From: an uncultured Dehalococcoidia bacterium | GTDB lineage: Bacteria > Chloroflexota > Dehalococcoidia > UBA6926 | Length of the DNA: 64,000 nucleotides | Reading direction: 5' to 3' | Assembly: GCA_964653005.1 (NCBI GenBank) | Contig: CAZZAN010000001.1 | Location: 237,898 to 301,897 of the forward strand | Shown here: piece after piece, positions 1 to 64,000 of the stretch | Layout: the number at the start of each line of letters is the position of its first letter | Position numbering within the stretch: the stretch's first letter is position 1 | Translations under genes and position numbers: made by a program | The notes under the pieces: generated by a model | The model's database searches: none | Told to the model about the DNA's origin: nothing | The model's input: only the letters and a program-made list of their open reading frames with translations

Positions 1-448
1 CGTGCCGACCCATATCCGATCCTGGCTGTCCAGCAAGAGCGCGGAGACGAACACTTCATCCAGGCCGAGACTGCCGTCGTCATCCAGGCGCGACCATTGG
101 CCTTCTTCAAGGACGACGATGCCCTCCTCCGTCCCGACCCAAACAGTGCCATGAGGATGGTAGATGAACGAGGTTGTTCGCGCGGTGATCCCGCTGTTGC
201 TCGCGTTGTACGTGATAAGCGCGCCATCGTCATACAGAGACGCGCCGTTGTCGAATCCCGCGAACCATTTACGCCCGTGGACGTCTTCATAGACTTCCGT
301 CAGATACCAGCTGGCGATGCTGGTGTTTTCGGCGTTGTAAACAGTCCATAGACCGCGGCCTGAATTTGTCTGCTCGCCGCTGCCGGCGGCGCCAATGAGG
401 ACAAGCATCGTCAGGGACGCCAATGAGATGCCGCGTAATGCATTCACA
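1..448 (-). CDS. Secreted two-component-regulator propeller (Reg_prop/beta-propeller) repeat protein, N-terminal portion; the gene runs off the window start
   Basis: Own translation of the minus strand from GTG at 448 gives MNALRGISLASLTMLVLIGAAGSG(signal peptide)...RGLWTVYNAENTSIASWYLTEVYEDVHGRKWFAGFDNGASLYDDG...TVWVGTEEGIVVLEEGQW...RIWVGT repeats. A GGGA RBS lies 9 nt upstream. It is not in the ORF track because it is truncated at the window edge. Confidence 0.5.
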
Positions 449-684
449 GTCTGTTCCCTCTATGGCCGCCGCGGGCACACTGTTCCATACGATTTAATCT
501 TGTACGTGCGTAATTATCCACTCTGACCACACAGTTTAGCGCGGAATCCGGCAAGTGGCGTGGCTAGCGCCAAAAATGACGTGCGTAGGGGTCGCATGGT
601 ACGATACGGCGTGTCTGACACTGCCAAGAGCAGCGTGATCAGTGGTGGGGCTAACTGAGCTGCCTTGCGCAAAGGGGGTACCAA

Positions 685-1113
685 TTGGCGGATGAGGTTC
701 TGGGCGTATCCGTTGGAACTGTCGTCTCGTTCACGAAAGAGATTTCAGCGCGTGACGTAGAGCAGTTTGCGGAGGCGACCGGCGACGTTCAGCCCATCCA
801 CCTTGATGAGGCCTATGCCAAGCGCACTCGCTTTGGGAATCGAATAGCGCACGGAATACTCACTGCGGGTGTTATCTCTGCGGCAATCGGTACTCAGCTT
901 GTGCCAAATGCGATCGCCATCTATATGGGGCAGACACTGCAGTTCCGGGCTCCCGTGTGGCTTGGCGATTCGGTTACTGCCACGCTTGAGGTCACGGAAC
1001 TTGACGTTGAGCGGCGTCGCGCCACCATTTCAACCACGTGCACAAATCAGAAGGATGAAGTGGTCCTCACCGGCGAGGCGCTGGTGATGCTGGACACCGT
1101 GCGTGACGAGTAG
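685..1113 (+). CDS. MaoC-like (R)-specific enoyl-CoA hydratase, single hotdog fold
   Basis: 142 aa with TTG start and an AGGGGG RBS. Hotdog/MaoC signature is present (RFGNRIAHGILTAG...). Confidence 0.75.
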   Translation: MADEVLGVSVGTVVSFTKEISARDVEQFAEATGDVQPIHLDEAYAKRTRFGNRIAHGILTAGVISAAIGTQLVPNAIAIYMGQTLQFRAPVWLGDSVTATLEVTELDVERRRATISTTCTNQKDEVVLTGEALVMLDTVRDE

Positions 1114-1175
1114 CGTGACTCTCTATCGGCGTGACTCGGTCGTTTTCTCAGAATCCCTTTAGGAGGCCAACGTAG

Positions 1176-2207
1176 ATGTTTGTTCTTGACCAGGGCAACC
1201 GGATCGTCGTGCCGCGGACGGAAATGACGTATCCGGGCCACAACATGCGGATGCATGAGAACGCGGCCACCGCGCCGGTCGACCATGTGATGGCTGACCT
1301 GGAGGATGCCTGCCCGTACGAGTTCAAGGGCGAACCCTCTCGCAACACGATCATGGAGGCGTTCAACACGCTCAATTACGGGGATAAGGTCGTCACATTC
1401 CGCCCGAACAACATCCATTCCCGTTTCTTCCTCGGAGACGTGGAAACGATCATGCGCGGGGCGGTCGACAAGTTCCACGGAATCATCCTGCCCAAGGTCA
1501 CCGGGCCGGAGGACGTGATCTACGTGTCCCGTCTTCTGGATGCCCTCGAGCTTGAGGCGGGTTGGACGACGAAGGTTGCCATCGAGACCCTGATTGAGAC
1601 GCCGGAGGCGATGGTCAACGTCAGCAAGATCGCAACGGCCTCGCCGCGGATGGCAGGGCTTATTTTCGGCATCGCGGACTTCGCTGCGGTGATGGGCGTT
1701 GTGGACGTCGTGGAAGACCAGAACAAGAACTTCCACTACGCCAAGCAGCACATGGCAGTGGCGGCAAAGGCGGCAGAGCTACACGCCATCGACAACGTGT
1801 TCTTCACCCTCGTCCGGCGTGACACGTCAGAGGAGGACGCGGCGAAGATCAATGAGGATTTGCTCCAGAAGAACGTCGAGGCCGCGAACCTGGGCATGGA
1901 CGGCACGTGGATCATCCATCCACAGCAGGCGCCGATGGCCAACATGGCCTATACGCCAAGCGACTCCCTCACCGAATACGCTTCGCGGTTGATCGACAAC
2001 TACCACGAGCGCGGCGGCGGAGCGTTTGTCTTCGAGGAGACGGGCGAGTTTGTCGACGAGGCGACGGCCAAGGGCTACCTGGTTCTGCTGGCGAAGGCGG
2101 CGCAGGCGGGCAAGGTTGAAGCGGACTGGCTGTCCGAGCATGCCGCGCGACACGCTGAAATCACGGGCTATGACGTGCTGCGGCAGGCGGGCCGACACGT
2201 CGCCTAG
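1176..2207 (+). CDS. CitE/HpcH-HpaI family acyl-CoA lyase, malyl-CoA/beta-methylmalyl-CoA lyase (Mcl)-like
   Basis: 343 aa with an AGGAGG RBS. Motifs IILPKVTGPEDV and ETPEAMVNVSKIATASPRMAGLIFGIADFAA resemble the CitE/malyl-CoA lyase family. Confidence 0.7.
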   Translation: MFVLDQGNRIVVPRTEMTYPGHNMRMHENAATAPVDHVMADLEDACPYEFKGEPSRNTIMEAFNTLNYGDKVVTFRPNNIHSRFFLGDVETIMRGAVDKFHGIILPKVTGPEDVIYVSRLLDALELEAGWTTKVAIETLIETPEAMVNVSKIATASPRMAGLIFGIADFAAVMGVVDVVEDQNKNFHYAKQHMAVAAKAAELHAIDNVFFTLVRRDTSEEDAAKINEDLLQKNVEAANLGMDGTWIIHPQQAPMANMAYTPSDSLTEYASRLIDNYHERGGGAFVFEETGEFVDEATAKGYLVLLAKAAQAGKVEADWLSEHAARHAEITGYDVLRQAGRHVA

Positions 2208-2230
2208 AGGACTCACCGCCCGAGAGCGTC

Positions 2231-3391
2231 ATGCCTGATCCGATTATCGAACCGCAGGACGCCATCGCGGCTGAGGTGCGCCGGTGGGTCGACCGGGAGG
2301 TTGTCCCGGTCGTTGATGAGCTTGAGCACAACAACACCTTCCCGGACCAACTCGTGCAGGGGATGCGGGAGCTCGGCCTGTTCGAGTTGATGATTCCGCA
2401 GGAATACGGCGGTATCGGCGCAACATATGTGAGTTATTCCGGCGTGGTTGAGGAGTTGGCACGGGGGTGGATGAGCCTCGGCGGCATCCTGAATACCCAC
2501 GTCATCATCACGCACCTTGTCGCCTCTTACGGCACCGATGACCAGAAGCAGCGTTATCTGCCGCAGTTGGCGACGGCTGAGCGGCGCGGGGCGCTGACGA
2601 TTACCGAGCCGAACGCAGGGTCCGACGTGCAGGCGATCCAGACCGTGGCCGTGAAGGATGGCGACGATTATGTGGTGAATGGCTCCAAGCTGTTTGTGAG
2701 CAACGGACGGCGCGGCGGCCTGTTCGCAATGGCCGTCAAGACGGACCCCCATGTTGATCCGCGCTATCGCGGCATCTCCTGCCTGCTGGTGCAGCCGGAT
2801 TTTGAGGGCTTCAACGTTACGCGTGACATTGAAAAGCTGGGTTACAAGGGCATCGAAGCGTCTGAACTGTCGATGGACGATCTCCGAGTGCCCGCGAGCA
2901 ACCTGCTTGGCGGTGAGGAAGGACAGGGATTCTTCCAGATTCTGAGCGGCGTTGAGGTGGGTCGTGTTAACACGGCGGCGCGAGCCGTTGGTGTGGCGCG
3001 TGCGGCATTCGAGGCCGCCGCCACGTATGCTCAGCAGCGGCAGGCGTTCGGCAAACCCATCGGAGAGCACCAGGCCATCCAGCTCAAGCTGGCGGATATG
3101 TATACGAATATCACCGCGGCGCGTCTGTTGGCGCGGTGGGCCGCAGGCGTCAAAGACCAGGGCGGGCGCGCCGACACTGAAGTCGGCATGGCCAAGCTGT
3201 TCGCGACGGAGGTCGCGACGCAGGCGACGCTGGAATCCATGCGTATCCACGGCGGGATAGGCTATACGAAGGAGATGCCGGTGGAGCGGTTCTTCCGTGA
3301 CGCGCCCGGCATGATGATCTATGAGGGCACAAACGAGATTCAGCGGACAATCATCGCTCGAAGTGTGTTGCAGCGGTACGCGGTGAATTAA
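2231..3391 (+). CDS. Acyl-CoA dehydrogenase (short/medium-chain type)
   Basis: 386 aa. ACAD motifs are present: ...GALTITEPNAGSDV..., C-terminal ...IYEGTNEIQR... Confidence 0.85.
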   Translation: MPDPIIEPQDAIAAEVRRWVDREVVPVVDELEHNNTFPDQLVQGMRELGLFELMIPQEYGGIGATYVSYSGVVEELARGWMSLGGILNTHVIITHLVASYGTDDQKQRYLPQLATAERRGALTITEPNAGSDVQAIQTVAVKDGDDYVVNGSKLFVSNGRRGGLFAMAVKTDPHVDPRYRGISCLLVQPDFEGFNVTRDIEKLGYKGIEASELSMDDLRVPASNLLGGEEGQGFFQILSGVEVGRVNTAARAVGVARAAFEAAATYAQQRQAFGKPIGEHQAIQLKLADMYTNITAARLLARWAAGVKDQGGRADTEVGMAKLFATEVATQATLESMRIHGGIGYTKEMPVERFFRDAPGMMIYEGTNEIQRTIIARSVLQRYAVN

Positions 3392-3405
3392 GCGGGAGAA
3401 TACCC

Positions 3406-3870
3406 ATGCAATTTGGACGATATCTCGAAGAGTTTGAAGAGGGCGCGGTGTACAAGCACTGGCCCGGCAGGACAATCACGCAGGCGGACGACATCGCCTT
3501 CTGCATGTTGACGATGAATCACCATCCCCTGCACATCGATGAAGAGTTCGGCAGGAACAGCCAGTTCGGACAGAACGTGGTGGTGGGCAACCTGGTCGTA
3601 GACATTGCCTTTGGTCTCAGCGTGTCGGACGTGTCCGGGCGTGCCATTGCCAATCTCGGGCTGGATGAGATTCGATTCCACAAGCCGACGTTCCACGGGG
3701 ATACAATCTACGCGGAGACAGAGGTGCTGTCCGTGCGGCCAAGCGATACCAGGCCGGATCGCGGCGTCGTAACGGTCGAGACCCGTGCGACAAATCAACG
3801 TGAAGAGACGGTGATGACGTTCAAGCGGAGCGTGCTGATTCCGCGAAAGCCGGAGGACAGTGAGGGTTAG
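3406..3870 (+). CDS. MaoC-like enoyl-CoA hydratase/dehydratase (hotdog)
   Basis: 154 aa with a GGGAGAA RBS. Hotdog fold, itaconyl/mesaconyl-CoA hydratase-like sequence. Confidence 0.7.
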   Translation: MQFGRYLEEFEEGAVYKHWPGRTITQADDIAFCMLTMNHHPLHIDEEFGRNSQFGQNVVVGNLVVDIAFGLSVSDVSGRAIANLGLDEIRFHKPTFHGDTIYAETEVLSVRPSDTRPDRGVVTVETRATNQREETVMTFKRSVLIPRKPEDSEG

Positions 3871-3881
3871 GGGGCGTCGCT

Positions 3882-5546
3882 ATGGCAACACGCTCTGAAG
3901 AAGAAATCCGCGCAGCCCACGCCGCGTGGGAGGAAAAGACCGCCGGCGCCCGTGAGCGCAAGGAGTCCTTTGACACGGATTCCATCGAGGGCATCAGCCG
4001 GGCCTATTCGCCTGAAAGCATCCCTGACCTGGACTTTCTCGGTGAAGTCGGATTTCCCGGCGAGTATCCGTTCACCCGCGGCGTGCAGCCCACCATGTAC
4101 CGCGGGCGGCTCTGGACGATGCGGCAATACGCCGGATTCGGCACGCCGACGGAATCCAACGAACGGTTCCGCTACCTGCTGGAGCAGGGGCAGACGGGGC
4201 TCTCCGTCGCATTTGATCTCCCAACTCAGCTGGGCTACGACTCCGATGATTCGCACTCGCTTGGCGAGGTCGGTAAGGTCGGCGTGGCAATCGATTCCCT
4301 GCGCGATATGGAGTTGATGTTCGAGGACATCCCACTGGACAAGGTCAGCACGTCGATGACCATCAACGCGCCGGCTGCCTTGCTGGTCGCCATGTACGTG
4401 GCGGTGGGCGAGAAGCAGGGGCATGAGCCCGCCGCGCTCACCGGGACCGCGCAGAATGATGTCCTCAAGGAATACATCGCGCGCGGAACGTATATCTACC
4501 CGCCGGGGCCATCATTGCGCCTTGCCGCGGATCTCGTGGGCTATTGCGCTCGGGAGATGCCGCGATTCAACAGTATCTCCATCAGCGGCTACCACATGCG
4601 TGACGCGGGGAGCACGGCGGCGCAGGAGATTGCATTCACATTCGCCAACGCCATTGCCTACGGCGAGGCGTTTGTTGAGCGTGGCGTCGACGCGGATTCG
4701 TGGGGCCCGCGCGTCTCATGGATTTTCAATACGCACAACAACTTCCTCGAAGAGGTTGCCAAGTACCGTGCGCTGCGCCGCATGTGGGCGAAGATCATGA
4801 AGGAGCGCTTCGGCGCGCAGGACCCGCGCTCATGGATGCTCCGCACGCACACCCAGACCGGCGGCTCCACGTTGACTGCTCAGCAGCCGCAGAACAATAT
4901 CGTCCGCGCGGCGTACCAGGCCATGGCGGCGGTGCTCGGCGGCGTGCAGAGCCTGGCGTTGTCTTGCTACGACGAGGCGCTTGGCATCCCGACGGATGAG
5001 GCACAGCGCGTGGCTTTGCGCACTCAGCAGATTCTCGCGCATGAGACGGGTGTGGCGGACACGGTAGACCCGCTTGCGGGTTCCTACTTCGTCGAGTGGA
5101 TGACCAACAATCTTGAGGAAAAGGCGTGGCAGTACCTGCGCCAGATTGAGGATCTTGGCGGCGCCGTGACAGCAATTGAGAACGGCGTCATTCAAAAGGA
5201 GATCGCGCAGGCATCCTACGACGTGCAGCAGTCCATCGAGAACGGTGATCAGCTTGTGGTCGGCGTCAACTCGTTCACGGACGGCAACGAAGACCAGTCG
5301 CTGCAGGTGTTCCGCGTGGACAACCGTGTCGTCGCGGAGCAGCATCAGTCGCTGGAGCGCGTGCGCGCTGAGCGGAGCGCAGAGGACGTGACGAACGCGC
5401 TTGAGGCACTGCGCGGAGCGGCCCGAGGGAATGACGACCTGATGGAGCCAATTCTTGGCGCGGTGCGGGCGTACGCGACGACAGGCGAGATCTCCGAGGC
5501 GCTGAGAGACGTGTTCGGGGAGTACACGCCGCCGGTTGAGGTATAA
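3882..5546 (+). CDS. Acyl-CoA mutase large (catalytic, TIM-barrel) subunit, methylmalonyl-CoA mutase family; no C-terminal B12-binding domain
   Basis: 554 aa. Strong MCM-family similarity: [59 protein letters not shown]. No DxHxxG cobalamin-binding motif is present, and no small-subunit gene is adjacent. Confidence 0.85.
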
Positions 5547-5550
5547 GGCA

Positions 5551-5943
5551 ATGGCCGACGCGAAATTTACACCCAAGTCCATTCAGAGCGTGAAAGAATC
5601 GGCGAACGCGGTCTGGCAGGAGCTGAAAGACAGGTACGGAGAAGATATTTATCTGAATGCCTTGGAGATTGAATTCAAGGAACGAAAGCTCCGCTATGAA
5701 CGGGAAAAGGAGTTGACGGTCAGCTACAAGGGCAATGATGTGGGACGACTAAAGGCGGACTTCGTCCTGTATGGGAATCTAATCATTGAGGTCAAATGCA
5801 GCGTCGCGCCTGCCCAGGATCATGTCGAGCAGTTGCGGGGCTATATGAAGCAGACAGGAATATCTGGCGGGCTCTTGGTGTATTTTCCGCGATTTTACAC
5901 GGAATCACCCACCTATATTGAAATTCCGGGTGACCTACAGTAG
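5551..5943 (+). CDS. GxxExxY family protein (PD-(D/E)xK-like small protein)
   Basis: About 130 aa from ATG 5551; the track's TTG at 5536 overlaps the mutase stop. Shows LKADFVLYGNLIIEVKCS...QLRGYMKQTGISGGLLVYF. GC is markedly lower than the flanking genes. Confidence 0.65.
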   Translation: MADAKFTPKSIQSVKESANAVWQELKDRYGEDIYLNALEIEFKERKLRYEREKELTVSYKGNDVGRLKADFVLYGNLIIEVKCSVAPAQDHVEQLRGYMKQTGISGGLLVYFPRFYTESPTYIEIPGDLQ

Positions 5944-5984
5944 GCAGAGACAGGAATAAGAAAGAGAAAGAGGGGGTAAGGACG

Positions 5985-6734
5985 ATGGCAGGACTGTTGG
6001 ACGGCAAGGTGGCGCTCGTTACGGGTGGATCACGCGGCATCGGCCGCGCAACCGCGGTGGAGCTGGCAGCAAGCGGCGCAGCGGTGGCCGTGAATTATAA
6101 CGCGAATGCGGACGCAGCCAACGAGGTGGTCAGTGAGATTACGGGCGCGGGCGGCAAGGCCGGCGCGTACCAGTTCAATATCGCCGACCGCGCAGCGGTT
6201 GATTCCCAGATCGATCAGATCGTGTCCGACCTCGGACCGGTCCAGATTCTTGTGAACAACGCAGGCGCAACCGCGGACCGCACGCTCAGGAATATGACGG
6301 ACGACCAGTGGGACAGCGTTATCGAGGTCAACCTGACCGGAACGTTCAATGTGACCAAGAAGGTCTGGAACATCATGGGCGAGGCCGGCGGCGGCCACAT
6401 CGTCAACATCAGCTCCATCGTTGGCGAGGCGGGACGGCTTGGCCTGATCAACTACTCGACGGCCAAGGCAGGGCTTTTGGGCTTCACCAAGACGGCAGCG
6501 CGCGAGGGCGCTCGCACGAATATCCAGGTGAACGCCATCGCGCCCGGGTTCATCGACACGGATATGATTTCCGGCCTGACGCCGGAGATGAAGGAAAACC
6601 TCAAGAAGGAGGCCGTTCTTGGCCGACTCGGCGAGGTTGAGGAGATCGCGAAGGTCGTGCGGTTCATCGTGAGCGAGGCGAGCTACATGACGGGCGCAAC
6701 GATCGACGTGAACGGCGGGATGTACTACCGCTAG
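5985..6734 (+). CDS. SDR-family 3-oxoacyl-ACP / acetoacetyl-CoA reductase (FabG/PhaB-like)
   Basis: 249 aa. TGGSRGIGRA Rossmann motif and YSTAKAG catalytic motif. Confidence 0.85.
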   Translation: MAGLLDGKVALVTGGSRGIGRATAVELAASGAAVAVNYNANADAANEVVSEITGAGGKAGAYQFNIADRAAVDSQIDQIVSDLGPVQILVNNAGATADRTLRNMTDDQWDSVIEVNLTGTFNVTKKVWNIMGEAGGGHIVNISSIVGEAGRLGLINYSTAKAGLLGFTKTAAREGARTNIQVNAIAPGFIDTDMISGLTPEMKENLKKEAVLGRLGEVEEIAKVVRFIVSEASYMTGATIDVNGGMYYR

Positions 6735-6776
6735 TACTCCGTCTGTTACAGGGATACAACCCAGGGGGATCAAACC

Positions 6777-7964
6777 ATGAGCGATGCAGTAATCGTGAGC
6801 GCAGTGCGAACCGCGGTTGGGGCAATGGGTGGCGGCCTTTCGAACGTTGCGGCGCCAAAGCTGGGCGCAGTCACCATCCAGGAGGCCATCGGGCGCTCCG
6901 GGATTCCGGAGGAAATCCTGCCGGATGAGGTGTTGATGGGGAACGTAATCCAGGCCGGGCTGGGCCAGAACCCTGCCCGCCAGTCCGCCATCCAGAGCGG
7001 CCTGCCGGTGAGCGTGCCCTCCACCACCATCAACAAGGTCTGCGGCTCCGGCCTCAAGACCGTCATCCTGGCGTCACAGGCCATCCGCGCAGGCGATGCC
7101 AGCTACATCGTCGCGGGCGGCATGGAGAACATGAGCGCCGGTCCGTACCTGGTGCAGAACGGCCGCTACGGCTATCGGCTCGGCAACGCCGAGTTGGTTG
7201 ACGCGACGGTCCACGACGGGCTGTGGTGCGCGATGGAAGATTGCCATATGGGCATCACCGCGGAGAACGTGGCTGCCGAGTATGGCGTCACACGCGAGGA
7301 CCAGGACGCCTTCTCCGCAGAGTCACAGCGGCGCGCCGGTGAGGCGATGAGCAGCGGCCGTTTCGCCGATGAAATCGTCAACGTGGAGATTCCGCAGAGG
7401 CGCGGCGACCCGGTGGTCGTGAACACCGATGAGCACCCACGCCCGGACTCCACCAGCGAGACGCTGGGGCGACTCCGCCCTGCGTTCACACAGGACAACG
7501 GCACGGTGACGGCCGGCAACGCCTCCGGCATCAACGACGGAGCGGCAACGACAATCGTCGTCTCTGAGGAGTTCGCCAATGAGCACGGCCTCAAGCCGCT
7601 GGCGCGCGTTCGCGGTTATGCCGCGGCGGGCGTCGATCCGCGCATCATGGGCATCGGCCCCATCACTGCCATGCAGAAGGCCGTCCGCCACGCAGGGCTG
7701 TCCATCAGTGACATTGACCTGATCGAGTTGAACGAGGCGTTCGCCGCGCAGTCCGTTGCGGTGTCACGCGAGCTTGAGCTCGATCCGGACATCGTGAACG
7801 TCAACGGCGGCGCAATCGCCATCGGTCACCCAATCGGCGCGTCCGGCACGCGCATTCTCGTCACCCTGCTCCATGAGATGCAGAAGCGAGAGACGCAGTT
7901 CGGGATGGCTTCCTTGTGCATCGGCGGCGGACAGGGCATCGCCCTGGTCGTTGAGGCCGTATAG
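6777..7964 (+). CDS. Acetyl-CoA C-acetyltransferase (thiolase II, PhaA/AtoB-like)
   Basis: 395 aa. Thiolase motifs: [34 protein letters not shown]. Confidence 0.9.
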
Positions 7965-8033
7965 GAGGTTACCCCTCGGGCCTGCCGGCAGGCGTACAAT
8001 CGAATAGTACGGGATTGACAAGGAGTTGGGCTG

Positions 8034-8231
8034 GTGACGACGGTGGAAGAGCGCGTTAGTTTCATCGAGGGCAGACTGGACCAGTTCGCCACGAAGGCCG
8101 ACATAGCCGACGTGAGGACCGATCTTGCTGCTCTGGAATCGCGCTTGATCAAATGGATGGTAACCCTGCAATTGCTTGGGCTGGGCGCAATAGCAGCAAT
8201 CGTGGCCACAGCAGTCCAGCTACTGGGATAG
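8034..8231 (+). CDS. Hypothetical small protein with a C-terminal TM helix
   Basis: 65 aa: coiled-coil-like N-terminus plus a hydrophobic C-terminus. No recognised family; weak call. Confidence 0.3.
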   Translation: MTTVEERVSFIEGRLDQFATKADIADVRTDLAALESRLIKWMVTLQLLGLGAIAAIVATAVQLLG

Positions 8232-8364
8232 CGACGACATTTCACCACTTGGCGCAGACAGTAGAAATCAACCCTCCGGCTCGCGAATTGTCAGGGGATG
8301 GCCGCCCAACGGCGCGGCCCGTGACACTTGCGAATCGTGAAGGGACATGCGTATACTGCGCGTG

Positions 8365-8391
8365 TTAGCACTCTCCGCGTGAGAGTGCTAA
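8365..8391 (+). promoter_or_regulatory. CIRCE operator (HrcA binding site) upstream of groES
   Basis: TTAGCACTC-tccgcgtga-GAGTGCTAA is a perfect 9-N9-9 inverted repeat matching the CIRCE consensus, about 40 nt upstream of the groES start. Confidence 0.85.
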
Positions 8392-8431
8392 TTGTGCGAA
8401 AACAACGGTTACAGGAGGGATAGAGAGAGGT

Positions 8432-8725
8432 ATGGCGCGCACATTTCAGCCGCTAGGGGATCGAATTGTGATCAAGCCGATTGAGCAGGAGGAGGTCTCC
8501 AAGGGAGGTCTGGTCCTGCCGGACACGGCGCGGGAGCGTCCTCAGGAGGGCGAGGTCATTGCGGCCGGCCCGGGACGACTCACCGACGAGGGCAGCCGGA
8601 TACCGATGGAACTCGTCGTCGGTGACAAGGTTCTGTACGCGAAGTACGCGGGAACCGAGCTCAAGGAAGACGACGAGGACTACCTGGTGCTCCGGGAGTC
8701 CGACATCCTGGCGAAGATCAGCTAG
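8432..8725 (+). CDS. groES: Co-chaperonin GroES
   Basis: 97 aa. LGDRIVIKP...GGLVLPD...GEVIAAGPG...VGDKVLY. Confidence 0.95.
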
Positions 8726-10369
<1,644 letters not shown>

Positions 10370-10394
10370 GCCGACTCAACTGATTCGAGACCGC

Positions 10395-10437
10395 AAGTCC
10401 CCCGCTCACCGTGCGGTGAGCGGGGGACTTCTTTTTT
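10395..10437 (+). terminator. Rho-independent terminator of the groESL operon
   Basis: aagtcccccgctcacc-gtgc-ggtgagcgggggactt forms a 16-bp perfect stem, followed by cTTTTTTg. Confidence 0.75.
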
Positions 10438-10492
10438 GCAGAGATTGGTTGTTTGGCCAAACCGCCTGTACCATCACTCAGGGGGTGAACTC

Positions 10493-11212
10493 ATGGGACA
10501 ACTTGATGGCAAGGTCTGCATCATAACCGGAGGGGGCAGGGGCATCGGAAAAGGGATTGCGCGCGCATTCGCCAAGGAAGGCGCGACGCTCGTCCTGGCT
10601 TCGCGGCAACTTGACACTCTCAATGAGACAGCCGAGGAGATGCGGGGCTATGGATCGCCAACCCTCGTGGTCCAGACGGATGTGACCAGCGAGGAGCAGA
10701 TCAAGAGCCTCTTTGAGACGACAATGGCGGAACACGGGCGAGTGGACATCCTGGTGAATAATTCCGGCGTGTTCGACGGCGGCCCCGTCGATGAACTCCC
10801 GTTGGAAACGTGGAATAAGGTCATCGCCATCAACCTCACCGCGGCTTTCATCTGCACGAGAGAGGCCATGAAGATCATGAAGCCGCAGGGCGGCGGACGG
10901 ATCATCAACATCGGCAGCATCTCGTCGAGTATCCCCAGGATGAACTCGGCCGCCTACGCAACCTCCAAGCACGGAATCATCGGCCTCACGAAGTCGACCG
11001 CGCTTGAGGGCAGGGACTTCGGCATCTCAGCGGGCGCGCTACACCCGGGAAGCGTCACCCTGGAGTGGCGCGGGCCTGAGGATCCGAACGCAACGATGTC
11101 GGTGGACGACATCGCCATCGGAGCATTGGCAATGGCGACGATGCCAGAGTATGCGACGATGCTTGACGCGACGGTTCTGCCCATCAGGCAGCCATTCCTG
11201 GGACGGGGGTAA
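10493..11212 (+). CDS. SDR-family oxidoreductase
   Basis: About 239 aa from ATG 10493 with a GGGGGTG RBS; the track's TTG start at 10436 lies inside the groEL terminator. ITGGGRGIGKG and YATSKHG motifs. Its last about 25 codons are duplicated at 14354-14430. Confidence 0.8.
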   Translation: MGQLDGKVCIITGGGRGIGKGIARAFAKEGATLVLASRQLDTLNETAEEMRGYGSPTLVVQTDVTSEEQIKSLFETTMAEHGRVDILVNNSGVFDGGPVDELPLETWNKVIAINLTAAFICTREAMKIMKPQGGGRIINIGSISSSIPRMNSAAYATSKHGIIGLTKSTALEGRDFGISAGALHPGSVTLEWRGPEDPNATMSVDDIAIGALAMATMPEYATMLDATVLPIRQPFLGRG

Positions 11213-11217
11213 CCCGG
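11141..11217 (+). repeat. Direct repeat, left copy (SDR 3' end, MPEYATMLDATVLPIRQPFLGRG*)
   Basis: 77 bp, with about 8 mismatches to 14354-14430. All mismatches fall at third codon positions and both copies encode the identical peptide. Confidence 0.85.
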
Positions 11218-11298
11218 CAGCCCCCCGAAGGCGGGGCGACCGTATACTAAAGTACTGACAGTAAGTCGAAGGGATCTGGTTCGGCATCGGAGGGGGAT

Positions 11299-12597
11299 AT
11301 GACAGCGGCCAAGCGGCCGAGGGTGGGTGCTATAGGATTGAGTTCCTCACAGCTGGATTCCATCAGGCCACTTTGCGGAATGCTTAGGCCAGCCGACTCA
11401 TTGGGCGATTATTGCGAGCTCTACAGTTGGACAGAAACGGACATCTTGGTAGCGTGTAATTTCGATTCTTGGGAGGATGAACCTTCCCCTCTTACCATCG
11501 ATCCTGATGTCAATATACTCGCCTTTAGTGAGTTTTATATCACATGGCCGGATAAGTACTCTACGAACAATTATGCTAACAATCACTACGCATCTACTAG
11601 CAGGAACACTGAGCGTGAACTGTCGGTTGCAGACGCTTGTCCGGATGTATATGAGCCACTTGCTGTTGATTTGATCAAGGAGTTAGCAAGAACTCAAAGC
11701 CTTCCTACAGTGATCGACACTTCCAGAAAGCGTTTTACATCGCTGGTTTCAACTACTTCAAACCAGCCTGTAGCCTTGTACATCGATTTGCCACCTCGAG
11801 CGGAGGGGCCTGACAGAGAACCAGTTCGAGCGTTCGCGCTCCTGCTCCCCAACGTTTCTAATCTCGCGGCCTGGTTCCGAGCCTTCCTTGCGGAGATTCA
11901 CGAAAGGAATCCTAGCCGGGTTCCACATGCCCCGCCTCGTTTGAGCAATCCATCAGATTGGTACACGCCTGAAGAAAGGGACCTAGCAGACCAAATCTCG
12001 GAAGTCAGCACGGAAATCACAGCCTTAACGGACAATCGTGACCGGCTTGAGGAACAACTGGCCATAAAGACGACAGAGGCCGACGCGGAGATTCGGAGCG
12101 CGCTCTGGGCCGACGGAGACGAACTGACCGCATCGGTCAAGGAGATTCTCTCCGGCCTAGGCTTTGTAGTCCGGGACATGGATACCGAATTGGATGAGGG
12201 GCAGCCTAAGCGCGAAGACTTGCGCCTGACACTTCCGGACAACTCTGCCTGGGAAGCCATTGTGGAAGTGAAGGGATATTCAGGCGGCACTAAGACGAGC
12301 GATGCCCGCCAAATTAGGGAGCACCGCGACCACTACACAGAGGAGAAAGGCCAGAAGCCTCATTTGACGTTGTGGCTGGCCAACGCACATCGCAACTATG
12401 CCCCTTCTGATAGACCTGCGCCGGATGGAAACGTCAAGGTGACCGCTGAGGTAGCCGGCATCGTTCACGCGCAAGTGCACGACCTACTTCGACAATGGTT
12501 GCTTGTTCAGGCGGGCAGTCTTGACGCAGCAATTGTCGTGAAAAGTCTGGTCGATGCCGAACCCGGACTCTGGACCCCACCAAAGCCTCCCGACTAG
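11299..12597 (+). CDS. Uncharacterised protein: unknown N-terminal domain, central coiled coil, C-terminal PD-x(n)-E-x-K nuclease-like motif
   Basis: 432 aa with a GGAGGGGG RBS. Shows a coiled-coil-like stretch (ERDLADQISEVSTEITALTDNRDRLEEQLAIKTTEADAEIRS), then LRLTLPDNSAWEAIVEVKGYSGGTK (PD...EVK). The gene is AT-shifted. Confidence 0.6.
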   Translation: MTAAKRPRVGAIGLSSSQLDSIRPLCGMLRPADSLGDYCELYSWTETDILVACNFDSWEDEPSPLTIDPDVNILAFSEFYITWPDKYSTNNYANNHYASTSRNTERELSVADACPDVYEPLAVDLIKELARTQSLPTVIDTSRKRFTSLVSTTSNQPVALYIDLPPRAEGPDREPVRAFALLLPNVSNLAAWFRAFLAEIHERNPSRVPHAPPRLSNPSDWYTPEERDLADQISEVSTEITALTDNRDRLEEQLAIKTTEADAEIRSALWADGDELTASVKEILSGLGFVVRDMDTELDEGQPKREDLRLTLPDNSAWEAIVEVKGYSGGTKTSDARQIREHRDHYTEEKGQKPHLTLWLANAHRNYAPSDRPAPDGNVKVTAEVAGIVHAQVHDLLRQWLLVQAGSLDAAIVVKSLVDAEPGLWTPPKPPD

Positions 12598-12818
12598 ACA
12601 TAGCGAGCCGCCTGATAAAGTATCGTGATGGGACAGAGAAGTCGGAGGCTTTTCCCAGTAGTGACGAACATGGCACCGGTCGCGTCCGCGAAAGTCGGGG
12701 CGCGAAAGCATCTATCCCAACGAGGTCGGCTCCGACGCAGGCACGAGCGATAAACACTCACATAACGCCGCCCGTGAAAACGACTAAACCTACTCCTGCT
12801 GACGGGGGATAACATCTT

Positions 12819-14303
12819 ATGAAGAGGGCGCTGTGGATAATCCTGATCCTTATTTTGACGCTGGTTGGTCTATGCACCGCGCTGACCGTTGCCTTACCTG
12901 TCCCTGAAGAATCGAATTCGACCGCAGAGCCATCTGAACAGACTCCTCGCGTAGCTGCACAAGTCCTTCATGCAGGACGAGCGGTTAACATGGAGGACTT
13001 TGGCCCGGGCCGCAAATATCCAAGTATCCAGATTTACGGCGAGGTCTGTGATGTAAACGAGTCGAACGCGCCTGAGTACGTGGAAGTATCCTTGTATGGA
13101 ATCATAAAGAGTCGCTACTCAGATTGGTGCATCAAATCAGTGACTTTAGGTGGGGCTTCAGAACTGAGTTCGGGGCTCGAGAAGGGCGATGCATTCGAAG
13201 CAATCTGTACTGGCACGATTTCAGAAGTCTCGGTTCATTTGCTGGTCAGGGAATGCAGTGCATTACCCGAGACAGGCAGACGTGATTCACCCGCACGAGC
13301 GCCAGCCGTGCCGATTTCGTCATCAAGGCTGGCCGATGCGGATTCAACAGAATATCTAAACCCTGAGCGGGTGGTAGAAGAGGTACGGGATACCGTCGTG
13401 CATATAAAGTCTGATTTTGGTAACTGGCCCGGTGTCATTTATGCTACAGAGGGTGTATCCGCGTTCATAGTCACAAATGCTCGCGCTGTTCTACAAGATA
13501 GCCAACTGTACGACACCGTCGAAGTTATGACCTATGACGGCACGTCTTATGGTGGTGCATTAATGATCTGGGATCAGGGCACTGACATTGCCATTATCGG
13601 TATCTGCTGTGGAGAGTTCGAGCCACTTGTATTTGGTGATGCATCCACGCTCGAGATTGGAAGAGAGGTCATCGCCGTTGGTCATCAGGGTCTCACGGAC
13701 ACATCGCTGAAATCGGTGCAGGGTGCAGTTACAGCACATGCCTTGGTGAGCGATGGCACCATCAATGTAATCCGCACTGATGCAATTGTAATTCCACAAA
13801 ATGATGGTGGGCTACTAATATCCCCGTTTGGCAAATTTCTCGGCATCAATACACCGGCGCTTTTCCCTTCGGAGGGCCTAGGATTTGCCGTCACAGAGAA
13901 GGCCATAAGAGAGTTCATCGACGGGTTCAGAACGGGCAATATACGTGTCCCACCCCCATCACCTACGTCTACAGCAACTCCCTTGATTGATGTCTGGGAC
14001 CTTTATGGCGAACATAGCGCCAATGCGATGAGGTTCGAGCGAGATCGAGCAGGAAAACGTGCCCAAATATATGGCCTCGTCTGCAGAATCGACGATAGTG
14101 CTCTTTATTTGTACGCGGATTCAGACAGCCTTCTTGTCGAATCTTGCGCTCATAGGGCGGTTGTCGTAGTTGGTTTAGCCGAAAACTTGTTACTGGAGTT
14201 ATCAGCCGGGGATACGTTTGTGGCGACTTGCCACGTGGCTGGATTTATAGATCAATCTGGTCTGCTTACAGACCATATGTATGTGGCGGGCTGCACCTCC
14301 TAG
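12819..14303 (+). CDS. Membrane-anchored trypsin-fold (HtrA/S1-like) protein whose catalytic His and Ser appear substituted (probable pseudo-protease), flanked by two homologous small domains
   Basis: 494 aa with an N-terminal TM (MKRALWIILILILTLVGLCTALTVAL). S1 motifs are present but altered: TNARAV where TN(A/N)HVV is expected, DIAIIGI, GREVIAVGHQG, IRTDAIVIPQNDGGLL where GNSGGPL is expected, GKFLGINT, GLGFAV. An N-terminal segment (QIYGEVCDVNES...GDAFEAICTG...HLLVRECS) and a C-terminal segment (QIYGLVCRIDDS...GDTFVATCHV...HMYVAGCTS) are visibly related to each other. Confidence 0.6.
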   Translation: MKRALWIILILILTLVGLCTALTVALPVPEESNSTAEPSEQTPRVAAQVLHAGRAVNMEDFGPGRKYPSIQIYGEVCDVNESNAPEYVEVSLYGIIKSRYSDWCIKSVTLGGASELSSGLEKGDAFEAICTGTISEVSVHLLVRECSALPETGRRDSPARAPAVPISSSRLADADSTEYLNPERVVEEVRDTVVHIKSDFGNWPGVIYATEGVSAFIVTNARAVLQDSQLYDTVEVMTYDGTSYGGALMIWDQGTDIAIIGICCGEFEPLVFGDASTLEIGREVIAVGHQGLTDTSLKSVQGAVTAHALVSDGTINVIRTDAIVIPQNDGGLLISPFGKFLGINTPALFPSEGLGFAVTEKAIREFIDGFRTGNIRVPPPSPTSTATPLIDVWDLYGEHSANAMRFERDRAGKRAQIYGLVCRIDDSALYLYADSDSLLVESCAHRAVVVVGLAENLLLELSAGDTFVATCHVAGFIDQSGLLTDHMYVAGCTS

Positions 14304-14353
14304 ACGATACTTTCAGCCTGGACGATGTATGGCGCTGAGATTCTAGGGCTGTG

Positions 14354-14430
14354 ATGCCGGAGTACGCCACCATGCTTGATGCGACGGTTCTGCCCATCAG
14401 GCAGCCGTTCCTGGGGCGCGGTTAACCCGG
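14354..14430 (+). repeat. Direct repeat, right copy (orphan SDR 3' end)
   Basis: It encodes the same 23-aa peptide plus stop as 11141-11217, with synonymous-only differences. It is not attached to any upstream reading frame. Confidence 0.85.
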
Positions 14431-14432
14431 GG

Positions 14433-15455
14433 TCACGCCGTCATTCTGAGGCTTGGGACGGCGTCAAGTCCTCCGTCATCGGGCTGAGCGCCGTGTTCAA
14501 TGACGAACGCGGCGCGGGCGGCGATCATGACACCGTTGTCCGTGCAGAGTCCGGGGCGAGGCCGCCATACGGGCATGTCCGCCTTGCGCAGGACCTCCTC
14601 GCCGAGGGCGCTGTTTGCCGCGACGCCGCCGGACAACATGACCGACTTCGCTTTCGTAGCACGCGCGACCTCCAACAGGCGGTCCGCCAGGCCCGTGACA
14701 GCGGTCTGCTGAAAGCCTGCGGCGATATTGGCGACGTCTTCCTGGGTCAGCGCGTCCGTCCCGCCTCGTTCGTTCACCACGCGGAGCACTGCCGTCTTGA
14801 GGCCGCTGAAACTGAAATCCCATGAGTCCCTGATCAGCGGGCTGGGAAAGCGGACAGGGTCGGTCGCCTCACGAGCGACGCGTTCGATGATCGGGCCACC
14901 CGGGTAGCCGAGGCCAAGCAGCCGCGCCACCTTGTCGAACGCCTCACCCGCGGCATCGTCTCTCGTCTCGCTCAGCAGCCGGTAGTTCCCGTGCTCCTCC
15001 ACCCGCACGATGTCCGTATGGCCGCCGGAGACGATGAGCGCCACGGATGGCAGCAGCGGGTCGCCCCGCTCCTCACTGTCCCACTGCCCGTCCACGATCC
15101 AGTTCGCATAGACGTGTCCCTCAAGATGGTGAACACCGTACAGCGGCAGGTCCCACGCCATCGCGAGCGCCTTGGCGAAATTGACACCCACCAATAGGGA
15201 GCCTGCCAGTCCCGGGCCGTACGTCACGGCGATGGCGTCGAGATTGAGGTCTCCGTCATGTCGCTCCATGACGTCACGCAGGAGCGTGGGAAACGTCAGC
15301 AGGTGTTGGCGTGACGCGATCTCCGGAACCACACCGCCGAATCGCGCATGGATATCCGCCTGCGATGACAGGCCATGGACGATGACCCGACGCCCGTCCT
15401 CAACGATGGCGATGCCCGTCTCATCGCAAGATGATTCGATACCAAGAATTCTCAT
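14433..15455 (-). CDS. tsaD: tRNA N6-adenosine threonylcarbamoyltransferase TsaD (Kae1/Gcp)
   Basis: 340 aa. MRILGIESSCDETGIAIV...HHLEGH... Confidence 0.9.
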   Translation of the reverse strand: MRILGIESSCDETGIAIVEDGRRVIVHGLSSQADIHARFGGVVPEIASRQHLLTFPTLLRDVMERHDGDLNLDAIAVTYGPGLAGSLLVGVNFAKALAMAWDLPLYGVHHLEGHVYANWIVDGQWDSEERGDPLLPSVALIVSGGHTDIVRVEEHGNYRLLSETRDDAAGEAFDKVARLLGLGYPGGPIIERVAREATDPVRFPSPLIRDSWDFSFSGLKTAVLRVVNERGGTDALTQEDVANIAAGFQQTAVTGLADRLLEVARATKAKSVMLSGGVAANSALGEEVLRKADMPVWRPRPGLCTDNGVMIAARAAFVIEHGAQPDDGGLDAVPSLRMTA

Positions 15456-15495
15456 TGTGGCGCGGCTGTGAGCGTTCGGAGTGAGCCCATGTGGC

Positions 15496-16137
15496 TCAGG
15501 CCGCAGTGAGTTGCAGCATCAACATGGCGAATTCACTCTCCTGCGCCGCCATGCGGTAGAGCGAACGCATTGCAGGATCAATGCCGGACTTGATAATTGT
15601 CGGTATGTGGTCTTCTTCAATGACTTCCGGCATCTGCGACCAGCCAATCACGATGGTATCGCCGTCACCAATCTGCTCGTTTGCCACATAGATGGGCACT
15701 TCACCATCTTCTCCGAGCGCGCCGCCCGGGTCACCCGGCGTCACATAGCCCGGATAATAGATCTGCTCACCGGTAACAACCCAGGAGACTGCCGGTCCGG
15801 CCCAGGCAAGGTAGACCTCATTCCCGGTGAGCGCGGCCAATACTGCGCTTGCGCGCCAACCGCGTACCGAGTATTCGCTGAGGGTTGATTGCGCAGACTC
15901 GATCGCGTTCTGCAGGTAGCGTGTCGTCGTCAGTCGTCGCTGCGCATTAAGGCCTCCCTCAAGCGCCTCCCACACGATGTCCGAGACTGTTGTCGCGGGC
16001 CCTGAGACAACCTCAACCAGCCCGAAAACGGCCTCGATATCATCTAGTCGCCTGTCATCCCACACACGGATATAGGGCGCCATCGGCTGCGCCTCGCCGC
16101 CCGAAATGCTGAAACTTGCCGTCGTGTATGTTGCCAT
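15496..16137 (-). CDS. Hypothetical protein, possibly a PP2C/SpoIIE-like fold; immediately upstream of tsaD
   Basis: 213 aa ORF lying 40 nt upstream of tsaD on the same strand. Only weak PPM-like patterns are visible (AGPAVSWVV, GDGDTIVIGW). Confidence 0.45.
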   Translation of the reverse strand: MATYTTASFSISGGEAQPMAPYIRVWDDRRLDDIEAVFGLVEVVSGPATTVSDIVWEALEGGLNAQRRLTTTRYLQNAIESAQSTLSEYSVRGWRASAVLAALTGNEVYLAWAGPAVSWVVTGEQIYYPGYVTPGDPGGALGEDGEVPIYVANEQIGDGDTIVIGWSQMPEVIEEDHIPTIIKSGIDPAMRSLYRMAAQESEFAMLMLQLTAA

Positions 16138-16288
16138 CCGAAAAATCCCCGCGCTTTCAAAATAGCTTCCCGTTAATGATACCAGTGGGCGCTACTCCCC
16201 CCGCCTGCGCGAACGATTGCCGCGCGAGATGTAGAATAGTCACCTATAACGACGGCAATCTCCCATCAGGGAGGAGGGACGCGCGCGC

Positions 16289-17551
16289 ATGCAGGAGGTC
16301 GAGACCATTAGCCTGGCGCTATTGGGGCTCTCCTTTCTCTTTTCGGCAATCTTCTCAGGCACGGAGGCGGCTTTCCTTGCGTCTCAACCGCATCGCCTGA
16401 GGCACCGCGCCGAGAACGGTTCGCGAGGGGCGCGCATCGCGGAGGGGATGAAGGAAAGGCCGGAGCGATTCCTTTCAACGCTCCTGGTCGGCAACAACCT
16501 CACCAACACGGCCGCCGCGGCCATCGCAACCAGCATCGCCCTGACACTGCTTGAGAACTCGGAGCAGGGGCTCGTTGCCGCGACGGTCATTACAACGATT
16601 GCCCTGCTCATCTTCGCGGAAATCACGCCAAAGACGGTGGGCGCGCGTCATGCGGAGCGCGTCATGATTTTCCTTGCGCCGCCTTTCCGTGTTTTCTCAT
16701 TCGTTTTCGCACCCGTAACGATTGCCTTCACGACATTCGCGGGCTTCGTTGCATGGCTGACGGGCGGTACGCGCCGCGCAATGGTGGACGCGCAGGAGTT
16801 CCGCGCAATGATCAGGACCGGCGTGGAACAGGGAACCGTGGAGGAGCGGGAGGCGGAGCTTGTCCACAAGGTGTTCCAGTTCGGCGACCGTATGGTCCGG
16901 GAAATCATGACGCCGCGCACGGAGATCATCTGGGTGCGCAACGGAACAACGCTCTCGGAGTTTCTTGAAATCTACGCCCGTCATTCCCACTCACACTTCC
17001 CTGTTCTGGGGGATGAGCCGGATACCGTGGCGGGCATCCTCGCCATCAAGAGCGTCCTCCACAAGCACGCCCTCGGTGAACTCACGATGAACAGCTCCAT
17101 CACCACGGACCTGCGTGAGACACACTTCGTTCCGGAGACCAAGATGATCGACGACCTCATGGATGAGATGAGGGCGCAGCGGTCGCGCATGGTGATGGTC
17201 GTCGACGAGTTTGGCGACATCTCCGGTCTTGTGACGCTTAGCCGCGCCATCGAACTCATCGTCGGACGTGTCGATGATCCCGGCGACCCGCAAGCGTTCC
17301 AGGCGGTGGATGAGCGCACCGTGCGCGTGGACGGCATCATGCACATCGACGAACTGGCCGAGCAGTTGAACATCCACCTGCCGGACGGCGACGGCGAGTA
17401 TGAGACCATCGCCGGGTTCGTGCTCAAGCAGCTTGGACGGATTCCCGAGGAGGGAGAGGCCCTCGTGCACGGCCCTTACGAGATCACGGTGGCGCAGATC
17501 CACGGCGCGCGCATCGACGAGGTCACGGTACGCACGGAGGACACGGGGTGA
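16289..17551 (+). CDS. CNNM/CorC-HlyC family membrane protein (DUF21-CBS pair-CorC_HlyC)
   Basis: 420 aa. N-terminal TM domain, then CBS pair (VREIMTPRTEI...), then the C-terminal transporter-associated domain. Confidence 0.85.
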   Translation: MQEVETISLALLGLSFLFSAIFSGTEAAFLASQPHRLRHRAENGSRGARIAEGMKERPERFLSTLLVGNNLTNTAAAAIATSIALTLLENSEQGLVAATVITTIALLIFAEITPKTVGARHAERVMIFLAPPFRVFSFVFAPVTIAFTTFAGFVAWLTGGTRRAMVDAQEFRAMIRTGVEQGTVEEREAELVHKVFQFGDRMVREIMTPRTEIIWVRNGTTLSEFLEIYARHSHSHFPVLGDEPDTVAGILAIKSVLHKHALGELTMNSSITTDLRETHFVPETKMIDDLMDEMRAQRSRMVMVVDEFGDISGLVTLSRAIELIVGRVDDPGDPQAFQAVDERTVRVDGIMHIDELAEQLNIHLPDGDGEYETIAGFVLKQLGRIPEEGEALVHGPYEITVAQIHGARIDEVTVRTEDTG

Positions 17552-17582
17552 CGGAAGTAATGAAATTTCTTGGAGGGATTGG

Positions 17583-18641
17583 GTGGAAGACATCAAGCTA
17601 TGGGAACTAGCCGTAACTGAGGCCAAGCCTTTGGGTTCGAATAAGAAGTGGGAGTCCGAGAAGTCATTTGAAGATACTCTCGTCGAGAACCCGGAACTGC
17701 TGCTCGACGGCCTGACACTGGTGGGGCGGCAGACTCCAACCGAAGGCGGACGAGCGCTTGATCTGCTAGGTGTAGATTCGTACGGCAAGCTGGTCGTGTT
17801 CGAGTTGAAGCGCGATACGCTGTCGCGTGAGGCCGTCGCGCAAATCATCGATTACGCATCCTTTCTCGACAATCTGGATCTCAATGCCCTGGCCGAGCAC
17901 ATTTCGGAAAAGTCAGGCGCTCACGGAATTGCTAAAATCGATAACTTTCAAGAGTGGTACAGCAGCGAGGGTTTTGGCGAATTGGAGTCGTTGAAGCCGT
18001 TGCGGATGTTCCTGGTCGGTCTCGGAGCAGATGACCGCACGGAGCGCATGGTAAGGTTCCTCGCCCAGAACAGCGGGATGGATATCTCGATGCTGACCTT
18101 TCACGCGTTCGACTACGACGGCAAGACTATCCTTGCCAAGCAAGTGGAGGTGGAAGCAGACGCCGAACCCGAGCGGCGCTCCACAAGGCGACGTCCGTCT
18201 CAGGAGGAGTTCAACCAGCGTTTCGATGAGAAAAGGGCAGACTTTGGAGTCGGTAATCTCATCGATGACGTTCGCCGCATGTTCAGAGAGAATTGGCCAT
18301 CATCGACAGAACGCGCAGACACCTGGGGCATCAATTTCCAACTTCAGCCAAATCGTAGGCGCTATGCACGCTATGCGCGCATTGATCCCTGGCGAAAGGA
18401 AACAATAAGCATCGTATTCTTTGACCGCGCCAAGACATTGTGCCCGGATGAGTTCAGAGGACCCTTAGAGAAGATTAGCTATGTAACGTATCCGCGAAAT
18501 CGCGACCCGCTGGGAGACCCTAAGGCAGAGATTCAGTTCCACCTGACCCCGCAGGAGTGGGAAACCCACAAAGAGAGCTTGACCGCTCTCGCGCAAGCCG
18601 TCTACGCAGCATGGCAGAATAATGGGGCGGAATCGGACTAA
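17583..18641 (+). CDS. NucS/DUF91-like PD-(D/E)xK nuclease-domain protein
   Basis: About 352 aa from GTG 17583, with a GGAGGG RBS 5 nt upstream. LVGRQTPTEGGRALDLLGVDSYGKLVVFELKR matches the NucS-C/DUF91 core (GR..DLL..D..G.LVV.ELKR). GC is moderately below the neighbours. The track's start at 17400 overlaps corC. Confidence 0.6.
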   Translation: MEDIKLWELAVTEAKPLGSNKKWESEKSFEDTLVENPELLLDGLTLVGRQTPTEGGRALDLLGVDSYGKLVVFELKRDTLSREAVAQIIDYASFLDNLDLNALAEHISEKSGAHGIAKIDNFQEWYSSEGFGELESLKPLRMFLVGLGADDRTERMVRFLAQNSGMDISMLTFHAFDYDGKTILAKQVEVEADAEPERRSTRRRPSQEEFNQRFDEKRADFGVGNLIDDVRRMFRENWPSSTERADTWGINFQLQPNRRRYARYARIDPWRKETISIVFFDRAKTLCPDEFRGPLEKISYVTYPRNRDPLGDPKAEIQFHLTPQEWETHKESLTALAQAVYAAWQNNGAESD

Positions 18642-19283
18642 ATGAACCTCTACCTGGTGCGGCACGGAGAGACGGAGTGGAATCGCGAGGGGCGCGCGCA
18701 GGGACGCGCCGACGTTCCGCTCAACGAGGCGGGTATCGCCCAGTCACAGGCGCTGGCGGCCACCTTTGCCTCTCTGAACGTAGCTGCGGTTATGTCGAGC
18801 TCTTCGCGGCGGGCAGTCCGCACCGCGGAGGCCATCGCCGCGCCACACGATCTCGACGTGACTCCCGAAGATAATCTACTGGAACTCAACTTCGGCGGGC
18901 TGGACGGCGCACCCTTGCGGGACATGCGGGAGATGTTCCCGGACTTCTTCGAGCACTGGACGCGCGATCCCGCCACCGCGCAGTTCCCGGACGGCGGCGA
19001 AACTCTCCAACAGCTTCAGGATCGGACGTGGGCCGCGGTGGAGTCCATCGGTCGGTCACATGACGCGCAGGACAACGTGATTATCGTGTCGCACGCCTTC
19101 GCGCTGTATTCCATCATGTGCCGGGCACTGGGGATGCCGCTGTCCAACTACGGGCGGCTGCGCATCACGCCGGGCACGTACAGCCTCCTCGTTTCGCGCG
19201 CGCCGAACGTTATCGGGCCTGCGGATGAGCTTCAATGGGCGCTGACGAGTCTGAACGTCACCCCTGCGCCGTCCACGGACTGA
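18642..19283 (+). CDS. Histidine phosphatase family protein (phosphoglycerate mutase-like)
   Basis: 213 aa. LVRHGETEWN...RAVRTAE motif. Confidence 0.8.
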   Translation: MNLYLVRHGETEWNREGRAQGRADVPLNEAGIAQSQALAATFASLNVAAVMSSSSRRAVRTAEAIAAPHDLDVTPEDNLLELNFGGLDGAPLRDMREMFPDFFEHWTRDPATAQFPDGGETLQQLQDRTWAAVESIGRSHDAQDNVIIVSHAFALYSIMCRALGMPLSNYGRLRITPGTYSLLVSRAPNVIGPADELQWALTSLNVTPAPSTD

Positions 19284-19290
19284 TCTCGTC

Positions 19291-20406
19291 ATGACGCCGA
19301 TCAACCGGCCGGCAGGGTCGGAACTCGTTGGCAGTGTCCACAACGCGCTGGTGTCCGGCGGTTTCCTGGGACGAGGCGCGCGTCTCCTCGTGGGTGTGTC
19401 CGGCGGGCCGGACTCAACTGCGTTACTGGCGGGCCTCGTCGAATTGCGGGACGACTGCCGGCTTGAGCTACATGTCGTCCACGTGGATCACGGCTTGCGC
19501 CCTGAGTCGCGGGGTGACGCGGAGTACGTGAGGCGTCTATGTGCCCGGTGGAATGTGCCCCTTAACGTGACGCGGGCGAATGTTAAAGAGCTTCGCCGGA
19601 CGGAGAAGCTGTCCGTTGAGGAGGCGGCACGCAAGGCACGCCATCACGCGCTGCTGGAAGAAGCCGCCGCATACAAGGCTGACGCCATCGCGCTTGGGCA
19701 CACGGCGGATGACCAGATCGAAACCGTGTTGCTGAGCCTGTTGCGCGGGGCGGGTCTGCGAGGCTTGGCGGGTATGACAGAGCAGTCGGAATCGCCGTTT
19801 ACGCTGCCCACCGGAGAGCGCGTGCCGATTCTCCGCCCCCTGCTTGCTGTAACGCGGGCAGACGTCATCGGCTATCTGAAAGACCGACGGCTGCGGCCCC
19901 GGCAGGACGCATCCAACGCGGATCCGGAGCATCTCCGGAATCGGGTGCGGCACGAGCTGCTGCCGCTGATGGAGCGCATCCGTGGGGGCGCGTCAGACGC
20001 CGTTGGGCGGGCATCAGAGGATGCGCGGCTGGCACTGGAGTACGTGGAGTCACAGGCGGACGGACTCTGGGGGGAGGCGTGCGAGATTGCGGCAGACCGG
20101 CAGTCGGTTCGCATCAACCGCGGAGCGATGCGCGGCGCGCACGCGGCGCTGCGGCACATTGTCGTTGAGCGGGCGATTATTGCGCTGCTGCGTTCGACAG
20201 AGGGGTTCAGCCGCAGAAACTACCGTGACATGGACGCGATGATCACAACGGGCCGCACCCGCTCGGAGATCGATCTGCCGAAAGGGCTGCGCCTTGCCTG
20301 CGGGGACAAACACAAGGCGGTATTGTCCATCGGCGCGCGTGTCAGGCGGCCGCATCAGGGTGTCATTGGAGAAGACTCGACGGTAAAGGGTACTATTGAG
20401 GCATGA
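19291..20406 (+). CDS. tilS: tRNA(Ile)-lysidine synthetase
   Basis: 371 aa. PP-loop LLVGVSGGPDSTAL. Confidence 0.85.
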   Translation: MTPINRPAGSELVGSVHNALVSGGFLGRGARLLVGVSGGPDSTALLAGLVELRDDCRLELHVVHVDHGLRPESRGDAEYVRRLCARWNVPLNVTRANVKELRRTEKLSVEEAARKARHHALLEEAAAYKADAIALGHTADDQIETVLLSLLRGAGLRGLAGMTEQSESPFTLPTGERVPILRPLLAVTRADVIGYLKDRRLRPRQDASNADPEHLRNRVRHELLPLMERIRGGASDAVGRASEDARLALEYVESQADGLWGEACEIAADRQSVRINRGAMRGAHAALRHIVVERAIIALLRSTEGFSRRNYRDMDAMITTGRTRSEIDLPKGLRLACGDKHKAVLSIGARVRRPHQGVIGEDSTVKGTIEA

Positions 20407-20732
20407 GCAGACGACGCAATCAAACTCCGGGGCCGGGTCGGGGCGGTGGGCGCGATGGACGTGCCGGGCGCGGCGGTCAGCCAAATGTGGGCGGCAATCG
20501 AGCGGAGCGGCGGTCATTCCTGGAGCGGATTCGAGTGCGCGAGGATGTTGCGGCAGACGCGCCCGCGGGAATGCGGCGAGGACAGCAGCGCGGCAACAAC
20601 AGGTCGCGCAGCCGCGGCCAAGGCTGGACGTTCGGCCGCATATTCGTCCTGTCCGTCATGGCATTTCTTGCCCTCGCCCTCGCGCTCAGCGGCCTGATCG
20701 CGTTCCTTCCGCCACCCGGCACGGCCAGCTAG
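20403..20732 (+). CDS. Hypothetical small Arg/Gly-rich protein with a C-terminal TM helix
   Basis: 109 aa. The ATGA overlap with the tilS stop suggests translational coupling. Its last about 15 codons are duplicated downstream with synonymous-only differences, which supports a real coding region. Confidence 0.4.
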   Translation: MSRRRNQTPGPGRGGGRDGRAGRGGQPNVGGNRAERRSFLERIRVREDVAADAPAGMRRGQQRGNNRSRSRGQGWTFGRIFVLSVMAFLALALALSGLIAFLPPPGTAS

Positions 20733-20736
20733 CGCG
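20688..20736 (+). repeat. Direct repeat, left copy (3' end of small ORF, ...SGLIAFLPPPGTAS*)
   Basis: 48-49 bp with 2 mismatches to 21542-21589, both synonymous (ctt ccg cca versus ctg ccc cca). Confidence 0.8.
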
Positions 20737-20737
20737 G

Positions 20738-20772
20738 TTGACAATATAGAACATCTGTATTATTCTCTCCCT
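20738..20772 (+). promoter_or_regulatory. Candidate sigma70-like promoter for the Gp37/Gp68 gene
   Basis: TTGACA at 20738-20743 followed 14-17 nt later by TATTAT/TATTCT, in an AT-rich stretch immediately after the repeat. Confidence 0.35.
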
Positions 20773-20801
20773 CGCGACGGGAGTGAGTGAGGGGGCGCGG
20801 C

Positions 20802-21551
20802 GTGGCATCGACTATTGAGTGGACGGATGAGACGTGGAATCCCGTCACGGGCTGCTCACGGGTCTCGCCGGGCTGCGACAACTGCTACATGTTCGCGCTG
20901 TACCCGAGGCTGCACGCGATGGGTGTGCCGGGCTACGAGGCATCGGCGGACACCGTCACGATGCTGCCGGAGCGCCTCAACGCACCGTTGACGTGGGCCA
21001 AGCCGCGTCGGGTGTTCGTCAATAGCATGTCCGACCTGTTCCATCCCAAGGTGCCGTTTGAGTTCATCTCCCAGGTTTTCGACGTGATGCGCCAAGCGGA
21101 TCAACACATCTTCCAGGTGCTGACCAAGCGACCCGGCAAGGCGGCAGCGTGGTGGGAGAAGTGCGGCAAGCACGAGTTCGCCGACTGGCCACCCAACGTG
21201 TGGATTGGGACATCGGTGGAGAACCAGAAGTACGCGCCGCGCCTGACAGTGTTGGGTCGGATACCCGCCAGGATTCGATTCGTTTCTGCAGAACCTCTTC
21301 TAGACAAATTGGATCTAAGGCCTTGGTTGCGGGATGGCACACTGCACTGGGTAATCACCGGCGGTGAGAGCGGGCCTCGGGCGCGTCCGATGGAGGAGGC
21401 GTGGGCGGTCGCTCTCATGAGGCAATGCCTCGCGGAAGGCGTGGACTTCTTCTTCAAGCAATGGGGCGGCCGGCGAGGGAAGCGCAGCGGGGAAGAAGCC
21501 ATCTTGGCCGGCAGGACGTGGCAGGAGATGCCGGCGGCGCTAGCGGCCTGA
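20802..21551 (+). CDS. Phage Gp37/Gp68 family protein (DUF5131)
   Basis: About 249 aa from GTG 20802 with a GAGGGGG RBS. TIEWTDETWNPVTGCSRVSPGCDNCY is the family's N-terminal three-Cys signature. Confidence 0.75.
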   Translation: MASTIEWTDETWNPVTGCSRVSPGCDNCYMFALYPRLHAMGVPGYEASADTVTMLPERLNAPLTWAKPRRVFVNSMSDLFHPKVPFEFISQVFDVMRQADQHIFQVLTKRPGKAAAWWEKCGKHEFADWPPNVWIGTSVENQKYAPRLTVLGRIPARIRFVSAEPLLDKLDLRPWLRDGTLHWVITGGESGPRARPMEEAWAVALMRQCLAEGVDFFFKQWGGRRGKRSGEEAILAGRTWQEMPAALAA

Positions 21552-21589
21552 TCGCGTTCCTGCCCCCACCCGGCACGGCCAGCTAGCGC
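21542..21589 (+). repeat. Direct repeat, right copy
   Basis: Matches 20688-20736. It overlaps the stop codon of the Gp37/Gp68 gene. Confidence 0.8.
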
Positions 21590-21621
21590 AGCTCGGTACT
21601 GCCCAGTAGCCTCAGTCCCCC

Positions 21622-22350
21622 TCACCCCACCCGTGGCCTGCCTTTGAAGCGGAGGCGGGCGAGGCCTTTGATGTCTTCCCAAGCGGTGGAGATGATCTTG
21701 ACCCTTGTGTCCGGGTCTTCTTCCCATGCGACGGGGAAATCGGCGATGGGGTAGCGGTTCTTCTCGGCGAGGAGCAGCAGTTCTGTGTCGAAAAACCAGG
21801 CGTTGTCCTTGATGAGCGGCAGGAGATTGTCCGCGGCGCGGCGGCTGATGGCCTTGAAGCCGCATTGCGCGTCCGAGAACCCGCTCCAGAACACCGACTT
21901 AATCATCAGGTTGTAGGAGCGCGAGACGAACTCGCGCTTGAATGAGCGCGTGGTCTGGGCGCCGCGCTTGAGGCGGGAGCCCGTCGCCACGTCATGGCCG
22001 TCCCTGACCGCGCCGAGCAGATCCGGGATGCGGTCGATGTCCGTCGAAAGGTCCACGTCCATGTAGGCGCGGATATCGGCGTCGCTCTCGCTCCACGCCC
22101 GCTTGAGCGCCCCGCCGCGTCCCTTCTGCTCAAGATGGACGACGCCGACCTCGCCCTCGTATTGCGCCGCCAACCCGTTCGCCACCTCAAGCGTGCCGTC
22201 CACAGAGCCGTTGTCGGCAATGACAACGCGCCAACGGTAATCGGCCAGGTTTTCGCGGCAGTACGGCAGCAGGCGTTCGAGGCACACGGGCAGCGAGTGT
22301 TCCTCGTTGTAGACGGGGATAACGATGTCGGCCGAGGGGGAGTCCGTCAC
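21622..22350 (-). CDS. Family 2 glycosyltransferase (dolichol-phosphate mannosyltransferase-like)
   Basis: 242 aa. IVIPVYNEE...DADLS... GT2 motifs. Confidence 0.8.
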   Translation of the reverse strand: MTDSPSADIVIPVYNEEHSLPVCLERLLPYCRENLADYRWRVVIADNGSVDGTLEVANGLAAQYEGEVGVVHLEQKGRGGALKRAWSESDADIRAYMDVDLSTDIDRIPDLLGAVRDGHDVATGSRLKRGAQTTRSFKREFVSRSYNLMIKSVFWSGFSDAQCGFKAISRRAADNLLPLIKDNAWFFDTELLLLAEKNRYPIADFPVAWEEDPDTRVKIISTAWEDIKGLARLRFKGRPRVG

Positions 22351-22359
22351 GGGTGCCGC

Positions 22360-23919
22360 CTAGTGTCTGAAGTGGCGGATGCCCGTGAACACCATGGCCG
22401 CGCCGGCGTTGTTGGCGGCGGCAATGACCTCATCGTCGCGGACGGAGCCGCCGGGCTCCACTGCCGCAGTCACACCGCCTTTGAGCGCCATTTCCAGCCC
22501 GTCCGCGAACGGGAAGAAGGCATCCGAGGCAACAACCGCGCCCTGCGCTGCGTCGCCGGCCAGTTTTAGGGCGAGTTCCACACTGATGAGGCGGTTGGGC
22601 TGTCCCGCGCCCATGCCGAGCAGCGCGCCGTCTTTCACAATCACGATGGCGTTGGACTTCACGTGCCGCGCGGCTTTCCACGCGAAACGCAGATCGGCCA
22701 GCTCAGCGTCCGTTGGGGCGCGCTCTGTCACCGTCTGCCACTCGCCCATCTCGCCCATGTCAGCCGCCTGCACGAGGAATCCTCCGCGCACGGTGCGGAT
22801 ATCCAGCGACGGCGCGGCGGCGGACGCATCGGTTATCTCCAACAGGCGCAGGTTGCGCTTCTGCGTGAGCACGGAGAGCGCGTCATCGTCATAGGACGGG
22901 GCGATGACAATCTCATAGAAGGCCTCGTTGATGGCCTCCGCCGTCGCCTTGTCCATCGGGCGGTTGGCGGCGATGATGCCGCCGAATGCGGAGACGGGAT
23001 CTCCGGCGAGGGCGCGGCTGAATGCGGTGGCGAGGTCGGGCGCGGTGGCGAGGCCGCACGGGTTGCCGTGCTTGATGATGGCCACCGTGGGCGCATCCGG
23101 GAAATCACAGACGACGTTCCATGCGGCGTCCGCGTCAAGGATGTTGTTGAAGGACATCTCGCGGCCATGCACCTGGCGCGCGGCGGGGATGCCCTGCGCG
23201 GGGCGGCCGGGGTCGTTGATCGTGTAGAGCGCGCCCGCCTGATGTGGGTTCTCGCCGTAGCGGAGCGACTGGATGGACTGCAGGGCCAGCACGCGCTCGG
23301 CGGGGAGCGTGGCGGCCTCATCGTCCATGCCCGCGGCGCCCATGTCCCGGGCAAGGTAGTTGGCGATAATCGTGTCATAGGCAGAGACGTGCTCAAACGC
23401 CTTGCGGGCAAGGCGGCGCCGCTCGGCGACGGGAACGACACCGGCACGGAGCATCTCCAGCACTGGGGCGTAATCAGCAGGGTCGATCAGGACGATAACG
23501 GCGGGGAAATTCTTGGCGGCGGCGCGGACCATCGTTGGGCCCCCGATATCGATCTGCTCCAAAGCGTCCATAAGCGTCACGTCCGGCTTGGATACCGTCT
23601 CCGCGAACGGGTAGAGGTTCACGGCGATGAGGTCGATTGTGCCGATGCCGTGCTCTTCCATCTGCGCGACATGCTCCGGTTCTTCACGCTTGGCGAGGAT
23701 GCCGCCGTGGACGCGGGGATGGAGAGTCTTGACGCGGCCACCGAGTATCTCCGGGAAACCCGTCAGATCCTCGATGTGCTTGGCATCAATGCCCGCGCCG
23801 GTCAGGAAGCGATGCGTCCCGCCTGTGGCGTACACCTCCCAGCCGAGATCGGTCAATCCATGCGCGAGGTCATCCGCGCCATCCTTGTTCGATGGGGCGA
23901 TGATTGCTCGAAATGTCAT
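22360..23919 (-). CDS. purH: Bifunctional AICAR transformylase / IMP cyclohydrolase
   Basis: 519 aa. ...GGRVKTLHPRVHGGILA... Confidence 0.95.
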   Translation of the reverse strand: MTFRAIIAPSNKDGADDLAHGLTDLGWEVYATGGTHRFLTGAGIDAKHIEDLTGFPEILGGRVKTLHPRVHGGILAKREEPEHVAQMEEHGIGTIDLIAVNLYPFAETVSKPDVTLMDALEQIDIGGPTMVRAAAKNFPAVIVLIDPADYAPVLEMLRAGVVPVAERRRLARKAFEHVSAYDTIIANYLARDMGAAGMDDEAATLPAERVLALQSIQSLRYGENPHQAGALYTINDPGRPAQGIPAARQVHGREMSFNNILDADAAWNVVCDFPDAPTVAIIKHGNPCGLATAPDLATAFSRALAGDPVSAFGGIIAANRPMDKATAEAINEAFYEIVIAPSYDDDALSVLTQKRNLRLLEITDASAAAPSLDIRTVRGGFLVQAADMGEMGEWQTVTERAPTDAELADLRFAWKAARHVKSNAIVIVKDGALLGMGAGQPNRLISVELALKLAGDAAQGAVVASDAFFPFADGLEMALKGGVTAAVEPGGSVRDDEVIAAANNAGAAMVFTGIRHFRH

Positions 23920-24956
23920 TCGCGCTCCATTCTGAGGACAATGCGTTCGCCATCCGGCGGCCGTTCTTCGATTGTGCCGACCTGCGCGCTGCCCTCCATC
24001 ACAGACATGACCATCGACGCGTCCTGCGGACGTACAACGGCGATCATTCCCATGCCCATGTTGAACACGTCATACATCTCCGTCAGTGGGATTTCACCGC
24101 GGCTGCTGATGAGCCGAAAGATGGGCGGCACAGTCCACGCGCCGCAGTCGACAACGGCCTGGAGATTGTCCGGCAGAACGCGCGGCACATTTTCCGAGTA
24201 GCCGCCGCCCGTGATATGCGCGAGCCCCCGGACACGTCGCCGCATCGGCTTCAGTTCACGGTAATAGGGCCGATGGACGGCCAATAACGCCTCAGCAACC
24301 GTCTCGCCGCCGAGTTCAGGCGGTTTCTCGTCAAGATTCTCCGGATGATCGTCAAGATCAAAGACTCGGCGGGCCAACGAGTAGCCGTTGGTGTGGAGGC
24401 CGGTTGAGGGCAGGCCAACGAGGACATCACCCGCGCGGATGCCGGTACCGTCAATGAGGTCCCAGCGCTCCACCGCGCCGACGATGAATCCGGCGACGTC
24501 ATAGTGGCCCTCGCGGTATGTGCCGGGCATTTCGGCAGTCTCGCCGCCGATGAGGGCGATGCCGGCAGCGCTGCATGCCTCCGCCATTCCGCGCACGATG
24601 TCCGCGGCGTCCTGCGGATTGAGGCTGTCTGTGGCGATGTAGTCCAGGAAGAAGAGCGGGTCGGCGCCCTGCACCCAGATATCGTTGATGCAGTGATTCA
24701 CCAGGTCCGCGCCGATGCTTGCGAACGACCCTGCCTGCTTGGCGATGTTGATCTTGGTTCCGACACCGTCCGTGCTGGCAACGAGTATCGGTTCGCGGTA
24801 GGAATCGAGCTTGAAGAGGCCGCCAAAGCCGCCAATATCACCCAGAACGCGATTGTTGTACGTGGACTGGGCGAATGGGCGCATCAGGCGCACGGCTTCC
24901 TGCCCCGCGCCGATGTTCACACCGGCTGCTGCGTAGCTTGACTCCGAATCAGACAC
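23916..24956 (-). CDS. purM: Phosphoribosylformylglycinamidine cyclo-ligase (AIR synthetase)
   Basis: About 346 aa from GTG 24956 (VSDSESSYAAAGVNI...). The track's 448-aa ORF extends into purF in another frame. DGVGTK motif. Confidence 0.85.
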   Translation of the reverse strand: MSDSESSYAAAGVNIGAGQEAVRLMRPFAQSTYNNRVLGDIGGFGGLFKLDSYREPILVASTDGVGTKINIAKQAGSFASIGADLVNHCINDIWVQGADPLFFLDYIATDSLNPQDAADIVRGMAEACSAAGIALIGGETAEMPGTYREGHYDVAGFIVGAVERWDLIDGTGIRAGDVLVGLPSTGLHTNGYSLARRVFDLDDHPENLDEKPPELGGETVAEALLAVHRPYYRELKPMRRRVRGLAHITGGGYSENVPRVLPDNLQAVVDCGAWTVPPIFRLISSRGEIPLTEMYDVFNMGMGMIAVVRPQDASMVMSVMEGSAQVGTIEERPPDGERIVLRMERE

Positions 24957-26370
24957 GCAGGGGGAGCCGCTCCAGCGCAAATTTATCAAGCTCGACCTGG
25001 ACGGGAACAGTGTAGTCACCCGTGAAACAGGCCGTGCAGAATCCCGGGCCCTCCTGAGCGACGGAACTGTACAGGCTCGGGACATCAAGGAATCCGAGGC
25101 TGTCAACACCGAGTTCCTCTCGCACCTCTTCAACACTGCGATCCGACGCAAGAAGCTCGGCTCGGTTCGGCATATCGATGCCGTAGTGGCAGGGGTAGCG
25201 GATGGGAGGAGCGCAGACACGGAGGTGAATTTCCTTGGCCCCGGAGCTGCGGAGCAGTTCAATCAGGTGACGCGTCGTCGTGCCGCGCACGATGCTGTCG
25301 TCCACGATCACAAGGCGCTTGCCCTCGATCACCTCGCGCAAAGGAGTCAACTTGAGACGGACGCCCTCATCACGCAGGCGTTGATCAGGCTGAATGAAGG
25401 TACGGCCAACATAGCGATTCTTGACCAGCGTCTCGTAGAAGGGGATGCCGGAGCCGTGCGCATAGCCGATGCCTGCGGCGGTGGCGGAGTCTGGGACGGC
25501 GCTGACGATGTCCGCCTCGACGGGGTGCATGCGGGCCAGTTCCTTGCCCATCGCCTCGCGGCTCAGATAGACGCGCCGACCTTCCAGGACGGAGTCGGGT
25601 CGGGAGAAATAGATGTGCTCGAAGATGCAAAGGGATCGCTTCTCGCGGCGTCCGAACGTGGAATGGAGACCGGTTGCATCAATACGCACTATCTCGCCGG
25701 GCTCCACGTCCCGAACGAACTCTGCGCCCACATTCTCCAGAGCGCACGTCTCGGAAGCGGCCAAATAGCCGGACTCGCCCACGCGTCCAAGGCTTAGCGG
25801 ACGGAATCCGTGGGGATCCCGGACGGCATAAACGGCGTCCTTGGTGAGGATGGTCAGGCTGTACGCGCCCTCCAGCCGCAGCATCGCCGCCGTAATCTTC
25901 TCCTCCCATGTTTCGCCCGGGAGGACGGCGATGAGTTGGGCAATGACTTCTGAATCGGTGGACGTGACGAATTGCGCGCCGAGTTCGAGAGCCTCCTCAC
26001 GCAGCAGTTCGGCATTCACAACGTTGCCGTTGTGCGCGATGAGAACCTCTCCCAGTGGGCCGTTGGCCGGAATGGGCTGCGCGTTGGCAAGCGTGGAACT
26101 GCCGGTGGTGGAGTAGCGGGTATGGCCGATAGCGAGTTTGCCGGGGATGACGTTCAGGGTGTGCTCATCAAAGACGCGATTGACGAGGCCAAGCCCGCGG
26201 TAGAGGTGGAGCTCCTGGTTGTCATCAGACGCGGCAATGCCCGCGCTTTCCTGGCCGCGATGCTGGAGAGAGAAGATACCGAAAAAGGCTGCCCGCGCGG
26301 CGTCGCCGCCCGGTAGGTAGATGCCAACGACGCCGCAAGCGTCGTGCAACTTGTCGTCGTCCACTCTCAC
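24949..26370 (-). CDS. purF: Amidophosphoribosyltransferase
   Basis: 473 aa. ...HDACGVVGIY... Ntn Cys after a short propeptide, then a PRTase domain. Confidence 0.9.
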   Translation of the reverse strand: MRVDDDKLHDACGVVGIYLPGGDAARAAFFGIFSLQHRGQESAGIAASDDNQELHLYRGLGLVNRVFDEHTLNVIPGKLAIGHTRYSTTGSSTLANAQPIPANGPLGEVLIAHNGNVVNAELLREEALELGAQFVTSTDSEVIAQLIAVLPGETWEEKITAAMLRLEGAYSLTILTKDAVYAVRDPHGFRPLSLGRVGESGYLAASETCALENVGAEFVRDVEPGEIVRIDATGLHSTFGRREKRSLCIFEHIYFSRPDSVLEGRRVYLSREAMGKELARMHPVEADIVSAVPDSATAAGIGYAHGSGIPFYETLVKNRYVGRTFIQPDQRLRDEGVRLKLTPLREVIEGKRLVIVDDSIVRGTTTRHLIELLRSSGAKEIHLRVCAPPIRYPCHYGIDMPNRAELLASDRSVEEVREELGVDSLGFLDVPSLYSSVAQEGPGFCTACFTGDYTVPVQVELDKFALERLPLRV

Positions 26371-26482
26371 CTACCGGTGACCATCAGGTCCGGCTCCCCG
26401 GGCACTGGCTAAGCGAAACAAGGTCAAGGATACCAAATCTCAGGTCAGAACGCACGCCAAAATGTGTGGGTTTGGCGATGCC

Positions 26483-26770
26483 TTAGGCCGTTCCGGCGTG
26501 GAGACGGAGACCAAGGACCTTGATGATGGCGAGGACGGTGGAGAGGTCCAAGGACGATTCGACCTTCTTCTCAAGGTCCAAGGCTTCAGGGGGTAACCCG
26601 GCGTCCAGCGCCTCTTTTTCCATACCTTTTGACCGAGCGATGTGGCCCAAGATTCCGATGAGGGTCTGGGGGTGATCCTCGTCAAGAGCAGCCTCGAGAA
26701 AATCTGCCCTGTCTTCATCTGTAACGAGATCTGTAGCTGGGTCCCAAAGTCGGAGAGCTACACGTGCCAT
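26483..26770 (-). CDS. Addiction-module antidote protein (HigA-family-like antitoxin)
   Basis: About 95 aa from ATG 26770, with a 4-nt overlap onto the toxin stop. ...DFLEAALDEDHPQTLIGILGHIARSKGM...LSTVLAIIKVLGLRL matches the antidote family pattern. Confidence 0.7.
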   Translation of the reverse strand: MARVALRLWDPATDLVTDEDRADFLEAALDEDHPQTLIGILGHIARSKGMEKEALDAGLPPEALDLEKKVESSLDLSTVLAIIKVLGLRLHAGTA

Positions 26771-27096
26771 CACAGATCCTCCCATTCGGCACTTTCGCGT
26801 GCGATGGCTCGCGCGCTGCGGATGTCCGCATCCTGCGTACTTTTGTCACCACCGACGAGGAGTATTATCACAGCTGTTCCTCGCCTGATGAAGTATAGCC
26901 GGTAGCCTTGTCCATAGTGAATCCGAATTTCGGACACTCCCCCGCCAACTGCCCTGACATCGCCGGGATTCCCGTTGCGGAGACGCTCAATCCTCGCGTT
27001 GATGCGCCGTTTGGCTCGTCCATCACGCAGCCCCTCATACCATCGATCATAGACAGCCGTTGTAACGACTCGAATCTGCGGTCTATTCTCCTGCAA
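26770..27096 (-). CDS. Addiction-module killer protein (RelE/ParE-HigB-like toxin)
   Basis: 108 aa. ...RIERLRNGNPGDVRAVGGGVSEIRIHYGQGYRLYF...ILLVGGDKSTQ matches the killer-protein family pattern. Confidence 0.75.
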   Translation of the reverse strand: MQENRPQIRVVTTAVYDRWYEGLRDGRAKRRINARIERLRNGNPGDVRAVGGGVSEIRIHYGQGYRLYFIRRGTAVIILLVGGDKSTQDADIRSARAIARESAEWEDL

Positions 27097-27164
27097 GCAA
27101 TCCGACCATCGTGTTTTGTATTGGTATTAATGCCGCGCTGAGCCGTCGCACGAGGTCCTTCGCG

Positions 27165-28361
27165 TTACCCCGCCACGGCTGCGATGGCGTCCTCCAGGAT
27201 GGCAACGCCCTTGTCCATGTCCTCATCCGTCAGCGTGAGAGGCGGCATGAGGCGGAGGGCGTTGGGGCGCACGCGGTTGACCAACATGCCGCGCTCAAGG
27301 CAGGCCGTGAGCAGGTCGCCTGCGATTTCCTCTTTGAATTGCACGGCTGCCAGCAGGCCCATGCCGCGCACTTCGGCAATTGATGAATGGCGGTCCGCGA
27401 GTCCCTTGAGCGCACTGAGCAGCCGTTCACCGGAAGCCTGAACGCGACCGGGGATGTCTTCGGCCAATACGGTGCGAATCACAGCGAGCGCGGCGGCAGT
27501 TGTCAGGACGTTCCCGCCATACGTGGAGCCGTGGTCGCCGTAGGTGAGGGCGTCTGCGTGAGTCTTGGTCAGGAACGCGCCGATGGGCACGCCGCCGCCG
27601 AGTCCCTTCGCCAGGGACATCACGTCGGGCTCCACTCCAAATGCCTGGTACCCAAAGAGGTGGCCGAGTCTGCCGACTCCCGTCTGAACTTCATCCAGGA
27701 TCATTAGCAGGTTGTTCTCATCGCACCATGCGCGGACGGCGGTCAGATAGTCGGGATCGGGGACGTTGACGCCCCCCTCGCCCTGCACCGGCTCCAGCAT
27801 CACGGCAACGGTGCGCTCCGTAGTGGCCTCACGGATGGCGGCCATGTCATTGAACGGAACATGAACAAAACCGGGAGTGAGCGGCTTGAAACCCTCCTGG
27901 TAGTGCGGCTGGCCGGTAGCGGCAACGGTGGTCATCGTGCGGCCATGGAACGATTCGAGCGCGGTGATGATCTCGTATGCGCCGTCCTTGTGGAGCGCTC
28001 CATAGCGCCGGGCAACCTTGATCGCGCCCTCAACGGCCTCCGCCCCGCTATTACAGAAGAAGACGCGGTCCATGCATGAGTTATCGATGAGGAGCTGCGC
28101 GAGCTCGATCTGCGGGACGGTGTAGAAGGCATTGGACGTTTGGATCAGCGTGGCGGCCTGTTCCGCGATTGCCTCTGTCATCGCCGGATGGGAGTGTCCC
28201 AGCGTGGCCGTTGCCCAGCCGCCGACGAAGTCCAGGTACTCCTTCCCCTTGTCGTCCCACACGGTGCTGTCTTTGCCGCGCACGAGGGTGACCGGAACGC
28301 GGCGAACCGTCTGCATGTAATAGTCGGACTCTACCTGCTGCCAATCTTTGGCTGTCGTCAT
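27165..28361 (-). CDS. argD: Acetylornithine aminotransferase
   Basis: About 398 aa from ATG 28361 with a GGAGAG RBS. Class III aminotransferase motifs and a PLP lysine region. Confidence 0.85.
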   Translation of the reverse strand: MTTAKDWQQVESDYYMQTVRRVPVTLVRGKDSTVWDDKGKEYLDFVGGWATATLGHSHPAMTEAIAEQAATLIQTSNAFYTVPQIELAQLLIDNSCMDRVFFCNSGAEAVEGAIKVARRYGALHKDGAYEIITALESFHGRTMTTVAATGQPHYQEGFKPLTPGFVHVPFNDMAAIREATTERTVAVMLEPVQGEGGVNVPDPDYLTAVRAWCDENNLLMILDEVQTGVGRLGHLFGYQAFGVEPDVMSLAKGLGGGVPIGAFLTKTHADALTYGDHGSTYGGNVLTTAAALAVIRTVLAEDIPGRVQASGERLLSALKGLADRHSSIAEVRGMGLLAAVQFKEEIAGDLLTACLERGMLVNRVRPNALRLMPPLTLTDEDMDKGVAILEDAIAAVAG

Positions 28362-28484
28362 TTGATTCTCTCCATTACCGTCCTGTGGATACAAAAAAGC
28401 ATGCATGCCTCTTGCGCAGTTTCGTATAAGCTATCGTACCGCTTAGGGACCCAAGTCGATAGGGCGCGCTAGATGGGGGACACA

Positions 28485-28862
28485 ATGACGGAATCCACGA
28501 TCACCGAGCCTTTCAGCCTGTTCAACACCACCGCGCTGCTTGGTGACAATCGCAAAGTCTCGGCCCTCGACTCAGATGACAGTCCCGCTGATGGGTGGAT
28601 TGTGAGCGTGCAGCACGTCGCCGAGCCGTGGACGGAGTGGCGGCGTCACACTGACGGCGACGCATTCCTGTTCCTTCTCTGGGGCGCGGCAATTGTACTG
28701 ACTGCCAACGACCCCGCGGCAGAAGCGACTTCAAATGAACTCAAGGCAGCGAGCGCTTTCGTCGTGTCATCCGGGACGTGGTACCGGGTGACAGTGGAGG
28801 AACCGGCCAACCTGCTGACAGCTGTGCGGACAGGTGAGGCTGAGAGTCGGCCTGTCAGTTAG
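28485..28862 (+). CDS. Cupin-domain protein (hypothetical)
   Basis: About 125 aa from the second ATG, which has a GGGGGA RBS. Weak cupin-like pattern only. Confidence 0.45.
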   Translation: MTESTITEPFSLFNTTALLGDNRKVSALDSDDSPADGWIVSVQHVAEPWTEWRRHTDGDAFLFLLWGAAIVLTANDPAAEATSNELKAASAFVVSSGTWYRVTVEEPANLLTAVRTGEAESRPVS

Positions 28863-28864
28863 CC

Positions 28865-31612
28865 CTACGCCGCTCTGTCTTCCTCTTCTTCCAGGGCTAC
28901 GTCTATCGTTCGAGAGATGTCCTCAATCTGCCGTGTCAGTTCGGCAGCCGAATCCCGAATATTCTCCAACTCCTCGCGCAGCCGTTGTATGACCGTCAGT
29001 GGTGTAATGCCGTCATCGGCGGTTTGCGGCCGTGTCTCGCGGATGGCCGTCGTACCACCTTGCCTCGCAAGCAGGTTATTGAGAGATTGACCCAGGGACG
29101 GAAGCATCACGGGTTCTTCGCCCTGCTGCACCAGCACGACGCGCGTCAACTGCGGATATTCGATGTCCTCTGCCTTCAGGTAAATCGGTTCCGCGTAGAT
29201 GATGTTGTCGCCCACCGGGATGACGAGCAGGTTGCCGCGCAGGACGTTCGATCCGGCCTGGTCCCACAACGTGAATTGCTGGGAGATATCGGGGTTCGTC
29301 GTAATGCGGGCCTCGACCTGCTGCGGGCCATCGATCTGTCGTTCCTTCGGGAAGGTATAGGCAATGAGTGAGCCGTAGTTTTCGCCATCGTTGCGGGCTG
29401 CGAGCCATCCCACAAGGTTGGGTTTGCCGTCGGGTGTGAACGGCATGATCAGCACGAACTCCTCCTGGTCTTCACCCGGCAAGCCCATGATGAGGTAGTA
29501 GGGCTCCATGACCTGTGCCTGGTCGCTGAAGAACAGCTCCAGCGGGAAGTTCCACAAGTCCTCCTGGTTGTAGAAGACCTGCGGGTCTGTCATGTGGAAC
29601 TTGAGGTACTTATCGGCCTGGATGGTGAAGAAGTCCTCCGGATAGCGTAGATGCGAACGCAGGGCTTCCGGCATTTCGCTCATCGGCTTGAACAGGTCCG
29701 GGAACACGCTCCTGTACGTTCTGATGATGCCGTCCGATTCATCAGCGACATAGAGATCAACAGAGCCGTCGTAGGCATCGATAACGGCCTTGACGCTGTT
29801 GCGGATGTAGTTGAAGCCGGTCGGCGACGGTTCAGAGTACGGGAATCGGTCACTGATCGTGTAGGCGTCCTGCACCCAGTAGAGCTTGCCATCCGCCACG
29901 ACGATATAGGGATCGGAATCGAGGGCAAGGAACGGTGCAAGATGGCCAACCCGCTCCTGGATGTCACGGAAATACAGGATCTGGCTCTCATCCGTGATTG
30001 CGCCCGTGATCAGGATGTTGAGATCGGTGAATCGCCACGCAAACAGGATGCGAGACAGCAGGCCGCTGATGGAGACACCTTCCCCTTCAAACGACTGGTA
30101 GACCGGTCCGGCATCCGTTGGATGGTCAAATTCAGGAGTCGTACTTCGCACAATAACCCAATCGTCCGTTGCCTCGCCGAAATAGACCTGTGGAACGTCG
30201 ACATGCGGCGCGCCGGTGACCGGCTCCGGCGGTATGTCCTGCAGGAAGAACTCCGGCAGGCCGTCCTGGGTGAATTCCGTCACGGGGCTCATTGCCGCGC
30301 CATATCCGTGCGTGTACTGCAGCCGCTCGTTGACCCACGTCTGCGCCTGCGGATCCAACTGGGATTGCACCAGTTCTCGCGTGCCGACCATCACCTGGCG
30401 ATAATCGCCGTCAATGGTGTATCGGTCTATGTCGATATCGAGGAACGAGTATTGCAGCCGGAAGAATTGGATCTGGTTATAGACATCGCGGAGCGGACGG
30501 TGATCCCAGAGGCGGATGTTTTCAAATGTGCCCGGGTTATCGTCCACGATCTCATGGGTGATGCTCTCCGGGTTTGAATCGTATGGCTGCTCCTCGATGC
30601 GGTTGAGGGCAAATCCTTCCCTCGTCATCTCGATGCTGCGCTCAATGTAGGTTTGCTCGCGCTCAAACTCGTTCGGTTGCACCTGGAAACGCTGTACGGC
30701 TGCGGGCAGGAGTCCGGTGCCGACGGTCAGCGCAAGGAACCAGATGCCGATTGCCGCCAATGGCAGGCCCTGCCAGCGGAGGAATGAGTTGGCCGCAAGA
30801 ACGATGGACACGATGATGCTGATGACAATCAATGCTCGCAGCGCCGGCTGACGAATCACCACGTCCGTGTAGGCTGCGCCATACGCCGCGCCCCGCGCTG
30901 AATAGAGGAGTTCCTGCAGGCTGAGCCAGTAGCCGATGGCAAGCAACAGGAAGAAGATGACACCCAAGCCTGACAGGTGGGCGCGCAGGGTTGGCGTCAG
31001 CGAGAACTGGAAGCCGCCAAGCGCGAAATTGATGGCATAGATGCCCACGGCAAAGAGGGCGTTGACGATGACGACGCCCAACGCCCACCCCTGCAGGAAT
31101 CGATAGAAGGGCAGGTCAAACAGATATGCTGCCACGTCGCGGTTGTAGAGCGGGTCTGTCAGGTTGAACATCTCCGCGTTCGTGAACCGCAGCGCCGTCT
31201 CCCAATACCCGGACGCCGCCGCGCCAAAGACGATTGACAAGAGGACGCCGGCAACGACGAGGCCGATGATGACCAGCCGCCGCGCCCATGTGAGCGCCTC
31301 AAGCGGTATGTTCAGCGCCGCTTCCGGCGAGATGCCCTTCGGCGAAAAGCGCTCTGCCAGGTAAACGTTCGCGGCAAAGATAGCAGCAAAAACCAGCGCG
31401 CCCAGCACGAACAGGGCGACTCGTGTCGTCAGGATGGTTGTGAAGACGGACAGATAGCCAAGATTGTCGAACCAGAGCCAATCGACGTAGATGTTCGCGG
31501 CTATCGTGCCGCCAATCCAGAGGAGAAGCAGCGCGCCGAGCGGAATCGCCCAGTTGAGGATGGAAGAGAGCCGGGGCGGTTCCCGCCGTTCGAATTCGTC
31601 CAAAAAGCTCAC
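28865..31612 (-). CDS. UPF0182 family large membrane protein
   Basis: 915 aa. N-terminal multi-TM region plus a long extracytoplasmic domain. Its start overlaps the argB stop by 4 nt. Confidence 0.8.
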   Translation of the reverse strand: MSFLDEFERREPPRLSSILNWAIPLGALLLLWIGGTIAANIYVDWLWFDNLGYLSVFTTILTTRVALFVLGALVFAAIFAANVYLAERFSPKGISPEAALNIPLEALTWARRLVIIGLVVAGVLLSIVFGAAASGYWETALRFTNAEMFNLTDPLYNRDVAAYLFDLPFYRFLQGWALGVVIVNALFAVGIYAINFALGGFQFSLTPTLRAHLSGLGVIFFLLLAIGYWLSLQELLYSARGAAYGAAYTDVVIRQPALRALIVISIIVSIVLAANSFLRWQGLPLAAIGIWFLALTVGTGLLPAAVQRFQVQPNEFEREQTYIERSIEMTREGFALNRIEEQPYDSNPESITHEIVDDNPGTFENIRLWDHRPLRDVYNQIQFFRLQYSFLDIDIDRYTIDGDYRQVMVGTRELVQSQLDPQAQTWVNERLQYTHGYGAAMSPVTEFTQDGLPEFFLQDIPPEPVTGAPHVDVPQVYFGEATDDWVIVRSTTPEFDHPTDAGPVYQSFEGEGVSISGLLSRILFAWRFTDLNILITGAITDESQILYFRDIQERVGHLAPFLALDSDPYIVVADGKLYWVQDAYTISDRFPYSEPSPTGFNYIRNSVKAVIDAYDGSVDLYVADESDGIIRTYRSVFPDLFKPMSEMPEALRSHLRYPEDFFTIQADKYLKFHMTDPQVFYNQEDLWNFPLELFFSDQAQVMEPYYLIMGLPGEDQEEFVLIMPFTPDGKPNLVGWLAARNDGENYGSLIAYTFPKERQIDGPQQVEARITTNPDISQQFTLWDQAGSNVLRGNLLVIPVGDNIIYAEPIYLKAEDIEYPQLTRVVLVQQGEEPVMLPSLGQSLNNLLARQGGTTAIRETRPQTADDGITPLTVIQRLREELENIRDSAAELTRQIEDISRTIDVALEEEEDRAA

Positions 31613-32421
31613 GCTGTTGCTCCCGCCGTTGCGGCTCGTTCAGTCTCTCGAACTATGCGCGTTCCGGTATCGTGCTCAAGCGCGTCGCGCAGAGCATTCG
31701 GAACACGGCCATCAATAATCTGCGCCGTCTGGGCATGGGCAAGCGCATTCAGGCACGCCGTTACCTTGGGAATCATGCCGCCGGTAATGACTCCTTCGTC
31801 TATCAACTCCTGTACCCGCGCCTCTGACAAATTGGGCAGCAGTTCTCCGTTAGCGTCCAACACACCCGGCACGTCCGTCATGAAAATGACGCGATCCGCC
31901 TCCAGCGCGCCCGCCAATGCCCCTGCCACGGAGTCCGCATTGACGTTCAGGAGCCTGCCCTTGTCGCTCGCGTCTACGGAGACTGGCGAAAAGACGGGGA
32001 TGAAATCGTGGTGCAGCAGGCCGACGATGAGGTCGGTTTCGATAGAGGCAACTTCACCCACGCGGCCAAGCTCAGGGTCCTTCACTTCGGCAGCGATAAC
32101 CGCGCCGTCCGCGCCGGTCAGACCAACGCCGCGTCCGCCGGCCTCTCCGATGGACGCCACGATGCGTGTATTGACCAGGCCGCAGAGAACGGCCGTGACG
32201 ACGTCCAACGCCTCATCACTCGTAACACGTAGGCCGCGAACAAAGGTCGATTCGACGCCCACCTGGTCGAGCCATTGAGATATCAGTGGGCCGCCGCCAT
32301 GGACGACAACAGGCCAAACGCCCTGCCTCTGCACGGCCACGAGATCCCGAAACGTCGTATCTTCCGGCCCCAGAGCGTTGCCGCCGATCTTGACGACTAT
32401 GCGCGTGTTTTCTGCCATCAC
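31609..32421 (-). CDS. argB: Acetylglutamate kinase
   Basis: 270 aa. VVKIGG...VVVHGGGP... Confidence 0.9.
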   Translation of the reverse strand: MMAENTRIVVKIGGNALGPEDTTFRDLVAVQRQGVWPVVVHGGGPLISQWLDQVGVESTFVRGLRVTSDEALDVVTAVLCGLVNTRIVASIGEAGGRGVGLTGADGAVIAAEVKDPELGRVGEVASIETDLIVGLLHHDFIPVFSPVSVDASDKGRLLNVNADSVAGALAGALEADRVIFMTDVPGVLDANGELLPNLSEARVQELIDEGVITGGMIPKVTACLNALAHAQTAQIIDGRVPNALRDALEHDTGTRIVRETERAATAGATA

Positions 32422-32508
32422 TTCCCAAGCTCAATCTGATGAGGAAACAGCATTCAGACTACCAGAGTACCCAACGCGGTGTTGAATGGCAGTGAGACAC
32501 AGGCGGCG

Positions 32509-33744
32509 TCAGGTGGTGTATTCACCATTGATGCGAACGTATTCATAGGAGAAATCACACGTCCACGCGGTGGCGGAGCCGCCGCCGATTCCCATCTCGA
32601 CATCGAACCGCACTTCGGCCTGCTTCATGCGCTCAACGGCCTCGTTCCTGTCAAAGGGGACGGCCTGCCCGTTCTCCAGCACGCAGATGTCATTGAAGTG
32701 CAGGGTGACTTTGGATTCCTGCATCTCGACCCCGCTGCGGCCAAGAGCCATCATCACCCGGCCCCAGTTGGGATCATTGCCAAACACAGCGGTTTTGACC
32801 AGGGGCGACGTGGAGATGACGCGGGCGGCCTGCCGGGCGTCATCATCACTTAGGGCGCCGGTCACGTTGATCTCGATGAGTTTCGTGGCGCCTTCGCCGT
32901 CCCTCACGATGGCCTTTGCCAATTCCATCGAGACATGAGTGATGGCCTCTTCTATGAGTGTCTCATCTTCTCCGCCGGTGACCAGAGCGTTGCCGGCTGC
33001 TCCGTTGGCGATGACGATGAAGGTGTCATTGGTAGACGTGTCGCCATCCACGCTTATCACGTTGAACGAGCGATCGGCGGCCCGCTGAACGATGCCATTC
33101 AGGCAGTCCTGCTCAATGGCGGCGTCCGTCGTAACGAATGCGAGCATCGTTGCCATGTCCGGATGGATCATGCCGGAACCCTTGGTTGCGCCCGCAACAG
33201 TCACAGTCTTGCCACCGATCTCTACCGTGACGGCGCTTTCCTTTGAGACGAGGTCCGTGGTCATGATTGCGAGCGCAAAGTCGTGGCCGGCATCATCGGC
33301 GAGAGCCACGGCATCGATTCCGCTGCGCATCACGTCCATAGGCATGGGAACGCCAATGACACCGGTGCTGCAGACAAGCACTTCCTCCGGGCGCAGCCCA
33401 AGCTTCCCGGCCACCATCCCTGCAGAGGCGCGGGCGTCCGTCATGCCCTGATCGCCGACAGCCGCGTTGGCGTTCCCACTGTTAACAACGACGGCTCGGG
33501 GGGCCGCTTTGCCAATATGCTCGCGGCTAAGGACGACGGGCGCCGCCGTCACCTTGTTCTTCGTGAACACCGCCGCGCCCGTCGTCTCGCCATCGGCGGC
33601 GAGTATGGTCACGTCGAGCACGTCTTCCGGCGTGTCTGAGCGGATGCCGGCATGAACGGCGCCAGCGCGAAATCCGCGCGGCGAGGTAACTGAGCTGTTC
33701 TCAAGTGGCGTGATAGTCATTTTGTGTAACTCCAGGACGGACAC
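32509..33744 (-). CDS. argJ: Bifunctional glutamate N-acetyltransferase / amino-acid acetyltransferase
   Basis: 411 aa. ...ATKGSGMIHPDMATML... autoproteolytic Thr region. Confidence 0.9.
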   Translation of the reverse strand: MSVLELHKMTITPLENSSVTSPRGFRAGAVHAGIRSDTPEDVLDVTILAADGETTGAAVFTKNKVTAAPVVLSREHIGKAAPRAVVVNSGNANAAVGDQGMTDARASAGMVAGKLGLRPEEVLVCSTGVIGVPMPMDVMRSGIDAVALADDAGHDFALAIMTTDLVSKESAVTVEIGGKTVTVAGATKGSGMIHPDMATMLAFVTTDAAIEQDCLNGIVQRAADRSFNVISVDGDTSTNDTFIVIANGAAGNALVTGGEDETLIEEAITHVSMELAKAIVRDGEGATKLIEINVTGALSDDDARQAARVISTSPLVKTAVFGNDPNWGRVMMALGRSGVEMQESKVTLHFNDICVLENGQAVPFDRNEAVERMKQAEVRFDVEMGIGGGSATAWTCDFSYEYVRINGEYTT

Positions 33745-33840
33745 CTATTGTCCGTCTCCAGACTCTAAGATACATCCTATGGTTGTAGAGATTCCCGTAC
33801 CATAGGCAGGACTGACTCATTTCGATCGAGGTCACTTCAT

Positions 33841-36120
33841 ATGACTGAAGCAAAAGAGGGCACACGCATCGTTGGGCGGGGCGTTCAACGCGTCGATAGC
33901 GCTGAACGCCTGACCGGCGAGGCCGTGTTCGGCGCGGACCACACCACGGAGGGCACGCTGTACGCCAAGCTGGTCCGCAGCCCATACGCCAATGCGCGCG
34001 TCCTCAGCATCGATGTCTCAAAGGCCGCGTCCATGCCCGGCGTGCGCGCAATCGTCACGTCCGCCGACTTTCCCTATATCGCCATGAGCAACCAGGCCGT
34101 CGGCGGCGAAATCACCATGACGCCGCGTGATCAGCGGCGGATGCAGATGGCGGAGGACCGCATCTTCTACCACTGGCAAGCCGTTGCCGCGATCGCCGCG
34201 GACGACGTGACGACTGCTGAGGAAGCCGCCGCGCTCGTTGAGGTTGAGTATGAGCCGATTGAGCCCGTCGTTGACGTAGAGCGGGCCGTTCGGCCTGAGT
34301 CATCTCTCGTTCATGATGATCTCTATACGTGGGAGTTCGCCGGCGGGCCGTCCGACAAACCCAGCAACATCGCCCGGCGCGTTGAGTTCGAACGCGGCGA
34401 TGTCCAGCAGGGATTCGCCGAAGCGGACATCGTCATCGAGCGAACGTTCCGCGGCGGCACCGTCCACCAGGGTTACCTAGAGCCGCAGGCATGCACGGTG
34501 GACGTGGGTGAGGACGGCCATCTGACCGTCTATTCCTCCAGCCAGATCAGCTTCAACCTGCGCGACACCCTGTCCATCATCCTCGGCCTGCCGCAGGACA
34601 AGATCACCGTCGTGCCGCTTGAGATTGGCGGCGGATTCGGGGGCAAGGCGGGACTTGGCATCGAGTTCGTGACGGCGTTGCTGGCAATGAAGGCGCGCCA
34701 ACCCGTCAAGCTCGTCCTTGCGAGGGAAGAGGTCTTCCGCGCATCCGGGCCCACGTGCGCCCATGTCATCAATCTGCGGATCGGCGCGATGCGAGACGGC
34801 ACGGTGACGACGTTCGACGGCCGCTACCTGCTGGACACCGGCGCGATGACCGGGTTCACGCACTCCGCCACCGCCGCGCTGACCGGCGCATCGCATTACC
34901 GCTTCAAGCATCTGCACATCGACGCCTATGACGTTGTGACCAACAAGCCCGTCGCGATGGCCTACCGCGCCCCCAGTGGCCCCATCGGGAACTACCCCAC
35001 CGAGGTCGTGATGGACGAGCTGGCAGAGGAGTTGGGTATGGATCCCATCGATCTGCGGCTCAAGAACGTGACGGAGGAGGGCGACCCGCTCCCCAACGGC
35101 CTGAATATGCCCGTCTGGGGCCTCAAGAAGATCCTGCTCGCCGCCAAGGAACATCCCGCATGGACGGACCCGATCCCTGAGGGACATGGGCGTGGCTTTG
35201 CGGCGGCGTATTGGGGGGGTACGACGCTCACGTCAAGCGCGGAGATCGTCATCAACCCGGACGCGACGTTTGAGGTCACGACGGGCTCCGTCGACCTCAC
35301 CGGCACGCGAACCACGATGGCGCAGTTCGCCGCGGAAGAGCTCGGCGTGGAGATGGAGCAGGTCAGCGTCCGCAGCGGTGACACGGACTCCGTCGGTCAT
35401 ACGGACGGCTCGTTCGGCAGCCGCACGACACTCACGACGGGAACCGCCGTGATGCTCGGCGCACGCGATGCGCTGGAGCAGCTGCGCGCCGTCGCGGCGG
35501 AGATGCTGCGTGTGGAGCCTGAGTACGTCGATTACGACAATCAGACCTTTATGGCGCGGGATTCCGATCGAAGCATCACCTTGGCTGATGTCTGCCAAGC
35601 GGCAGTGGAGGCCAACGAAGGCGAGGAACTGAAGGTCATCAACATGGCAACGGGGCTGCCTGCTGCGCCGACATCCGCTGCGTCCATCGCGGAGGTTGCG
35701 GTCGACAAGGCAACCGGCCGCACGGAGATCAAGCGGTTCACAATCTTCCAGGACCCCGGCAACGCGATCAATCCGCTGGCCGTCGAAGGCCAGATGCAGG
35801 GCGGCGCGGCGCAGGGCATCGGCTGGGCGCTGTGGGAGGTGTACGACGTCGACGTGGCGACGGGCATGATTCGCAACCCGAATTTCCTGGACTACCGGAT
35901 GCCGACGACGCTGGATGTGCCGATGATCGAGCCGGTCATCGTCTCTACACCGAACCCAAGCGGACCGCACGGAGCGCGGGGTGTGGGCGAAATTCCGTTG
36001 GTGACGCCAGTGGGCGCAATCGGCAACGCCATCTACCACGCAACGGGCGTCCGCCTGCACCAGACGCCTTTCACGCCGGAGCGGGTCTTGTGGGGGCTGA
36101 AGGAGTTGGGGGAAGAGTAG
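33841..36120 (+). CDS. Molybdopterin-binding large subunit of a xanthine dehydrogenase / aldehyde oxidase / CO-dehydrogenase family enzyme
   Basis: 759 aa with the typical family domain order. Confidence 0.85.
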   Translation: MTEAKEGTRIVGRGVQRVDSAERLTGEAVFGADHTTEGTLYAKLVRSPYANARVLSIDVSKAASMPGVRAIVTSADFPYIAMSNQAVGGEITMTPRDQRRMQMAEDRIFYHWQAVAAIAADDVTTAEEAAALVEVEYEPIEPVVDVERAVRPESSLVHDDLYTWEFAGGPSDKPSNIARRVEFERGDVQQGFAEADIVIERTFRGGTVHQGYLEPQACTVDVGEDGHLTVYSSSQISFNLRDTLSIILGLPQDKITVVPLEIGGGFGGKAGLGIEFVTALLAMKARQPVKLVLAREEVFRASGPTCAHVINLRIGAMRDGTVTTFDGRYLLDTGAMTGFTHSATAALTGASHYRFKHLHIDAYDVVTNKPVAMAYRAPSGPIGNYPTEVVMDELAEELGMDPIDLRLKNVTEEGDPLPNGLNMPVWGLKKILLAAKEHPAWTDPIPEGHGRGFAAAYWGGTTLTSSAEIVINPDATFEVTTGSVDLTGTRTTMAQFAAEELGVEMEQVSVRSGDTDSVGHTDGSFGSRTTLTTGTAVMLGARDALEQLRAVAAEMLRVEPEYVDYDNQTFMARDSDRSITLADVCQAAVEANEGEELKVINMATGLPAAPTSAASIAEVAVDKATGRTEIKRFTIFQDPGNAINPLAVEGQMQGGAAQGIGWALWEVYDVDVATGMIRNPNFLDYRMPTTLDVPMIEPVIVSTPNPSGPHGARGVGEIPLVTPVGAIGNAIYHATGVRLHQTPFTPERVLWGLKELGEE

Positions 36121-36187
36121 CACCCCAGATAAGTCAGGTGTGCGCCCACAGTCTTTGAATCCTTAGCTCCGTGATCAACAATTAGAT

Positions 36188-37576
36188 ATGGGTCGGTCAC
36201 CCGAGAATTTCGAATCAAGGCCTTCTTGGCGGGGGCGTCCCGTCTCTGCGCCACCCGGCATGGGAGAAAGGCCGCCTGGCTATCCCCATTCTGGCGGCAA
36301 CGGCTCTGGCCCACCTTGGGCTCGCATCATCAGCGTGCTTCTGGGGCTCGCCGTTATCGGCATGCTGGTCTTGGTGGTCGGCCTCTCTTCATTGCTTGAG
36401 GAAGAGGAATCCGCGCGTATTTCAGCTGAGGAGGAGGCAGCAGAGGCCACTACACAACGCGATGAGGCCATCAGTGGGGCGAACGATGCCATTGCACGAG
36501 CGAATCAGGAAACGATTGCGCGCGCGACGGCTGAGGCTGAGCAGTCTGAGGCTGAGCAACAGGCCCAAGAGGAGACACGGTTGCGCGCGACGGCTGAGTC
36601 GGAGACGCGGCGAGCGGAAGCAGCAGCAACGAGGGAGTCTCGCCTCCGAGCAACAGCTGAAGCAAGTCTAGATGACGTCGAAAGGGAACTAGAGGCAGCG
36701 GCGGGAGAGAACACGGAGACGATTGAGGGGCTTGAACTATTGGCTGCTCTCTCCTTTGCGCTAACGAGTCCCACTTTGTGGGGGCTACTTACTGGAGAAA
36801 TCAACGTCTACTTGGAACCATTGCCTCCCTATGCAACCCGAAGTGCCCGCACCGCACGCGACGATATCATAGATTCCCTGGATCAACGAAGGCACCACGG
36901 TGCTGTCGTCCAGGTGACTGACGACCCTGACGAGGCCACCATATACATCAAGTGGGTACGGGACTACGGCGATGACCACTTAGGAATTGCGACAGATTCG
37001 GCCGTTATCCATGTCGGGCTCGGTAGCACAAATTGTAACGATGAGTGGCAAGCATTCGACAGGAACACTGTAGTGAAGGTGCTCTGGCACGAAATTGGCC
37101 ACGCACTTGGGTACGAACATAGCAACGATGCCATGAATATCATGTACCCGTTCGTCGAGACCCGGTTGGAGATTGAGCATGATATTGATGACGTTTTGTC
37201 TTCAGACTGGTGGTGGACCATCCCATTCTGCGAAGAAGGGGAGTACCGCTACTCAGTTGAAACTGACGAACGGAGCCACGGCTTCGAGATAGCAGTCCTG
37301 CGTCCGGGAACGACTGGCGACGACTTCAGTTCTGGAAGCGGCAGAACCTACTCCGGCTGTGGCAACGGAGAGTGGCAAGCATATTCCGACACTTGTGATA
37401 TAGGTTTGGGTTCTAGCCTCTACATTTACAACAGTGAGGATGAAGCGATCCGTCTAAGCGGCCAGATTATCCGACTTGACCAACCCGAATGGCCAGACAT
37501 GCAGTGGGACGAGGACGCCTTCTACTACGACGACGAAACGCTGGATTACTACCGCGAGTTATTCGCGGAAGGGTAG
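36188..37576 (+). CDS. Membrane-anchored matrixin-like (metzincin) zinc metalloprotease with a Glu/Ala-rich coiled-coil stalk
   Basis: 462 aa. Pro/Gly-rich N-terminus, TM (IISVLLGLAVIGMLVLVVGL), EA-rich repeats, then HEIGHALGYEHSNDAMNIMYP (HExxHxxGxxH plus a Met-turn). The 3' two-thirds have clearly lower GC. Confidence 0.65.
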   Translation: MGRSPENFESRPSWRGRPVSAPPGMGERPPGYPHSGGNGSGPPWARIISVLLGLAVIGMLVLVVGLSSLLEEEESARISAEEEAAEATTQRDEAISGANDAIARANQETIARATAEAEQSEAEQQAQEETRLRATAESETRRAEAAATRESRLRATAEASLDDVERELEAAAGENTETIEGLELLAALSFALTSPTLWGLLTGEINVYLEPLPPYATRSARTARDDIIDSLDQRRHHGAVVQVTDDPDEATIYIKWVRDYGDDHLGIATDSAVIHVGLGSTNCNDEWQAFDRNTVVKVLWHEIGHALGYEHSNDAMNIMYPFVETRLEIEHDIDDVLSSDWWWTIPFCEEGEYRYSVETDERSHGFEIAVLRPGTTGDDFSSGSGRTYSGCGNGEWQAYSDTCDIGLGSSLYIYNSEDEAIRLSGQIIRLDQPEWPDMQWDEDAFYYDDETLDYYRELFAEG

Positions 37577-37611
37577 GCACAAAGCTGTCATAGACCGCTA
37601 AGAGCTTCTAG

Positions 37612-37631
37612 ATTCCCGCTTTCGCGGGAAT
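37612..37631. terminator. Candidate bidirectional terminator hairpin between convergent genes
   Basis: attcccgc-tttc-gcgggaat forms an 8-bp stem. Flanking U-tracts are weak. Confidence 0.4.
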
Positions 37632-37646
37632 GACGAGGCGGGGAGC

Positions 37647-40430
37647 CTACTCCTCGTCTTCCTCCACATCATCGTCGTCGAGGATTTCTGCGTCCCCATC
37701 ATCGTCCGCCACGATTTCAACGATATCCTCAGTCGGATCGTCGTCTATCTCGTCAGCTGAATCCGCGGTGGCCTCTGCCTCCGCGGCCTTTGCCCTGCCG
37801 TTCCTGCGGCTCTTGGCGGATGTCTTTGTCTTAGCGTTGGCTTTGGCCTTTGACTTCGCGCCGTTCTTCTTGCCGGAGCCGTTCTTTGTCTCCGGCGGGG
37901 GCAGTTGCTCCTCCGGCTCCGGGAACTGCGCTATCGCGACGACTACATCATCCTGCTCGAGGCGCATGACTTGGACACCACTGGTGTCCCGGCCTTTGGG
38001 GCGCACGTTGTCGAGTGTCGTACGGATGACAATGCCTTTTCGGGAAATGAGCATGATCTCTTCGTCACGCGTGGCGGCGGCGACGCCCACAATCAGGCCG
38101 GTGTTCTTGTGCCGGTCTTGCCGCACCTTGAACGTGGCGACGCCCATGCCGCCCCTGTTGCGGAGGGGGTAGCCGTCGGTCTGGGTTCCTTTCGGCGTTT
38201 CGACAATTTGCCCTGTGCCCATGCGAGTGCTCTTACCGTAGCCATGCGCGGACACCACGAACAGGTACTTCTCCGGGTCTGCGATTACAGCCGCGACGAC
38301 GTTGTCTTCCGTGCCACGCTTCCCAAAGCGGATGCCGCGCACGCCGCCGGACGTTGCCGATGCCGACCTGAGAGCGTTTGTCTCAAAGCGAATGGCGAGA
38401 CCTTGCTCAGTGACGAGGATGACCTGATCCTCTTCCTTCGCGAGAATCACGCTGACCAGATCATCGCCGTCCAAGAGGTTCATCGCCTTCTTGCCCGTGC
38501 TTCGCACCTTCACGAACCGCTCCAACGGAGTTCGCTTTACAATGCCCTTGCGCGTGGCAAAAACCAGGTAATCGTGTTCAGAAAGATCTGAGGCGGCCAT
38601 GACCGTCGTGACGCGCTCGTTCGGCGCGAGTGCGCTGCCCTGGAAAAGGTTGGCAACGGGGATGCCGCGCGCCGTGCGTGACGCCTCCGCCGGCAGGTCA
38701 AAGCACCTGAGTGTTGTCACGCGGCCGCGATTCGTGAAGAACAGCAGCGTGTCATGCGTGTCGCAGACCAGCAGGTGCTGAACGATGTCCTCTTCGCGCG
38801 TCGTCACGCCGGTGACGCCTCTGCCGCCCCGGTGCTGCCGTCGGTACGCAGAGGCCAGCACTCGCTTGATGTAGCCGCGCTGGCTGATGGTAACGACCAC
38901 CTCGTTGTGCGGGATCAGATCCTCGCGGCGAACCGCGCCGAGCTCGTTCTCATCAATCTCCGTCCGGCGCTCGTCGCCGTGCTTCTCCTTGAGCTCCTCG
39001 ATCTCCTCACGCACAACGCTTGTGATGCGGGTCGGGTCGGCAAGAATGGACTCCAACTCGGCGATGCGCTCGCGGAGTTCCTCAAGTTCTTCCAGGATGG
39101 CCTGGCGCTCAAGAGCGGCGAGGCGGCGCAGCTGCATATCGAGGATTGCCTGCGCCTGCCGCTGTGACAGCGTGTAGCGCTCAATCAGCGTGATACGGGC
39201 AGCGTCCGCGGACTCGGCATTGCGAATGACCTCAATCACTTCATCGAGGTTGTCCAGCGCCACACGCAGCCCCTCCAACACGTGGGCGCGATCCTGCGCG
39301 CGGCGCAATTCATAGCGCGTGCGGTTGATGACGACATCACGCCGGAAGCGGATGAAGTGGTGGATGATCTGCCGGAGCGGCAGGACCTGCGGTTCTCCGT
39401 CCACCAGCGCGAGCGCGTTGATGGAGAAGGATGTCCGCATGGCGGTGTGTTCATAGAGGTTGTTGAGCACGATGTGCGCGGCAGCGTCACGCCGTAGCTC
39501 GATAACGACTCGCAGCCCGTCACGGTCGGATTCGTCGCGAATCTCACTGATGCCGTCCAGCCGCTTGCTGCGGACGAGGTCGGCCATCTTCTCGACAAGC
39601 GCCGCCTTGTTGACCTGATAAGGAAGTTCAGTGACAACAATCTGCGAGCGTTGGTTGCGCCCCTCGATCTCCTGAATCTCCGCGCGGGCCTCGATGATGA
39701 CGCGGCCGCGGCCCGTGGCGTATGCGCTGCGCACGCCCTCCGTACCGCGGATGATGCCTTCTGTGGGAAAGTCCGGGCCTTTGATGAACTGATGCAGCTC
39801 ATCGAGCGTGGCATCGAACTCGCCGCCCTCCGGCGTCTCCCGCCAGCGGCCGATGGCGAACAGGATGGCGTCGCAAACTTCGGTCAGATTGTGGGGCGGC
39901 ATGTTTGTCGCCATGCCGACGGCGATGCCCGCCGTGCCATTGACCAGGAGGTTGGGAATGCGTGCCGGCAGAACCACCGGCTCACGCTCGGAGTCATCAA
40001 AGTTCTCCGCAAACGCGACGGTCTGCCTGTCGATGTCGGTGAGCATCTCCTCCGCGATGGAGGCCAGCCGCGCCTCCGTGTAGCGCATGGCAGCGGGGGG
40101 ATCGTTGTCGACAGAGCCGAAGTTGCCCTGGCCGTCAACAAGCGGGTAGCGCAGCGAGAACGGCTGCGCGAGGCGAACGAGGGCATCATAGACGGGCGAG
40201 TCGCCGTGCGGATGATACTTGGCGATGACATCACCCACCACACGAGCGCTCTTGCGATAGGCGGTATTGCTCCTCATCCCCTGCTCATACATGGCGTAGA
40301 GGACGCGGCGCTGGACGGGCTTGAGTCCGTCTCGCACGTCCGGCAGGGCGCGCGAGACGATGACGCTCATGGCGTAGTCCAGATACGCATCGCGCATCTG
40401 GCGTTCAAGAGCGACGGAACGTTCAACCAT
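37647..40430 (-). CDS. gyrA: DNA gyrase subunit A
   Basis: 927 aa. ...[24 protein letters not shown]... and an acidic/Lys-rich C-terminal tail. Confidence 0.95.
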
Positions 40431-40571
40431 GAAGCATCGCCTCCATCCCGGGCCGACGGGCAGTCAGGCGCTAAGAAACGTCGGGAATCCTATTTGATTC
40501 GTACGTCCAGTCTAGCATTTTTTGACGTAAAATGCGCGTTGACGGTAGCAGAAAACCACGAGGGCACGGCT

Positions 40572-41915
40572 TTACTCGCCCGCGTAGATCTCCGTCTCCG
40601 GGTTGAATGACACCCATGCGAACCACAGTGCGTTGTCCGCCTTGACTGGCGTTAGGCGCTGCTCTACAAGTTCACCCTGATCGCCGGCTCCAAGCAATGT
40701 CCACAGGGTTCCGGTTTCCGTGTCACGGAAGAAGTCGCCTGCCGCTTCAAATTCCAGGATTCGATCACCAAGCCGTCGGCTGAACGCGGCGGCAGAGCCG
40801 GGGTCGTGCGACTCGGCAATGCTCTCTTCATCCAGGGCCGAGCGTGTGCCGGCTTTCCAGAACACAACAACCGGCTCGCCGCCAATCTCCGTATTGACGA
40901 CCTGTTCCTGCCGGAGCTGTGCAAACGGGAACGCGATGATCTCGTCGTCAATCTCCACGCCCAGAACGCGCTCTTTGGGGCTCAGGCGCTCGTCCAGTTG
41001 GCCGATGAAAAGAGACGGTGGATTATTGGGGGAATCGTAGCCGAAGTATTGCGAGCCGCCGTACACGGGCCAGAACTCGGGGCTGCCGCTCGCCGGCGAC
41101 AAGACCCTGCCATCGGGATACGTGCGAGCAAACTCCCCGAATGACGTGATATAGGCAGGAACATATTCCAGCCGGTGCCCGGCCGCTTCGCCCGTTATGG
41201 CCTGTCCGTCAGCCTGCTGCCACCACGATTCCGTGTGATCGTCCCACATAACCAGGTTGGCAATCCGCACATTCCCCGTCGTGCCGAAGTTCAGTTCGAC
41301 GTCGTCAACCACGCGGCCAAAGGCCCTCGTCGTGTAGCTCAATGGAGAATATGTGACGAGTACCGGTTGGCCGCCGATGTTGTCATTCACAACTTCGTGG
41401 AAAGTCAGGATGCCGAGCGGATAGGCGCGGGCATCCCCGTTGACTTCCACGACAGCGACGGGATGATCAAGTGTCAGCCAACTCCGCATGGCTTCATCGG
41501 TGACTGTCTCAAGTATTGAGCGGAGGTGGGGTTGATAGATAGGCTGGATGCCGTTGCGACCCGGCCCGGTGGAGAGGATCTCATCCGGGTCCACTGTCCA
41601 TCGGCGAAAGTCGGTCTCCCGCCACTGGGTGATATTCACACTGAGCGGCGGTATCTCCACATACACGTTGACACCGTCGATGACCTCGAAATGGCCGGGA
41701 GGGGGCGTATTTGTTGCGACGGCAGGCGGCAACGTGGGCTGCGGCGTCGGGCTGGTGCTGGGAATCAGGCCGCGGTCACCGGCTGCCGAGCTCTCATCGC
41801 ACCCGGCAGCCATTAGGGCAACGACTACAACCGTAATCAGTGGCACAATAGCAATGACGGGCCGCAGTCGGCTCATTACCCGAAGCCTGAAGGTATTAGT
41901 CAGTCGGTTCGTCAT
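40572..41915 (-). CDS. DUF3179 domain-containing secreted/lipoprotein (tandem DUF3179-like segments)
   Basis: 447 aa with a signal/lipobox-like N-terminus (...LMAAGCDES). HPVAVVEVNGDARAYPLGILTFHEVVNDNIGGQPVLVTYSPLS...ANLVMWDDHTESWWQQ matches the DUF3179 core. Confidence 0.6.
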   Translation of the reverse strand: MTNRLTNTFRLRVMSRLRPVIAIVPLITVVVVALMAAGCDESSAAGDRGLIPSTSPTPQPTLPPAVATNTPPPGHFEVIDGVNVYVEIPPLSVNITQWRETDFRRWTVDPDEILSTGPGRNGIQPIYQPHLRSILETVTDEAMRSWLTLDHPVAVVEVNGDARAYPLGILTFHEVVNDNIGGQPVLVTYSPLSYTTRAFGRVVDDVELNFGTTGNVRIANLVMWDDHTESWWQQADGQAITGEAAGHRLEYVPAYITSFGEFARTYPDGRVLSPASGSPEFWPVYGGSQYFGYDSPNNPPSLFIGQLDERLSPKERVLGVEIDDEIIAFPFAQLRQEQVVNTEIGGEPVVVFWKAGTRSALDEESIAESHDPGSAAAFSRRLGDRILEFEAAGDFFRDTETGTLWTLLGAGDQGELVEQRLTPVKADNALWFAWVSFNPETEIYAGE

Positions 41916-42011
41916 GTCTTGTCATTTGTGGCATCGCGCTCGGAGACGCGCTTATGCGCTTTCCAGTATGTCACGGAGGGCAGAAAAGCGAGAGGATATG
42001 AGGGTCGCATC

Positions 42012-43409
42012 GTGACATCCAATTCCCGGGGGCCTGTTCTAATCAGCGGCGGGCGGGTCATCGACCCGTGGCAGAACCTGGACGCTGCGGGAGACGTGCT
42101 GCTGCAGGATAGCCGCGTCGCATGGACACATGTCGGCGCGGACAGCACCCCCAGTATCCCCGCTGGCACACGGCGCATAAATGCTGAAGGCATGGTCGTC
42201 GCTCCCGGCTTCATCGACCTGCACTGCCATCTCCGTGAACCTGGGCAGGAGCACAAGGAGACCATTGAGAGCGGCACCCGTGCGGCGGCGCGCGGCGGAT
42301 TCACCACCGTCTGTGCAATGCCCAATACGGAGCCACCCCTCGACACACCCGAACTCCTCGAATCTGTGATGCGCAGCGCGGCGGCCACTGCGAGTGTCCG
42401 TGTCCTGCCTATTGGAACAATCACCGTTGGTCGAGCCGGTCGGGAGCTTGCGGCCCTTAGCGAACTCGCGGCGGTAGGAGCAGCGCTGTTGAGCGACGAC
42501 GGCTCAGCCGTTGCTGACGACAATCTCATGCGCGCGGCGCTGGTTGAATCCGCACGGCTCAATCTGCCGCTGAGCCAGCATTCCGAGGATCCGCAAGTTA
42601 TTGGCAACGCGGTGGCGCACGAAGGCGATGCGGCAAGGGAACTGGGACTGCCATCCGCGTCTGCCGATGCTGAGACGAACATTGTCGAACGCGATCTGAG
42701 GTTGCTGGCAGAGGCGGGAGGGCGCCTCCACGTGGCGCACGCCTCAACAGCCGGCGCGGTTGAACTGCTGCGCGACGCGCGGGATCGCGGCCTGCAGGCG
42801 ACATCAGAGGTCACGCCGCACCATCTCACGCTGACAGACCGCGCCCTGCTGGGCGAACGGGGGCCGCAGCACGGGTGGCCGAACGGCCCTGTTGGCGATA
42901 CGTCGTTGCGTGTCAATCCGCCGCTGCGCTCCGAAGACCACGTAAACGCGCTGGTGGACGCGCTGCGCGAGGGCGTGATTGACGCCATCGCGACCGATCA
43001 CGCGCCCCATTCGGCGCAAGACAAGGCCGGCGGCTTTGCTGACGCCGCGCCGGGCATCTCCGGCATCGAGACGGCATTCGGGCTGCTGATGACCGCACTC
43101 GTTCACACGGGACGGATAGACTTGCCAACCCTCATTGAACGGCTGACCCTTGGCCCCGCCGGGATAATCGGCACGGCGGCTGACGCGTTGGACTTGCGCG
43201 GTTTGACCCCGGGCGCGGCGGCTGACGTTGTCGTGCTCGATCCCGACCGCTCATGGACGGTGCGCGCGGAGGAATTTGCCTCTCTGGGCAAGAATACGCC
43301 GCTGGAGGGTTGTGAACTGCGCGGAATGGTTACTCATACATTTGTTGGCGGAGTCCAGGTCTATGCGGCGGAGGAACAGTCTGCCGTGCATGGGGCGACG
43401 CGGTCATGA
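42012..43409 (+). CDS. pyrC: Dihydroorotase
   Basis: About 465 aa from GTG 42012 with a GAGGG RBS. ...GFIDLHCHLREPG... metal-binding motif. The stop overlaps the carA start. Confidence 0.8.
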   Translation: MTSNSRGPVLISGGRVIDPWQNLDAAGDVLLQDSRVAWTHVGADSTPSIPAGTRRINAEGMVVAPGFIDLHCHLREPGQEHKETIESGTRAAARGGFTTVCAMPNTEPPLDTPELLESVMRSAAATASVRVLPIGTITVGRAGRELAALSELAAVGAALLSDDGSAVADDNLMRAALVESARLNLPLSQHSEDPQVIGNAVAHEGDAARELGLPSASADAETNIVERDLRLLAEAGGRLHVAHASTAGAVELLRDARDRGLQATSEVTPHHLTLTDRALLGERGPQHGWPNGPVGDTSLRVNPPLRSEDHVNALVDALREGVIDAIATDHAPHSAQDKAGGFADAAPGISGIETAFGLLMTALVHTGRIDLPTLIERLTLGPAGIIGTAADALDLRGLTPGAAADVVVLDPDRSWTVRAEEFASLGKNTPLEGCELRGMVTHTFVGGVQVYAAEEQSAVHGATRS

Positions 43410-44527
43410 CGCTTATCGGGAGAACCGAGGAGAGGGAGGCGTTTCTCGTCCTGGAGGACGGGAGCATCCACCGCGGCTATGGCTTTGGCGCTGTCGGCGC
43501 TGAGGCCATCGGCGAGGTTGTCTTCAATACGTCGATGGTCGGCTACCAGGAGATGCTGACCGATCCGTCCTATGGCGGGCAGATTCTCGTACCGACGTAT
43601 CCTCTGCAAGGCAATTACGGCATCAATGACCGCGACGTCGAGTCCTCGCGGATACAGGTTCGCGGTTTCGTTGTTCGCGAGGCGTGTGATTTGCCCAGCA
43701 ATCGCCTCTCGACCCGCACTCTGGACGATTTCCTGCGAGATGAAGGTGTGCCCGGCATCTATGGGGTGGACACGCGCGCGCTCACACGCAGAATCCGCAT
43801 GGCCGGCGTCATGATGGGCATCATCACCACCGAGGGGTCGCCTGAACAGGCGCTCACGCGGCTTCGGGAGGCCCCGGACTACGGCAGCCTTGATCTGGTC
43901 AGCGAGGTTATCACGGCATCTCCGTATGAATGGACGGAGGGGCCGGGCGAGCTAACGCCTGACGCTCCGCGCGTCGTCGTGATGGATGAGGGGCTGAAAT
44001 ACAACATCCTGAGGCTATTGCGGCGGCGGGGATGCGCAGTGACTGTGGTTCCCAGCTCCACCTCGTTCGACGACGTGATGGCTCTACATCCTTCGGGCGT
44101 GCTCTTGTCGCCCGGGCCGGGTGATCCGGCACTGCTGGAAGGAGTCGTGCAGACCGCAGGCGGCTTACTGGGCCGTCTGCCGGTCATGGGAATCTGCCTC
44201 GGCCACCAGGTTGTCGCTCGGGCGCTGGGCGGACAAACGTACAAGCTGAAGTTTGGGCACAGGGGCGGGAATCATCCCGTCAAGGATCTCGCCACGGACC
44301 TCGTGACGATTACGGCGCAGAATCACGGGTACGCAGTAGACGCGGACGGGCTGCCGCCGGGGCTGGATGTAAGCCACCTGAACCTGAACGACAACACGGT
44401 TGAGGGGCTGACACACCGCGAAATGCCCCTACTGACGATCCAGTATCACTCAGAGGCGTCGCCGGGGCCTCTGGATAATGAATATCTTTTTGACCGGTTC
44501 TTAGACTTGATTCGAGAATACAGGTAG
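43406..44527 (+). CDS. carA: Carbamoyl-phosphate synthase small subunit
   Basis: 373 aa. GATase ...GICLGHQ... Confidence 0.9.
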   Translation: MTLIGRTEEREAFLVLEDGSIHRGYGFGAVGAEAIGEVVFNTSMVGYQEMLTDPSYGGQILVPTYPLQGNYGINDRDVESSRIQVRGFVVREACDLPSNRLSTRTLDDFLRDEGVPGIYGVDTRALTRRIRMAGVMMGIITTEGSPEQALTRLREAPDYGSLDLVSEVITASPYEWTEGPGELTPDAPRVVVMDEGLKYNILRLLRRRGCAVTVVPSSTSFDDVMALHPSGVLLSPGPGDPALLEGVVQTAGGLLGRLPVMGICLGHQVVARALGGQTYKLKFGHRGGNHPVKDLATDLVTITAQNHGYAVDADGLPPGLDVSHLNLNDNTVEGLTHREMPLLTIQYHSEASPGPLDNEYLFDRFLDLIREYR

Positions 44528-44615
44528 GGTATAGTGTCGCGAAGCGCGGGTAAAGCGGAATTGGTTTTTGTGCCGACGTCGTGTCTCACGATGGGCGGCC
44601 AAGAAGGAGGTTTCG

Positions 44616-45221
44616 ATGGTGCTGGAAATGGAAGCGCCACTGGACCGGGGCTATACACCTACCCAACAGACGGAGCCCCAACGCCGACAGTCCCAACTGG
44701 TCGAGTACGAAATTCTCGACTCGTATTGGGTACACCAACATCAATGGATTTGGTTGTCGGGTCTGGTACTGGTCACGATTTCGATGTTCGGCATGGCCGT
44801 GTTGCCCATGGGGCTGGCAGGTCACGAGCTGCGCACCGAGATCATCAGCTTTGTATCGGTCATTTCAGTTGCGCTCACACTCATCTGGTGGGGAATGCTG
44901 CGCCACATGTTGAACGCATTAACAGTGGTGAAGCATCGCAAGCGCGAGATCGAGCGAAGTCTTGGAATGCGGATGGAGTTCTACCTTGCGGCATCACGCT
45001 CGCGCCGCAAGCGCGATCGCATTCGCGAGTTCGCCCAGCAGGAAGCGGGCGACGATCCGGAGCTTCGTGCGGACATCGCCGATTTCCTTCGATCCGTCAC
45101 CGTTCGCCAGAGCTTCGTTCCAGGCGAAGACACCGCATGGTCCATCATCCCGTTCCTGTTCATGGGCGCGTGGATCGTTTTCTGGGCCATCACGGCCGGC
45201 CCGTCCATCTTCACCTTCTAG
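44616..45221 (+). CDS. Hypothetical membrane protein (about 3 TM helices) between carA and carB
   Basis: About 201 aa from ATG 44616 with a strong AAGGAGG RBS. Hydrophobic segments are visible. No recognised family. Confidence 0.5.
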   Translation: MVLEMEAPLDRGYTPTQQTEPQRRQSQLVEYEILDSYWVHQHQWIWLSGLVLVTISMFGMAVLPMGLAGHELRTEIISFVSVISVALTLIWWGMLRHMLNALTVVKHRKREIERSLGMRMEFYLAASRSRRKRDRIREFAQQEAGDDPELRADIADFLRSVTVRQSFVPGEDTAWSIIPFLFMGAWIVFWAITAGPSIFTF

Positions 45222-45327
45222 GGCCAACCGCCAACATCGCTCACATGTCGCGCGTCCCGGCTTCATCTGCCGGGGCGCGTGAACTTGTGTCTCTGACACT
45301 CTCGGCGTCCTTGCGCGGGAGGGCACC

Positions 45328-48300
45328 ATGACGACCGCGCCGGAACGCCCGTCCCGCGTGCTCGTGCTCGGCAGCGGACCGATTGTCATCGGTCAGGCCG
45401 CCGAATTCGATTACGCAGGCACGCAGGCCTGCCGCGCTCTCCGCGAGGAGGGCGTTACGTCCATCCTCGTCAACTCCAACCCCGCCACGATCATGACCGA
45501 CCATGAGATCGCGGACGTCGTCTATATCGAACCGCTGACCGTTGAGGCAGTAACACGCGTCATCGAACGGGAGCGGCCCGATGGACTGCTGCCAACGCTC
45601 GGCGGGCAGACCGGCCTCAATCTCGCCGTTGATCTGGCAGAGGCGGGCGTGCTGGAGCAATACAATGTCCGCCTGCTCGGGACCCCGCTGGAGGCGATAC
45701 GCACGGCGGAGGACCGCAATCTCTTCCGGCAGATGCTGGATGAGATCGGCGAGCCGGTGCCGGAGAACGAGGTCGTCACCACAGTTGAAGACGCCCGCAA
45801 GGTGGCGGAACGCCTCGGCCTGCCCGTCGTGATTCGCCCCGCCTACACGCTTGGCGGCTCGGGCGGTGGAATCGCGTACACGCCGGAGCAGTTGGATGAA
45901 CAGGTTCGCACCGGTCTCTCCTACAGCCCCATCGGGCAAGTGCTCGTTGAGCGCAGCCTGATCGGCTGGAAAGAGATCGAGTACGAGGTCATGCGCGACG
46001 GTGCGGACACAACTATCACCGTCTGCAACATGGAAAACCTGGACGCGATGGGCGTCCACACCGGCGACAGCATCGTCGTCGCTCCCAGCCAGACGCTGAC
46101 GGACAAGGAGTACCAGATGCTCCGCTCCGCCAGCCTGAAGATCATCTCCGCTTTGGGGATTGAGGGTGGCTGCAACGTCCAGCTCGCGCTGGAGCCGCAT
46201 CCAACGGTGGCCGGCAAGGGGCAGAATGCGGGCTATTCGGAATCGTCCTATTACGTCATTGAAGTTAATCCGCGTGTCAGCCGCTCCTCGGCGCTGGCGT
46301 CCAAGGCAACCGGCTACCCGATTGCCCGCGTCGCCGCCAAGATCGCCGTCGGCAAGCGGCTGGACGAGATTCCCAACGCGGTCACGCAGGTCACCACCGC
46401 CGCATTTGAACCGGCGCTCGACTATTGCGTGGCCAAGATCCCGCGCTGGCCGTTCGACAAGTTCCCGTCCGGCGACCGTTCATTGGGCACGCAGATGAAG
46501 GCCACGGGCGAGGTGATGGCCATCGATCGCTCGTTTGAAGCTGCGTTGCAAAAGGCCGTGCGGTCGCTCGAGGTGGCGGGGGACAGCCTGCTGTGGGAGC
46601 ACGGCTCATGGAGCGCAGTCTCTGACCCGCTTGAGGAACTGCCGCTTCACCCGAATGACCAACGGTTGTGGGCGCTGATGGCGGCCCTGCGACGTGGCGT
46701 TTCGCTTGAGGACCTCTCCGTAAAGACCGGCGTTGATCCATGGTTCCTGTACAAGCTGAACGCCATTGTCGGCATGGAGAACAGGTTGCTGGCGGAGCCG
46801 CTGACCCCGCGCCTGCTGCGTGACGCAAAACGCATTGGATTTTCTGACACACAGATCAGCACCCTAGCTGACCGGCTCCCTGAGCAGGTTCATGAGCTGC
46901 GGCAGGAATGGGACATCCGCCCCGTCTACAAGATGGTGGACACGTGCGCGGCGGAGTTTGAGGCGGCAACGCCCTATTTCTATTCCACGTACGAAGAGGA
47001 GAACGAGGCGCTGCCGTTGGAGGGGCGGTCGGCGGTCGTCATCGGCAGCGGCCCGATCCGCATCGGGCAGGGAATCGAGTTCGACTACTGCTCCGTTCAC
47101 GCCGCCTGGGCCCTGCAGGATGAGGGCGCGGCCAGCATCATCATCAATTCCAACCCGGAAACCGTGTCCACGGACTTCGATACGTCCAACCGCCTCTATT
47201 TCGAACCGCTCGACGAGGAGGGCGTCGCCTGTGTCCTAGAGAACGAGCGCATTACGCAGGGGGAGCAGGAGTTATTCCCCAGCACTGCGGCGCAATTCGG
47301 TGGCCAGACAGCCATCAATCTGATCAGCCCACTGAGCAGGCGCGCGTTTACCATCCTGGGCACTCAACCGGCGACCGTTGATCAGGCCGAGGATCGCCAG
47401 CGATTCGACGAATTCGTCACCACGCTCGGCATCCCCCGCCCGCCTGGCGCAGGCGTTACGTCCATCGAAGAGGGGCTGGCCGTTGCCAACTCCATCGGAT
47501 ATCCGATTGTCGTCCGTCCGAGTTTCGTGCTTGGCGGGCGGGCGATGGAGATCGTCCACACGCCGGCGGAGTTCACTCGCTACGTGATGACCGCCATGGA
47601 AGAGTTGGGAGACAACCGCCCCATCCAGGTCGACAAGTTCCTCGAAGGGATGGAGGTTGAGGTGGACGCCGTCAGTGACGGTGAGGACGTGCTTATCCCG
47701 GGAATCATGGAACACATTGAGAGAGCGGGCGTCCACAGCGGAGACTCCATGGGCGTCTATCCCGCGCCATCCCTATCTGAGGATGATGAACGGCAAGTCG
47801 TCGACTACACGGTCCAGCTTGGCCGCGCGTTCGGCATCATGGGCCTCATGAACATCCAGTTCGTCGTTGTGCACAACGAGAACCAGGACGGGACGCCTGC
47901 CCCGTCCACCGTCTACGTGCTTGAGGTCAACGTCCGCTCCAGCCGGACGGTTCCGTTCATCTCCAAGGTCACCGAGGTGCCGATGGTCAATCTCGCGACG
48001 CGCGTGATCATGGGGCGCACGTTGAAGGAGATGGGATACGAGAGCGGACTGTGGCCGAAGAAGCCGCTCGTGGCCGTCAAAGCGCCCGTCTCGTCCATGG
48101 CCAAGCTGATGGGCGTGGACACCTATTTGGGGCCGGAGATGAAATCCACGGGCGAGGTCATGGGAATCGACACATCCCTCGCTCCCGCCCTGACGAAGGC
48201 TCTGCAAGCGGCGCGGCTCATGCTGCCGCAATCCGGCGGCATCCTCATCAGCGTGTCCGACCGCGAAAAGGCGGAGGTGGTGCCGATTGCGCGCCGCCTG

Positions 48301-48675
48301 GCCGCACACGGCTACGAGGTCTACGCCACGGAGGGCACCGCGACAATCCTGCGCGCCGTTGGCATTGAGGTCGCGGGCGTCCCCGCCAAGGTCAGTGAAG
48401 GCGAGGAGGGTGAGGGCACGACCACTGATCTGATCCGCGACGGCCAGGTGCACGCCGTCGTCAACACCATGTCCGGCAACCGTGTGCCGTTGAGGGACGG
48501 CTTTGAGATACGCCGGGCCGCCACGGAACAGGGCATCCCCTGCTACACGAGCCTGGACACATTCCGCGTTGCCGTTGATTCCGTGACGGGCGGCGCAGAG
48601 GCGGGTGAGTACAGCATCATGCGCCTCGATGAATATGTGAACGGCGGGCCGTCGGACGAATTTCGCTCCCGGTGA
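45328..48675 (+). CDS. carB: Carbamoyl-phosphate synthase large subunit
   Basis: 1115 aa with duplicated ATP-grasp halves. Confidence 0.95.
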   Translation: MTTAPERPSRVLVLGSGPIVIGQAAEFDYAGTQACRALREEGVTSILVNSNPATIMTDHEIADVVYIEPLTVEAVTRVIERERPDGLLPTLGGQTGLNLAVDLAEAGVLEQYNVRLLGTPLEAIRTAEDRNLFRQMLDEIGEPVPENEVVTTVEDARKVAERLGLPVVIRPAYTLGGSGGGIAYTPEQLDEQVRTGLSYSPIGQVLVERSLIGWKEIEYEVMRDGADTTITVCNMENLDAMGVHTGDSIVVAPSQTLTDKEYQMLRSASLKIISALGIEGGCNVQLALEPHPTVAGKGQNAGYSESSYYVIEVNPRVSRSSALASKATGYPIARVAAKIAVGKRLDEIPNAVTQVTTAAFEPALDYCVAKIPRWPFDKFPSGDRSLGTQMKATGEVMAIDRSFEAALQKAVRSLEVAGDSLLWEHGSWSAVSDPLEELPLHPNDQRLWALMAALRRGVSLEDLSVKTGVDPWFLYKLNAIVGMENRLLAEPLTPRLLRDAKRIGFSDTQISTLADRLPEQVHELRQEWDIRPVYKMVDTCAAEFEAATPYFYSTYEEENEALPLEGRSAVVIGSGPIRIGQGIEFDYCSVHAAWALQDEGAASIIINSNPETVSTDFDTSNRLYFEPLDEEGVACVLENERITQGEQELFPSTAAQFGGQTAINLISPLSRRAFTILGTQPATVDQAEDRQRFDEFVTTLGIPRPPGAGVTSIEEGLAVANSIGYPIVVRPSFVLGGRAMEIVHTPAEFTRYVMTAMEELGDNRPIQVDKFLEGMEVEVDAVSDGEDVLIPGIMEHIERAGVHSGDSMGVYPAPSLSEDDERQVVDYTVQLGRAFGIMGLMNIQFVVVHNENQDGTPAPSTVYVLEVNVRSSRTVPFISKVTEVPMVNLATRVIMGRTLKEMGYESGLWPKKPLVAVKAPVSSMAKLMGVDTYLGPEMKSTGEVMGIDTSLAPALTKALQAARLMLPQSGGILISVSDREKAEVVPIARRLAAHGYEVYATEGTATILRAVGIEVAGVPAKVSEGEEGEGTTTDLIRDGQVHAVVNTMSGNRVPLRDGFEIRRAATEQGIPCYTSLDTFRVAVDSVTGGAEAGEYSIMRLDEYVNGGPSDEFRSR

Positions 48676-48705
48676 CGGGCTCACCGTCGTTATCACGGAA
48701 ATCGC

Positions 48706-49488
48706 ATGGCCACTTTCGAGACGATAGCGCAGGGCATGATCCTTGTGCGCATTGGAACATCAAGGATCGCTCAAGCCGCACGACCCGGCCAATACGTTCA
48801 GCGACGAGGACACATCGCGCAGGGCATCGTGAGCGATGATCTGCGCGCTCAGACCTTGCCATTTGACCCGCAGCCCTACCCGATCCTCTCAGTCGACACA
48901 GACAGTGGGGAAATCACGGTCCTGGCAGTACCTGAAGACGGAGACGATTCCGCCATTACATCGACACCAACAGGTCTCGAATGGGCGGTGAGAGGGCCAT
49001 TGGGCAAGCCCGTAACAATCGATTCCGCCGCAAAGCATGTGGCGTTCATCGCTCAAGGGGACGGCATTGGCTCGCTCATCGCCGTGATGCGGGAAACTGC
49101 GGAACGCGGCGTCCGCGTCACGCTGATGGCAGGGGCAGGGAACGCCTGGCAGCTCTATCCGTCACACCTGTTGCCCGAGGGCGTGCGCGAGATGACCGCG
49201 ACGGACGACGGCTCGGCCGGCATTCGCGCCCCCGTCACTCATCTACTGCCGCAGGTTCAGGATGATGCGGATGTGCTGATCGCATCGGGCCCACCAAAGC
49301 TGTACGAGGACTTGGCGCGTATGCGTTCAGACGGCTTGCTGACGATTCCAACAACAGTTGTCATGCTGCCGCTGATGGAATGTCGCACCGGGGAGTGCGG
49401 GAGTTGCACCATCCAGACGACTGGCGGCCCACGGCTAGCCTGCATGGACGGACCTGCGTTTGATCTGGACGAGGTGGACTGGGGCTAG
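48706..49488 (+). CDS. Dihydroorotate dehydrogenase electron-transfer subunit (PyrK)-like protein
   Basis: 260 aa. C-terminal CRTGECGSC...C [2Fe-2S] motif. It sits immediately after carB in the pyr cluster. Confidence 0.6.
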   Translation: MATFETIAQGMILVRIGTSRIAQAARPGQYVQRRGHIAQGIVSDDLRAQTLPFDPQPYPILSVDTDSGEITVLAVPEDGDDSAITSTPTGLEWAVRGPLGKPVTIDSAAKHVAFIAQGDGIGSLIAVMRETAERGVRVTLMAGAGNAWQLYPSHLLPEGVREMTATDDGSAGIRAPVTHLLPQVQDDADVLIASGPPKLYEDLARMRSDGLLTIPTTVVMLPLMECRTGECGSCTIQTTGGPRLACMDGPAFDLDEVDWG

Positions 49489-49512
49489 TCCTATCAGTTC
49501 AGTCGCGGGACG

Positions 49513-50049
49513 CTAGGCGTGTCGCTGCCGGCGTACGAAGGTCACAAAGTCGAGATCGCCTGGCGATAGCGCAAGTTGTGTGAGCCGGACGGCAGCCTCC
49601 GCCCGGTATTGCGTGCCGTGATTGACCATATGGGTGATGACCTCACGCAGGGGCTGTTCAAACGGATTGCCCGCCAAATCCACATACGCGATTGGCGCGT
49701 TAAGGGTTTCGTCCGTCATTGCAATCGAGAGTTCCCGCAGACGGTCCTGTGCCGGCGCCCACACCTGTCTCAGACTGGAGTAGGTCGGAACGTCGTCTTC
49801 CGAAATCCTGCTCTCACGGAGATTCACCACCCATTCGGGCGGGGCATCTCCGATCCATCGTGAAACCCAGATGAGTTCACTGGTCAAGATGTGAACAAGC
49901 GTGGCGTGGAGGCTGCCAAAGCTGAGGCCTTCAACCGCGGTCAGGTAATCCGCTTCTGATACCTGCTGTGCGCCGTCAAGAATGACCCCATTTGCCCAGC
50001 GGTTGTATTCAAGAAGAAGCCGAAAGTGGTCTATGTTAGCAGCTGACAT
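49513..50049 (-). CDS. DinB/YfiT-like family protein
   Basis: 178 aa. DinB_2 pattern (HATLVHILTSE...HMVNHGTQYR). Confidence 0.65.
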   Translation of the reverse strand: MSAANIDHFRLLLEYNRWANGVILDGAQQVSEADYLTAVEGLSFGSLHATLVHILTSELIWVSRWIGDAPPEWVVNLRESRISEDDVPTYSSLRQVWAPAQDRLRELSIAMTDETLNAPIAYVDLAGNPFEQPLREVITHMVNHGTQYRAEAAVRLTQLALSPGDLDFVTFVRRQRHA

Positions 50050-50081
50050 GACAAGGGAATAAACGTGTGCGGGTGGAAGAG

Positions 50082-50282
50082 TCAGACGGTCTTTAGCTGG
50101 AGGTTCTCGAGGTCGACCTGCCGAGAATCTTTGGACAGGTACAGCACCTCAATGCCAACAACCTGCTTCTGCTCGTTGTAGTCCAGGATAACGCCGGGGG
50201 CGACTTCTTCTGAGCCGATAATCTCTGATTCACATAGACCCAGGTAGAGGGCGTCGGCTTCCTTATCAATACGCAGTTTCAT
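50082..50282 (-). CDS. DUF2283 domain protein
   Basis: About 66 aa from MKLRIDKEADALYLGL... The start overlaps the stop of the upstream DUF4258 gene. Confidence 0.6.
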   Translation of the reverse strand: MKLRIDKEADALYLGLCESEIIGSEEVAPGVILDYNEQKQVVGIEVLYLSKDSRQVDLENLQLKTV

Positions 50283-50536
50283 CTGTAACCCCTCATCCTC
50301 CAATCGAAGTGCACTGTCACAACCCGCCAAGGATCGACACTCGTGTTGACGACTACACGAAAGTATGTGTCGCTATCCGGCACTTGGCCATAGAATCGCT
50401 CAAGCTCCGGGTCTATAAGGTCCGGCAAACGTTGAACTGGATCCGCTACAGCCCTTTGAACCCATTCTATGCGTATGCCCTGTTCTGTCATCCTTTCCCG
50501 TGCGTGGACTGTGTACACAAGCTCCGGCAGATCCAT
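50279..50536 (-). CDS. DUF4258 domain protein
   Basis: About 85 aa from MDLPELVYTVHARERMTEQGI... Confidence 0.6.
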   Translation of the reverse strand: MDLPELVYTVHARERMTEQGIRIEWVQRAVADPVQRLPDLIDPELERFYGQVPDSDTYFRVVVNTSVDPWRVVTVHFDWRMRGYR

Positions 50537-50562
50537 AGGACAAGTATCCCACGCGGAATGGG

Positions 50563-51582
50563 CTAGCGCACCGGCAGTTGAACGATCGCGCTGCCGCGCA
50601 CGCACGGCCTGCCGCCGCTCCCCTCACTCCACAACTCAAGCTCGACGAGCGCCGCGCCGTCATCGTCGCGCCATGTCCGTGAGACGCGGCCATAGTGCAT
50701 GATCGTCTCACCGATGAACGCCGGGGAGCGAACCTCGCCTCGAAAGTGCCGCAAAATGCCGCGCCGCCCCATCCACCGCGTCGCGGTCTGGCACAGCATG
50801 TCCCCCGAAAGATCACCCTGCGCAATCCGCTCCGGCAGTCCCTCCACTTGCGCATAGGCACGGTCGTAGTGGATCAGGTGGCTGTTGGTCTTCACGAGGC
50901 CGTAGAAGAAGACCTGCACGGTTGAGATGAAGCGTGGCAGCGGTGTCAGTTCATCGCCCTCGCTTACGTCATCCCATACCGGCTCGTCCGTCCACTGCGG
51001 CGGTTCGGCGGGCCGAGCCCGAGAGCCGTTTTCAAGCTGCAACTCGCCCCACGCCCGCCCCGCGCCATCCGGTGACGACGGCTGCGGCACAGTGGCCGTC
51101 GTGGTGCGGTCAATCATCACCGTGTGGCCATGCTGATTCGTGATAGTCATTTCCTTGGTGGTGAAGATCATTGCGCCGGAGCGTCCCTGCTTCTCCTCAA
51201 CGTCCGTGACCGTTGATTGGCGTGTCAGAACATCGCCCGGCCTGATGGGCTCAACGAACGTCACCTCCGTGCCCGTGTAACGCGACTGCGCGCCGGGGAT
51301 GCGAAGTTGGAGAGGATCATCGCGCGTGTCCGGCAGGCCGTCAGGGCGCAGGTCGGCAATGGCCGTCGGCGGGAAGCTGGTGAAGCCGGTGAACAGCGGC
51401 GGCGCGACGATGCCGCCATACGGGCCATCCTTGGCGCGCTCTTCGTCCACATATGAAGGCCGCGCGTCATCGACGGCATAGGCGTAGCGAGCAATCTCAT
51501 CAAAGGTGATGGGCGGCCGCGTCTCCTGCTCGGAAACCCGTCCGAGCAGTTCCCGCGCCGCTTGCAGCGCCTCGCTTGTCAT
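50563..51582 (-). CDS. Double-hotdog MaoC-type enoyl-CoA hydratase (mesaconyl-CoA hydratase Mch/Meh-like)
   Basis: 339 aa. N-terminal MaoC_dehydrat_N-like half, then C-terminal MaoC dehydratase half (...IHYDRAYA...). Confidence 0.7.
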   Translation of the reverse strand: MTSEALQAARELLGRVSEQETRPPITFDEIARYAYAVDDARPSYVDEERAKDGPYGGIVAPPLFTGFTSFPPTAIADLRPDGLPDTRDDPLQLRIPGAQSRYTGTEVTFVEPIRPGDVLTRQSTVTDVEEKQGRSGAMIFTTKEMTITNQHGHTVMIDRTTTATVPQPSSPDGAGRAWGELQLENGSRARPAEPPQWTDEPVWDDVSEGDELTPLPRFISTVQVFFYGLVKTNSHLIHYDRAYAQVEGLPERIAQGDLSGDMLCQTATRWMGRRGILRHFRGEVRSPAFIGETIMHYGRVSRTWRDDDGAALVELELWSEGSGGRPCVRGSAIVQLPVR

Positions 51583-51683
51583 ACTTGCCCGCCTCGATGA
51601 CTTCTGTGAGTACCAAGCAAGGATACGCCACCTTCGCGTCCATGCTGCCAGAGCGTTGCGTGAACTGAGTCAAAGATGGCACA

Positions 51684-54101
51684 GTGAGCGCCATGACAAA
51701 CACGACTACTGAACAAACGGCGCTTGGGCACCTGAAGGTTGTTGAGCTTGGCGGTGGCACCGGCGCATCTGCCATGGCGGGGCGGCTGCTTGGCGATATG
51801 GGCGCGGATGTCGTGCTCGTTGAGCCGCCCGGAGGGGTTGGCGCGCGCCATATAGGCCCATTCGCCAACGATGTTAACGACCCCGACCGCAGCCTGACCT
51901 TCCTCGACCACAACATCAACAAGCGCTCTGTGGTGTTGGATATTGATTCACAAGAAGGTCAAGAATCCGTGCGCCGCCTCGCGTCGTGGGCAGACGTGCT
52001 GATTGAGTCGTATCAACCTGGCTATCTGCGCGAGCGCGGCCTCGGCTACGAGGACCTTGCGGAAATCAACCCCGAACTCGTCTATGGCTCGCTGACGCCG
52101 TTCGGCCAGACGGGACCGTACGCGAACTACGCCTCCACGGAGCTGATCATCCAGTCGCTGGCGGGTGACCCGTGGGTATACGGCGACGATGAGCGCGCGC
52201 CCGCGATGGTGCCCGGCGATGCGACCGCCCGCATCGGCTCCATGCACCTTGTCTACGGCATCCTGCTTGCGCTGCGTGAGCGGCGGTGGTCCACGCGCGG
52301 CCAACATGTGGACGTGTCGCGGCAGGACATCGGCATATGGCAGCTGGTGAGCGGCAGCATCTCCCGCGTCGGACTGCGGAATGAGGTCTTCCGCCGCCCC
52401 GGCAAGGCGTCCACCGGCATCGGCAGCATCTATCACTGCGCGGATGGCGTGATCCAGTTCTTCCCGTCCACCAATGCGCAGTTCCGCGGCCTGGTCACGG
52501 GCTGGATGCAGGACTCCACGTTCGACGACGAGGCATGGGACGACACCAATTTCCGCCGCGACAACTACGACATTATCGATGTGGCCATGAGAGAGTTCAT
52601 GGGCAAGCTGACCGCCGCGGAGATCGAGGAGCAGGCGGCCATCCATGACGTCCCAATGGCGCGGCTGTCCACCATGGCGGAGTTCGTTGAGCATCCCCAC
52701 ACCGTGGCGCGCCAGTTCGTAGTCGATGCCACACATCCCGTCGTTGGCGACTACCGCGCTCCCGGCCCACCGTACAGGTTCAAAGGCACGCCGTGGGCGA
52801 TTACCCGCCATGCGCCGCGCGTGGATGAGCACGGCGCGGAACTTCGCACAATGATTGCGGGGCTATCATCCACCCCGGCTGACCTGTCGAAATATGTTGC
52901 GCGGCGGCACGACCGCCGCAAGCAGCCGCTTGAAGGTGTGCGCATCGCCGACCTGAGCCGCGTCTTTGCCGGGCCGTTCGGCACGATGCTGCTGGGATTC
53001 CACGGCGCGGAGGTCATTCGCATCGAGTCGGAGGATCTGCCCGCGTTCCGTATGCCGATGCAGCCGAACTACCCGGAACTGAACCGCAACAAGCAGTGCG
53101 TCACCATCGATATGCGGTCAAAGAAGGGGCAGGAGCTCATCAAGCAGATCGTCGCGCAGTCGGATGTGGTGATTGAGAATTTCCGCCCCACCGTCATGGA
53201 ACGCATGGGGCTTTCCTACGATGAGCTGCGCAAGGTGCGACCGAATGTGATTATGGCATCTATGTCCGGGTACGGTATGGACGGCCCGATGCGTGACCGC
53301 CCTGCTTTTGGGCAGTTGCTGATGGCGTTCGGGGGCTTGTCCTACATGTGGGGGCATCCGGAGAGCGACATCGATACGCGCCCCAAGAATGCGTATTCCG
53401 ACTTCACGCTCGGCGCGCAGGCGGCCATGGCCGTGATGATGGCGCTGGAGCACCGCGATCAGACCGGCGAGGGCCAACACATCGAGAGTTCCCACGTCGA
53501 GGGACTGGCCGCGCTGCTTGGGCCGGAGATGCTGAGCTACCTCATCAATGGGGTGAGCCCGCAGCCGCGCGGCAACGCCAGCGATTTCAACGCGCCGCAC
53601 GGCGTCTACCCCTGCCAGGGCTTTGATGCGTGGGTGTCAATCGCTGTCGAGAACGATGAGCAGTGGAACAAGCTGGTTGCCGTGATGGACGAGCCGACGT
53701 GGGCGAGTGACGGAAAGTTTGCTACACAGGAGAACCGTCTTGCCAATCGCCTTGAGCTCGATGAGCGACTGAGCGAGTGGACATCGACACGATGGGCGGG
53801 GCAGATCCAGGTTGCGCTGCAGGCCGTCGGCGTGCCATGCGGCGCGGTGCAGAATCCACTTGATCTCCTCAAGGACCCTCAGCTTGAGCATCGCGGCACC
53901 ATCGTGACGGCGCACCACGACCCGGACTGGTGGGGCACGATGCAGCACCCCGGCGTCTCCCTGCACCTGAGCGCCACGCCCGGCTGGGCAACGGACTCAA
54001 CCCCCGGCCTCGGCCAGGACAACGACCGCGTCTTTAAACAGCTGCTCGGCCTAACCTCCGCAGAGATAGAAGCCCTCACCGCAGAGGGAGTGCTGAGGTA
54101 G
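51684..54101 (+). CDS. Fused tandem class-III (CaiB/BaiF family) CoA transferase
   Basis: 805 aa. Two complete family-III halves each begin with the characteristic motif: LGHLKVVELGGGTGASAMAGRLLGDMGADVVLVEPP and LEGVRIADLSRVFAGPFGTMLLGFHGAEVIRIES. Confidence 0.8.
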   Translation: MSAMTNTTTEQTALGHLKVVELGGGTGASAMAGRLLGDMGADVVLVEPPGGVGARHIGPFANDVNDPDRSLTFLDHNINKRSVVLDIDSQEGQESVRRLASWADVLIESYQPGYLRERGLGYEDLAEINPELVYGSLTPFGQTGPYANYASTELIIQSLAGDPWVYGDDERAPAMVPGDATARIGSMHLVYGILLALRERRWSTRGQHVDVSRQDIGIWQLVSGSISRVGLRNEVFRRPGKASTGIGSIYHCADGVIQFFPSTNAQFRGLVTGWMQDSTFDDEAWDDTNFRRDNYDIIDVAMREFMGKLTAAEIEEQAAIHDVPMARLSTMAEFVEHPHTVARQFVVDATHPVVGDYRAPGPPYRFKGTPWAITRHAPRVDEHGAELRTMIAGLSSTPADLSKYVARRHDRRKQPLEGVRIADLSRVFAGPFGTMLLGFHGAEVIRIESEDLPAFRMPMQPNYPELNRNKQCVTIDMRSKKGQELIKQIVAQSDVVIENFRPTVMERMGLSYDELRKVRPNVIMASMSGYGMDGPMRDRPAFGQLLMAFGGLSYMWGHPESDIDTRPKNAYSDFTLGAQAAMAVMMALEHRDQTGEGQHIESSHVEGLAALLGPEMLSYLINGVSPQPRGNASDFNAPHGVYPCQGFDAWVSIAVENDEQWNKLVAVMDEPTWASDGKFATQENRLANRLELDERLSEWTSTRWAGQIQVALQAVGVPCGAVQNPLDLLKDPQLEHRGTIVTAHHDPDWWGTMQHPGVSLHLSATPGWATDSTPGLGQDNDRVFKQLLGLTSAEIEALTAEGVLR

Positions 54102-54188
54102 GGAGCGATCTATAATAACCAATGCTTGGCGCCATTGCGGTCGAAGCGCAGGCCAAGACCAACGCACACTACCATCTAGGAGGGCCGA

Positions 54189-55960
54189 GTGCTTACCACG
54201 CAGATTCTTACCCCCAAGCAGTTATTCCAGAAAGACGTTCACTACACCATTCCGGACTTCCAACGGCCGTACGTATGGTCGCAGGAAGACCAGTGGGAGC
54301 CGTTGTGGAGCGACTTGCAGAATGTTGCGGAAGACTATCTTGAGCGCCGCGCAGAGACTGTAGACGCCGTAGAGGCTCAGGCCAAGGCGAGGGCACACTT
54401 TCTTGGTGCTATCGTCATGCAGCAGGTGCCAACACCCGCAAAGGACATCGAACGCAGAGAGGTGATCGACGGGCAGCAACGCGTCACTACGATTCAGTTG
54501 CTGCTGGATGCCACGCAAGAGGTCTTGGAAGAGCGTGGGCATCGCTTGCAGCTAGACGGCTAGCAAAGTATGTGCTGAACGACAAGGATCTTGTAGAGGA
54601 TGCCCCCGAACAGCATTTTAAACTGTCGCCCACCCGAGGAGACCGGGAAGCGTTCAAGCACGCGATGGACAACGGACTCGCCGTAAGCGAGTTTGAGGAT
54701 TCGTTGCTTGTTCAAGCCCACGAGTTCTTTAAGGATCAGGTTAACCAGTGGCTTGAGAGTGGACTGTCGTCAGAGGAATCGATGACTGAGGCTCTTGAAA
54801 CAGCAGTCACTTCCATGTTTGAGATGGTGGTTATCGATCTCGGACTCGAAGACGATGCCAATATCATTTTCGAGACACTGAATGCTCGAGGAACGCCCCT
54901 TGAACAGTCAGACCTCATCAAGAATTACGTTCTATCTCAGTTGCCCCAAGACGCTCCGGGTCGCGAGAATATCTGGGAAGGTCTGGACAATCCGTGGTGG
55001 AGGGAGACTGTCAGGCAGGGGCGTTTGCTCAGACCTCGGCTCGATATGCTATTCAACTATTGGCTCGCCATGCGTACAGGCAGTGAGGTTCGACCACCTG
55101 ATGTCTTTCGTGAGTTCAGAAAACATGCGGAGGATAGCAACATCGCCACAATAATGCCGGATGTCCAGAGGGACCTCCAAAACTACAGGAGATATGACCA
55201 AGGGCCCCGCCCGGAGGAAATCGAATCTTTCTATTACCGGATGGACGTGATGCAGGTTGGGGTGTTCACGCCTGCACTCCTGTTGCTTCTTTCCGCTGAT
55301 AATGACTCGCAAGTGCGTGCCTTCAACGCCCTCGAGAGTTTTCTGGTGCGTCGAATGGTCTCCAGGCGAACAACCAAAGACTACAACGGCTTGGCCTTGC
55401 AACTCGCAAACAGACTTCGCAATGGCGGACTAGCGGATCCGGCAAGGACAGTTATTGACTACTTTAGGGAACAAACAGCGGATTCTCGAGAGTGGCCGGA
55501 GGATGATAGCCTGCAAACCGCCATGGTTTCTTTGCCAATCTACCGTCTATTGACAAGAGGAAGGCTGCGGCTAGTACTGGAGGGGATAGAGACATCTCTT
55601 CGATCCAATAAGGCTGAGCAGCCTGACGTGCCGCGAAATCTCACGATTGAACACCTCATGCCACTTGGATGGGAGGAGAACTGGCCTCTGTACGAACCGT
55701 ATGATCGTGAACGGCGCAACAGTCTTGTGCATACAATCGGCAACCTGACTCTGGTCAATCGGAGGCTCAACTCATCCATGTCCAACGGCCCTTGGGAGGA
55801 CAAGCGAAAGGAATTACAGGAGCATAGTGTTATGACGCTGAATGCGGAATTGAGCCACCAGGATTCTTGGAACGAAGAGGAAATCATCGCGCGCAGTCGG
55901 CGCATGGCTAATCTGATAGCCAAGTGTTGGCCCGGCCCCGATTCCTCCCGGTGGGATTAG
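54189..55960 (+). pseudogene. GmrSD-like type IV restriction endonuclease (DUF262-DUF1524) disrupted by a frameshift
   Basis: Frame A (54189-54563) carries the DUF262 motifs IPDFQRPYVW and VIDGQQRVTT, then TAG. Frame B is open from before 54545 through 55960 and carries the DUF1524 HNH-like TIEHLMPLGW...NSLVHTIGNLTLVNRRLNSSMSN. The two frames overlap, consistent with a single-nt indel near 54558. Confidence 0.65.
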
Positions 55961-56009
55961 CATTGCCTAGCCCGGTACCATGCAAAGCGGCTAAAGGGAG
56001 ACCCCCACC

Positions 56010-56360
56010 ATGCCCAACATCACCTTCTATCACTGGACAACTTGAGGGACATGCAAAACAGCGAAGGCGGCGCTTTCGCAGGCGGGGCACGAGTTTGCCG
56101 AGCGTGACTTCTTCAAGGATCGATTCACCAAAGATGAGATTGTCGAGCTTCTGAACGGGGAGCCGCCCAGCGCGTTGTTCAATCCCAGGTCGCAGGCTCT
56201 CAAGAAGGCGGGGATTGACCCGGCCTCCCTGAACGAGGAGCAGATGCTTGATCTGCTTGTCGAGGAACCGCGCTATTGGCGGCGTCCGGTGGCGGTGATC
56301 GACGGCAAGCTCATCGCGGGCGCGAACGCCAAAACCCTGGCGGCGGAACTAGGTTTCTAG
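56010..56360 (+). CDS. ArsC/Spx (YffB-like) thioredoxin-fold protein with an in-frame TGA at the first Cys of the CxxC motif: candidate selenoprotein, or a nonsense pseudogene
   Basis: ATG 56010 with an AAGGGAG RBS, reading MPNITFYHWTT-[TGA 56043-45]-GTCKTAKAALSQAGHEF... and continuing in the same frame to 56360. It aligns with YffB xIxxYGIKNCDTCKKA, placing the TGA at the first Cys. An 8-bp hairpin (GCGAAGGC-GGC-GCUUUCGC) lies at 56061-56079. Confidence 0.5.
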
Positions 56361-56365
56361 GCGCC

Positions 56366-56809
56366 TCAGCCCCTGGCGGGCAACTCCACTGTTGCCGTGC
56401 CCGGGGTGACCTTTTCGCCCTTCTGGTTCGTGATTAGCATCTCAAGATCAACGACGTGGCGGCCTTCATCATCGACGCGCTTGTCCGTGACTTGCCCTGT
56501 GCAGGTGAGCACATCGTTCTTGAAGTTGATGCCGCGCAGTTGGGCGCTCAGCGTCAGGATTGCGCCCTCGTCGCCGATCCACTTCCGAACGAGCGTGTGT
56601 AGATAGGAAACACGGATGCGGCCCTGCCCGATGACTGCGGGTTGACCGTTCTCCTTCGCGCCCTCGTCGTCCATGTGATAGCCCACAAATTCGTCATATG
56701 TGGCCGCCCACCGATTCCAGTTCATCAGGTCCGTCATCCGCTCGAACGGAGGCAGCTCCTGGCCGACCTCGACATCGTCCCAATAGAGAATCTCAGTTTG
56801 CGTCGTCAT
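56366..56809 (-). CDS. MaoC-like dehydratase, C-terminal hotdog half of a split hydratase
   Basis: 147 aa hotdog fold. Confidence 0.7.
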   Translation of the reverse strand: MTTQTEILYWDDVEVGQELPPFERMTDLMNWNRWAATYDEFVGYHMDDEGAKENGQPAVIGQGRIRVSYLHTLVRKWIGDEGAILTLSAQLRGINFKNDVLTCTGQVTDKRVDDEGRHVVDLEMLITNQKGEKVTPGTATVELPARG

Positions 56810-56828
56810 ATCATCGTCCCCGTTGCCG

Positions 56829-57368
56829 TCACCACGAGATATTCGTGGTACGGGTTGTCTTGACCACCACCCCGGTCTGCTTTGTCCAGGTTTCCTCCGT
56901 GATGTAGAAGATCATGGCGCCGAGACGGCCGCTGCGTTCATAGAGATCCGTCACCGTGATGACGCTGGTAATCTCATCGCCCGGCCGCATCCGCTCGAGG
57001 TAGACGGTGTCGACACCTCCAAACAGGTAATTCGGAGGCGCGCCGGGCGGCCGCAGGGTGCGGGCCTTCTCAAGAGCCTCCTGGGCATCGTCGAGATGGT
57101 CCGGATGCGGGCCGACGTGCGCGCGTCCGATCATCCACGCGAAGGGGTTGAACTCCTCCGGCGCGATGATGCCGCCCCAGCGGGTCTGCGCGGCATGTTC
57201 CGCGTCCCAATAGATGCGCGGCGGAACCTCCGGCCAATAGATCGAGATGGCGGCGCGGCGGATATCGCTCTCGGAGATGGGCGGCGATGTTAGCGGCGGC
57301 GCTTTCGCTCCCACCCACTCGCGCATCGCATCGGTAATCAGGGACTGTCCATCGCTGCTTGTCGTCAT
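56829..57368 (-). CDS. MaoC_dehydrat_N / FAS1-like dehydratase, N-terminal hotdog half
   Basis: 179 aa. GGIIAPEEFNPF and YLFGGVDTVYLERMRPGDEIT resemble the N-half of the fused hydratase at 50563-51582. Confidence 0.65.
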   Translation of the reverse strand: MTTSSDGQSLITDAMREWVGAKAPPLTSPPISESDIRRAAISIYWPEVPPRIYWDAEHAAQTRWGGIIAPEEFNPFAWMIGRAHVGPHPDHLDDAQEALEKARTLRPPGAPPNYLFGGVDTVYLERMRPGDEITSVITVTDLYERSGRLGAMIFYITEETWTKQTGVVVKTTRTTNISW

Positions 57369-57425
57369 GGCCGCCTCCGGCTATAGCTTACACGAGGCAC
57401 AAGAGTGTCCTGATTAGGAGAATTC

Positions 57426-57650
57426 TTAGAGGTCCATGAATTCTTGTGGGGTTAAGCCTGCCTGCTTGATAATGTCTCGCAGAGTTCCGGTCGAGATTTC
57501 GCGATGGCGCGGCACGATGGTTGTCGTTGCGCCTCCTCCGTTCAGCTTTCTAAATTTGACGTGGCTTCCCCGTTGACTCGATTGAGAGAATCCTGCTGCG
57601 CGCAGTTTACGGACCACCTCACGAAAGGGAAGCGGCCGAATCGGCGGCAA
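57426..57650 (-). CDS. HicA-family toxin
   Basis: 74 aa. ...VRKLRAAGF...RGSHVKF... pattern. Confidence 0.6.
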   Translation of the reverse strand: MPPIRPLPFREVVRKLRAAGFSQSSQRGSHVKFRKLNGGGATTTIVPRHREISTGTLRDIIKQAGLTPQEFMDL

Positions 57651-57855
57651 TATCTACCTCGATGAGAACCTGCTTTGGGATTTTGGTAGGAACCGGGGGC
57701 TCAAAGTACAACTCCAGGGCCTCTTTCAGGTTAGCGAGAGCCTCCTCTTCGGTCTTCCCCTGGCTTGCGACCGCCACTTCGTGGGCCTCGGCGGTGAACC
57801 AGTCGCCGTCGGGATAAACACTCGCCAGGAATTGACGCTTCATTTCGACCTCCAT
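57619..57855 (-). CDS. HicB-family (UPF0150) antitoxin, short form
   Basis: 78 aa. ...FTAEAHEVAVASQGKTEEEALANLKEALELYFE. It overlaps the hicA-like start. Confidence 0.5.
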   Translation of the reverse strand: MEVEMKRQFLASVYPDGDWFTAEAHEVAVASQGKTEEEALANLKEALELYFEPPVPTKIPKQVLIEVDIAADSAASLS

Positions 57856-57983
57856 TGCGAGGCAGCCCTCACCACATCGTCAGCACCAAGTATGCCAGAT
57901 TGACGGCAGCGCTCCCGCCACTCCGCCATTCCGAGCGCAACGAGAAATCACTGGGCTCGCATCAAAGAGTAAGTGATAAGCCC

Positions 57984-58550
57984 CTACTCAGCCGCAGAGG
58001 CCAGTTCGAGGAGCTTCTTGACCGTTCTCAGGTTTCGGCCTGTGCTGGTAGTTGCGAGGCGAGAGTCGATGTAGCTGTTCGTGAGTTTGCTGCCGGCAAC
58101 CCCGTTCGGATAATGCGCGAAGACTTCACGACCCAGTACAGCAAACTCGTCGCCGGGCGAGTGATTAGGATCCAGCGCTGCAATGCGCTCACGATCCGGG
58201 AAATCCGCCAGGAAGAAGACGAGCAGCTTGTTCTCTTCGGCTGGCGTAAAGGGGTTAGCCTGCACAATCTCCTGCAGCTCCCGGGCAGTACGAGTGACGA
58301 CCGGAATTTTGAATCCGAACGTATTGAAGATTCCGTCGCTGATTAGCGATGAAATCTTCTCCGCAAGCGACGGATCGGCTCTGAAGAGAACGTTCCCGCT
58401 CTGGATATACGTCTGAACGTCCTCACATCCTGCCTCTCGAAACATCGCGGCGAGTTGCTTCATGGGAAGCTTGTTCTTCCCACCGACATTGATTCCGCGG
58501 AGCAGCGCAACGTTTATGCTTGTCGCGCCACTCACGACGTCATCGGACAT
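57984..58550 (-). CDS. DUF1697 family protein
   Basis: 188 aa. INVALLRGINVGGKNKLPM signature. Confidence 0.7.
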   Translation of the reverse strand: MSDDVVSGATSINVALLRGINVGGKNKLPMKQLAAMFREAGCEDVQTYIQSGNVLFRADPSLAEKISSLISDGIFNTFGFKIPVVTRTARELQEIVQANPFTPAEENKLLVFFLADFPDRERIAALDPNHSPGDEFAVLGREVFAHYPNGVAGSKLTNSYIDSRLATTSTGRNLRTVKKLLELASAAE

Positions 58551-58597
58551 GTTGGCGAGCCTGTATACCCTCGCCCTGGAAAAGAAGCGTCAGGCCT

Positions 58598-59044
58598 CTA
58601 GCCGCTCTTGAGCTCTTTCTCCAGGTTCTTGATGAAGTCCTTCATCTGGGAGTTGGCCTTGGAGCGGATGAACGGCTGCCCCATCGTGCCCAGCTTGCCC
58701 ATGAACTGGATATCCGTCGCCACCGTCAGCGTGGAGCTGTCCGCGCCCTCCTCGGCAATCGACGCGTCAACAATGACCCGCAGACCACCGCCCGCAAGCG
58801 CCTTCGCGTTGCCCTCGATGCGCCACGTATAGTCCGCGGCGTTCTGTGTCGTCGTCAGTTCTCCATCGAGGCTGATCTTCATTGGGCCGACGCGTGTCTC
58901 CATCTTGCCGGAATACGTATTCGGGCCTGTTTCCACCACATTGCTTACGCCCGGAATCAGCCCGGCTGCGCGCGGTACGTCCTCAAGAAGGCTCCATACC
59001 GCTTCCCGTGAAGCCCCCACCTTGGACTCCTGTTCGATCTTCAT
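58598..59044 (-). CDS. coxG: CoxG/SRPBCC family protein
   Basis: 148 aa. It lies downstream of coxM on the same strand. Confidence 0.7.
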   Translation of the reverse strand: MKIEQESKVGASREAVWSLLEDVPRAAGLIPGVSNVVETGPNTYSGKMETRVGPMKISLDGELTTTQNAADYTWRIEGNAKALAGGGLRVIVDASIAEEGADSSTLTVATDIQFMGKLGTMGQPFIRSKANSQMKDFIKNLEKELKSG

Positions 59045-59080
59045 TCCCTGTGTTTTCCTTTCGGCTCCGTTAGCCGACTA

Positions 59081-59941
59081 CTAATCAAGTCCCAGCACGC
59101 GGGTCAACGCGCGGCGTGTGAATACCACGGCCATGTCCGTCTTGTACTCCGCGGAGCCGCGGAAGTCAGGCGTCGGCGCGCAGAGATCGCGAACCGTCTC
59201 GGCTGCTTCACGCACCAGGTCCGCCGTCGGCTCCTTGCCCACCAGCACGCCCGCGACGGTGTCTGCGAAGACTGCGGTTGAATTGACCGCGCCAAGCCCA
59301 ACGCGCACGTCCGTAACAACGCCGCCGTCGACGACGCCGAGCGCGGAAACCGCAACTGTCGGATAGTCGTCCGCCGTGCGTGGCAGGAACTTGATGTACG
59401 TGGTCTTGGCATTGGCGGGCGCGGCCGGAACGGTGATGCCCGTCACAATCTCGCCCTCCTCAACGCCCGTCGTGTAGTAGTCCACGAACCAGCCGTCGCG
59501 CACCTTGACCGTTCGCTCGCCGTCCTTTGAGGCGACGTGGACGCTCGCATCGAGTACCAGCAGCGTGGGCGGCGGATCCTGCGCCGGGTCGCCGTGAGCG
59601 ACGCCGCCGCCGACCGTCGCCGCGTTGCGCACGCGAACCGTCGCGACCTCGCCATATGTCTCGGTCAGGAGCGGATTGTTCTCTTCGACGACGCTTGAGG
59701 TAGCCACCTCTTGCTGCGTCGTGCGGCCGCCAATCTGTAGGCCCTCACCCGTCGAGCGGATGTAGTTGAGGCCGTCAACGTTCTGTAGGCTGACGAGATG
59801 GTCAACGTAGATGAGGTCCTGCTTCATCATGTTGATGAGGCCGGTGCCGCCGGAGATGACGCGCGCCTCCTCGCCAAAATCGCTCAGCAGGCTGTGCGCC
59901 TCCGCCAGCGTGGAGGGCGTGTGGAACTGAAAATCTCTCAT
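59081..59941 (-). CDS. coxM: FAD-binding medium subunit of a molybdenum hydroxylase (CoxM-like)
   Basis: 286 aa. ...RVISGGTGLIN... Confidence 0.85.
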   Translation of the reverse strand: MRDFQFHTPSTLAEAHSLLSDFGEEARVISGGTGLINMMKQDLIYVDHLVSLQNVDGLNYIRSTGEGLQIGGRTTQQEVATSSVVEENNPLLTETYGEVATVRVRNAATVGGGVAHGDPAQDPPPTLLVLDASVHVASKDGERTVKVRDGWFVDYYTTGVEEGEIVTGITVPAAPANAKTTYIKFLPRTADDYPTVAVSALGVVDGGVVTDVRVGLGAVNSTAVFADTVAGVLVGKEPTADLVREAAETVRDLCAPTPDFRGSAEYKTDMAVVFTRRALTRVLGLD

Positions 59942-59951
59942 TGTCCGCCCC

Positions 59952-60446
59952 CTAGTTGCCCAGCCGGATGACTTCGCCGGCCTTCTGAATCGACTCGATG
60001 ATCTTGTAGTAGCCCGTGCAGCGGCACAGGTTGCCCATCATCCAGTTCTTGATCTCATCCTCCGTGGGATTGGGATTCTGCTGGAGCAGGGCGCGGGAGG
60101 CCATAATCTGGCCGGGCGTGCAGATGCCGCACTGGAATCCGCCGTAGTTCATGAACGCCTCTTGCAGCGGATGCAGCTTGTCGCCGTCCGCCACACCCTC
60201 GATGGTTGTGATCTGCGCCCCGTTTGCCTGCACGGCGAGCAGGATGCACGAGGAGACGATCACGCCGTCCATCTCGACGGTGCAGATGCCGCACACGCCG
60301 ACGCTGCATGCCTCTTTCGTTCCTGTCAGGCCAAGGTCATATCGAATGAAATCGACGAGTGTCCGCCGTGGCGGAACCTCCGCGGAATACTCCGTGCCGT
60401 TAATCGTTACGGACACCGGCACGCGAGCGACTGTATCTGTCGTCAT
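59952..60446 (-). CDS. coxS: (2Fe-2S)-binding small subunit of a molybdenum hydroxylase (CoxS-like)
   Basis: 164 aa. CSVGVCGIC and CGICTPG / CRCTGY motifs. Confidence 0.9.
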   Translation of the reverse strand: MTTDTVARVPVSVTINGTEYSAEVPPRRTLVDFIRYDLGLTGTKEACSVGVCGICTVEMDGVIVSSCILLAVQANGAQITTIEGVADGDKLHPLQEAFMNYGGFQCGICTPGQIMASRALLQQNPNPTEDEIKNWMMGNLCRCTGYYKIIESIQKAGEVIRLGN

Positions 60447-60615
60447 CTACTCCTACCCCTTTTTATGTGGCTTACCCTTTGGGTGCAACAAACGCAGCGC
60501 CTCGTTCGCTCCTTGTCTCGTTCGGGCCTTTACCCTGCGCTCAGGTGGCGCATTGATACGGGTGTGGCCGTGGACGTTGGAGGCGAACCGACGCTGCAAA
60601 GTGATTATAGCAGTC

Positions 60616-60665
60616 AGTGCATTCCCGTGCCGTAGTATGTTACAACTCAGAGCAGTGTCTTCGCC
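60616..60665 (+). repeat. Conserved about 50-nt leader element, copy 1 (upstream of the first DUF1330 gene)
   Basis: agtgcattcccgtgccgtagtatgttacaactcagagcagtgtcttcg. Copy 2 at 61104-61153 differs at 3 positions. Confidence 0.6.
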
Positions 60666-60730
60666 TGGGCCCGAAGGCCGCCTGCCAGTAGCACACTGAC
60701 GAAACACACTCAGACAAGGAGAGGTAGGTC

Positions 60731-61018
60731 ATGTCTGCCTATTTGATAGCCGATGTAGAGATTACGGATGAAAGTCTCTATGCGCAGTTTCGTGAACGGA
60801 TGACGCCTACTCTCGAAGCCTATAGCGGTAGGTTCATCGCGCGTGGCGGCGAGATTGCGGTCATCGATGGTTCCTGGAATCCCAAGCGTCTAGCCATCGT
60901 GGCATTTGACAGCATGGAGCAAGCACGTTCATGGTTGGCCTCGCCGGAATTCAAAGAGCTCGATGGTATGCGCAACAGTTCTTCCAACATCAATCTGGTG
61001 CTTGTCGAAGGCGTTTAG
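60731..61018 (+). CDS. DUF1330 family protein
   Basis: 95 aa. MSAYLIADVEITDESLYAQFRE... Confidence 0.7.
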   Translation: MSAYLIADVEITDESLYAQFRERMTPTLEAYSGRFIARGGEIAVIDGSWNPKRLAIVAFDSMEQARSWLASPEFKELDGMRNSSSNINLVLVEGV

Positions 61019-61103
61019 CGGCATCAGCCACAGCCCGTACCAACACCATATGCCCGCTGACGGCATTGTGATGACAGTGCCCGTGGCAATCGTTTAATCG
61101 GTG

Positions 61104-61153
61104 AGTGCATTCCCGTGCCGCAGTGTGTTACAACTCAGGGCAGTGTCTTCGGG
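61104..61153 (+). repeat. Conserved leader element, copy 2
   Basis: Near-identical to 60616-60665. Confidence 0.6.
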
Positions 61154-61196
61154 CGCCACTCCGACCAAGAACGTCCGGGCAAGGAGGAACTAAACC

Positions 61197-61484
61197 ATGT
61201 CTGCCTACTTGATAACCGATGTTGAGGTTACGGATGAAGAACTATACGCGCAGTTTCGTGAACGGATGACACCTGCCATCGAATCCTACGGCGGGAAGTT
61301 CATTGAGCGTGGCGGCGCGATAGAGATCGTCGACGGTTCCTGGACGCCCACTCGGCTCGCCATCGTGGAATTCGCCAGCATGGAGCAGGCCCATGCATGG
61401 CTGGACTCGGCTGAAAACCATGCCCTCGATGAGATTCGGACCAAGTCTTCCAGGATCAACATGGTGCTTGTCGAGGGCGTCTAG
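61197..61484 (+). CDS. DUF1330 family protein (tandem paralogue)
   Basis: 95 aa, about 70% identical to the upstream copy. Confidence 0.7.
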   Translation: MSAYLITDVEVTDEELYAQFRERMTPAIESYGGKFIERGGAIEIVDGSWTPTRLAIVEFASMEQAHAWLDSAENHALDEIRTKSSRINMVLVEGV

Positions 61485-62119
61485 AGCACCTCGTACGCCC
61501 ACATCTCGTGCCAGACGTCCGGCTCGCCGTTGGGCATTGGCTGGAAGGGCGCGCTGCGCTCAAGCAGCCTCCACTTGCCCTCCGCTTCTAACGCGGCTTG
61601 CTTCACGTCGAAGACGGCATCCGTGTAATAGTCCGTCCGTATAGAGAACACTACCGGCCCGCCCGCTCTCGTGACGCGGATCAGCTCATCCAGCCCCTCT
61701 GGCGTCACGTGAGCGTAGGTGAAGACACCAACGCACGTTGTTCCGGCAAAGCCGCCGGTCTCAAGGGGCAGCGTCTTGCCAAGCTCACCGATGATGAAGT
61801 CCTCGTAGACGCCCTTCTCCTTGGCTGTCTCCAGCATCCCCGTCGACATGTCCAGTGCCGTTATGCGTGTAAAGTCACGTTGGGCAAGCTCCACGCCGAC
61901 CATGCCCGTGCCGGCCCCCGCGTCCAGCACCATGGCCGACTTGTCTGGCACGTATTTCGCCAGCAGTTCTGCGCCGGCTCTTGGTGAAAGGAATCCCAAC
62001 GCCGTAAGGTCCGCGTCATACTCCGATGCCCATTCGTCGTATGTTGTCCTGAGTTCCTCGTTATCCTTCACGCCGTGAATCCGCTGGAGGCGTTCCGTTC
62101 GCGCTTTGCCGCTCGTCAT
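61481..62119 (-). CDS. Class I SAM-dependent methyltransferase
   Basis: 212 aa. VLDAGAGTGMVG motif. Confidence 0.75.
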   Translation of the reverse strand: MTSGKARTERLQRIHGVKDNEELRTTYDEWASEYDADLTALGFLSPRAGAELLAKYVPDKSAMVLDAGAGTGMVGVELAQRDFTRITALDMSTGMLETAKEKGVYEDFIIGELGKTLPLETGGFAGTTCVGVFTYAHVTPEGLDELIRVTRAGGPVVFSIRTDYYTDAVFDVKQAALEAEGKWRLLERSAPFQPMPNGEPDVWHEMWAYEVL

Positions 62120-62143
62120 CGATAACCTCCTGGGGTCCCGGGT

Positions 62144-64000
<1,857 letters not shown>

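Follow-up and report, generated by a model that had tools for sequence, protein, structure and literature searches.

An eight-gene cluster at positions 685-7964 of a 64-kb window (the whole stretch of DNA analysed) raises the question of which acyl-CoA pathway it serves in its host, a Chloroflexota bacterium with a small genome. The original prediction had mapped its gene content onto an ethylmalonyl-CoA (EMC) or 3-hydroxypropionate (3-HP) bicycle route. ORF calls reproduce the predicted gene order and sizes exactly, with all eight genes on the + strand; the features below were identified from these calls and Pfam, with NCBIfam added for the GxxExxY gene.

685-1113, + strand: MaoC protein, 142 aa
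1176-2207, + strand: HpcH/CitE-like protein (the lyase), 343 aa
2231-3391, + strand: ACAD, 386 aa, with all three ACAD domains
3406-3870, + strand: MaoC / PF19315 MC_hydratase protein, 154 aa
3882-5546, + strand: mutase, 554 aa, PF01642 only, without a B12-binding domain
5536-5943, + strand: GxxExxY / PD-(D/E)XK_3 protein, 135 aa
5985-6734, + strand: SDR, 249 aa
6777-7964, + strand: thiolase, 395 aa

The spacers between the cluster genes are 11-63 bp, except those flanking the GxxExxY insertion, which fits a single operon. The GxxExxY ORF (TIGR04256, 78 bits; PF13366, 82 bits) represents an insertion specific to this strain, in the spacer between mutase and SDR, and lies outside the pathway: it is lacking in the relatives L001 and L173, where this spacer is ~80-90 bp, and an unrelated 175-aa ORF is found at its site in L174. 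The block recurs in seven relatives (L001, L002, L005, L007, L173, L174 and L175) at mutase identities of 72-97%, even where the flanks differ. It is kept in L174 too, with its different upstream neighborhood, so the genes have not come together by chance. Three of these relatives, L002, L007 and L175, have a LysR regulator and a SucCD-like thiokinase as additional operon genes, and relatives also carry a second CitE-like protein in the cluster; this protein and the thiokinase probably handle malyl-CoA/malate or succinyl-CoA.

Three of the conserved genes could supply C4 units. The last gene encodes a thiolase II of the acetyl-CoA C-acetyltransferase-like kind (Thiolase_N, 312 bits; Thiolase_C, 175 bits; PRK05656, 545 bits), which passes TIGR01930 (479 bits, cutoff 241), is kept in position in all cluster relatives and would condense 2 acetyl-CoA to acetoacetyl-CoA. 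The SDR is a FabG/PhaB-like 3-oxoacyl reductase (adh_short, 200 bits) scoring 251 bits for TIGR01829 (acetoacetyl-CoA reductase; cutoff 302) and 273 bits for TIGR01830 (FabG; cutoff 298), and would reduce acetoacetyl-CoA to (R)-3-hydroxybutyryl-CoA. In other Dehalococcoidia (L010, L014, L017, L023 and L024), SDR homologs with 45-51% identity come after ALS-type mutases (the mutase subclade described below). The first gene, whose start codon is uncertain (the L173 counterpart is called as 135 aa), encodes a PhaJ-like (R)-specific enoyl-CoA hydratase with a single hot-dog (PF01575, 86 bits). Its top solved relatives are the PhaJ enzymes 5cpg (99 bits) and 1iq6 (90 bits), its GDVQPIH segment contains the hydratase-2 catalytic residues Asp and His, and it would convert (R)-3-hydroxybutyryl-CoA to crotonyl-CoA. 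The gene is found in the cluster of L001, L173 and L174 and is missing from that of L002, L005, L007 and L175.

The lyase (PF03328, 98 bits; DUF6986, 54 bits) is, by its sequence relationships, a divergent malyl-CoA/beta-methylmalyl-CoA-lyase-like member of the HpcH/CitE superfamily that is closest to Mcl. Its top solved relatives are Mcl1 of Rhodobacter sphaeroides (4l9y, 114 bits) and Mcl of Methylobacterium extorquens (5ugr, 113 bits), with lower scores for CLYBL (61 bits), RipC (46 bits) and CitE (31-39 bits). Identity to Mcl is 30-32%, and no NCBIfam equivalog cutoff was reached (e.g. citE, 118 versus 443). The alignment with Mcl is nevertheless full-length and keeps the LED, R-x-N, IE, G-x-AD-F, W-x-IHP-Q and C-terminal VDxA motifs. 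The protein, described earlier only as CitE/malyl-CoA-lyase-like, groups with the malyl-CoA lyases and not with citrate-lyase beta, and both the catalytic motifs and the C-terminal lid are kept. It would cleave beta-methylmalyl-CoA to glyoxylate and propionyl-CoA, and may also condense glyoxylate and acetyl-CoA to malyl-CoA.

The organism shares its phylum with Chloroflexus, and the lyase and hydratase families agree with those of the glyoxylate-assimilation half of the Chloroflexus 3-HP bi-cycle (Mcl, Mch, Mct, Meh), of which the cluster could be a remnant or variant; a tandem family III CoA-transferase and a double hot-dog protein even lie 43 kb off in the window. These two genes are, however, unlinked to the cluster and reach none of the equivalog cutoffs (121 bits versus 725 for the mesaconyl-CoA isomerase model), Chloroflexus Mcl is a weaker match to the lyase than proteobacterial Mcl, and the ACAD has no role in the bi-cycle. 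We consider this origin extremely improbable, and nothing specific supports the bicycle half of the original prediction; no Mct or Meh is adjacent.

The 154-aa protein exceeds the cutoff of PF19315 MC_hydratase (75 bits, cutoff 26.5), the family that it shares with the alphaproteobacterial hydratase, and stays under that of NCBIfam RipB/Ich (136 bits, cutoff 340). Among solved structures it comes closest to a beta-methylmalyl-CoA dehydratase (8hgn, 103 bits) and a Chloroflexus MaoC dehydratase (4e3e, 100 bits), in each case aligning with both halves. We propose that this mesaconyl-CoA-hydratase/Ich-like single hot-dog MaoC protein is a short analogue of Mch, which in alphaproteobacteria is a 350-aa double hot-dog; it would hydrate mesaconyl-CoA to beta-methylmalyl-CoA. 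Homologs with 44-65% identity directly adjoin a FadE3-like ACAD at 12 of the 51 metagenome loci that could be evaluated.

The ACAD of the cluster is likewise FadE3-like, with Mycobacterium smegmatis FadE3 (4iv6, 436 bits) as its best solved relative and 257 bits for methylsuccinyl-CoA dehydrogenase (Mcd) of Paracoccus denitrificans (6es9). It has the catalytic Glu365, with Leu replacing the canonical aromatic residue before TEP, and its helix G reads GRVNTAARAVG. The helix-G Arg, R251, lies 114 residues ahead of the catalytic Glu, the same spacing as between Arg-421 and Glu-535 of the P. denitrificans enzyme, in which Arg-421 binds the substrate carboxylate (PMC5798300). It is present in 80 of 80 metagenomic members of the FadE3-like subfamily, whereas other ACADs have Q, L or M. 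We infer that R251 matches Arg-421 and propose the protein as a short analogue of Mcd that would oxidize (2S)-methylsuccinyl-CoA to mesaconyl-CoA. Alphaproteobacterial Mcd is ~550 aa long, including an N-terminal extension of 170 residues, and has a cluster of three arginines (PMC5798300); just one of these arginines was located in the 386-aa protein. In other phyla, FadE3-like ACADs and Mch-like hydratases adjoin lyases 37-45% identical to characterized Mcl, and high-GC metagenome loci (L132, L141 and L150) combine the same two subfamilies with Mcl-type lyases and crotonyl-CoA carboxylase/reductase (Ccr); L132 and L150 were retrieved via the ACAD, so the ACAD linkage there is ascertained rather than independent.

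The small sizes of the ACAD and hydratases, previously regarded as non-canonical, are no anomaly. The genetically validated emc operon of Streptomyces tsukubaensis, ccr1-ecm-mml-mch-mcd, is 6067 bp long, and its last four genes take up 4835 bp, which leaves space only for short Mch and Mcd (PMC4606968). It resembles our cluster in that a mutase gene is accompanied by genes for an ACAD, a hydratase and an Mcl-type lyase. The cluster differs from it in lacking ccr, in gene order, in the divergence of its 343-aa lyase, in having a split mutase large subunit with an ALS motif rather than a fused ethylmalonyl-CoA mutase (ECM), and in adding the thiolase, PhaB-like and PhaJ-like front end. We propose that the seven conserved genes constitute one operon of the "short" enzyme versions that also occur in actinobacterial emc operons.

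The carboxylate-type Arg of the ACAD would also suit a CoA-level shortcut from succinyl-CoA, in which methylmalonyl-CoA mutase (MCM) forms succinyl-CoA, the ACAD fumaryl-CoA, the hydratase malyl-CoA, and the lyase glyoxylate and acetyl-CoA. The ACAD-hydratase-mutase order, the Mcl-like lyase and the MCM-like carboxylate-binding residues of the mutase are compatible with such a route, and no natural succinyl-CoA dehydrogenase is known, the Mcd structure paper calling it sought after (PMC5798300). We judge it very improbable, as positive evidence is lacking and the Ccr linkage, altered mutase motifs and C4 front-end genes described here would be left unexplained.

The genes may, alternatively, be juxtaposed modules that do not form one pathway. 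The ACAD, PhaJ, SDR and thiolase formally complete an (R)-type beta-oxidation cycle and could act as an (R)-specific short-chain beta-oxidation/PHA-type set for C4/C5 units, with the mutase joining propionyl-CoA and succinyl-CoA, as for the supply of 3-hydroxyvalerate units, and the hydratase and lyase separately treating citramalyl-, itaconyl- or malyl-CoA. PhaJ-mutase-SDR triplets do recur in other Dehalococcoidia (L010, L017, L023 and L024) without the lyase, ACAD and 154-aa hydratase, and a Methylomirabilis locus (L015) has the order ACAD-mutase-thiolase-PhaC-like. A comparable trio of other role is Rv2498c (CitE)-Rv2499c (MaoC)-Rv2500c (FadE19) of M. tuberculosis, where leucine and itaconate catabolism is served by an ACAD encoded together with a MaoC hydratase and a lyase of the CitE family, all acting on carboxylated acyl-CoAs. 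Unlike that trio, our cluster has no methylcrotonyl-CoA carboxylase, its lyase scores just 30-34 bits against Rv2498c structures, and its FadE3-like ACAD has the standard catalytic Glu and is not isovaleryl-CoA-dehydrogenase-like. The invariant helix-G Arg and the repeated pairing of the ACAD with Mch-like hydratases and Mcl-type lyases suggest a dicarboxylyl-CoA substrate, the seven genes remain together across genome rearrangement, and the modular explanation does not account for the Ccr linkage of the mutase and ACAD subfamilies. We therefore hold it to be clearly improbable.

The mutase is the large (substrate-binding) subunit of a split B12-dependent acyl-CoA mutase (PF01642, 715 bits). 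As claimed earlier, it has no cobalamin-binding domain and no adjacent small subunit; this is the ordinary split architecture and not an oddity: a small subunit lies within 10 kb in only about 14-18 of ~60 split loci of the HTN type. Its identity is 41% to an ECM reference, 45% to fused MCMs, 49% to 2-hydroxyisobutyryl-CoA mutase HcmA and 55-66% to split homologs. Those of Haloarcula, Bathyarchaeia and Geotalea (L029-L087; 55-60% identity) share its Tyr/Ala/Gln/Arg/His substrate-binding signature and belong to the split (archaeal-type) MCM large subunits, like those of Metallosphaera sedula and Pyrococcus horikoshii. HcmA (4r3u), also a split large subunit, is the top-scoring solved structure (546 bits), though its specificity residues Ile90, Asp117 and Gln208 are replaced by Tyr, Ala and Arg. 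Tyr83, Arg201 and His238 correspond to the carboxylate-binding triad Y89, R207 and H244 of Propionibacterium shermanii. However, the mutase and its close relatives deviate at six of 158 conserved MCM positions (W280, I281, L298, A359, L360 and S361), all barrel or near-barrel sites that set this subclade apart from fused MCMs and from every split mutase of the HTN type. In the predicted barrel, W280 and I281 (WI for FF) lie in strand beta6 and A359-S361 (ALS for HTN) at the end of strand beta8. HTN and FF are invariant in fused MCMs, HTN-type split mutases (which keep QSLHTNxxDEA), HcmA and one ICM-type sequence. Four of the six positions are also altered in the ECM reference, where HTN becomes QLP. 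In a comparison with this single ECM reference, recognized by its Ccr neighbor, 33 of 35 ECM-versus-MCM discriminating residues are MCM-like; the mutase also keeps Thr where Ccr-linked relatives carry Asp or Asn and ECM carries Glu. Alphaproteobacterial Ecm differs further in being fused to its B12 domain. By these residues the mutase belongs to an undescribed group, unlike both ordinary MCM and known ECM, and because it falls in a distinct ALS-motif subclade it does not group firmly with MCM.

The subclade also stands apart in its genomic associations. EMC-type neighbors are found at 21 of 29 ALS-type loci and none of 57 HTN-type loci, whereas a linked small subunit (0/29 versus 14/57) and a nearby MeaB (0/29 versus 10/57) are confined to the HTN type; these counts ignore phylogeny, and most neighbor thresholds were set against the window's own proteins. 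In three loci, L150, L132 and L073, a bona fide Ccr (TIGR01751, 499-547 bits, cutoff 378.55) lies directly upstream of the ALS-type mutase, which thus sits in the ecm slot of the Streptomyces operon (PMC4606968). L150 has a single Ccr-mutase-ACAD operon, L132 has Ccr-mutase alongside lyase-ACAD-hydratase, and L073 has a PhaJ-like gene and a lyase close to Ccr-mutase. Ccr-like genes also lie within ~7-10 kb of the mutase in Dormibacterota L019, L020 and L022 (562 bits for L019, the one scored).

These associations bear on the explanation that the mutase is an ordinary MCM and the cluster only a back end that the methylaspartate cycle and the EMC pathway have in common. In that case methylsuccinyl- or mesaconyl-CoA would pass through beta-methylmalyl-CoA to glyoxylate and propionyl-CoA, and the latter via MCM to succinyl-CoA. 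The cluster would be used for C5-dicarboxylates (methylsuccinate, mesaconate, itaconate, citramalate), or else the genome would encode an ECM at another place. The intact Tyr/Arg/His triad, the MCM-like discriminating residues and the RipB/Ich match of the hydratase as its best in NCBIfam are in keeping with it. So is the thiokinase, with LysR in the three relatives named above and with CitE-like lyases and the mutase in L011 and L016, as such clustering would follow from the involvement of succinyl-CoA or a free dicarboxylate. Solitary subclade members (HR29, Tepidiformaceae, L006 and others) could be the housekeeping MCM of their organisms, including other Chloroflexota. In the 64-kb window, neither Pfam scans of nearly all larger ORFs nor tblastn with reference queries detected a B12-binding small subunit, MeaB or Ccr, in line with the original claim of no adjacent small subunit and no Ccr; epimerase and propionyl-CoA carboxylase were not found there either. 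Several of these observations, namely the MCM-like residues, the solitary members, the distance of the lyase from Mcl, the window's lack of Ccr and the thiokinase beside the mutase, which suits a succinyl-CoA product, also speak against an EMC reading. An ordinary MCM would nevertheless leave the conserved thiolase, reductase and PhaJ genes without a role, and does not agree with the replacement of both otherwise invariant motifs, the place of the mutase directly after Ccr, or the subclade's separation from small subunits and MeaB. We regard it as unlikely.

On balance we lean towards reading the cluster as an EMC-type operon whose mutase is a candidate split ethylmalonyl-CoA mutase. This part of the original prediction best fits the comparative evidence. 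In other phyla the ACAD and hydratase subfamilies lie beside Mcl-type lyases and the mutase subclade beside Ccr. None of the outcomes named in the prediction as refuting it was observed: the mutase does not fall firmly among the MCMs, the lyase does not resemble CitE, and relatives keep the cluster. The proposed chemistry is that of the alphaproteobacterial pathway (Ecm, Mcd, Mch, Mcl1 and Mcl2 of R. sphaeroides, P. denitrificans and M. extorquens). The sequences show the gene content, the conservation of the cluster, the protein families and the distinct mutase subclade with its genomic associations; we infer the substrates of all the enzymes, the ECM role of the mutase and a Ccr elsewhere in the genome. 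Ccr and an epimerase, encoded beyond the window, would convert crotonyl-CoA to (2R)-ethylmalonyl-CoA, which the split mutase, with a B12-binding subunit encoded elsewhere, would rearrange to (2S)-methylsuccinyl-CoA; it may also convert methylmalonyl-CoA to succinyl-CoA. The new point of the cluster is the ALS-motif mutase subclade, and the operon probably specifies a variant ethylmalonyl-CoA route by which the organism would build cell material from acetyl-CoA.

The eight plus-strand ORFs found at 685-7964 agree exactly with the gene order and sizes of the original prediction, and the GroES and GroEL genes come after them.

Genes of the cluster as assigned by Pfam and NCBIfam models
685-1113, + strand, MaoC hydratase, 142 aa
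1176-2207, + strand, HpcH/CitE-like lyase, 343 aa
2231-3391, + strand, acyl-CoA dehydrogenase (ACAD), 386 aa
3406-3870, + strand, MaoC/MC_hydratase, 154 aa
3882-5546, + strand, acyl-CoA mutase, catalytic domain only, 554 aa
5536-5943, + strand, GxxExxY/PD-(D/E)XK_3 protein, 135 aa
5985-6734, + strand, SDR of the FabG/PhaB type, 249 aa
6777-7964, + strand, thiolase II, 395 aa

The best-supported reading of the cluster, which we hold to be probable though only slightly so, is an operon of the ethylmalonyl-CoA (EMC) type whose split mutase, called ALS-type for its barrel motif, is an ethylmalonyl-CoA mutase (ECM), perhaps also a methylmalonyl-CoA mutase (MCM), with the B12 subunit encoded elsewhere. 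A C4 front end (thiolase, reductase and PhaJ-like hydratase) would be joined to a C5 back end (mutase, ACAD, hydratase and lyase), the ALS-type mutase would take the ethylmalonyl-CoA step and perhaps the methylmalonyl-CoA step too with its distantly encoded B12 partner, and crotonyl-CoA carboxylase/reductase (Ccr), epimerase and propionyl-CoA carboxylase would necessarily lie outside the window. When almost all larger ORFs of the 64-kb window were scanned with Pfam, neither a B12-binding subunit nor a MeaB-type GTPase nor a Ccr came up; no ADH_N/ADH_zinc_N protein occurs among the scanned ORFs, and tblastn of the window with reference B12 small subunits, MeaB and verified Ccr gave no match. 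The predicted absence of Ccr and of a B12 domain or small subunit therefore holds for the window. When a small subunit from Dehalococcoidia served as query, the best 120 matches included none on the lineage's large contigs.

An exact-match look-up of the mutase sequence found no identical copy on record. Homologs of 72-97% identity come from contigs of ~1.9-2.4 Mb and from marine and other metagenomes, and the closest named relatives are Chloroflexota/Dehalococcoidia MAGs. Checking the neighborhood in relatives, as had been proposed with the prediction, shows that the lyase-ACAD-hydratase-mutase-SDR-thiolase core is kept in 7 of 7 relatives with the same cluster. The PhaJ-like gene stands at the front in the window and in the relatives L001, L173 and L174; L002, L007 and L175 carry inserts, namely LysR, another CitE-like gene, the two genes of a SucCD-like thiokinase and an ORF of 73-75 aa; and a second CitE-like gene is the sole addition in L005. 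Because the upstream genes differ in L174, the block persists through rearrangement. The 73-75-aa ORF has no family match, always lies right after the SucCD-like thiokinase in the clusters of relatives (L002 8109-8330, L007 8085-8306, L175 8093-8320, L011 ~3668-3874 and L016 ~4373-4588), and shows 51-70% identity between distant Chloroflexota. A promoter and terminator scan gave counts not above chance.

The GxxExxY/PD-(D/E)XK_3 ORF (5536-5943) represents a strain-specific insert, ~400 bp long, between mutase and SDR; relatives of 97% and 91% identity lack it. This ORF is outside the pathway system, and the idea that it might be the missing B12 subunit is rejected, as it encodes a GxxExxY/PD-(D/E)XK protein present in this strain only. 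A different ORF of 175 aa without a family occupies the same insertion site in L174 (11728-12255), and such unrelated ORFs at one spacer site suggest that the operon contains a hot spot for insertions. At 11299-14303, flanked by the post-GroEL SDR and tsaD, the window has a 432-aa ORF without a Pfam match and a 494-aa trypsin-like protease, which are not at that position in L001 and L173.

The 554-aa mutase, which lacks a B12 domain, has HcmA as its best solved match (546 bits). Despite this match, an assignment to 2-hydroxyisobutyryl-CoA mutase (HCM) is rejected because Ile90, Asp117 and Gln208 are replaced by Tyr, Ala and Arg, as in MCM; at the specificity positions the mutase has neither the Ile/Asp/Gln of HCM nor the Phe/Gln of isobutyryl-CoA mutase (ICM). 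The carboxylate-binding Tyr89 and Arg207 and the catalytic His244 of Propionibacterium shermanii MCM correspond to Tyr83, Arg201 and His238. The Tyr/Ala/Gln/Arg/His signature is common to all 88 collected split homologs, and one neighboring ICM-type sequence has Phe and Gln. A genome-contig scan with the mutase gave ~80 more distant loci among the matches listed, where the closest relatives do not appear. At one locus, on the Sphingobium plasmid AP027331.1 (L090 5971-9088), a split mutase encoded together with a small subunit of its own and a MeaB-like GTPase bears Val/Glu/Val/Val/Gln at the Tyr89/Ala116/Gln197/Arg207/His244 positions and adjoins P450 and epoxide-hydrolase genes.

In a neighbor-joining tree, which carries no support values, the window mutase groups with other sequences from Chloroflexota, Dormibacterota and Methylomirabilis and with three Ccr-linked sequences. 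Comparison of 28 members of this subclade with 62 other split mutases and two fused MCMs shows that the subclade departs at exactly 6 of 158 conserved positions. Phe286 and Phe287 of P. shermanii are changed to Trp and Ile (F280W and F281I; FF to WI), A298L is the third change, and His364-Thr365-Asn366 are changed to Ala-Leu-Ser (H359A, T360L and N361S), which turns QSLHTNxxDEA into QSLALSxxDEA. The HTN and FF residues are kept in the 62 other split mutases, the two fused MCMs, HcmA and the ICM-type sequence, and the ALS motif is present in 119 of the best 120 database homologs. Replacement of HTN and FF by ALS and WI throughout the subclade argues against the main competing explanation, that the same back end is served by an ordinary MCM and possibly belongs to C5-dicarboxylate catabolism; the LysR gene and SucCD-like thiokinase in relatives would suit such catabolism, and we regard this explanation as unlikely yet worth keeping in view.

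All comparisons with ECM rest on a single reference, a 672-aa fused mutase on a Methylobacterium aquaticum replicon encoded divergently beside a Ccr (619 bits, TIGR01751), because the plasmid candidate L089 proved to be HTN-type and L091 MCM-like. The window mutase is 41% identical to this reference, 45% to fused MCMs and 55-66% to split homologs. The reference departs from MCMs at 35 of 153 near-invariant columns, and the window mutase is MCM-like at 33 of these 35; as it also lacks a fused B12 domain, it is not a canonical ECM (MeaA/Ecm), judged against this one ECM. Where HTN stands in MCM, the reference has QLP, and 4 of the 6 positions changed in the subclade are also altered in ECM, an overlap that is not statistically strong (P ~ 0.15, hand calculation). 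The change of Phe to Trp at position 274 was rejected as an ECM-like marker because the Ccr-linked relatives keep Phe.

In the AlphaFold model of the mutase (mean pLDDT 87, pTM 0.90), residues 280-281 are predicted to be part of barrel strand beta6 and residues 359-361 to lie where strand beta8 ends, and known catalytic residues are likewise placed at the ends of other barrel strands. In MCM, the Glu of the conserved DEA motif contacts the adenosyl ribose. The changed residues, just upstream of this motif, probably line the substrate/adenosyl cavity, where their less bulky side chains could accommodate the additional methyl group of ethylmalonyl-CoA. Residues 366-368, directly after ALS-xx-DEA, are the sole segment with pLDDT <50, so the structure close to the changed residues is uncertain.

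To explore the genomic associations of the two motif types, neighbors were counted within ~10 kb of 29 ALS-type and 57 HTN-type loci.

Neighbors within ~10 kb of split-mutase loci sorted by barrel motif (ALS-type; HTN-type)
B12 small subunit: 0/29; 14/57
MeaB: 0/29; 10/57
Any EMC-type neighbor: 21/29; 0/57
Ccr: 6/29; 0/57
FadE3-like ACAD: 11/29; 0/57
154-aa-type hydratase: 9/29; 0/57
Mcl/CitE-like lyase: 10/29; 0/57
PhaJ-like: 9/29; 0/57
SDR: 13/29; 0/57
Thiolase: 9/29; 0/57
SucCD-like thiokinase: 4/29; 0/57

The two types differ both in EMC-type neighbors (P = 7×10−14) and in the small subunit (P = 0.002; Fisher's exact test, phylogeny ignored), with several neighbor thresholds set relative to the window's own proteins and the Ccr and Mcl references independent of the window. 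EMC-type neighbors are also present at 14 of the 22 ALS loci outside the window's own family. With a cutoff of 378.55 for TIGR01751, Ccr (547 bits), mutase and FadE3-like ACAD form a single tight operon in L150; Ccr (511 bits) and mutase lie beside lyase-ACAD-hydratase in L132; and in L073 the pair of Ccr (499 bits) and mutase has three further genes in its vicinity, for a CitE-like lyase, a PhaJ-like protein and another Ccr. L132 and L150 were located via the ACAD, and hence the ACAD linkage in these two is not independent evidence. In Streptomyces tsukubaensis, the emc operon has the order ccr1-ecm-mml-mch-mcd and is required for growth on acetate (PMC4606968); the mutase in L150, L132 and L073 holds the ecm slot of this operon. 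It is conceivable, although we would put it a little short of even chances, that the ALS-motif split mutases of Chloroflexota, Dormibacterota, Actinomycetota and Methylomirabilota are a separate, independently evolved family of ECMs or dual ethylmalonyl-/methylmalonyl-CoA mutases, the large subunit of which is always encoded apart from a B12 partner that may be shared with another mutase.

Some loci point in another direction, namely to a modular juxtaposition of the mutase with PHA-type or beta-oxidation genes. PhaJ-mutase-SDR triplets occur in other Dehalococcoidia, and a Candidatus Methylomirabilis MAG (L015 88-5669) has the order FadE3-like ACAD, ALS-type mutase, thiolase and PhaC-like alpha/beta hydrolase, which hints at a link of the ALS-type mutase to polyhydroxyalkanoate metabolism. 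We consider a mere juxtaposition of this kind improbable as an account of the cluster.

The remaining enzymes of the back end bear on the EMC-type reading of the cluster. The best solved matches of the lyase are the Mcl enzymes 4l9y (114 bits) and 5ugr (113 bits), well above CLYBL, RipC and CitE; the alignment with Mcl is full-length and keeps the motifs for metal and substrate as well as the Asp of the C-terminal lid, although the identity is only 30-32%. No equivalog model in NCBIfam was passed. An assignment to CitE is rejected, as TIGR01588 reaches 118 bits against a cutoff of 443 and CitE structures score 30-39 bits versus 113 bits for Mcl; no citD or citF is found near the lyase gene. 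The 154-aa hydratase matches the mesaconyl-CoA hydratase family (PF19315, 75 bits, cutoff 26.5), has Mch-type enzymes as its best PDB matches and can be aligned with each half of the double hot-dog enzymes 8hgn and 4e3e. It is a single hot-dog protein with Asn in place of Asp in the D-x-N-P-x-H motif, and its best NCBIfam match is itaconyl-CoA hydratase RipB/Ich, below cutoff. The 142-aa hydratase resembles PhaJ and has both catalytic residues, Asp and His. The two hydratases are unlikely to be the separated halves of a double hot-dog Mch, given that the clusters of L002, L005, L007 and L175 have no PhaJ-like gene.

The ACAD matches M. smegmatis FadE3 best (436 bits), and the long Mcd 6es9 (257 bits) is no nearer than average. 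In the methylsuccinyl-CoA dehydrogenase of P. denitrificans (PdMCD; PMC5798300), arginines including Arg-421 bind the terminal carboxylate of the substrate. In the helix G segment GRVNTAARAVG of the window's ACAD, R251 precedes the catalytic Glu365 by 114 residues, and this spacing equals that of Arg-421 and Glu-535 in PdMCD; R251 is accordingly the putative counterpart of Arg-421, judged by spacing. Arg is kept at this position in all cluster orthologs, in M. smegmatis FadE3, in the mutase-adjacent Methylomirabilis ACADs and in 80 of 80 metagenomic members of the subfamily, whereas other ACADs have Gln, Leu or Met. No equivalents of Arg-252, Arg-376 or the N-terminal extension of Mcd were found in the ACAD. 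Structure matches and residue comparison also led us to reject an identity as isovaleryl-CoA dehydrogenase of the leucine pathway.

A metagenome scan with this ACAD subfamily gave 80 loci of 50-60% identity, 51 of which have sufficient flanking DNA. A hydratase of the 154-aa type stands directly beside the ACAD in 12 of these 51, a CitE-family lyase is near it in 8, and both are present in 5. The lyases of nine loci (L132, L141, L097, L107, L168, L139, L073, L011 and L016) are 37-45% identical to characterized Mcl, so a short ACAD and hydratase of this kind are widely paired with lyases of the Mcl type. The emc operon of S. tsukubaensis spans 6067 bp and its last four genes 4835 bp (PMC4606968). 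By our own arithmetic, subtracting a fused ECM (~670 aa) and Mcl (~320 aa) from the latter leaves ~600 codons, which suit a hydratase of ~155 aa plus an ACAD of ~390 aa and are too few for the alphaproteobacterial forms of 350 aa and 550 aa. The small ACAD and hydratase, which had been thought non-canonical in size, are thus most likely the usual actinobacterial versions.

Two other routes with such a back end are possible: a shortcut from succinyl-CoA through fumaryl-CoA to malyl-CoA, and a remnant of the 3-hydroxypropionate (3-HP) bi-cycle. Neither found positive support. A mesaconyl-CoA C1-C4 CoA-transferase and a second hydratase with the lyase are present neither in the cluster nor in relatives, and the distant tandem CoA-transferase in the window scores 121 bits with the isomerase model versus a cutoff of 725. 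At 50563-54101, a 339-aa double hot-dog (FAS1_DH/MaoC) gene is divergent to a gene for an 805-aa protein in which two CoA-transferase domains of family III are fused; the best NCBIfam matches, all below cutoff, are succinate-glutarate CoA-transferase and succinyl-CoA:mesaconate CoA-transferase, and the pair is possibly another dicarboxylyl-CoA module. Two neighboring small hot-dog ORFs of 179 aa and 147 aa (56366-57368, − strand) resemble a heterodimeric dehydratase pair of the HadA/HadB type. At 54189-55960, a GmrSD-type restriction endonuclease is encoded in two ORFs, the N-terminal part of GmrSD_N in one of 124 aa and the remainder with GmrSD_C in one of 462 aa, which is either a frameshifted gene or a natural split.

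When cells grow on C2 units, the EMC pathway is one main alternative to the glyoxylate cycle; to our knowledge, it has so far been tied to one fused ECM family and recognized mainly via Ccr. In the literature covered, which is incomplete, we found no publication tying the cluster or the mutase subclade to Chloroflexota or the EMC pathway. The pathway logic and the short Mcd and Mch types are already known, and what is new is that a split mutase of the ALS type fills the ECM slot, that it is systematically encoded apart from the B12 subunit, and that Chloroflexota have the whole gene set. Should the mutases prove to be plain MCMs instead, the HTN motif would be dispensable for MCM chemistry. 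If they catalyze the ECM step, they would represent a natural case of an acyl-CoA mutase retuned through a small number of barrel residues (HTN to ALS, FF to WI), and the compact modular set of 154-aa hydratase, 386-aa dehydrogenase and split mutase would be usable for synthetic CO2 fixation or the engineering of acyl-CoA rearrangements. Pathway prediction would then change in Chloroflexota, Dormibacterota and many Actinomycetota, phyla that are abundant in soil and ocean. If the ALS-type mutases are indeed a separate ECM family, current annotation hides the route under "methylmalonyl-CoA mutase", and EMC-type acetyl-CoA assimilation would be widespread in poorly cultured phyla, including the small-genome marine Chloroflexota.

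Follow-up and report, generated by a model that had tools for sequence, protein, structure and literature searches.

Insertion site and flanks

The window analysed, a stretch of 64,000 nucleotides from a sponge-associated, uncultured Dehalococcoidia bacterium (GCA_964653005.1 CAZZAN010000001.1:237898-301897), contains 3.2 kb of foreign DNA within the end of a short-chain dehydrogenase (SDR) gene. The insertion target, SDR (10493..11212, + strand; Pfam adh_short, 5.9e-54), and its convergent right-hand neighbour, tsaD (14433..15455, − strand; Pfam TsaD, 3.2e-82), enclose an islet that begins with a leader (11218..11298, + strand) bearing a GC-rich hairpin at the left edge (about 11215-11242), followed by ORF1 (432 aa, 11299..12597, + strand), a 221-nt spacer (12598..12818), ORF2 (494 aa, 12819..14303, + strand) and a right end of 49 nt (14304..14352) that separates the ORF2 stop from a second copy of the SDR 3′ end.

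Orthologues of SDR share 82-98% amino acid identity and keep groES-groEL-SDR-tsaD synteny. In eight related contigs (L043, L044, L046, L047, L048, L049, L056 and L057) the site is empty, with 3-18 nt from the SDR stop to the convergent tsaD stop, and the islet is therefore a real insertion. An earlier note on this DNA had claimed an insertion and predicted exactly such an empty site, with SDR followed directly by convergent tsaD, and both statements are borne out. Two other relatives, L004 and L045, are occupied at the SDR-tsaD site but in other cargo states, L004 having the ORF1 module with neighbours wholly different from those in the islet. The left flank of the islet is nearer to L056 and the right flank slightly nearer to L057, a strain mosaicism that makes any single relative weaker as a "native" reference.

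The insert is AT-shifted, as the earlier note had described. GC and GC3 are 0.54 and 0.56 for ORF1 and 0.51 and 0.49 for ORF2, and both ORFs are lower in both measures than groEL, SDR and tsaD (GC 0.61-0.65, GC3 0.77-0.82).

Direct repeats at the islet boundaries

The islet is bounded by two direct repeats of 78 nt with 88% identity and a start-to-start spacing of 3213. Copy 1 (11140..11217, + strand), the attL-like one, is the functional 3′ end of SDR and contains the final 72 nt of the gene and 5 nt past its stop, while copy 2 (14353..14430, + strand), the attR-like one, is a non-coding relic of the same gene end and does not belong to any longer ORF, an in-frame TGA being present at 14336-14338. 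The repeat reported earlier is thus real but extends one base further to the left than the 77 bp given, and the copies differ at nine sites rather than at "about 8". All nine differences fall at codon position 3 in the SDR frame, as had been stated, and the probability that nine random differences among 72 coding bases all hit the 24 third positions is 1.5e-5. Translation of either copy gives the same peptide, MPEYATMLDATVLPIRQPFLGRG*, and the earlier reading is upheld: the copies are alleles that diverged in separate lineages under coding constraint, and they are arranged like attL and attR. The longest identical run between the copies, referred to here as the core, is a block of 26 nt (11168..11193, + strand, equal to 14381-14406). 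Identity over 26 nt inside 88% identity makes a marginal RecA substrate, which speaks against a RecA route of the host.

Both junctions recur at 100% identity across independent sequencing runs, ruling out an assembly artefact. For the left junction, from SDR into ORF1, the same sequence is present in Logan contigs of SRR8304769, -770, -783, -785 and -786, and the right junction, spanning the ORF2 end, copy 2 and tsaD, is 100% identical in contigs of SRR8304769, -770, -772 and -785. Neither a circular form nor an excised site turned up, nor any polymorphism, all contigs with the SDR or tsaD allele of the islet genome being occupied; this counts against the origin proposed below.

Allelic affinities of the two repeat copies

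Left of the core, copy 1 matches the closest empty-site relative, L056, at all five variable sites and copy 2 at none of them (Fisher p = 0.008), and copy 2 also differs from L057 at 4 of the 5. The left part of copy 2 is the most divergent piece against both of these closest relatives, with 5 mismatches in 27 nt to L056 and 4 in 27 to L057, the former to be compared with a flank baseline of 6.4% (p = 0.03). On these alignments, copy 1 appears native-like left of the core and copy 2 foreign. Copy 1 has no mismatch to L056 from 11141 to 11193 and three in its last 19 coding nucleotides (p = 0.06); two of its alleles right of the core, A at 11194 and G at 11206, are absent from the empty-site relatives compared, and it shares G with the ORF1-bearing L004 at variable sites 66 and 69 of the repeat. 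The right part of copy 2 runs directly into the native tsaD flank, with the next 48 nt matching empty-site L043 at 42 positions. Flank alignments of all relatives resume at 14347, and the 49-nt right end of the insert shows no similarity to any of them. Suitable donors are available, since the "E" allele, MPEYATML, is widespread in the clade.

The two copies look like reciprocal chimeras in these comparisons, and the identical 26-nt block is most likely the crossover segment. The chimeric pattern is established for the left side of the core. On the right, the four variable sites are ambiguous, each copy matching L056 at 2/4, and they would also suit a crossover located at the very right-hand edge of the repeat, leaving copy 1 wholly native and copy 2 wholly foreign. 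The earlier proposal that the incoming element supplied a replacement SDR end stands in part: the downstream copy is foreign left of the core and the copies look chimeric, but the in-gene copy has the L056 alleles there.

A linear donor carrying SDR, ORF1 and ORF2 might instead have recombined with SDR by homology at its left side and been joined illegitimately to SDR codon 217 at its right, making copy 1 wholly donor and copy 2 wholly native. Such homology-facilitated illegitimate recombination needs neither a circular form nor a recombinase, donors for it exist because L004 has ORF1 directly downstream of SDR, and the flank affinities do differ between the two sides of the islet. We nevertheless regard this route as quite improbable, since the left part of copy 2, which it expects to be native, is the most divergent piece and the left part of copy 1 is identical to L056.

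Cargo genes of the islet

The ORF1 product combines an N-terminal domain (aa 1-205, 11299-11913, + strand) whose fold resembles class I glutamine amidotransferases and ThuA, a long helix or coiled coil (aa 224-264, 11968-12090, + strand) and a FokI-like PD-(D/E)xK nuclease domain (aa 273-425, 12115-12573, + strand). The motif residues D307, E323 and K325 (12217-12219, 12265-12267 and 12271-12273, + strand) are invariant and the catalytic residues of this FokI-type cleavage domain are conserved, confirming the coiled-coil PD-(D/E)xK protein named in the earlier note. Unlike FokI and other type IIS enzymes (also BspD6I), ORF1 has no FokI-type DNA-recognition domain, the GATase1/ThuA-like domain occupying its N-terminus, and no methyltransferase adjoins it. 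Across 25 homologues, C26, G27, R30, Y38, E46, T47, D48, W83, N103, E105, R106, E107 and C114 are invariant in the N-terminal domain, and no invariant His is present, so that the Cys-His-Glu triad is absent. At the sequence level ORF1 matched no Pfam, NCBIfam or PADLOC model, nothing in PHROGs, and had no relatives among INPHARED phages or in IMG/VR.

The ORF2 product has an N-terminal transmembrane helix (aa 2-24) and a HtrA-like trypsin fold with a dead triad (aa 193-371), which lies between two copies of a Cys-containing domain (about aa 51-148 and about aa 386-494; internal repeat score 79 against 28 ± 5 for shuffles). Trypsin_2 (1.3e-10) is its sole Pfam match. Like HtrA/DegP, ORF2 has a trypsin-like core that aligns with DegP-like proteins and keeps the triad Asp (D256, in TDIAI), but His is replaced by Arg (R222, in TNARAV) and Ser by Asp (D329, in QNDGG), there is no PDZ domain, and the flanking Cys-containing copies are a further difference. 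NCBIfam HtrA-type models scored 22-68 bits against cut-offs of 250-800 bits. The earlier description of ORF2 as a membrane-anchored pseudoprotease is upheld by the two substitutions. AF2 was confident for the helix and the protease core only, and in PHROGs the protease-like core matched one family of unknown function and, marginally, a protease. Twelve weak homologues were found beyond ORF2 itself and no close one. The protein is specific to this lineage and probably serves as an accessory protein of the envelope or of host interaction.

On the alignment with L004, ORF1 is a separate module of hairpin, leader and gene. The similarity runs from 11221 to 12612 (L004 7924-9317, 78.8% by BLAST), ends 15 nt past the ORF1 stop and covers nothing else; past 12612 the spacer matches neither the L004 locus nor any other part of the window. 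The hairpins of the islet and L004 have energies of −17.8 and −16.8 kcal/mol (z about −2.2 to −2.35), with stem sequences that differ. These limits bear on the idea that ORF1 and ORF2 work together as a two-gene conflict system, the nuclease being the effector and the membrane pseudoprotease the sensor. In its favour, the two ORFs are neighbours on one strand, share the AT shift and lie within a single insert. We find it very improbable all the same, given the 221-nt spacer, the end of the L004 similarity directly after ORF1, the pairing of ORF1 with other genes at the same site in L004, and the lack of any close ORF2 homologue against hundreds for ORF1, none of which occurs with ORF2. The co-occurrence check was made on 38 ORF1 loci in genomes; no neighbour was conserved across them and an ORF2-like neighbour was present in 0/38. 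The pair is no longer a good candidate for a novel conflict system, as the earlier note had proposed, and that candidacy is left to ORF1 alone.

Distribution and neighbourhoods of the ORF1 family

ORF1 is not peculiar to this locus and belongs to a large family of 1455 representative clusters that is unannotated in the libraries searched. The family is found in several phyla, mostly in sponge symbionts, where its members stand alone and in varied contexts, and in most loci examined the GC of ORF1 is lower than that of the locus. In Pseudonocardia, a pSAM2-type integrative element with RepSA, an FtsK-like protein, a tyrosine integrase and tRNA-Ala att repeats carries a distant homologue as cargo at its far end, and remote homologues occur on plasmids of Klebsiella and Streptomyces.

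Several genes near ORF1 homologues at other loci are known defence genes; they include, in a raw tally from an aggregated table with no formal correction for background, SoFic, a type IIG R-M system, DndB, PDC-S15, HEC-05 and a DRT-like protein. The neighbours are mostly housekeeping genes; methyltransferase families account for about 2 of the 115 neighbouring proteins, with no cognate methyltransferase adjoining, and PADLOC-DB 2.0 gave no match for ORF1, ORF2 or ten distant ORF1 relatives. These last three observations speak against a defence role for ORF1.

PD-(D/E)xK homing endonucleases are known, and ORF1 might be a selfish nuclease of the homing type that furthers its own spread by cutting ORF1-less alleles near the SDR-tsaD junction, with the repeat as a by-product of break repair. 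ORF1 is indeed the sole module common to two occupied relatives, at the same edge beside the SDR stop, and the family is sporadically distributed and low in GC. Homing would, however, yield co-conversion rather than duplication, and homologues of ORF1 lie in unrelated contexts with no common target. Its synteny is stable in three genomes (L013, L015 and L032), paralogues within one genome (L005 and L016) are only 52% identical, and direct repeats around other ORF1 copies are no commoner than background (42 pairs in 750 kb). All this makes homing exceedingly improbable.

Mobility functions and known integrative elements

The insert encodes no integrase, relaxase, coupling protein or VirB4, its ORFs matching Trypsin_2 alone or nothing significant, and a Pfam search found no integrase or transposase domain in either islet protein. 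No tRNA is present in the whole window, and Rfam gave no match in 10300-15600. The absence of integrase, transposase and tRNA reported earlier is thereby corroborated.

In its layout, the islet resembles decayed integrative elements of a kind already known. The e14 prophage (also phage 21) occupies icd of E. coli, where the C-terminal pseudogene icdC is the relic copy and differences between the copies are mostly synonymous (PMC13626634). Like e14, the islet lies within the 3′ end of a protein gene, with a homologous end that keeps the gene intact and a relic at the far end. Unlike e14, which spans 15 kb, encodes an integrase of its own and is excised upon SOS induction, the islet is 3.2 kb, has no recombinase or phage genes, and gave no sign of excision or polymorphism. 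A prophage of the e14 or phage 21 type was rejected, the insert having no phage integrase, structural or regulatory genes. Cis-mobilisable elements (CIMEs) of streptococci are small, cargo-carrying, att-flanked elements of 1.2-13 kb at the 3′ ends of fda, rpsI and rpmG that are without recombination and transfer genes, are defined as ICE/IME derivatives and occur in tandem with these (PMC7563491). The islet resembles them in being small, cargo-bearing and repeat-flanked at the 3′ end of a protein gene, with copy 1 ending the SDR ORF, empty sites in relatives and no mobility genes, but differs in that the relatives examined yielded neither a parent element nor a cognate integrase for the SDR site.

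On a stricter reading, the islet would be what is left of a site-specific ICE, IME or prophage. The tyrosine or serine integrase of that element would have used the SDR 3′ end, the 78-nt repeats would be true att sites, and the integrase and transfer genes would have been lost later; or else an integrase gene located elsewhere in the genome would serve to move the islet. Native-left and foreign-left copies fit a crossover within the repeat, and the Pseudonocardia homologue of ORF1 rides an integrase-bearing element. We judge this reading rather unlikely. The SDR-tsaD site is without an integrase here and in the relatives examined, including the cargo of the two other occupied states, L004 and L045, the insert is just 3.2 kb, its boundaries are tight, no remnants of pseudogenes were noticed in it, and the 26-nt core had no match in IMG/VR or JGI contigs. 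In addition, attP sequence left of a fixed crossover would never become coding, yet the five differences there are all synonymous, so the better fit is a functional gene end that was captured recently, or crossover points that vary.

Proposed origin of the islet and role of ORF1

Considering these results together, we think it probable that the locus is a 3.2-kb, integrase-less, CIME-like islet of Campbell-type origin with two independent cargo genes, of which ORF1 is a candidate defence nuclease. The incoming DNA would have been circular and have carried its own SDR 3′ end of roughly 78 nt from another lineage of the same clade. Reciprocal recombination between this end and the chromosomal SDR end, most likely in the 26-nt core, would have integrated the circle and produced an attL with native left and element right parts, still a working gene end, and an attR with element left and native right parts, the relic. 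Host homologous recombination functions are favoured as the driver, the main alternative being an integrase that acted in trans or has since been lost.

The main cargo of the islet, ORF1, is a candidate stand-alone defence nuclease. It is most likely a dimerising DNA endonuclease in which the N-terminal domain would act as a sensor or gate activity, and it would serve as a stand-alone, restriction-like defence or exclusion nuclease that is swapped among co-resident sponge symbionts. Three papers report an enrichment of defence features in sponge symbiont communities (PMC5099237, PMC5649159, PMC8163846). Less probably, the ORF1 nuclease itself might stimulate the recombination that places its cassette beside conserved genes. 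More broadly, we tentatively suggest as one possibility that the ORF1 family may be a new single-gene immune nuclease, swapped across phyla within sponge microbiomes, in which the non-catalytic amidotransferase-like domain would sense a small molecule or modified nucleic acid and thereby license dimerisation and DNA cleavage.

Duplication of the SDR gene end around the insert

The 3′ end of the SDR gene (10493–11212, forward strand) was found twice in the window, as a 78-nt direct repeat at 11140–11217 (copy 1, in the gene) and 14353–14430 (copy 2, beside the convergent tsaD gene at 14433–15455, reverse strand), with 88% identity and a spacing of 3213 nt from start to start. The copies differ at nine positions, all of which are third codon positions in the SDR frame, and both are translated as MPEYATMLDATVLPIRQPFLGRG*. 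The probability that nine random differences would all fall on the 24 third positions among the 72 coding bases is 1.5e-5, indicating that both copies diverged while each still formed the end of a functional gene. That no longer holds for copy 2, since an in-frame TGA precedes it by five codons. Between the copies, 3.1 kb of DNA is shifted towards AT, with GC3 values of 0.56 and 0.49 compared to 0.77–0.82 for groEL, SDR, and tsaD. No tRNA was present within the whole window, no Rfam family matched in 10300–15600, and a promoter and terminator scan gave signal no higher than in shuffled sequence. Contigs from independent assemblies of several sequencing runs reproduce both junctions of the islet with 100% identity, which excludes an assembly artefact and, together with the synonymous-only differences, rules out a local duplication. 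The repeat-flanked, AT-shifted insertion described in an earlier note on this DNA is confirmed by these results.

Empty and alternatively filled sites in relatives

Orthologous loci were fetched via SDR homologues, with the synteny groES-groEL-SDR on one side and tsaD-213aa-CNNM on the other. The empty site envisaged in the earlier note, SDR followed by convergent tsaD, was found in eight relatives' loci (L043, L044, L046, L047, L048, L049, L056, and L057), where the SDR stop lies 3–18 nt from the tsaD stop. Copy 2 in the window stands in the same context as these empty sites (TAA CCCGGGG TCA), 42 of the 48 nt on its 3′ side are identical to L043, and the right-flank alignments resume at 14347 in every relative. 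In two other relatives, the gap is filled otherwise. One locus (L045) contains four small ORFs within 1.5 kb, and the other (L004, from a Dehalococcoidia MAG and on a contig shared with L005) contains 5.7 kb encoding a homologue of ORF1, the first gene of the window insert (72% amino acid identity), a 299-aa protein that looks membrane-associated, a secreted 502-aa leucine-rich-repeat (LRR) protein, and a 122- plus 99-aa gene pair. Both fillings lack a second copy of the SDR end; among the occupied sites, the duplicated gene end is found only in the window. The empty sites and the differing fillings indicate that the SDR–tsaD junction is a recurrent insertion point.

The 5.7-kb L004 insert is bordered by a 65-nt inverted repeat with 78% identity (L004 7879–7942 and 13062–13121), which includes the GC-rich hairpin preceding ORF1 and may represent a REP/MITE-like element; the right copy overlaps the tsaD frame and makes it longer, ending in RMTMARDTALSF versus RMTA in the window. 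The LRR protein among the cargo at this site (L004 10621–12129, reverse strand) has a Pro/Thr-rich linker, and we take it to be eukaryote-like, of a kind often reported in sponge symbionts. The two-gene cassette of ~122 and ~99 aa (L004 12382–13050, L045 10503–11162, and L049 7923–8583) is 54–88% identical between genomes and has no match in Pfam or NCBIfam. It adjoins the tsaD end in L004 and L045 and lies between groEL and SDR in L049, and appears to be a small mobile pair, perhaps of toxin-antitoxin type, that moves among intergenic sites of the neighbourhood.

Beside tsaD, the 213-aa gene (15496–16137, reverse strand) is conserved in all relatives and has no Pfam match. A NucS_C-domain protein is encoded at 17583–18641 (forward strand), where the longest ORF starts at 17400; it matches PDC-S11, a candidate defence family in PADLOC (5.6e-36), and the gene has a GC of 0.55, under that of its flanks. 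This gene is present in the window, L004, L043, L045, L046, L047, and L057 and absent from L048, and L049 has other ORFs in its place, a patchy presence that marks another short variable region ~3 kb from the islet. At a further variable spot downstream, L046 carries an N6_N4 methyltransferase-HNH fusion (L046 16073–17461), the counterpart of which in L043, L047, and L048 is DUF5131 with a 282/288-aa gene.

Allele pattern of the repeat and arrival of the insert

The closest empty-site relative is L056, with 98% amino acid identity in SDR and nucleotide identities of 96.1% in the left flank and 93.4% in the right flank. At the five variable sites left of the 26-nt identical core (11168–11193), copy 1 agrees with L056 at all five and copy 2 at none, and copy 2 agrees with L057 at one. 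Copy 1 shows no mismatch to L056 across 11141–11193 and then three in the last 19 coding bases; in the left 27 nt of copy 2, five positions are mismatched, compared with a baseline of 6.4% in the flanks (p = 0.03). The four variable sites right of the core are split 2/2. The A at 11194 and the G at 11206 in copy 1 are absent from all empty-site relatives compared; a G is common to copy 1 and the ORF1-bearing L004 at repeat sites 66 and 69. The MPEYATML allele, present in both copies, is common in the clade, so suitable donors exist. The earlier proposal that the copies are attL/attR-like, with one from another lineage, holds as regards foreign alleles, but the roles are more mixed, the left part of copy 1 being native-like and that of copy 2 foreign. 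The left flank is better conserved than the right in every relative, L056 and L057 change rank as the closest relative across the islet, and mismatches to L056 are spread evenly through SDR. Judged from these alignments, flank ancestry shows strain mosaicism and is not decisive as evidence for a donor tract.

The simplest reading of the repeat sequences is a reciprocal crossover within the repeat, in a Campbell-type integration of a circular molecule with its own SDR end. Copy 1 would then be chromosomal on its left and incoming on its right, copy 2 incoming on its left and chromosomal on its right, and the insert as a whole would be incoming DNA. The crossover may also have fallen at the far right end of the repeat, with copy 1 wholly native. 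One-sided homologous plus illegitimate recombination is disfavoured, since it requires copy 2 to be wholly native. A serious rival to homology-driven recombination is a decayed element, or an integrase supplied in trans. The islet has the same architecture as e14 in icd with its icdC relic (PMC13626634) and matches the cis-mobilisable elements of streptococci, in which att sites are retained at the 3′ ends of protein genes but recombination genes are absent (PMC7563491); its arrangement belongs to a known kind, in which att repeats flank an islet without an integrase at the end of a gene. Integrase-like domains are absent from both insert proteins, an integrase was not found at the SDR–tsaD site in any relative examined, and the foreign left part of copy 2, non-coding once integrated, differs only synonymously. 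A long-evolved attP fits less well with the missing integrase and these synonymous-only differences, which favour the recent capture of a functional gene end and recombination driven by homology. The exact core gave no match in IMG/VR, and a degenerate SDR-end pattern gave none in JGI metagenomes. The earlier note was right about an insertion of foreign origin that lacks a recombinase.

ORF1 represents a large, unannotated, mobile family

ORF1 (11299–12597, 432 aa) joins a GATase1/ThuA-like domain, a coiled coil, and a FokI-like PD-(D/E)xK domain. Searches of Pfam, PADLOC, PHROGs, and NCBIfam gave no match for it, and a PDB sequence search with its profile returned only insignificant coiled-coil matches. 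A word-indexed search found 375 homologues, the 120 matches listed being 48–72% identical and ~428 aa long, and a profile search found 1455 representative clusters at E ≤ 1e-3, 239 of them at E ≤ 1e-30; ten distant members of the family are likewise without annotation. Relatives were located in 38 genome loci, mostly from MAGs of Dehalococcoidia, Tepidiformaceae, Acidimicrobiia (Poriferisodalis, Aldehydirespiratoraceae), Latescibacterota, and Bryobacterales, which we read from lineage and bin names as mostly sponge symbionts, with distant members in Nocardia, Agreia, and Pseudonocardia.

The GC of the gene is usually lower than that of its locus, and the similarity between the window and L004 is limited to 11221–12612, comprising hairpin, leader, and ORF1, indicating that ORF1 is a self-contained module. 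One MAG (CAXXET01) carries two paralogues (L005 and L016) with 72% and 52% amino acid identity to the window ORF1, and thus diverged copies at different loci. In Pseudonocardia xishanensis, a complete-looking 10.4-kb pSAM2-type integrative element (L042 9000–19510) encodes RepSA (2.5e-150), an FtsK/SpoIIIE-like protein, and a tyrosine integrase, and has 44–50-nt att repeats overlapping tRNA-Ala; its distal end holds a distant ORF1 homologue and two low-GC ORFs, so that ORF1 is cargo there. Remote relatives annotated as 'hypothetical protein' are found on Klebsiella and Streptomyces plasmids, and none were found in the phage collections IMG/VR and INPHARED.

All-against-all clustering of neighbours revealed no conserved partner of ORF1, the best cluster occurring in only 7 of the 38 loci. 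Most of the neighbouring genes have housekeeping functions, and a minority belong to known defence genes (SoFic, type IIG R-M, DndB, PDC-S15, HEC-05, and a DRT-like protein). Imperfect direct repeats surround ORF1 in L018 (45 nt), L019 (110 nt), and L007, where the repeat looks like the end of a transposase gene. Direct repeats of at least 35 nt are common anyway in these genomes (42 pairs in 750 kb, 8 of them straddling a centrally placed ORF1), so repeat flanking as a general feature of ORF1 is unsupported.

ORF2 is a degenerate protease independent of ORF1

ORF2 (12819–14303, 494 aa) combines a transmembrane helix at the N-terminus with an HtrA-like trypsin fold, matching Pfam Trypsin_2 at 1.3e-10 with NCBIfam scores far under the cut-offs. 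The earlier designation of a pseudoprotease is correct, as R222 and D329 stand in place of the catalytic His and Ser, with D256 kept. ORF2 lacks a PDZ domain, and its core lies between two homologous Cys-containing domains (score 79 versus 28 ± 5 for shuffles); the AF2 model, with a mean pLDDT of 51, is usable for the helix and protease core only. Apart from itself, ORF2 has only twelve homologues, all weak, and it never accompanies ORF1 in the other ORF1 loci examined, leaving the suggested two-gene conflict system unsupported. ORF1 and ORF2 are independent of each other.

Significance of the islet and its cargo

The islet, from an uncultured Dehalococcoidia bacterium, is a clean natural case of a cassette without an integrase that is inserted at a protein gene's 3′ end. 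With an empty site, two alternative fillings, and a repeat still recording both parental alleles, gene flow among sponge symbionts can be traced here at base resolution. The finding opens no long-standing question, and the cargo is weightier than the insertion itself. ORF1 joins a restriction-type nuclease domain of a known kind to an undescribed architecture, and defines a large, wholly unannotated family of predicted nucleases found in sponge-associated bacteria from at least four phyla, on plasmids, and on an integrative element of an actinomycete. From fold, mobility, and context, we infer a dimerising DNA endonuclease with activity gated by the N-terminal domain, most plausibly a stand-alone restriction-like defence or exclusion gene. 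If its role is in defence, ORF1 would be an additional single-gene system, one with an unusual sensor domain; otherwise, it would still be a widespread mobile predicted nuclease.

Follow-up and report, generated by a model that had tools for sequence, protein, structure and literature searches.

Related nucleases and sensor domains

FokI combines a triple winged-helix DNA-recognition domain with a nuclease domain that has one active site (D450-x16-D467-x-K469) and has to dimerise for double-strand cuts. Among single-gene systems with a nuclease of the PD-(D/E)xK class, Shedu comprises an N-terminal regulatory or sensor region, variable among its members, followed by a C-terminal nuclease, and is described as a tetramer in a preprint (bioRxiv 10.1101/2023.08.10.552762). 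Other sensor folds are joined to nucleases in the CARF-nuclease CRISPR ancillary effectors (Can2, Card1 and VC1899), in Cap4 and in the modular type IV enzymes, whose sensors are SRA-like or an inactive EndoIII (MspJI/AspBHI; END nucleases); the END nucleases cut with a PLD nuclease rather than one of the PD-(D/E)xK class (PMC12191111). Non-catalytic domains with the class-I glutamine-amidotransferase (GATase) fold are represented by ThuA, the GIFT domain of IFT52/GldG, and STM3548. In the libraries and literature that we searched, no domain of this fold was fused to a nuclease.

The protein considered here is a fusion of that kind, consisting of a GATase-like domain, a coiled coil and a FokI-like nuclease domain. 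It shares with Shedu the single-gene organisation and the order of its parts, but it has a conserved GATase-like fold in place of a variable N-terminal module, and a nuclease of the FokI-like sub-family. Its N-terminal domain matches GATase/ThuA and not CARF or SAVED, and differs likewise from the sensors of the modular type IV enzymes.

The gene and its island

The gene was found in a 64,000-nucleotide stretch of the genome of an uncultured Dehalococcoidia bacterium (the window). It lies in a 3.2-kb island with att-like repeats of 78 nucleotides on both sides:

11140..11217, + strand: direct-repeat copy 1 (attL-like), containing the last 23 codons and stop of a short-chain dehydrogenase (SDR) gene (10436..11212)
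11218..11298, + strand: the nuclease gene's own leader, with a GGAGG Shine–Dalgarno sequence, recognised by similarity to the syntenic locus (L009) of a 72% ortholog
11299..12597, + strand: coding sequence of the 432-residue protein (GATase-like domain, coiled coil and FokI-like nuclease), from the ORF list and an AlphaFold model
12819..14303, + strand: second cargo gene, for a 494-residue protein that has a transmembrane segment at its N-terminus and a trypsin-like protease domain of HtrA/DegP type (Pfam Trypsin_2, 1.3e-10)
14353..14430, + strand: direct-repeat copy 2 (attR-like), a relic copy of the 3' end of the SDR gene
14433..15455, − strand: tsaD, convergent, its end directly beyond repeat copy 2

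The 432-residue reading frame of the original prediction was exact in its span, strand and ATG start, and the peptide that it had cited, LRLTLPDNSAWEAIVEVKGYSGGTKTSDARQIREH, is present in the translation. GGAGG is at 11289-11293, 5 nucleotides ahead of the ATG. Similarity to L009 begins at about 11221, directly after repeat copy 1, and in other family members 80–135 nucleotides of upstream DNA are conserved and have been carried with the gene into unrelated contexts. The setting of the gene is low in GC (0.51–0.56, against 0.60–0.65 in the flanks). The two repeat copies are 88% identical, and their nine nucleotide differences are all synonymous, both copies encoding the same 23-residue peptide, MPEYATMLDATVLPIRQPFLGRG, followed by a stop codon. 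Despite these att-like repeats, there is no integrase on the island.

The 72% ortholog occupies the same site with different cargo. The protease, whose NCBIfam matches to HtrA-type proteins all fall under the cut-off, was dropped as a possible functional partner, because it is absent beside this ortholog and beside all other family members. The nearest relative in which the flanks are conserved does not have the nuclease gene at the syntenic site, nor does any of the 80 tsaD loci examined contain it, which is consistent with accessory status, although the test is coarse because the best tsaD relative is only 63% identical.

Domain organisation of the protein

The AlphaFold model has a mean pLDDT of 87.2 and a pTM of 0.59, so the arrangement of the domains relative to each other is not reliably predicted. 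At least 375 full-length homologs were available for comparison. The parts of the protein, all on the + strand, are as follows:

11299..11943: N-terminal domain, residues 1–215, of class-I GATase/ThuA-like alpha/beta fold
11968..12087: coiled-coil helix, residues 224–263 (AlphaFold model and heptad conservation)
12106..12573: PD-(D/E)xK nuclease domain resembling the FokI cleavage domain, residues 270–425
12208..12279: catalytic core, K304-R-E306-D307...E323-V-K325-G-Y327, from invariant alignment columns
12217-12219, 12265-12267 and 12271-12273: codons for D307, E323 and K325, respectively
12235-12240: P313-D314, in a variable hairpin loop within the catalytic core

The nuclease domain

The proposal of a PD-(D/E)xK fold is borne out by the model, in which the alpha-beta-beta-beta-alpha-beta core is present, with a conserved acid on beta2 and the (D/E)xK on beta3. 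The active site had been read as PD-x11-EVK, and of this the EVK (E323 and K325) stands, but the PD does not: P313-D314 belongs to a freely varying loop, which in homologs reads HQDVP, LPDRS, HEETP, QGIPG and others, and the catalytic aspartate had therefore been misplaced. The acid that never varies is D307, which lies within K304-R-E306-D307-L-R, 16 residues ahead of E323. The catalytic set D307-x15-E323-x-K325, together with D295, K304, E306 and Q338, is invariant over three branches that have less than 20% identity in common; D307, E323 and K325 are also invariant in 43 close homologs, and within the sponge-clade and actinobacterial branches. Among 76 diverse representatives, E306, D307 and the catalytic lysine are invariant, and the catalytic glutamate is at least 90% conserved. 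A D...ExK string by itself would be expected by chance, and it is this invariance over a very divergent superfamily, with the structural match, that raises it above chance.

The closest structural neighbour of the domain is the cleavage domain of the FokI family (PDB 1FOK/2FOK; relatives N.BspD6I and R.BspD6I), a restriction-enzyme module with similar catalytic spacing. Alignment by hhalign to the FokI domain gave marginal similarity (E 0.023) with the catalytic register correct, KGYSGG falling on KAYSGG, E323 on D467 and K325 on K469. Common strings are RKPD/KRED, (D/E)xK-x-YSGG and a C-terminal 'AG(T/S)L' helix. The likeness does not extend to significant HMM-level membership: the protein has no match to FokI-family nucleases in Pfam at E<=1, and searches of the PDB by sequence and by profile gave chance-level matches only, without any nuclease in the profile search. 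As judged from the model, then, the protein ends in a PD-(D/E)xK cleavage module of the FokI type, which has the full, invariant set of metal-binding and catalytic residues and is predicted to cleave DNA.

The resemblance to Shedu that had been suggested did not hold at this level, as there is no DUF4263/SduA match in Pfam or PADLOC at E<=1, either for this protein or, with the same libraries, among the 76 representatives, and the nearest fold is the FokI-type one. Comparison with Mrr_cat and NucS_C, also proposed, gave no Pfam or PADLOC match at E<=1. Membership of the Mrr/type IV group was dropped on this ground and because the N-terminal domain is not SRA, EVE or winged-helix; NucS/EndoMS membership was dropped since, besides NucS_C, the NucS N-terminal DNA-binding domain is lacking. 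The protein was also rejected as a type IIS restriction-modification enzyme, having a GATase-like domain and coiled coil where FokI has its winged-helix recognition domain, and no companion methyltransferase.

The coiled coil and the N-terminal domain

The coiled coil predicted ahead of the nuclease is confirmed in the model as one unbroken helix of 40 residues (224–263). Hydrophobic residues recur along it in a conserved 3-4 heptad pattern; the power is greatest at period 3.5, and the conserved hydrophobic a/d positions are 229, 233, 236, 240, 243, 250, 254 and 261.

The N-terminal domain had been thought to be of no recognisable family, which remains true for sequence families but not for fold: it has the alpha/beta fold of GATase1, in the class-I GATase/ThuA-like form, while the protein has no GATase HMM match. 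The fold is identical in the short and long forms of the protein, from which it follows that the domain is divergent in sequence but has not been swapped. E46 is invariant in all the alignments made, including the 76-representative sample, and D48 across the short-form branches. Two cysteines (C26 and C114) and an NTERE motif are invariant in the sponge-symbiont clade only, all of them having been lost from the actinobacterial branch; no cysteine column is invariant across the three branches, and conservation in the alignments did not point to a Cys-His-Glu triad. A catalytic cysteine in this domain was dropped from consideration because neither C26 nor C114 is conserved outside one clade. Folds known to read modified bases (SRA, EVE, YTH or wH) were not recognised in the domain. 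Its pI averages about 6.1 in the family and is 4.9 in the window protein, the nuclease domain of which is also acidic (pI about 5). From these values and the conserved E46 and D48, the N-terminal domain seems unlikely to be a DNA reader.

A widespread, unannotated superfamily

The three-part architecture defines a superfamily with 4,277 cluster representatives, from Chloroflexota, Actinomycetota, Enterobacterales, cyanobacterial plasmids, prophages and other sources. Pfam, PADLOC, NCBIfam and PHROGs contain nothing for the nuclease protein. None of the 76 sampled representatives has a match in Pfam-A or PADLOC, or a functional name from any source, and both the systems and the candidate models of PADLOC-DB v2.0.0 (2023) fail to match the window protein, its relatives in Agreia and Klebsiella, or the 76 representatives. 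No description of the architecture was found in the literature on FokI-like defence, GATase plus nuclease, sponge-symbiont defence or ECA1632.

Copies with 40–55% identity occur in several phyla, the spread across phyla being patchy, and some genomes have two divergent copies. Members are carried by accessory DNA: moron regions of prophages, plasmids, and integrative or mobilisable elements. Long-form relatives are present on 16 plasmids and 21 IMG/VR viral contigs, their settings including a lambdoid prophage accessory region, an AlpA/H-NS/PLD island and a position beside pifC on an F-type plasmid. The short form, to which the window protein belongs, has no match on phage or viral contigs in INPHARED or IMG/VR, and a phage-encoded origin for it was dropped on that account. 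As a whole, the family is accessory and moves horizontally, with a wide distribution.

The view of the gene as solitary and accessory was upheld. All-vs-all ORF clustering of 37 loci revealed no conserved neighbour of at least 90 amino acids, and no small immunity or antitoxin ORF (30–120 amino acids, within 600 nucleotides) is broadly conserved. A toxin–antitoxin or toxin–immunity pair was rejected accordingly. In one sub-clade only, the loci have in common a convergent HTH/coiled-coil ORF, a gene for a TrwB-type coupling protein and a Replic_Relax gene. A methyltransferase (N6_N4_Mtase) is within two genes in just 2/35 loci, none adjoins the nuclease gene in the window, and no methyltransferase model is among the best 25 of the 32 PADLOC families listed for the window's 45 ORFs; with so few cases and no conserved neighbour, a methyltransferase partner was dropped. 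Neighbours in various other loci are Fic and recombinase fragments, transposase fragments with AlpA, and DndB with NYN, and the matches of flanking ORFs include McrBC, SoFic, DRT, PDC-S15, HEC-05 and Ppl. Flanking genes are mostly metabolic, those for defence being a minority, and the vicinity has no conserved cyclase or CRISPR genes. The guilt-by-association signal for defence is modest.

Possible roles

A large unannotated family located on islands, prophages and plasmids is most likely to be an undescribed single-gene defence. The explanation that we favour, with middling confidence, is that the gene encodes a DNA endonuclease which is self-contained, acts only under certain conditions, and guards the host or the carrier element from incoming foreign DNA. 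We infer both the defence role and the gating of the nuclease, the anti-phage role being suggested by genomic context. Each nuclease domain would, as in FokI, have one active site, so that a double-strand break would need two domains, and the coiled coil may supply or control their dimerisation. The GATase-like domain could be a sensor or lock that keeps the nuclease off until it binds an invasion cue, conceivably a phage protein, a plasmid protein or a small molecule, whereupon release would lead to cleavage of DNA and the invader or the infected cell would be stopped. In this scheme, dimerisation, auto-inhibition and whatever serves as the trigger are all purely conjectural.

A different way of acting on foreign DNA would be that of a restriction enzyme which senses DNA itself, dependent on modification like those of type IV or in some other manner. 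Its GATase/GIFT-like domain would read a feature of foreign DNA such as glycosylated or hypermodified bases, and the FokI-like domain would cut nearby. No methyltransferase would then be needed, in agreement with the solitary state of the gene; however, the N-terminal domain is without a known modified-base reader fold, its most conserved residues are acidic, and its low pI, like that of the nuclease domain, is hardly that expected of a DNA reader, so we regard this as rather unlikely. The constant association with accessory DNA, the frequency on plasmids and prophages, the conserved leader that accompanies the gene, the sub-clade that travels with coupling and Replic_Relax proteins, and the att-like repeats of an island that lacks an integrase would all fit a function selfish to mobile elements, whether in excluding competitors, in stabilisation by addiction, or in the element's own recombination or transfer. 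Yet no antitoxin or immunity ORF is conserved with the gene, the position of the gene relative to integrase, relaxase and replication genes is not fixed, many copies are solitary in chromosomes, and competitor exclusion would be mechanistically the same as defence. Such a function therefore seems improbable.

It is very improbable that the protein is a housekeeping nuclease of DNA repair or recombination, for instance a mismatch nuclease of the NucS/EndoMS kind or a resolvase resembling Hjc, in view of the patchy distribution, the two divergent copies of some genomes, the absence of the gene from the syntenic site and the 80 tsaD loci, its low-GC, repeat-flanked island, the absence of any NucS_C or resolvase HMM match, and the fact that the best structural match is to a restriction-enzyme cleavage domain. 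Least probable of all is a bifunctional enzyme in which an active amidotransferase or peptidase is coupled to the nuclease: the class-I GATase fold, the universal E46, and the invariance of C26, C114 and NTERE among sponge symbionts would agree with this, but the loss of these cysteines and motif from actinobacteria, and the lack of a GATase HMM match, of a cysteine common to three branches and of a recognisable triad, argue against it.

The favoured reading, a gated defence nuclease, can be taken further, though only tentatively and with less confidence than the defence role in general, to propose that the gene is a founding example of a widespread and unrecognised single-gene immune system, in which a non-catalytic GATase-like sensor, acting through a coiled-coil switch, licenses FokI-type dimerisation. 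The cue sensed on infection might then be a protein of the phage, a metabolite, or DNA bearing sugar modifications. The nuclease of ZFNs and TALENs would thereby gain a natural relative under ligand control, and such built-in gating of a FokI-like nuclease could be of interest in genome engineering. Confirmation of the defence role would extend the list of single-gene immune nucleases by a large and wholly unannotated superfamily, bring in a sensor fold (GATase/ThuA-like) not earlier linked to nucleases, and give the FokI-type cleavage module a life outside type IIS restriction-modification. Even otherwise, this would still be a well-defined new family of PD-(D/E)xK nucleases.

No homologs were found in E. 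coli by DNA search. The enterobacterial members, which are easy to test, belong to prophages and plasmids in Klebsiella, Citrobacter, Enterobacter, Serratia, Yersinia and Salmonella, so that a defence role, if real, would be relevant to host range in phage therapy. Many copies, for example in K. pneumoniae, are solitary chromosomal insertions.

A PD-(D/E)xK nuclease domain outside the curated families searched

Gene A proved to be the ATG-initiated ORF originally predicted, its 432-aa product containing the C-terminal peptide that had been singled out, and a ribosome-binding site (GGAGG) lies 5 nt 5' of the ATG. The gene shares with a protease gene a 3.2-kb block bounded by direct repeats, in a part of the window (11-14 kb) with a GC content of 0.51-0.56, compared with 0.60-0.65 around it:

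11140-11217: 78-nt direct repeat, first copy (the copies are 88% identical)
11299..12597, + strand: gene A, the nuclease gene
12819..14303, + strand: gene for a transmembrane (TM), trypsin-like protease
14353-14430: 78-nt direct repeat, second copy

Searches of Pfam-A, PADLOC-DB, NCBIfam and PHROGs gave nothing above noise at E<=1, and neither the families suggested as checks (DUF4263 (Shedu), Mrr_cat and NucS_C) nor any FokI-family HMM matched the protein. Single-sequence and profile searches of PDB sequences likewise returned no significant match. At least 375 full-length relatives (about 50-72% identity) were found among 5.8 billion proteins. All lacked Pfam domains, and no name other than 'hypothetical protein [Dehalococcoidia bacterium]' was attached to any of them.

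The nuclease had been recognized by a 'PD-x11-EVK' motif. In an alignment of 43 close homologues, E323 and K325 of this motif are invariant and P313-D314 fall in a variable loop; D307 (within K304-R-E306-D307-L-R), D335 and Q338 are also invariant. The original observation was essentially right except for a mis-assigned catalytic aspartate. An AlphaFold2 model built on this alignment (mean pLDDT 87.2, pTM 0.59) comprises an alpha/beta N-domain (residues 1-215), a 40-residue helix (224-263) and a nuclease core (270-425), the last modelled as alpha-beta-beta-beta-alpha-beta with extra helices. Foldseek against the PDB placed FokI first (1fok_A, E 8.9e-5), followed by NucS/EndoMS, Hjc, EcoRV and EcoO109I, a ranking that confirms the PD-(D/E)xK fold and bears out the nuclease reading. 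Judged from the model, the closest known relative of the C-terminal domain is the FokI-type cleavage domain. Profile comparison with the latter (using a sequence that matches 1fok_A residues 381-576 at E 8e-131) was marginal (E 0.023), with the alignment in catalytic register.

Correspondences in the FokI alignment (window protein; FokI)
W-AIVEVKGYSGG; DYGVIVDTKAYSGG
E323; D467
K325; K469
C-terminal 'AGSLD..' helix; 'AGTLTLEEV'

The FokI catalytic residues are D450, D467 and K469 (a D-to-(D/E) spacing of 17, versus 16 in the window protein), and 'RKPD' of FokI is the counterpart of 'KRED'. The PD-(D/E)xK site is complete and invariant on a FokI-like scaffold.

The label of coiled coil is justified for the long helix by hydrophobic positions conserved throughout the family (229, 233, 236, 240, 243, 250, 254 and 261) and by a hydrophobic periodicity with its maximum at 3.5 residues. 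The N-domain is modelled as a conserved, GATase-like and apparently non-catalytic domain: C26, C114 and the NTERE motif are clade-specific, and their loss outside that clade counts against an active amidotransferase.

A superfamily with three branches

Scanning one genome per species revealed 38 loci, in Dehalococcoidia/Chloroflexota, Tepidiformaceae, Ca. Aldehydirespiratoraceae, Ca. Poriferisodalis, Latescibacterota and Bryobacterales; many of the carrier genomes are, to judge from bin names, MAGs of sponge symbionts. Some genomes have two copies, about 50% identical to each other. Nocardia, Agreia and Pseudonocardia have more distant relatives (about 30% identity), and an actinobacterial branch of proteins of about 445 aa includes Agreia sp. 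Leaf283, Arthrobacter glacialis and Curtobacterium (all 'hypothetical protein'). A third, enterobacterial branch came to light by tblastn against plasmids, a 585-aa Klebsiella plasmid protein that hhalign aligned to residues 174-426 of the profile (probability 98%, E 1.7e-13). At least 387 Enterobacterales proteins of about 560 aa belong to this long-form branch, all 'hypothetical protein' and none with a Pfam domain. Profile-profile comparison aligned long and short forms over residues 146-425 (probability 99.2%, E 8e-20), and the long form, modelled independently with AlphaFold (pLDDT 86.8), gave the same structural picture. Invariant over the three branches are E46, P184, E226, L276, D295, E306, D307, E323, K325, G326, Q338, N362, R365, P369 and R372.

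When 1.84 billion cluster representatives were searched exhaustively with an HMM, 4277 proteins matched at E<=1e-3 (1122 at E<=1e-30); their lengths cluster around 430 aa and around 560-620 aa. The architecture of N-domain, coiled coil and nuclease is constant throughout the superfamily, and none of 76 diverse representatives matched Pfam-A or PADLOC. We found no description of a GATase-like, coiled-coil and FokI-like architecture in domain libraries (PADLOC being that of 2023) or searchable literature, a very recent one being possible. The interest of the family is that it is large, entirely unannotated and accessible to experiment through its enterobacterial and actinobacterial members.

Genomic contexts

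Both copies of the repeat around the window block encode the 23 residues and the stop codon with which the upstream SDR gene ends, and the nine nucleotide differences are all synonymous, a signature of an element integrated at a gene 3' end and carrying its own replacement copy. The block contains no integrase, and the whole window no tRNA. A 72% identical orthologue occupies the same SDR...tsaD site with different companion genes; in the nearest available relative with conserved flanks (tsaD 63% identical), tsaD directly abuts groEL, and 0 of 80 tsaD loci had a homologue of gene A. The window protease combines a transmembrane segment at its N-terminus with a trypsin-like core of the HtrA type, and its N- and C-terminal flanks are alike by eye (…IYGEVCDVNE… and …IYGLVCRIDD…), suggesting a duplicated small domain. 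Beside the orthologue (locus L009, 12720-13766), a variable region contains a 502-aa ORF made up of about 12 tandem 72-nt (24-aa) repeats, and a perfect 25-nt direct repeat (12500, 15094) flanks this sub-island at the tsaD end.

No conserved neighbour was found in 37 loci, nor any small conserved flanking ORF. In a bulk scan, 129 flanking ORFs were mostly unrelated metabolic genes, a minority matching McrBC (2), N6_N4 methylase (2), DDE transposase (2), DndB, SoFic, DRT, PDC-S15, HEC-05, Ppl and GajB-like proteins. Single loci adjoin DndB and NYN genes, Fic and recombinase fragments, or transposase fragments and AlpA, and members of a divergent sponge-symbiont sub-clade lie beside genes for a coupling protein of the TrwB type and for a Replic_Relax protein. 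A leader of about 80-135 nt travels with the gene, similarity in the window beginning at the repeat boundary. The gene is solitary (without partner genes) and mobile.

Long forms are found on 16 plasmids and 21 IMG/VR viral contigs; the phage collections searched contained no short form. In Citrobacter, the long form is in a lambdoid prophage accessory region, between replication genes and RusA/Q and adjoining colicin, GIY-YIG and DUF4365 genes; in Pectobacterium (ECA1632), it is in an AlpA/H-NS/PLD island; in K. pneumoniae, it is a single-gene insertion; and on an F-type plasmid, it adjoins pifC and P-loop NTPase genes. The F-type conjugative plasmid NZ_CP024642.1 of Klebsiella michiganensis has two superfamily copies, one full-length (131051-132739) and one more divergent (tblastn identity with the window protein about 22%). 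The annotation splits the divergent copy, which lies beside pifC and P-loop NTPase (PifA-like) genes, into overlapping ORFs of 170 and 393 aa.

Possible function

We infer, on good grounds, a function in defence, and give a general defence-nuclease role an even chance; the specific gating mechanism proposed here is less probable than that. A FokI-type domain, as established for FokI, carries a single active site and needs a second such domain to cleave both DNA strands, so the coiled coil might mediate or control pairing of the nuclease domains, and the N-domain would keep the nuclease inactive until it senses a cue. In function, the nearest analogues are Shedu and the sensor-gated PD-(D/E)xK nucleases Can2/Card1, and by analogy the protein may work much as known single-protein nuclease defences do. 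The suggested likeness to Shedu holds at the level of logic, not of membership; judged by their defining features, none of Shedu, Mrr, NucS, Can2 and type IIS R-M includes the protein. The chief rival reading is that of a type IV-like enzyme, in which the N-domain would recognize DNA carrying modifications, possibly glycosylation; the pI of about 5 of this domain in the window protein and its invariant E46 make it an unlikely DNA reader. Housekeeping repair and toxin-antitoxin functions are both disfavoured, as distribution and genomic context speak against them.

Leaders, neighbours and other defence-like ORFs

Five homologues (L011, L013, L015, L016 and L022) share a conserved leader, about 135 nt upstream of the start, in which a -35-like box (TTGAC) is accompanied by a short hairpin showing compensatory change (L011 GTCGCA…TGCGAC, L013 ATCGCA…TGCGAT); from its sequence, it may be a regulatory element that moves together with the nuclease gene. 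A different leader is common to the window and L009. In the sponge-symbiont sub-clade (L029, L031, L034, L035, L040 and L043), a convergent downstream ORF (190-360 aa; for example, L029 11547-12434, minus strand) has an HTH-like segment, a coiled coil and an arginine-rich C-terminus, and the downstream flank of L037 is also about 85% identical at the DNA level. Upstream in L029, L031 and L034 is an EEP-family nuclease gene. In L029 and L031, genes for a coupling protein (TrwB/TraD-type) and for a Replic_Relax protein follow the convergent ORF, so that these copies resemble the cargo of a mobilizable element.

PADLOC matches among the window's 45 large ORFs include PDC-M41B (1e-90), PDC-M30B (8e-88), Orf5-type (2e-64), HEC-06 (1e-42) and mad2, some of which may be housekeeping look-alikes. 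A low-GC (0.53) 462-aa ORF (54572..55960, + strand) is related to DUF262/DUF1524 (GmrSD/SspE-type) proteins in the PDB (9jfl_B, E 1.6e-5) and is probably the source of the PADLOC mREase_IV (1e-45) and SspE matches. No DGxQR motif was found in it, and as it is preceded by a 470-nt gap, its N-terminus may be missing. A 413-aa protein (17400..18641, + strand) has a NucS_C-like nuclease domain (Pfam, 4.5e-7) and a strong match in PADLOC to PDC-S11, a candidate defence family (E 5.6e-36), and its gene is kept in synteny in the genome of the 72% identical orthologue (L004).

Follow-up and report, generated by a model that had tools for sequence, protein, structure and literature searches.

Gene B, one of two genes in a small genomic island, encodes a protein with the fold of HtrA proteases in which two of the three catalytic residues appear to have been replaced. 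This raises the question of whether its product is a pseudoprotease retained for a role other than proteolysis, an enzyme with an unusual active site, or simply a decaying gene. We analyzed the locus within a window of 64 kb, the whole stretch of DNA examined here, from a Dehalococcoidia-like genome.

Organization and genomic context of the locus

Gene B is a complete open reading frame, and lies with gene A in a 3.2-kb island that is low in GC3 and flanked on both sides by a 78-nt repeat. The features discussed in the text are the following (all on the + strand):

11140..11217, +, left 78-nt direct repeat, forming the genuine 3' terminus of the SDR gene at 10436-11212
11299..12597, +, gene A, the other island gene, 432 residues, member of a widespread uncharacterised family
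12819..14303, +, gene B, complete reading frame from ATG to TAG, 494 residues
12828..12896, +, signal-anchor or transmembrane (TM) helix, approximately residues 4-26, following MKR (from reading of the sequence; helix at residues 2-20 in the AF2 model, pLDDT ~80)
12951..13268, +, X(N), OB fold of the tRNA_anti-like type, residues 45-150, the more diverged copy
13368..13943, +, degenerate S1/HtrA-fold protease domain, residues 184-375 (profile matches, alignments, AF2, Foldseek)
13482..13484, +, R222 at the catalytic His position, codon CGC
13584..13586, +, D256, retained catalytic Asp position, codon GAC
13797..13805, +, Q327-N328-D329, Gln replacing the oxyanion-hole Gly (chymotrypsin 193) and Asp replacing the nucleophilic Ser (195; codon GAT)
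13971..14300, +, X(C), OB fold of the tRNA_anti-like type, residues 385-494, the more canonical copy
14353..14430, +, right 78-nt direct repeat, 88% identical, an orphan SDR 3'-end fragment between gene B and tsaD that marks the right island edge

GC3 is 0.49 here and 0.74-0.82 in neighbouring genes, and the locus is surrounded by groESL, the SDR gene and tsaD. A syntenic relative, L003, carries other cargo in place of gene B; its two cargo proteins (502 and 299 residues) were considered as relatives of gene B and proved unrelated. By its low GC3, the bracketing repeat and the different cargo of L003, gene B is of foreign origin, a singleton that was inserted at a variable site between the SDR gene and tsaD. 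No convincing promoter was found upstream of gene B.

A check of whether genes A and B always co-occur had been suggested. They do not: homologues of gene A number more than 375, and in none of the 43 genomic loci inspected was a relative of gene B present within 5 kb; gene B itself has no orthologue in the collections searched. On this co-occurrence evidence, a two-gene system was rejected. Pfam, NCBIfam, a sequence search of the PDB and tblastn against plasmids all failed to give an informative match for gene A; a PD-(D/E)xK-like motif is visible by eye only. As the PADLOC-DB defence models returned no family for either gene at E values up to 1, reading the island as a defence system was dropped.

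Fold and active site of the protease domain

The motifs quoted in the first-pass annotation (DIAIIGI, GREVIAVGH, GKFLGINT, GLGFAV, TNARAV and PQNDGG) are all present in gene B, and its assignment to the HtrA fold is well supported. Residues 205-343 match Pfam Trypsin_2 (PF13365) above the gathering threshold (E 1.3e-10, 42.6 bits versus a cutoff of 27.6), and the NCBIfam models for HtrA, DegP and DegS match with E values from 1e-19 to 1e-9; the equivalog cutoffs for DegP, DegQ, DegS, HhoA and HtrA (408-800 bits) lie far above the best score of gene B, 68 bits. AF2 modelled residues 180-375 at pLDDT ~95 as a two-beta-barrel chymotrypsin fold, and Foldseek aligned this domain to those of HtrA1, DegS and DegQ with E values of ~1e-14 and target-normalised TM-scores of 0.78-0.88. 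The protein shares with canonical HtrA, DegP, DegQ and DegS (MEROPS S1C) this fold and the motifs around the three catalytic positions. It differs from them in lacking the catalytic His and Ser as well as a PDZ domain, no PDZ family being detected by a Pfam scan at E values up to 1, and in carrying OB domains where PDZ would be.

Gene B and its 149 closest representatives from an exhaustive search of 1.84 billion proteins were aligned with MAFFT. From these 150 best matches we define an uncharacterised, PDZ-less Trypsin_2 clade, here called ICCGxF, by the motif I-C-C-G-x-F after the catalytic Asp strand and by best matches that fall within the clade. Gene B keeps the motif (C263-C264), and its top matches, 33-41% identical over residues 184-388, belong to the clade. 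The two cysteines occur in 137 and 138 of the 150 sequences, respectively, and F267 in 137. With a mean identity to the family of ~37%, gene B is the fourth most divergent member; the two most divergent are other degenerate members.

The same alignment confirms that only the Asp of the triad is retained. The catalytic His column holds 143 His, one Arg (gene B), one Glu, one Asp and four gaps; the Asp column 148 Asp and two Pro; and the Ser column 148 Ser, one Asp (gene B) and one Ala. Pairwise phmmer alignments with Thermotoga maritima HtrA (1l1j), DegQ and HhoA likewise pair TNYH with TNAR and PGNSGG with PQNDGG. The loss of catalytic residues in fact extends further than had been described, since the oxyanion-hole Gly is replaced by Gln, so that the GNSGGP loop reads PQNDGGL (G327Q, S329D, P332L), and three more Ser-loop positions, each at least 97% conserved in the family, are also changed (Q319R, N325I, P332L). 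In all, four His-motif or Ser-loop positions are altered beyond Ser, His and the oxyanion Gly. An intact triad at shifted positions, the finding named beforehand as counting against a pseudoprotease, does not appear in the alignment, and as neither catalytic motif has a His or Ser close by, within a few residues, that might take over as a substitute, a shifted triad was rejected. The same was to hold for homologues that are standalone housekeeping proteases; the nearest relatives are indeed ordinary, active-looking proteases, but gene B itself is degenerate.

Among the 39 columns with at least 90% conservation, gene B deviates at 12, for a family median of 1. Seven of these deviations lie in the His motif or Ser loop. 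The other five (Y289H, G294D, T300V, S305T and L370F) lie outside, and fit general relaxation equally well as repurposing. The 27 columns that are kept comprise fold-determining Gly, Cys and hydrophobic positions, and most of the S1 pocket scaffold (G330, G331, G338, G342) is retained. We infer that the protein is unable to hydrolyse peptide bonds; plausibly, R222 between D256 and D329 would form a salt-bridge network that occupies the former active site.

N-terminal anchor and flanking domains

The N-terminus of gene B consists of MKR followed by ~23 hydrophobic residues, and this helix is homologous to the N-terminus of P0135, a metagenomic relative (..ALVGLCT..). The single hydrophobic helix described earlier is thus present, and its sequence suggests a membrane anchor with the N-terminus inside and the remainder of the protein outside.

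The segments on either side of the protease domain, X(N) and X(C), had been described as homologous to each other, and their similarity is beyond chance: residues 45-165 and 385-494 align by BLASTP with an E value of 2e-6 (29% identity over 105 columns), and four aligned Cys positions are kept in both. Each copy independently matches one and the same domain in P0134 and P0135. For X(N), phmmer gave E values of 2.5e-7 with P0134 and 9e-7 with P0135; X(C) shows greater similarity to the X domain at the N-terminus of P0134 (61 bits) than to X(N). X(C) is joined in frame through a Pro/Thr linker that resembles those preceding X in relatives.

Both domains were of low confidence in the full-length AF2 model, in which X(N) displays the order beta1-beta2-beta3-alpha-beta4-beta5 at low pLDDT, and they were predicted again separately. 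In this prediction the C-terminal 110 residues adopt an OB fold. The X fold, a helical N-terminus followed by a five-stranded OB barrel, matches 3f1z, the PF12869 fold, and the X domain is thus an OB fold of the tRNA_anti-like type. At the sequence level, Pfam returned no match for the isolated copies of gene B at E values up to 10; the X domains of relatives match PF12869 at model positions 48-84, with scores for P0182 (18.9 bits, E 0.0012) and P0135 (15.7 bits, E 0.012) that fall short of the gathering score of 23.5. X is just 13% identical to 3f1z, annotated as a 'putative nucleic acid-binding lipoprotein', and differs from tRNA_anti-like OB proteins in its four conserved cysteines and in being fused to a protease domain rather than occurring by itself as a lipoprotein. 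We know of no established function for this OB family.

Relatives and known pseudoproteases

No orthologue of gene B was found in any collection searched (among them 1.84 billion representatives and 5.8 billion clusters), and purifying selection on the gene can therefore not be demonstrated. A word-indexed search with the full-length protein returned only gene B itself and generic PDZ-bearing HtrAs, and one with the two-copy X alignment returned nothing; nor did a GTDB genome scan with gene B or a JGI metagenome scan with the X-domain alignment yield any relative. In phages, PHROGs offered just one generic protease-domain family of unknown function and tblastn only generic DegS/Do-like matches.

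The closest architectures are those of P0134, P0135 and P0182, uncharacterised metagenomic members of the ICCGxF clade that are 33-38% identical to gene B. Like gene B, they carry an N-terminal TM helix (with a common ..LVGLCT.. segment in P0135), followed through a Pro/Thr linker by one tRNA_anti-like OB domain and then by an HtrA-like protease domain with ICCGxFxP. Unlike gene B, they retain His, Asp, Ser and GNSGGP. Where gene B has its second OB domain, P0134 and P0135 bear an unrelated C-terminal domain (motif GTGQDVR), and P0182 stops right after the protease domain. The chromosomal surroundings of P0134 are ordinary, and gene A is absent from its vicinity. The X-protease-X arrangement, for which no described family had been recognised initially, is therefore novel only in part: X-protease on a TM anchor occurs in these three rare relatives, and the C-terminal X is seen only here.

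Pseudoproteases of the HtrA family have arisen repeatedly, including inactive MamE duplicates (PMC4794232), and such an origin is also observed within ICCGxF relatives, in P0136 and P0253. MamO is a retained, functional HtrA pseudoprotease with a non-Gly residue at position 193, kept for a non-catalytic role, and is inactive though its changes are milder than those of gene B (PMC4794232). Gene B shares with MamO and the inactive MamE duplicates a bacterial, membrane-associated HtrA fold in which the triad is degenerate and position 193 is not Gly, seen here as R222, D329 and Q327. Several differences set the two apart. MamO keeps His and Asp with Thr at the nucleophile position, whereas gene B keeps Asp only; MamO bears a di-His metal site on its surface and, at its C-terminus, a TauE-like transporter domain, for which a Pfam scan of gene B gave no match; and its gene adjoins that of active MamE in the magnetosome island, while gene B lies elsewhere. 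Gene B scores 23.3 bits against the NCBIfam MamO model (NF040961), far from the cutoff of 800, and is not a MamO orthologue by this measure. In plant DEG7 and yeast Nma111, a second, degenerate HtrA protease domain has been retained to serve structure or oligomerisation, in DEG7 the latter (PMC3194040). A single DEG7 chain holds one active and one dead domain together with PDZ domains, while gene B has one dead domain and no PDZ; P0136 and P0253, with tandem dead domains, are nearer to DEG7 than gene B is. Gene B is a single, horizontally acquired case of a kind of pseudoprotease that is already known, and does not represent a new type of system.

Alternative explanations

Since the source is metagenome-assembled and stems from one population only, a chimeric contig or sequencing errors could in principle account for the unusual residues or for the second copy of X. 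We regard this as extremely improbable. A Logan assembly of SRR8304786 carries the locus together with both of its flanks at 100% identity over 5,020 nt, an independent one of SRR8304783 carries it at 100% identity over 2,659 nt, and a 458 kb NCBI contig likewise bears the locus; the protein is present in identical form on four contigs, and every copy observed is 100% identical in DNA. Moreover, Ser to Asp requires at least two nucleotide changes and is thus not one sequencing error, and the many substitutions sit together, unlike errors. A non-canonical enzyme that would hydrolyse peptides or some other substrate, for example with Asp329 paired with Arg222 and serving as the general acid or the nucleophile, or with catalytic residues recruited elsewhere in the fold, also seems very unlikely. 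To our knowledge no Arg/Asp catalytic pair exists in the chymotrypsin fold, which counts against such a site. D256 is retained along with most of the S1 pocket scaffold described above, and His289 stands where the family has Tyr, but neither motif has a His or Ser near, the Gly193 equivalent is Gln, substitutions have also occurred close by at N325, P332 and Q319, and the less altered MamO is inactive (PMC4794232).

A relic is the more serious alternative, and we hold it to be possible, albeit not the best reading. Gene B would then be a recently transferred protease gene that has lost its function and drifts without a role, not having acquired a stop or frameshift yet, its C-terminal X perhaps being a recombination leftover from the 5' part of a second X-protease gene. 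Its singleton status in 1.84 billion representatives and 5.8 billion clusters, its absence from the syntenic relative and its position in a variable low-GC3 island whose right end is just 50 nt past the gene all agree with this, as do the long branch, the 12 changed columns of 39, some of them outside the His motif and Ser loop, and the fact that X(C) resembles the X domain at the N-terminus of P0134 (61 bits) more closely than it does the X(N) of the same chain. However, survival of a 494-codon frame at 51% GC and ~60% divergence would be very unlikely without selection on the frame. Furthermore, 27 of the 39 conserved columns, with fold-determining Gly, Cys and hydrophobic positions, are kept and the domain is modelled at pLDDT ~95, neither X copy has lost any of its four Cys positions, and the junction of X(C) is in frame, with a Pro/Thr linker as in relatives.

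A probable non-catalytic surface protein

On balance, we favour the view that gene B encodes a catalytically dead, PDZ-less HtrA-like protein of the ICCGxF clade that serves as a non-catalytic surface binder or scaffold, a reading that we consider probable. The chain would comprise the signal-anchor helix, a tRNA_anti-like OB domain, the degenerate chymotrypsin-fold domain and a second copy of that OB and, if functional, would be placed on the outer membrane face. HtrA protease domains are normally trimers, and by analogy the gene B protein probably forms a trimer as well. Its empty substrate cleft and two OB domains per chain would make it a candidate non-catalytic binder, holdase or scaffold. 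It could also modulate an active paralogue, in the manner of MamO on MamE; no active HtrA paralogue is found as a partner within the 64-kb window. A more specific version, which we put forward tentatively, is a functional surface protein consisting of a dead HtrA trimer with six OB domains and a putative Asp-Arg-Asp salt-bridged cluster in place of the catalytic centre, which a Dehalococcoidia lineage, probably one associated with sponges, would have acquired to serve as an adhesin that binds a ligand or the host, as a decoy, or as an allosteric partner of an active ICCG-clade protease.

The practical value of the finding is limited, as gene B is a singleton from an uncultured organism, sequence conservation lends no support to a function, and pseudoproteases of the family are already documented. 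If made and folded, the protein would be a bacterial pseudoenzyme of the HtrA fold in which a pair of opposite charges has, unusually, taken the place of the catalytic dyad (His to Arg, Ser to Asp). If the six-OB reading is true, OB-(pseudo)protease-OB would represent a new choice of accessory domains, with OB standing in for the PDZ domains of HtrAs. For the family, a PDZ-less HtrA-like clade pairs its protease domain with tRNA_anti-like OB folds, and this gives the ICCGxF clade a testable handle, namely whether OB takes the substrate-recognition role of PDZ.

Fold and active site of gene B

The first-pass annotation had read gene B as an S1/HtrA-fold protein in which the catalytic His and Ser are replaced by Arg and Asp, leaving only the Asp of the triad. 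The gene occupies a single frame:

12819-14303, plus strand: gene B, uninterrupted from ATG to TAG, 494 codons

The fold assignment was borne out. Pfam places Trypsin_2 at residues 205-343 (42.6 bits versus a cutoff of 27.6), residues 200-370 match all HtrA, DegP, DegQ, DegS and HhoA models of NCBIfam (E-values from 1e-19 to 1e-9, with scores far under the equivalog cutoffs), and the AlphaFold2 model, calculated with 72 relatives as input, displays a pLDDT of approximately 95 across residues 180-375. When compared using Foldseek, gene B resembles the protease domains of HtrA1, DegS and DegQ, with E-values of about 1e-14 and target-normalised TM-scores of at most 0.88. It retains structural glycines and the hallmark (C263, C264 and F267) of the ICCGxF subfamily, the PDZ-less Trypsin_2 proteases (ICCG clade) defined from the 150 best hits. 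Gene B is a structural member of, and works like, the HtrA-type Trypsin_2 superfamily; the fold is kept, whereas the catalytic machinery is dismantled.

When aligned by phmmer with solved HtrA, DegQ and HhoA chains, the TNAR, DIAII and PQNDGG motifs of gene B match TNYH, DIAVI and PGNSGG, and thus R222, D256 and D329 occupy the His, Asp and Ser positions. In an alignment of gene B and its 149 best hits (33-41% identical over the protease domain), the His column holds 143 His, four gaps, one Arg (gene B), one Glu and one Asp; the Asp column 148 Asp and two Pro; and the Ser column 148 Ser, one Asp (gene B) and one Ala. These counts and the phmmer alignments confirm both substitutions, with the Asp alone retained. 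Positions near the nucleophile that are at least 97% conserved are also altered (Q319R, N325I, G327Q and P332L), G327Q being a change at the oxyanion-hole Gly (chymotrypsin 193). Over columns conserved at 90% or more, gene B differs at 12 of 39, versus a family median of 1, and the His motif and the Ser loop together account for seven of these 12 deviations. On average gene B is 37% identical to the family, versus a family median of 51%, which places it fourth from the bottom among 150 sequences; P0136 and P0253, at the very bottom, are also degenerate. Among 1.84 billion cluster representatives scanned exhaustively with HMMER, only gene B itself scored above 203 bits.

Flanking OB-fold domains

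The segments flanking the protease domain are homologous to each other, as initially noted: residues 45-165 (X(N)) and 385-494 (X(C)) share 29% identity (BLASTP E-value 2e-6), with four Cys in register. Both match the single N-terminal domain of three relatives; X(C) matches P0134, P0135 and P0182 with E-values of 1e-18, 6e-14 and 2e-7, and X(N) matches P0134 and P0135 with values of approximately 1e-6 to 1e-7, indicating that X(C) is the more canonical and X(N) the more diverged copy. The relatives carry a TM helix, X, a Pro/Thr linker and the protease, followed in P0134 and P0135, and not in P0182, by a different C-terminal domain with a GTGQDVR motif. Their triads are intact. None of the 149 aligned best hits has Arg in the His column or Asp in the Ser column. 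An X-protease order is rare among the 150 best hits, and only gene B was seen to have a second X behind the protease. Within this set, the X-protease-X architecture is particular to gene B in its second X, but not in its X-protease order.

In P0182 and P0135, X matches tRNA_anti-like (PF12869) at identical model positions, with E-values of 0.0012 and 0.012, both below the gathering score. The AlphaFold2 model of X(C), for which the input was a 5-sequence alignment (pLDDT 81.9, pTM 0.77), shows two N-terminal helices followed by beta1-beta2-beta3-alpha-beta4-beta5, and 3f1z is among only four weak PDB sequence matches of the X profile (E-value 0.99). X is an already known fold, the tRNA_anti-like OB, and not a new one; since gene B's own X copies gave no score in Pfam, their PF12869 membership rests on fold and transitive homology. 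The X domains of gene B (12951-13268 and 13971-14300 in the window), P0134 and P0135 share four conserved Cys positions, two of which are kept in P0182, and the protease domain carries a CC pair. This pattern suggests disulfide-stabilised extracytoplasmic domains.

Genomic setting and gene A

Genes A and B sit between an SDR gene and tsaD:

10436-11212: SDR gene, downstream of groES-groEL
11140-11217 and 14353-14430: 78-nt imperfect direct repeat, 88% identical
11299-12597, plus strand: gene A
14433-15455, minus strand: tsaD

The repeat is a duplicated SDR 3' end and brackets a 3.2-kb island of low GC3, in which no integrase, tRNA or defence-model match was found. GC3 values of 0.56 (gene A) and 0.49 (gene B), lower than the 0.74-0.82 of neighbouring housekeeping genes, indicate that both are foreign. 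In the closest genome found, a Dehalococcoidia MAG (L003/L008), the flanking SDR and tsaD sequences share 87% nucleotide identity with those here and a 72%-identical gene A occupies the same position, but gene B is replaced by unrelated cargo, including an LRR-repeat protein. The slot is a variable hot spot, with conserved flanks and different cargo. The repeat protein (L003, 8621-10129, minus strand) has 502 residues and at least 12 tandem 72-nt (24-aa) leucine-rich-type repeats, and is unrelated to gene B. Elsewhere in the window, a gene at 17583-18641 (plus strand, inside the listed ORF 17400-18641) encodes a protein of 352 residues, conserved in loci L001 and L002, for which NucS_C (PD-(D/E)xK) gives a weak match; the gene's GC3 of 0.64, versus 0.74-0.80 in neighbours, indicates that it may be another acquired gene.

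The gene A family is well conserved (approximately 430 aa, more than 375 homologues, roughly 45-72% identity); searches against Pfam, NCBIfam, PADLOC and PDB sequences gave no match. It crosses phylum boundaries, occurring in Dehalococcoidia/Chloroflexota, Acidimicrobiales (Ca. Poriferisodalis among them), Latescibacterota, Bryobacterales and one Gammaproteobacteria MAG; at these loci (L008-L050), many MAG names look sponge-derived. Its invariant residues (D295, E306-D307, E323-x-K325), located after a coiled-coil segment, resemble a PD-(D/E)xK nuclease motif at the sequence level. Genes A and B do not form a regular pair: at none of 43 gene A loci inspected (Chloroflexota, Acidimicrobiales, Latescibacterota, Bryobacterales and others) was a gene B relative present within 5 kb, and P0134, in an ordinary stretch of chromosome, has no gene A near it, so that their pairing here is incidental. 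The P0134 protease gene is on a 1.9-Mb contig and is followed directly by 2.2 kb (L006, 8055-10304) in which no gene is called.

Role of gene B

The main rival to a functional pseudoenzyme is that gene B is a relic decaying after horizontal transfer. Its singleton status, island location, long branch and changes outside the active site fit such a history, but the 494-codon frame is still open, core and Cys positions are retained, and the linker to X(C) is clean and in frame; we consider decay possible, though the less probable reading. Residual catalysis of a non-canonical kind is very unlikely; an intact triad at shifted positions is absent, with no His or Ser close enough to either motif to serve as a substitute. 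An artefact is more improbable still, as four public contigs record the identical protein and the locus DNA is 100% identical in the two independent assemblies fetched, which excludes a local assembly error; the Ser to Asp change (GAT) requires at least two nucleotide changes.

We favor gene B as probably a non-catalytic binder or scaffold, or the partner of an active paralogue. The MKR and hydrophobic N-terminus, modelled as a helix, and the many paired Cys point to an N-in signal anchor, which would place the remainder outside the cytoplasmic membrane. HtrA protease domains assemble as trimers, and variants that have lost activity continue to bind unfolded polypeptides. Comparable behavior of gene B would be in line with two pseudo-HtrAs, the inactive MamO, which activates MamE and carries a residue other than Gly at position 193 (PMC4794232), and DEG7, whose oligomerisation is mediated by a degenerate domain (PMC3194040). 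The OB domains could act in ligand recognition, as PDZ domains do elsewhere, and Arg222, between Asp256 and Asp329, may plug the former active site through putative salt bridges. Of the original suggestion of a pseudo-protease or scaffold, the first part is well supported, nucleophile, base and oxyanion hole being lost, while the scaffold role is proposed by analogy with MamO and DEG7.

Gene B has neither the catalytic features nor the PDZ domain by which HtrA/DegP proteases are defined, and it is not a MamO orthologue (23 bits versus a cutoff of 800). Pseudo-proteases on the HtrA scaffold are already known and arise repeatedly, including within the ICCG clade, where P0136 (860 aa) and P0253 (442 aa) are a separate degenerate lineage; they carry two or three tandem protease-like domains in which the catalytic His and Asp are missing, as is the Ser in P0136, an arrangement that recalls the degenerated DEG7 domain. 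Gene B is a well-supported pseudoenzyme call, yet the gene is a singleton, and it would not surprise a specialist. What is new is its set of Arg, Gln and Asp substitutions, the tRNA_anti-like OB domain present in duplicate on either side of its dead domain, and the recognition that, in the PDZ-less ICCG clade, OB folds are joined to the protease domain.
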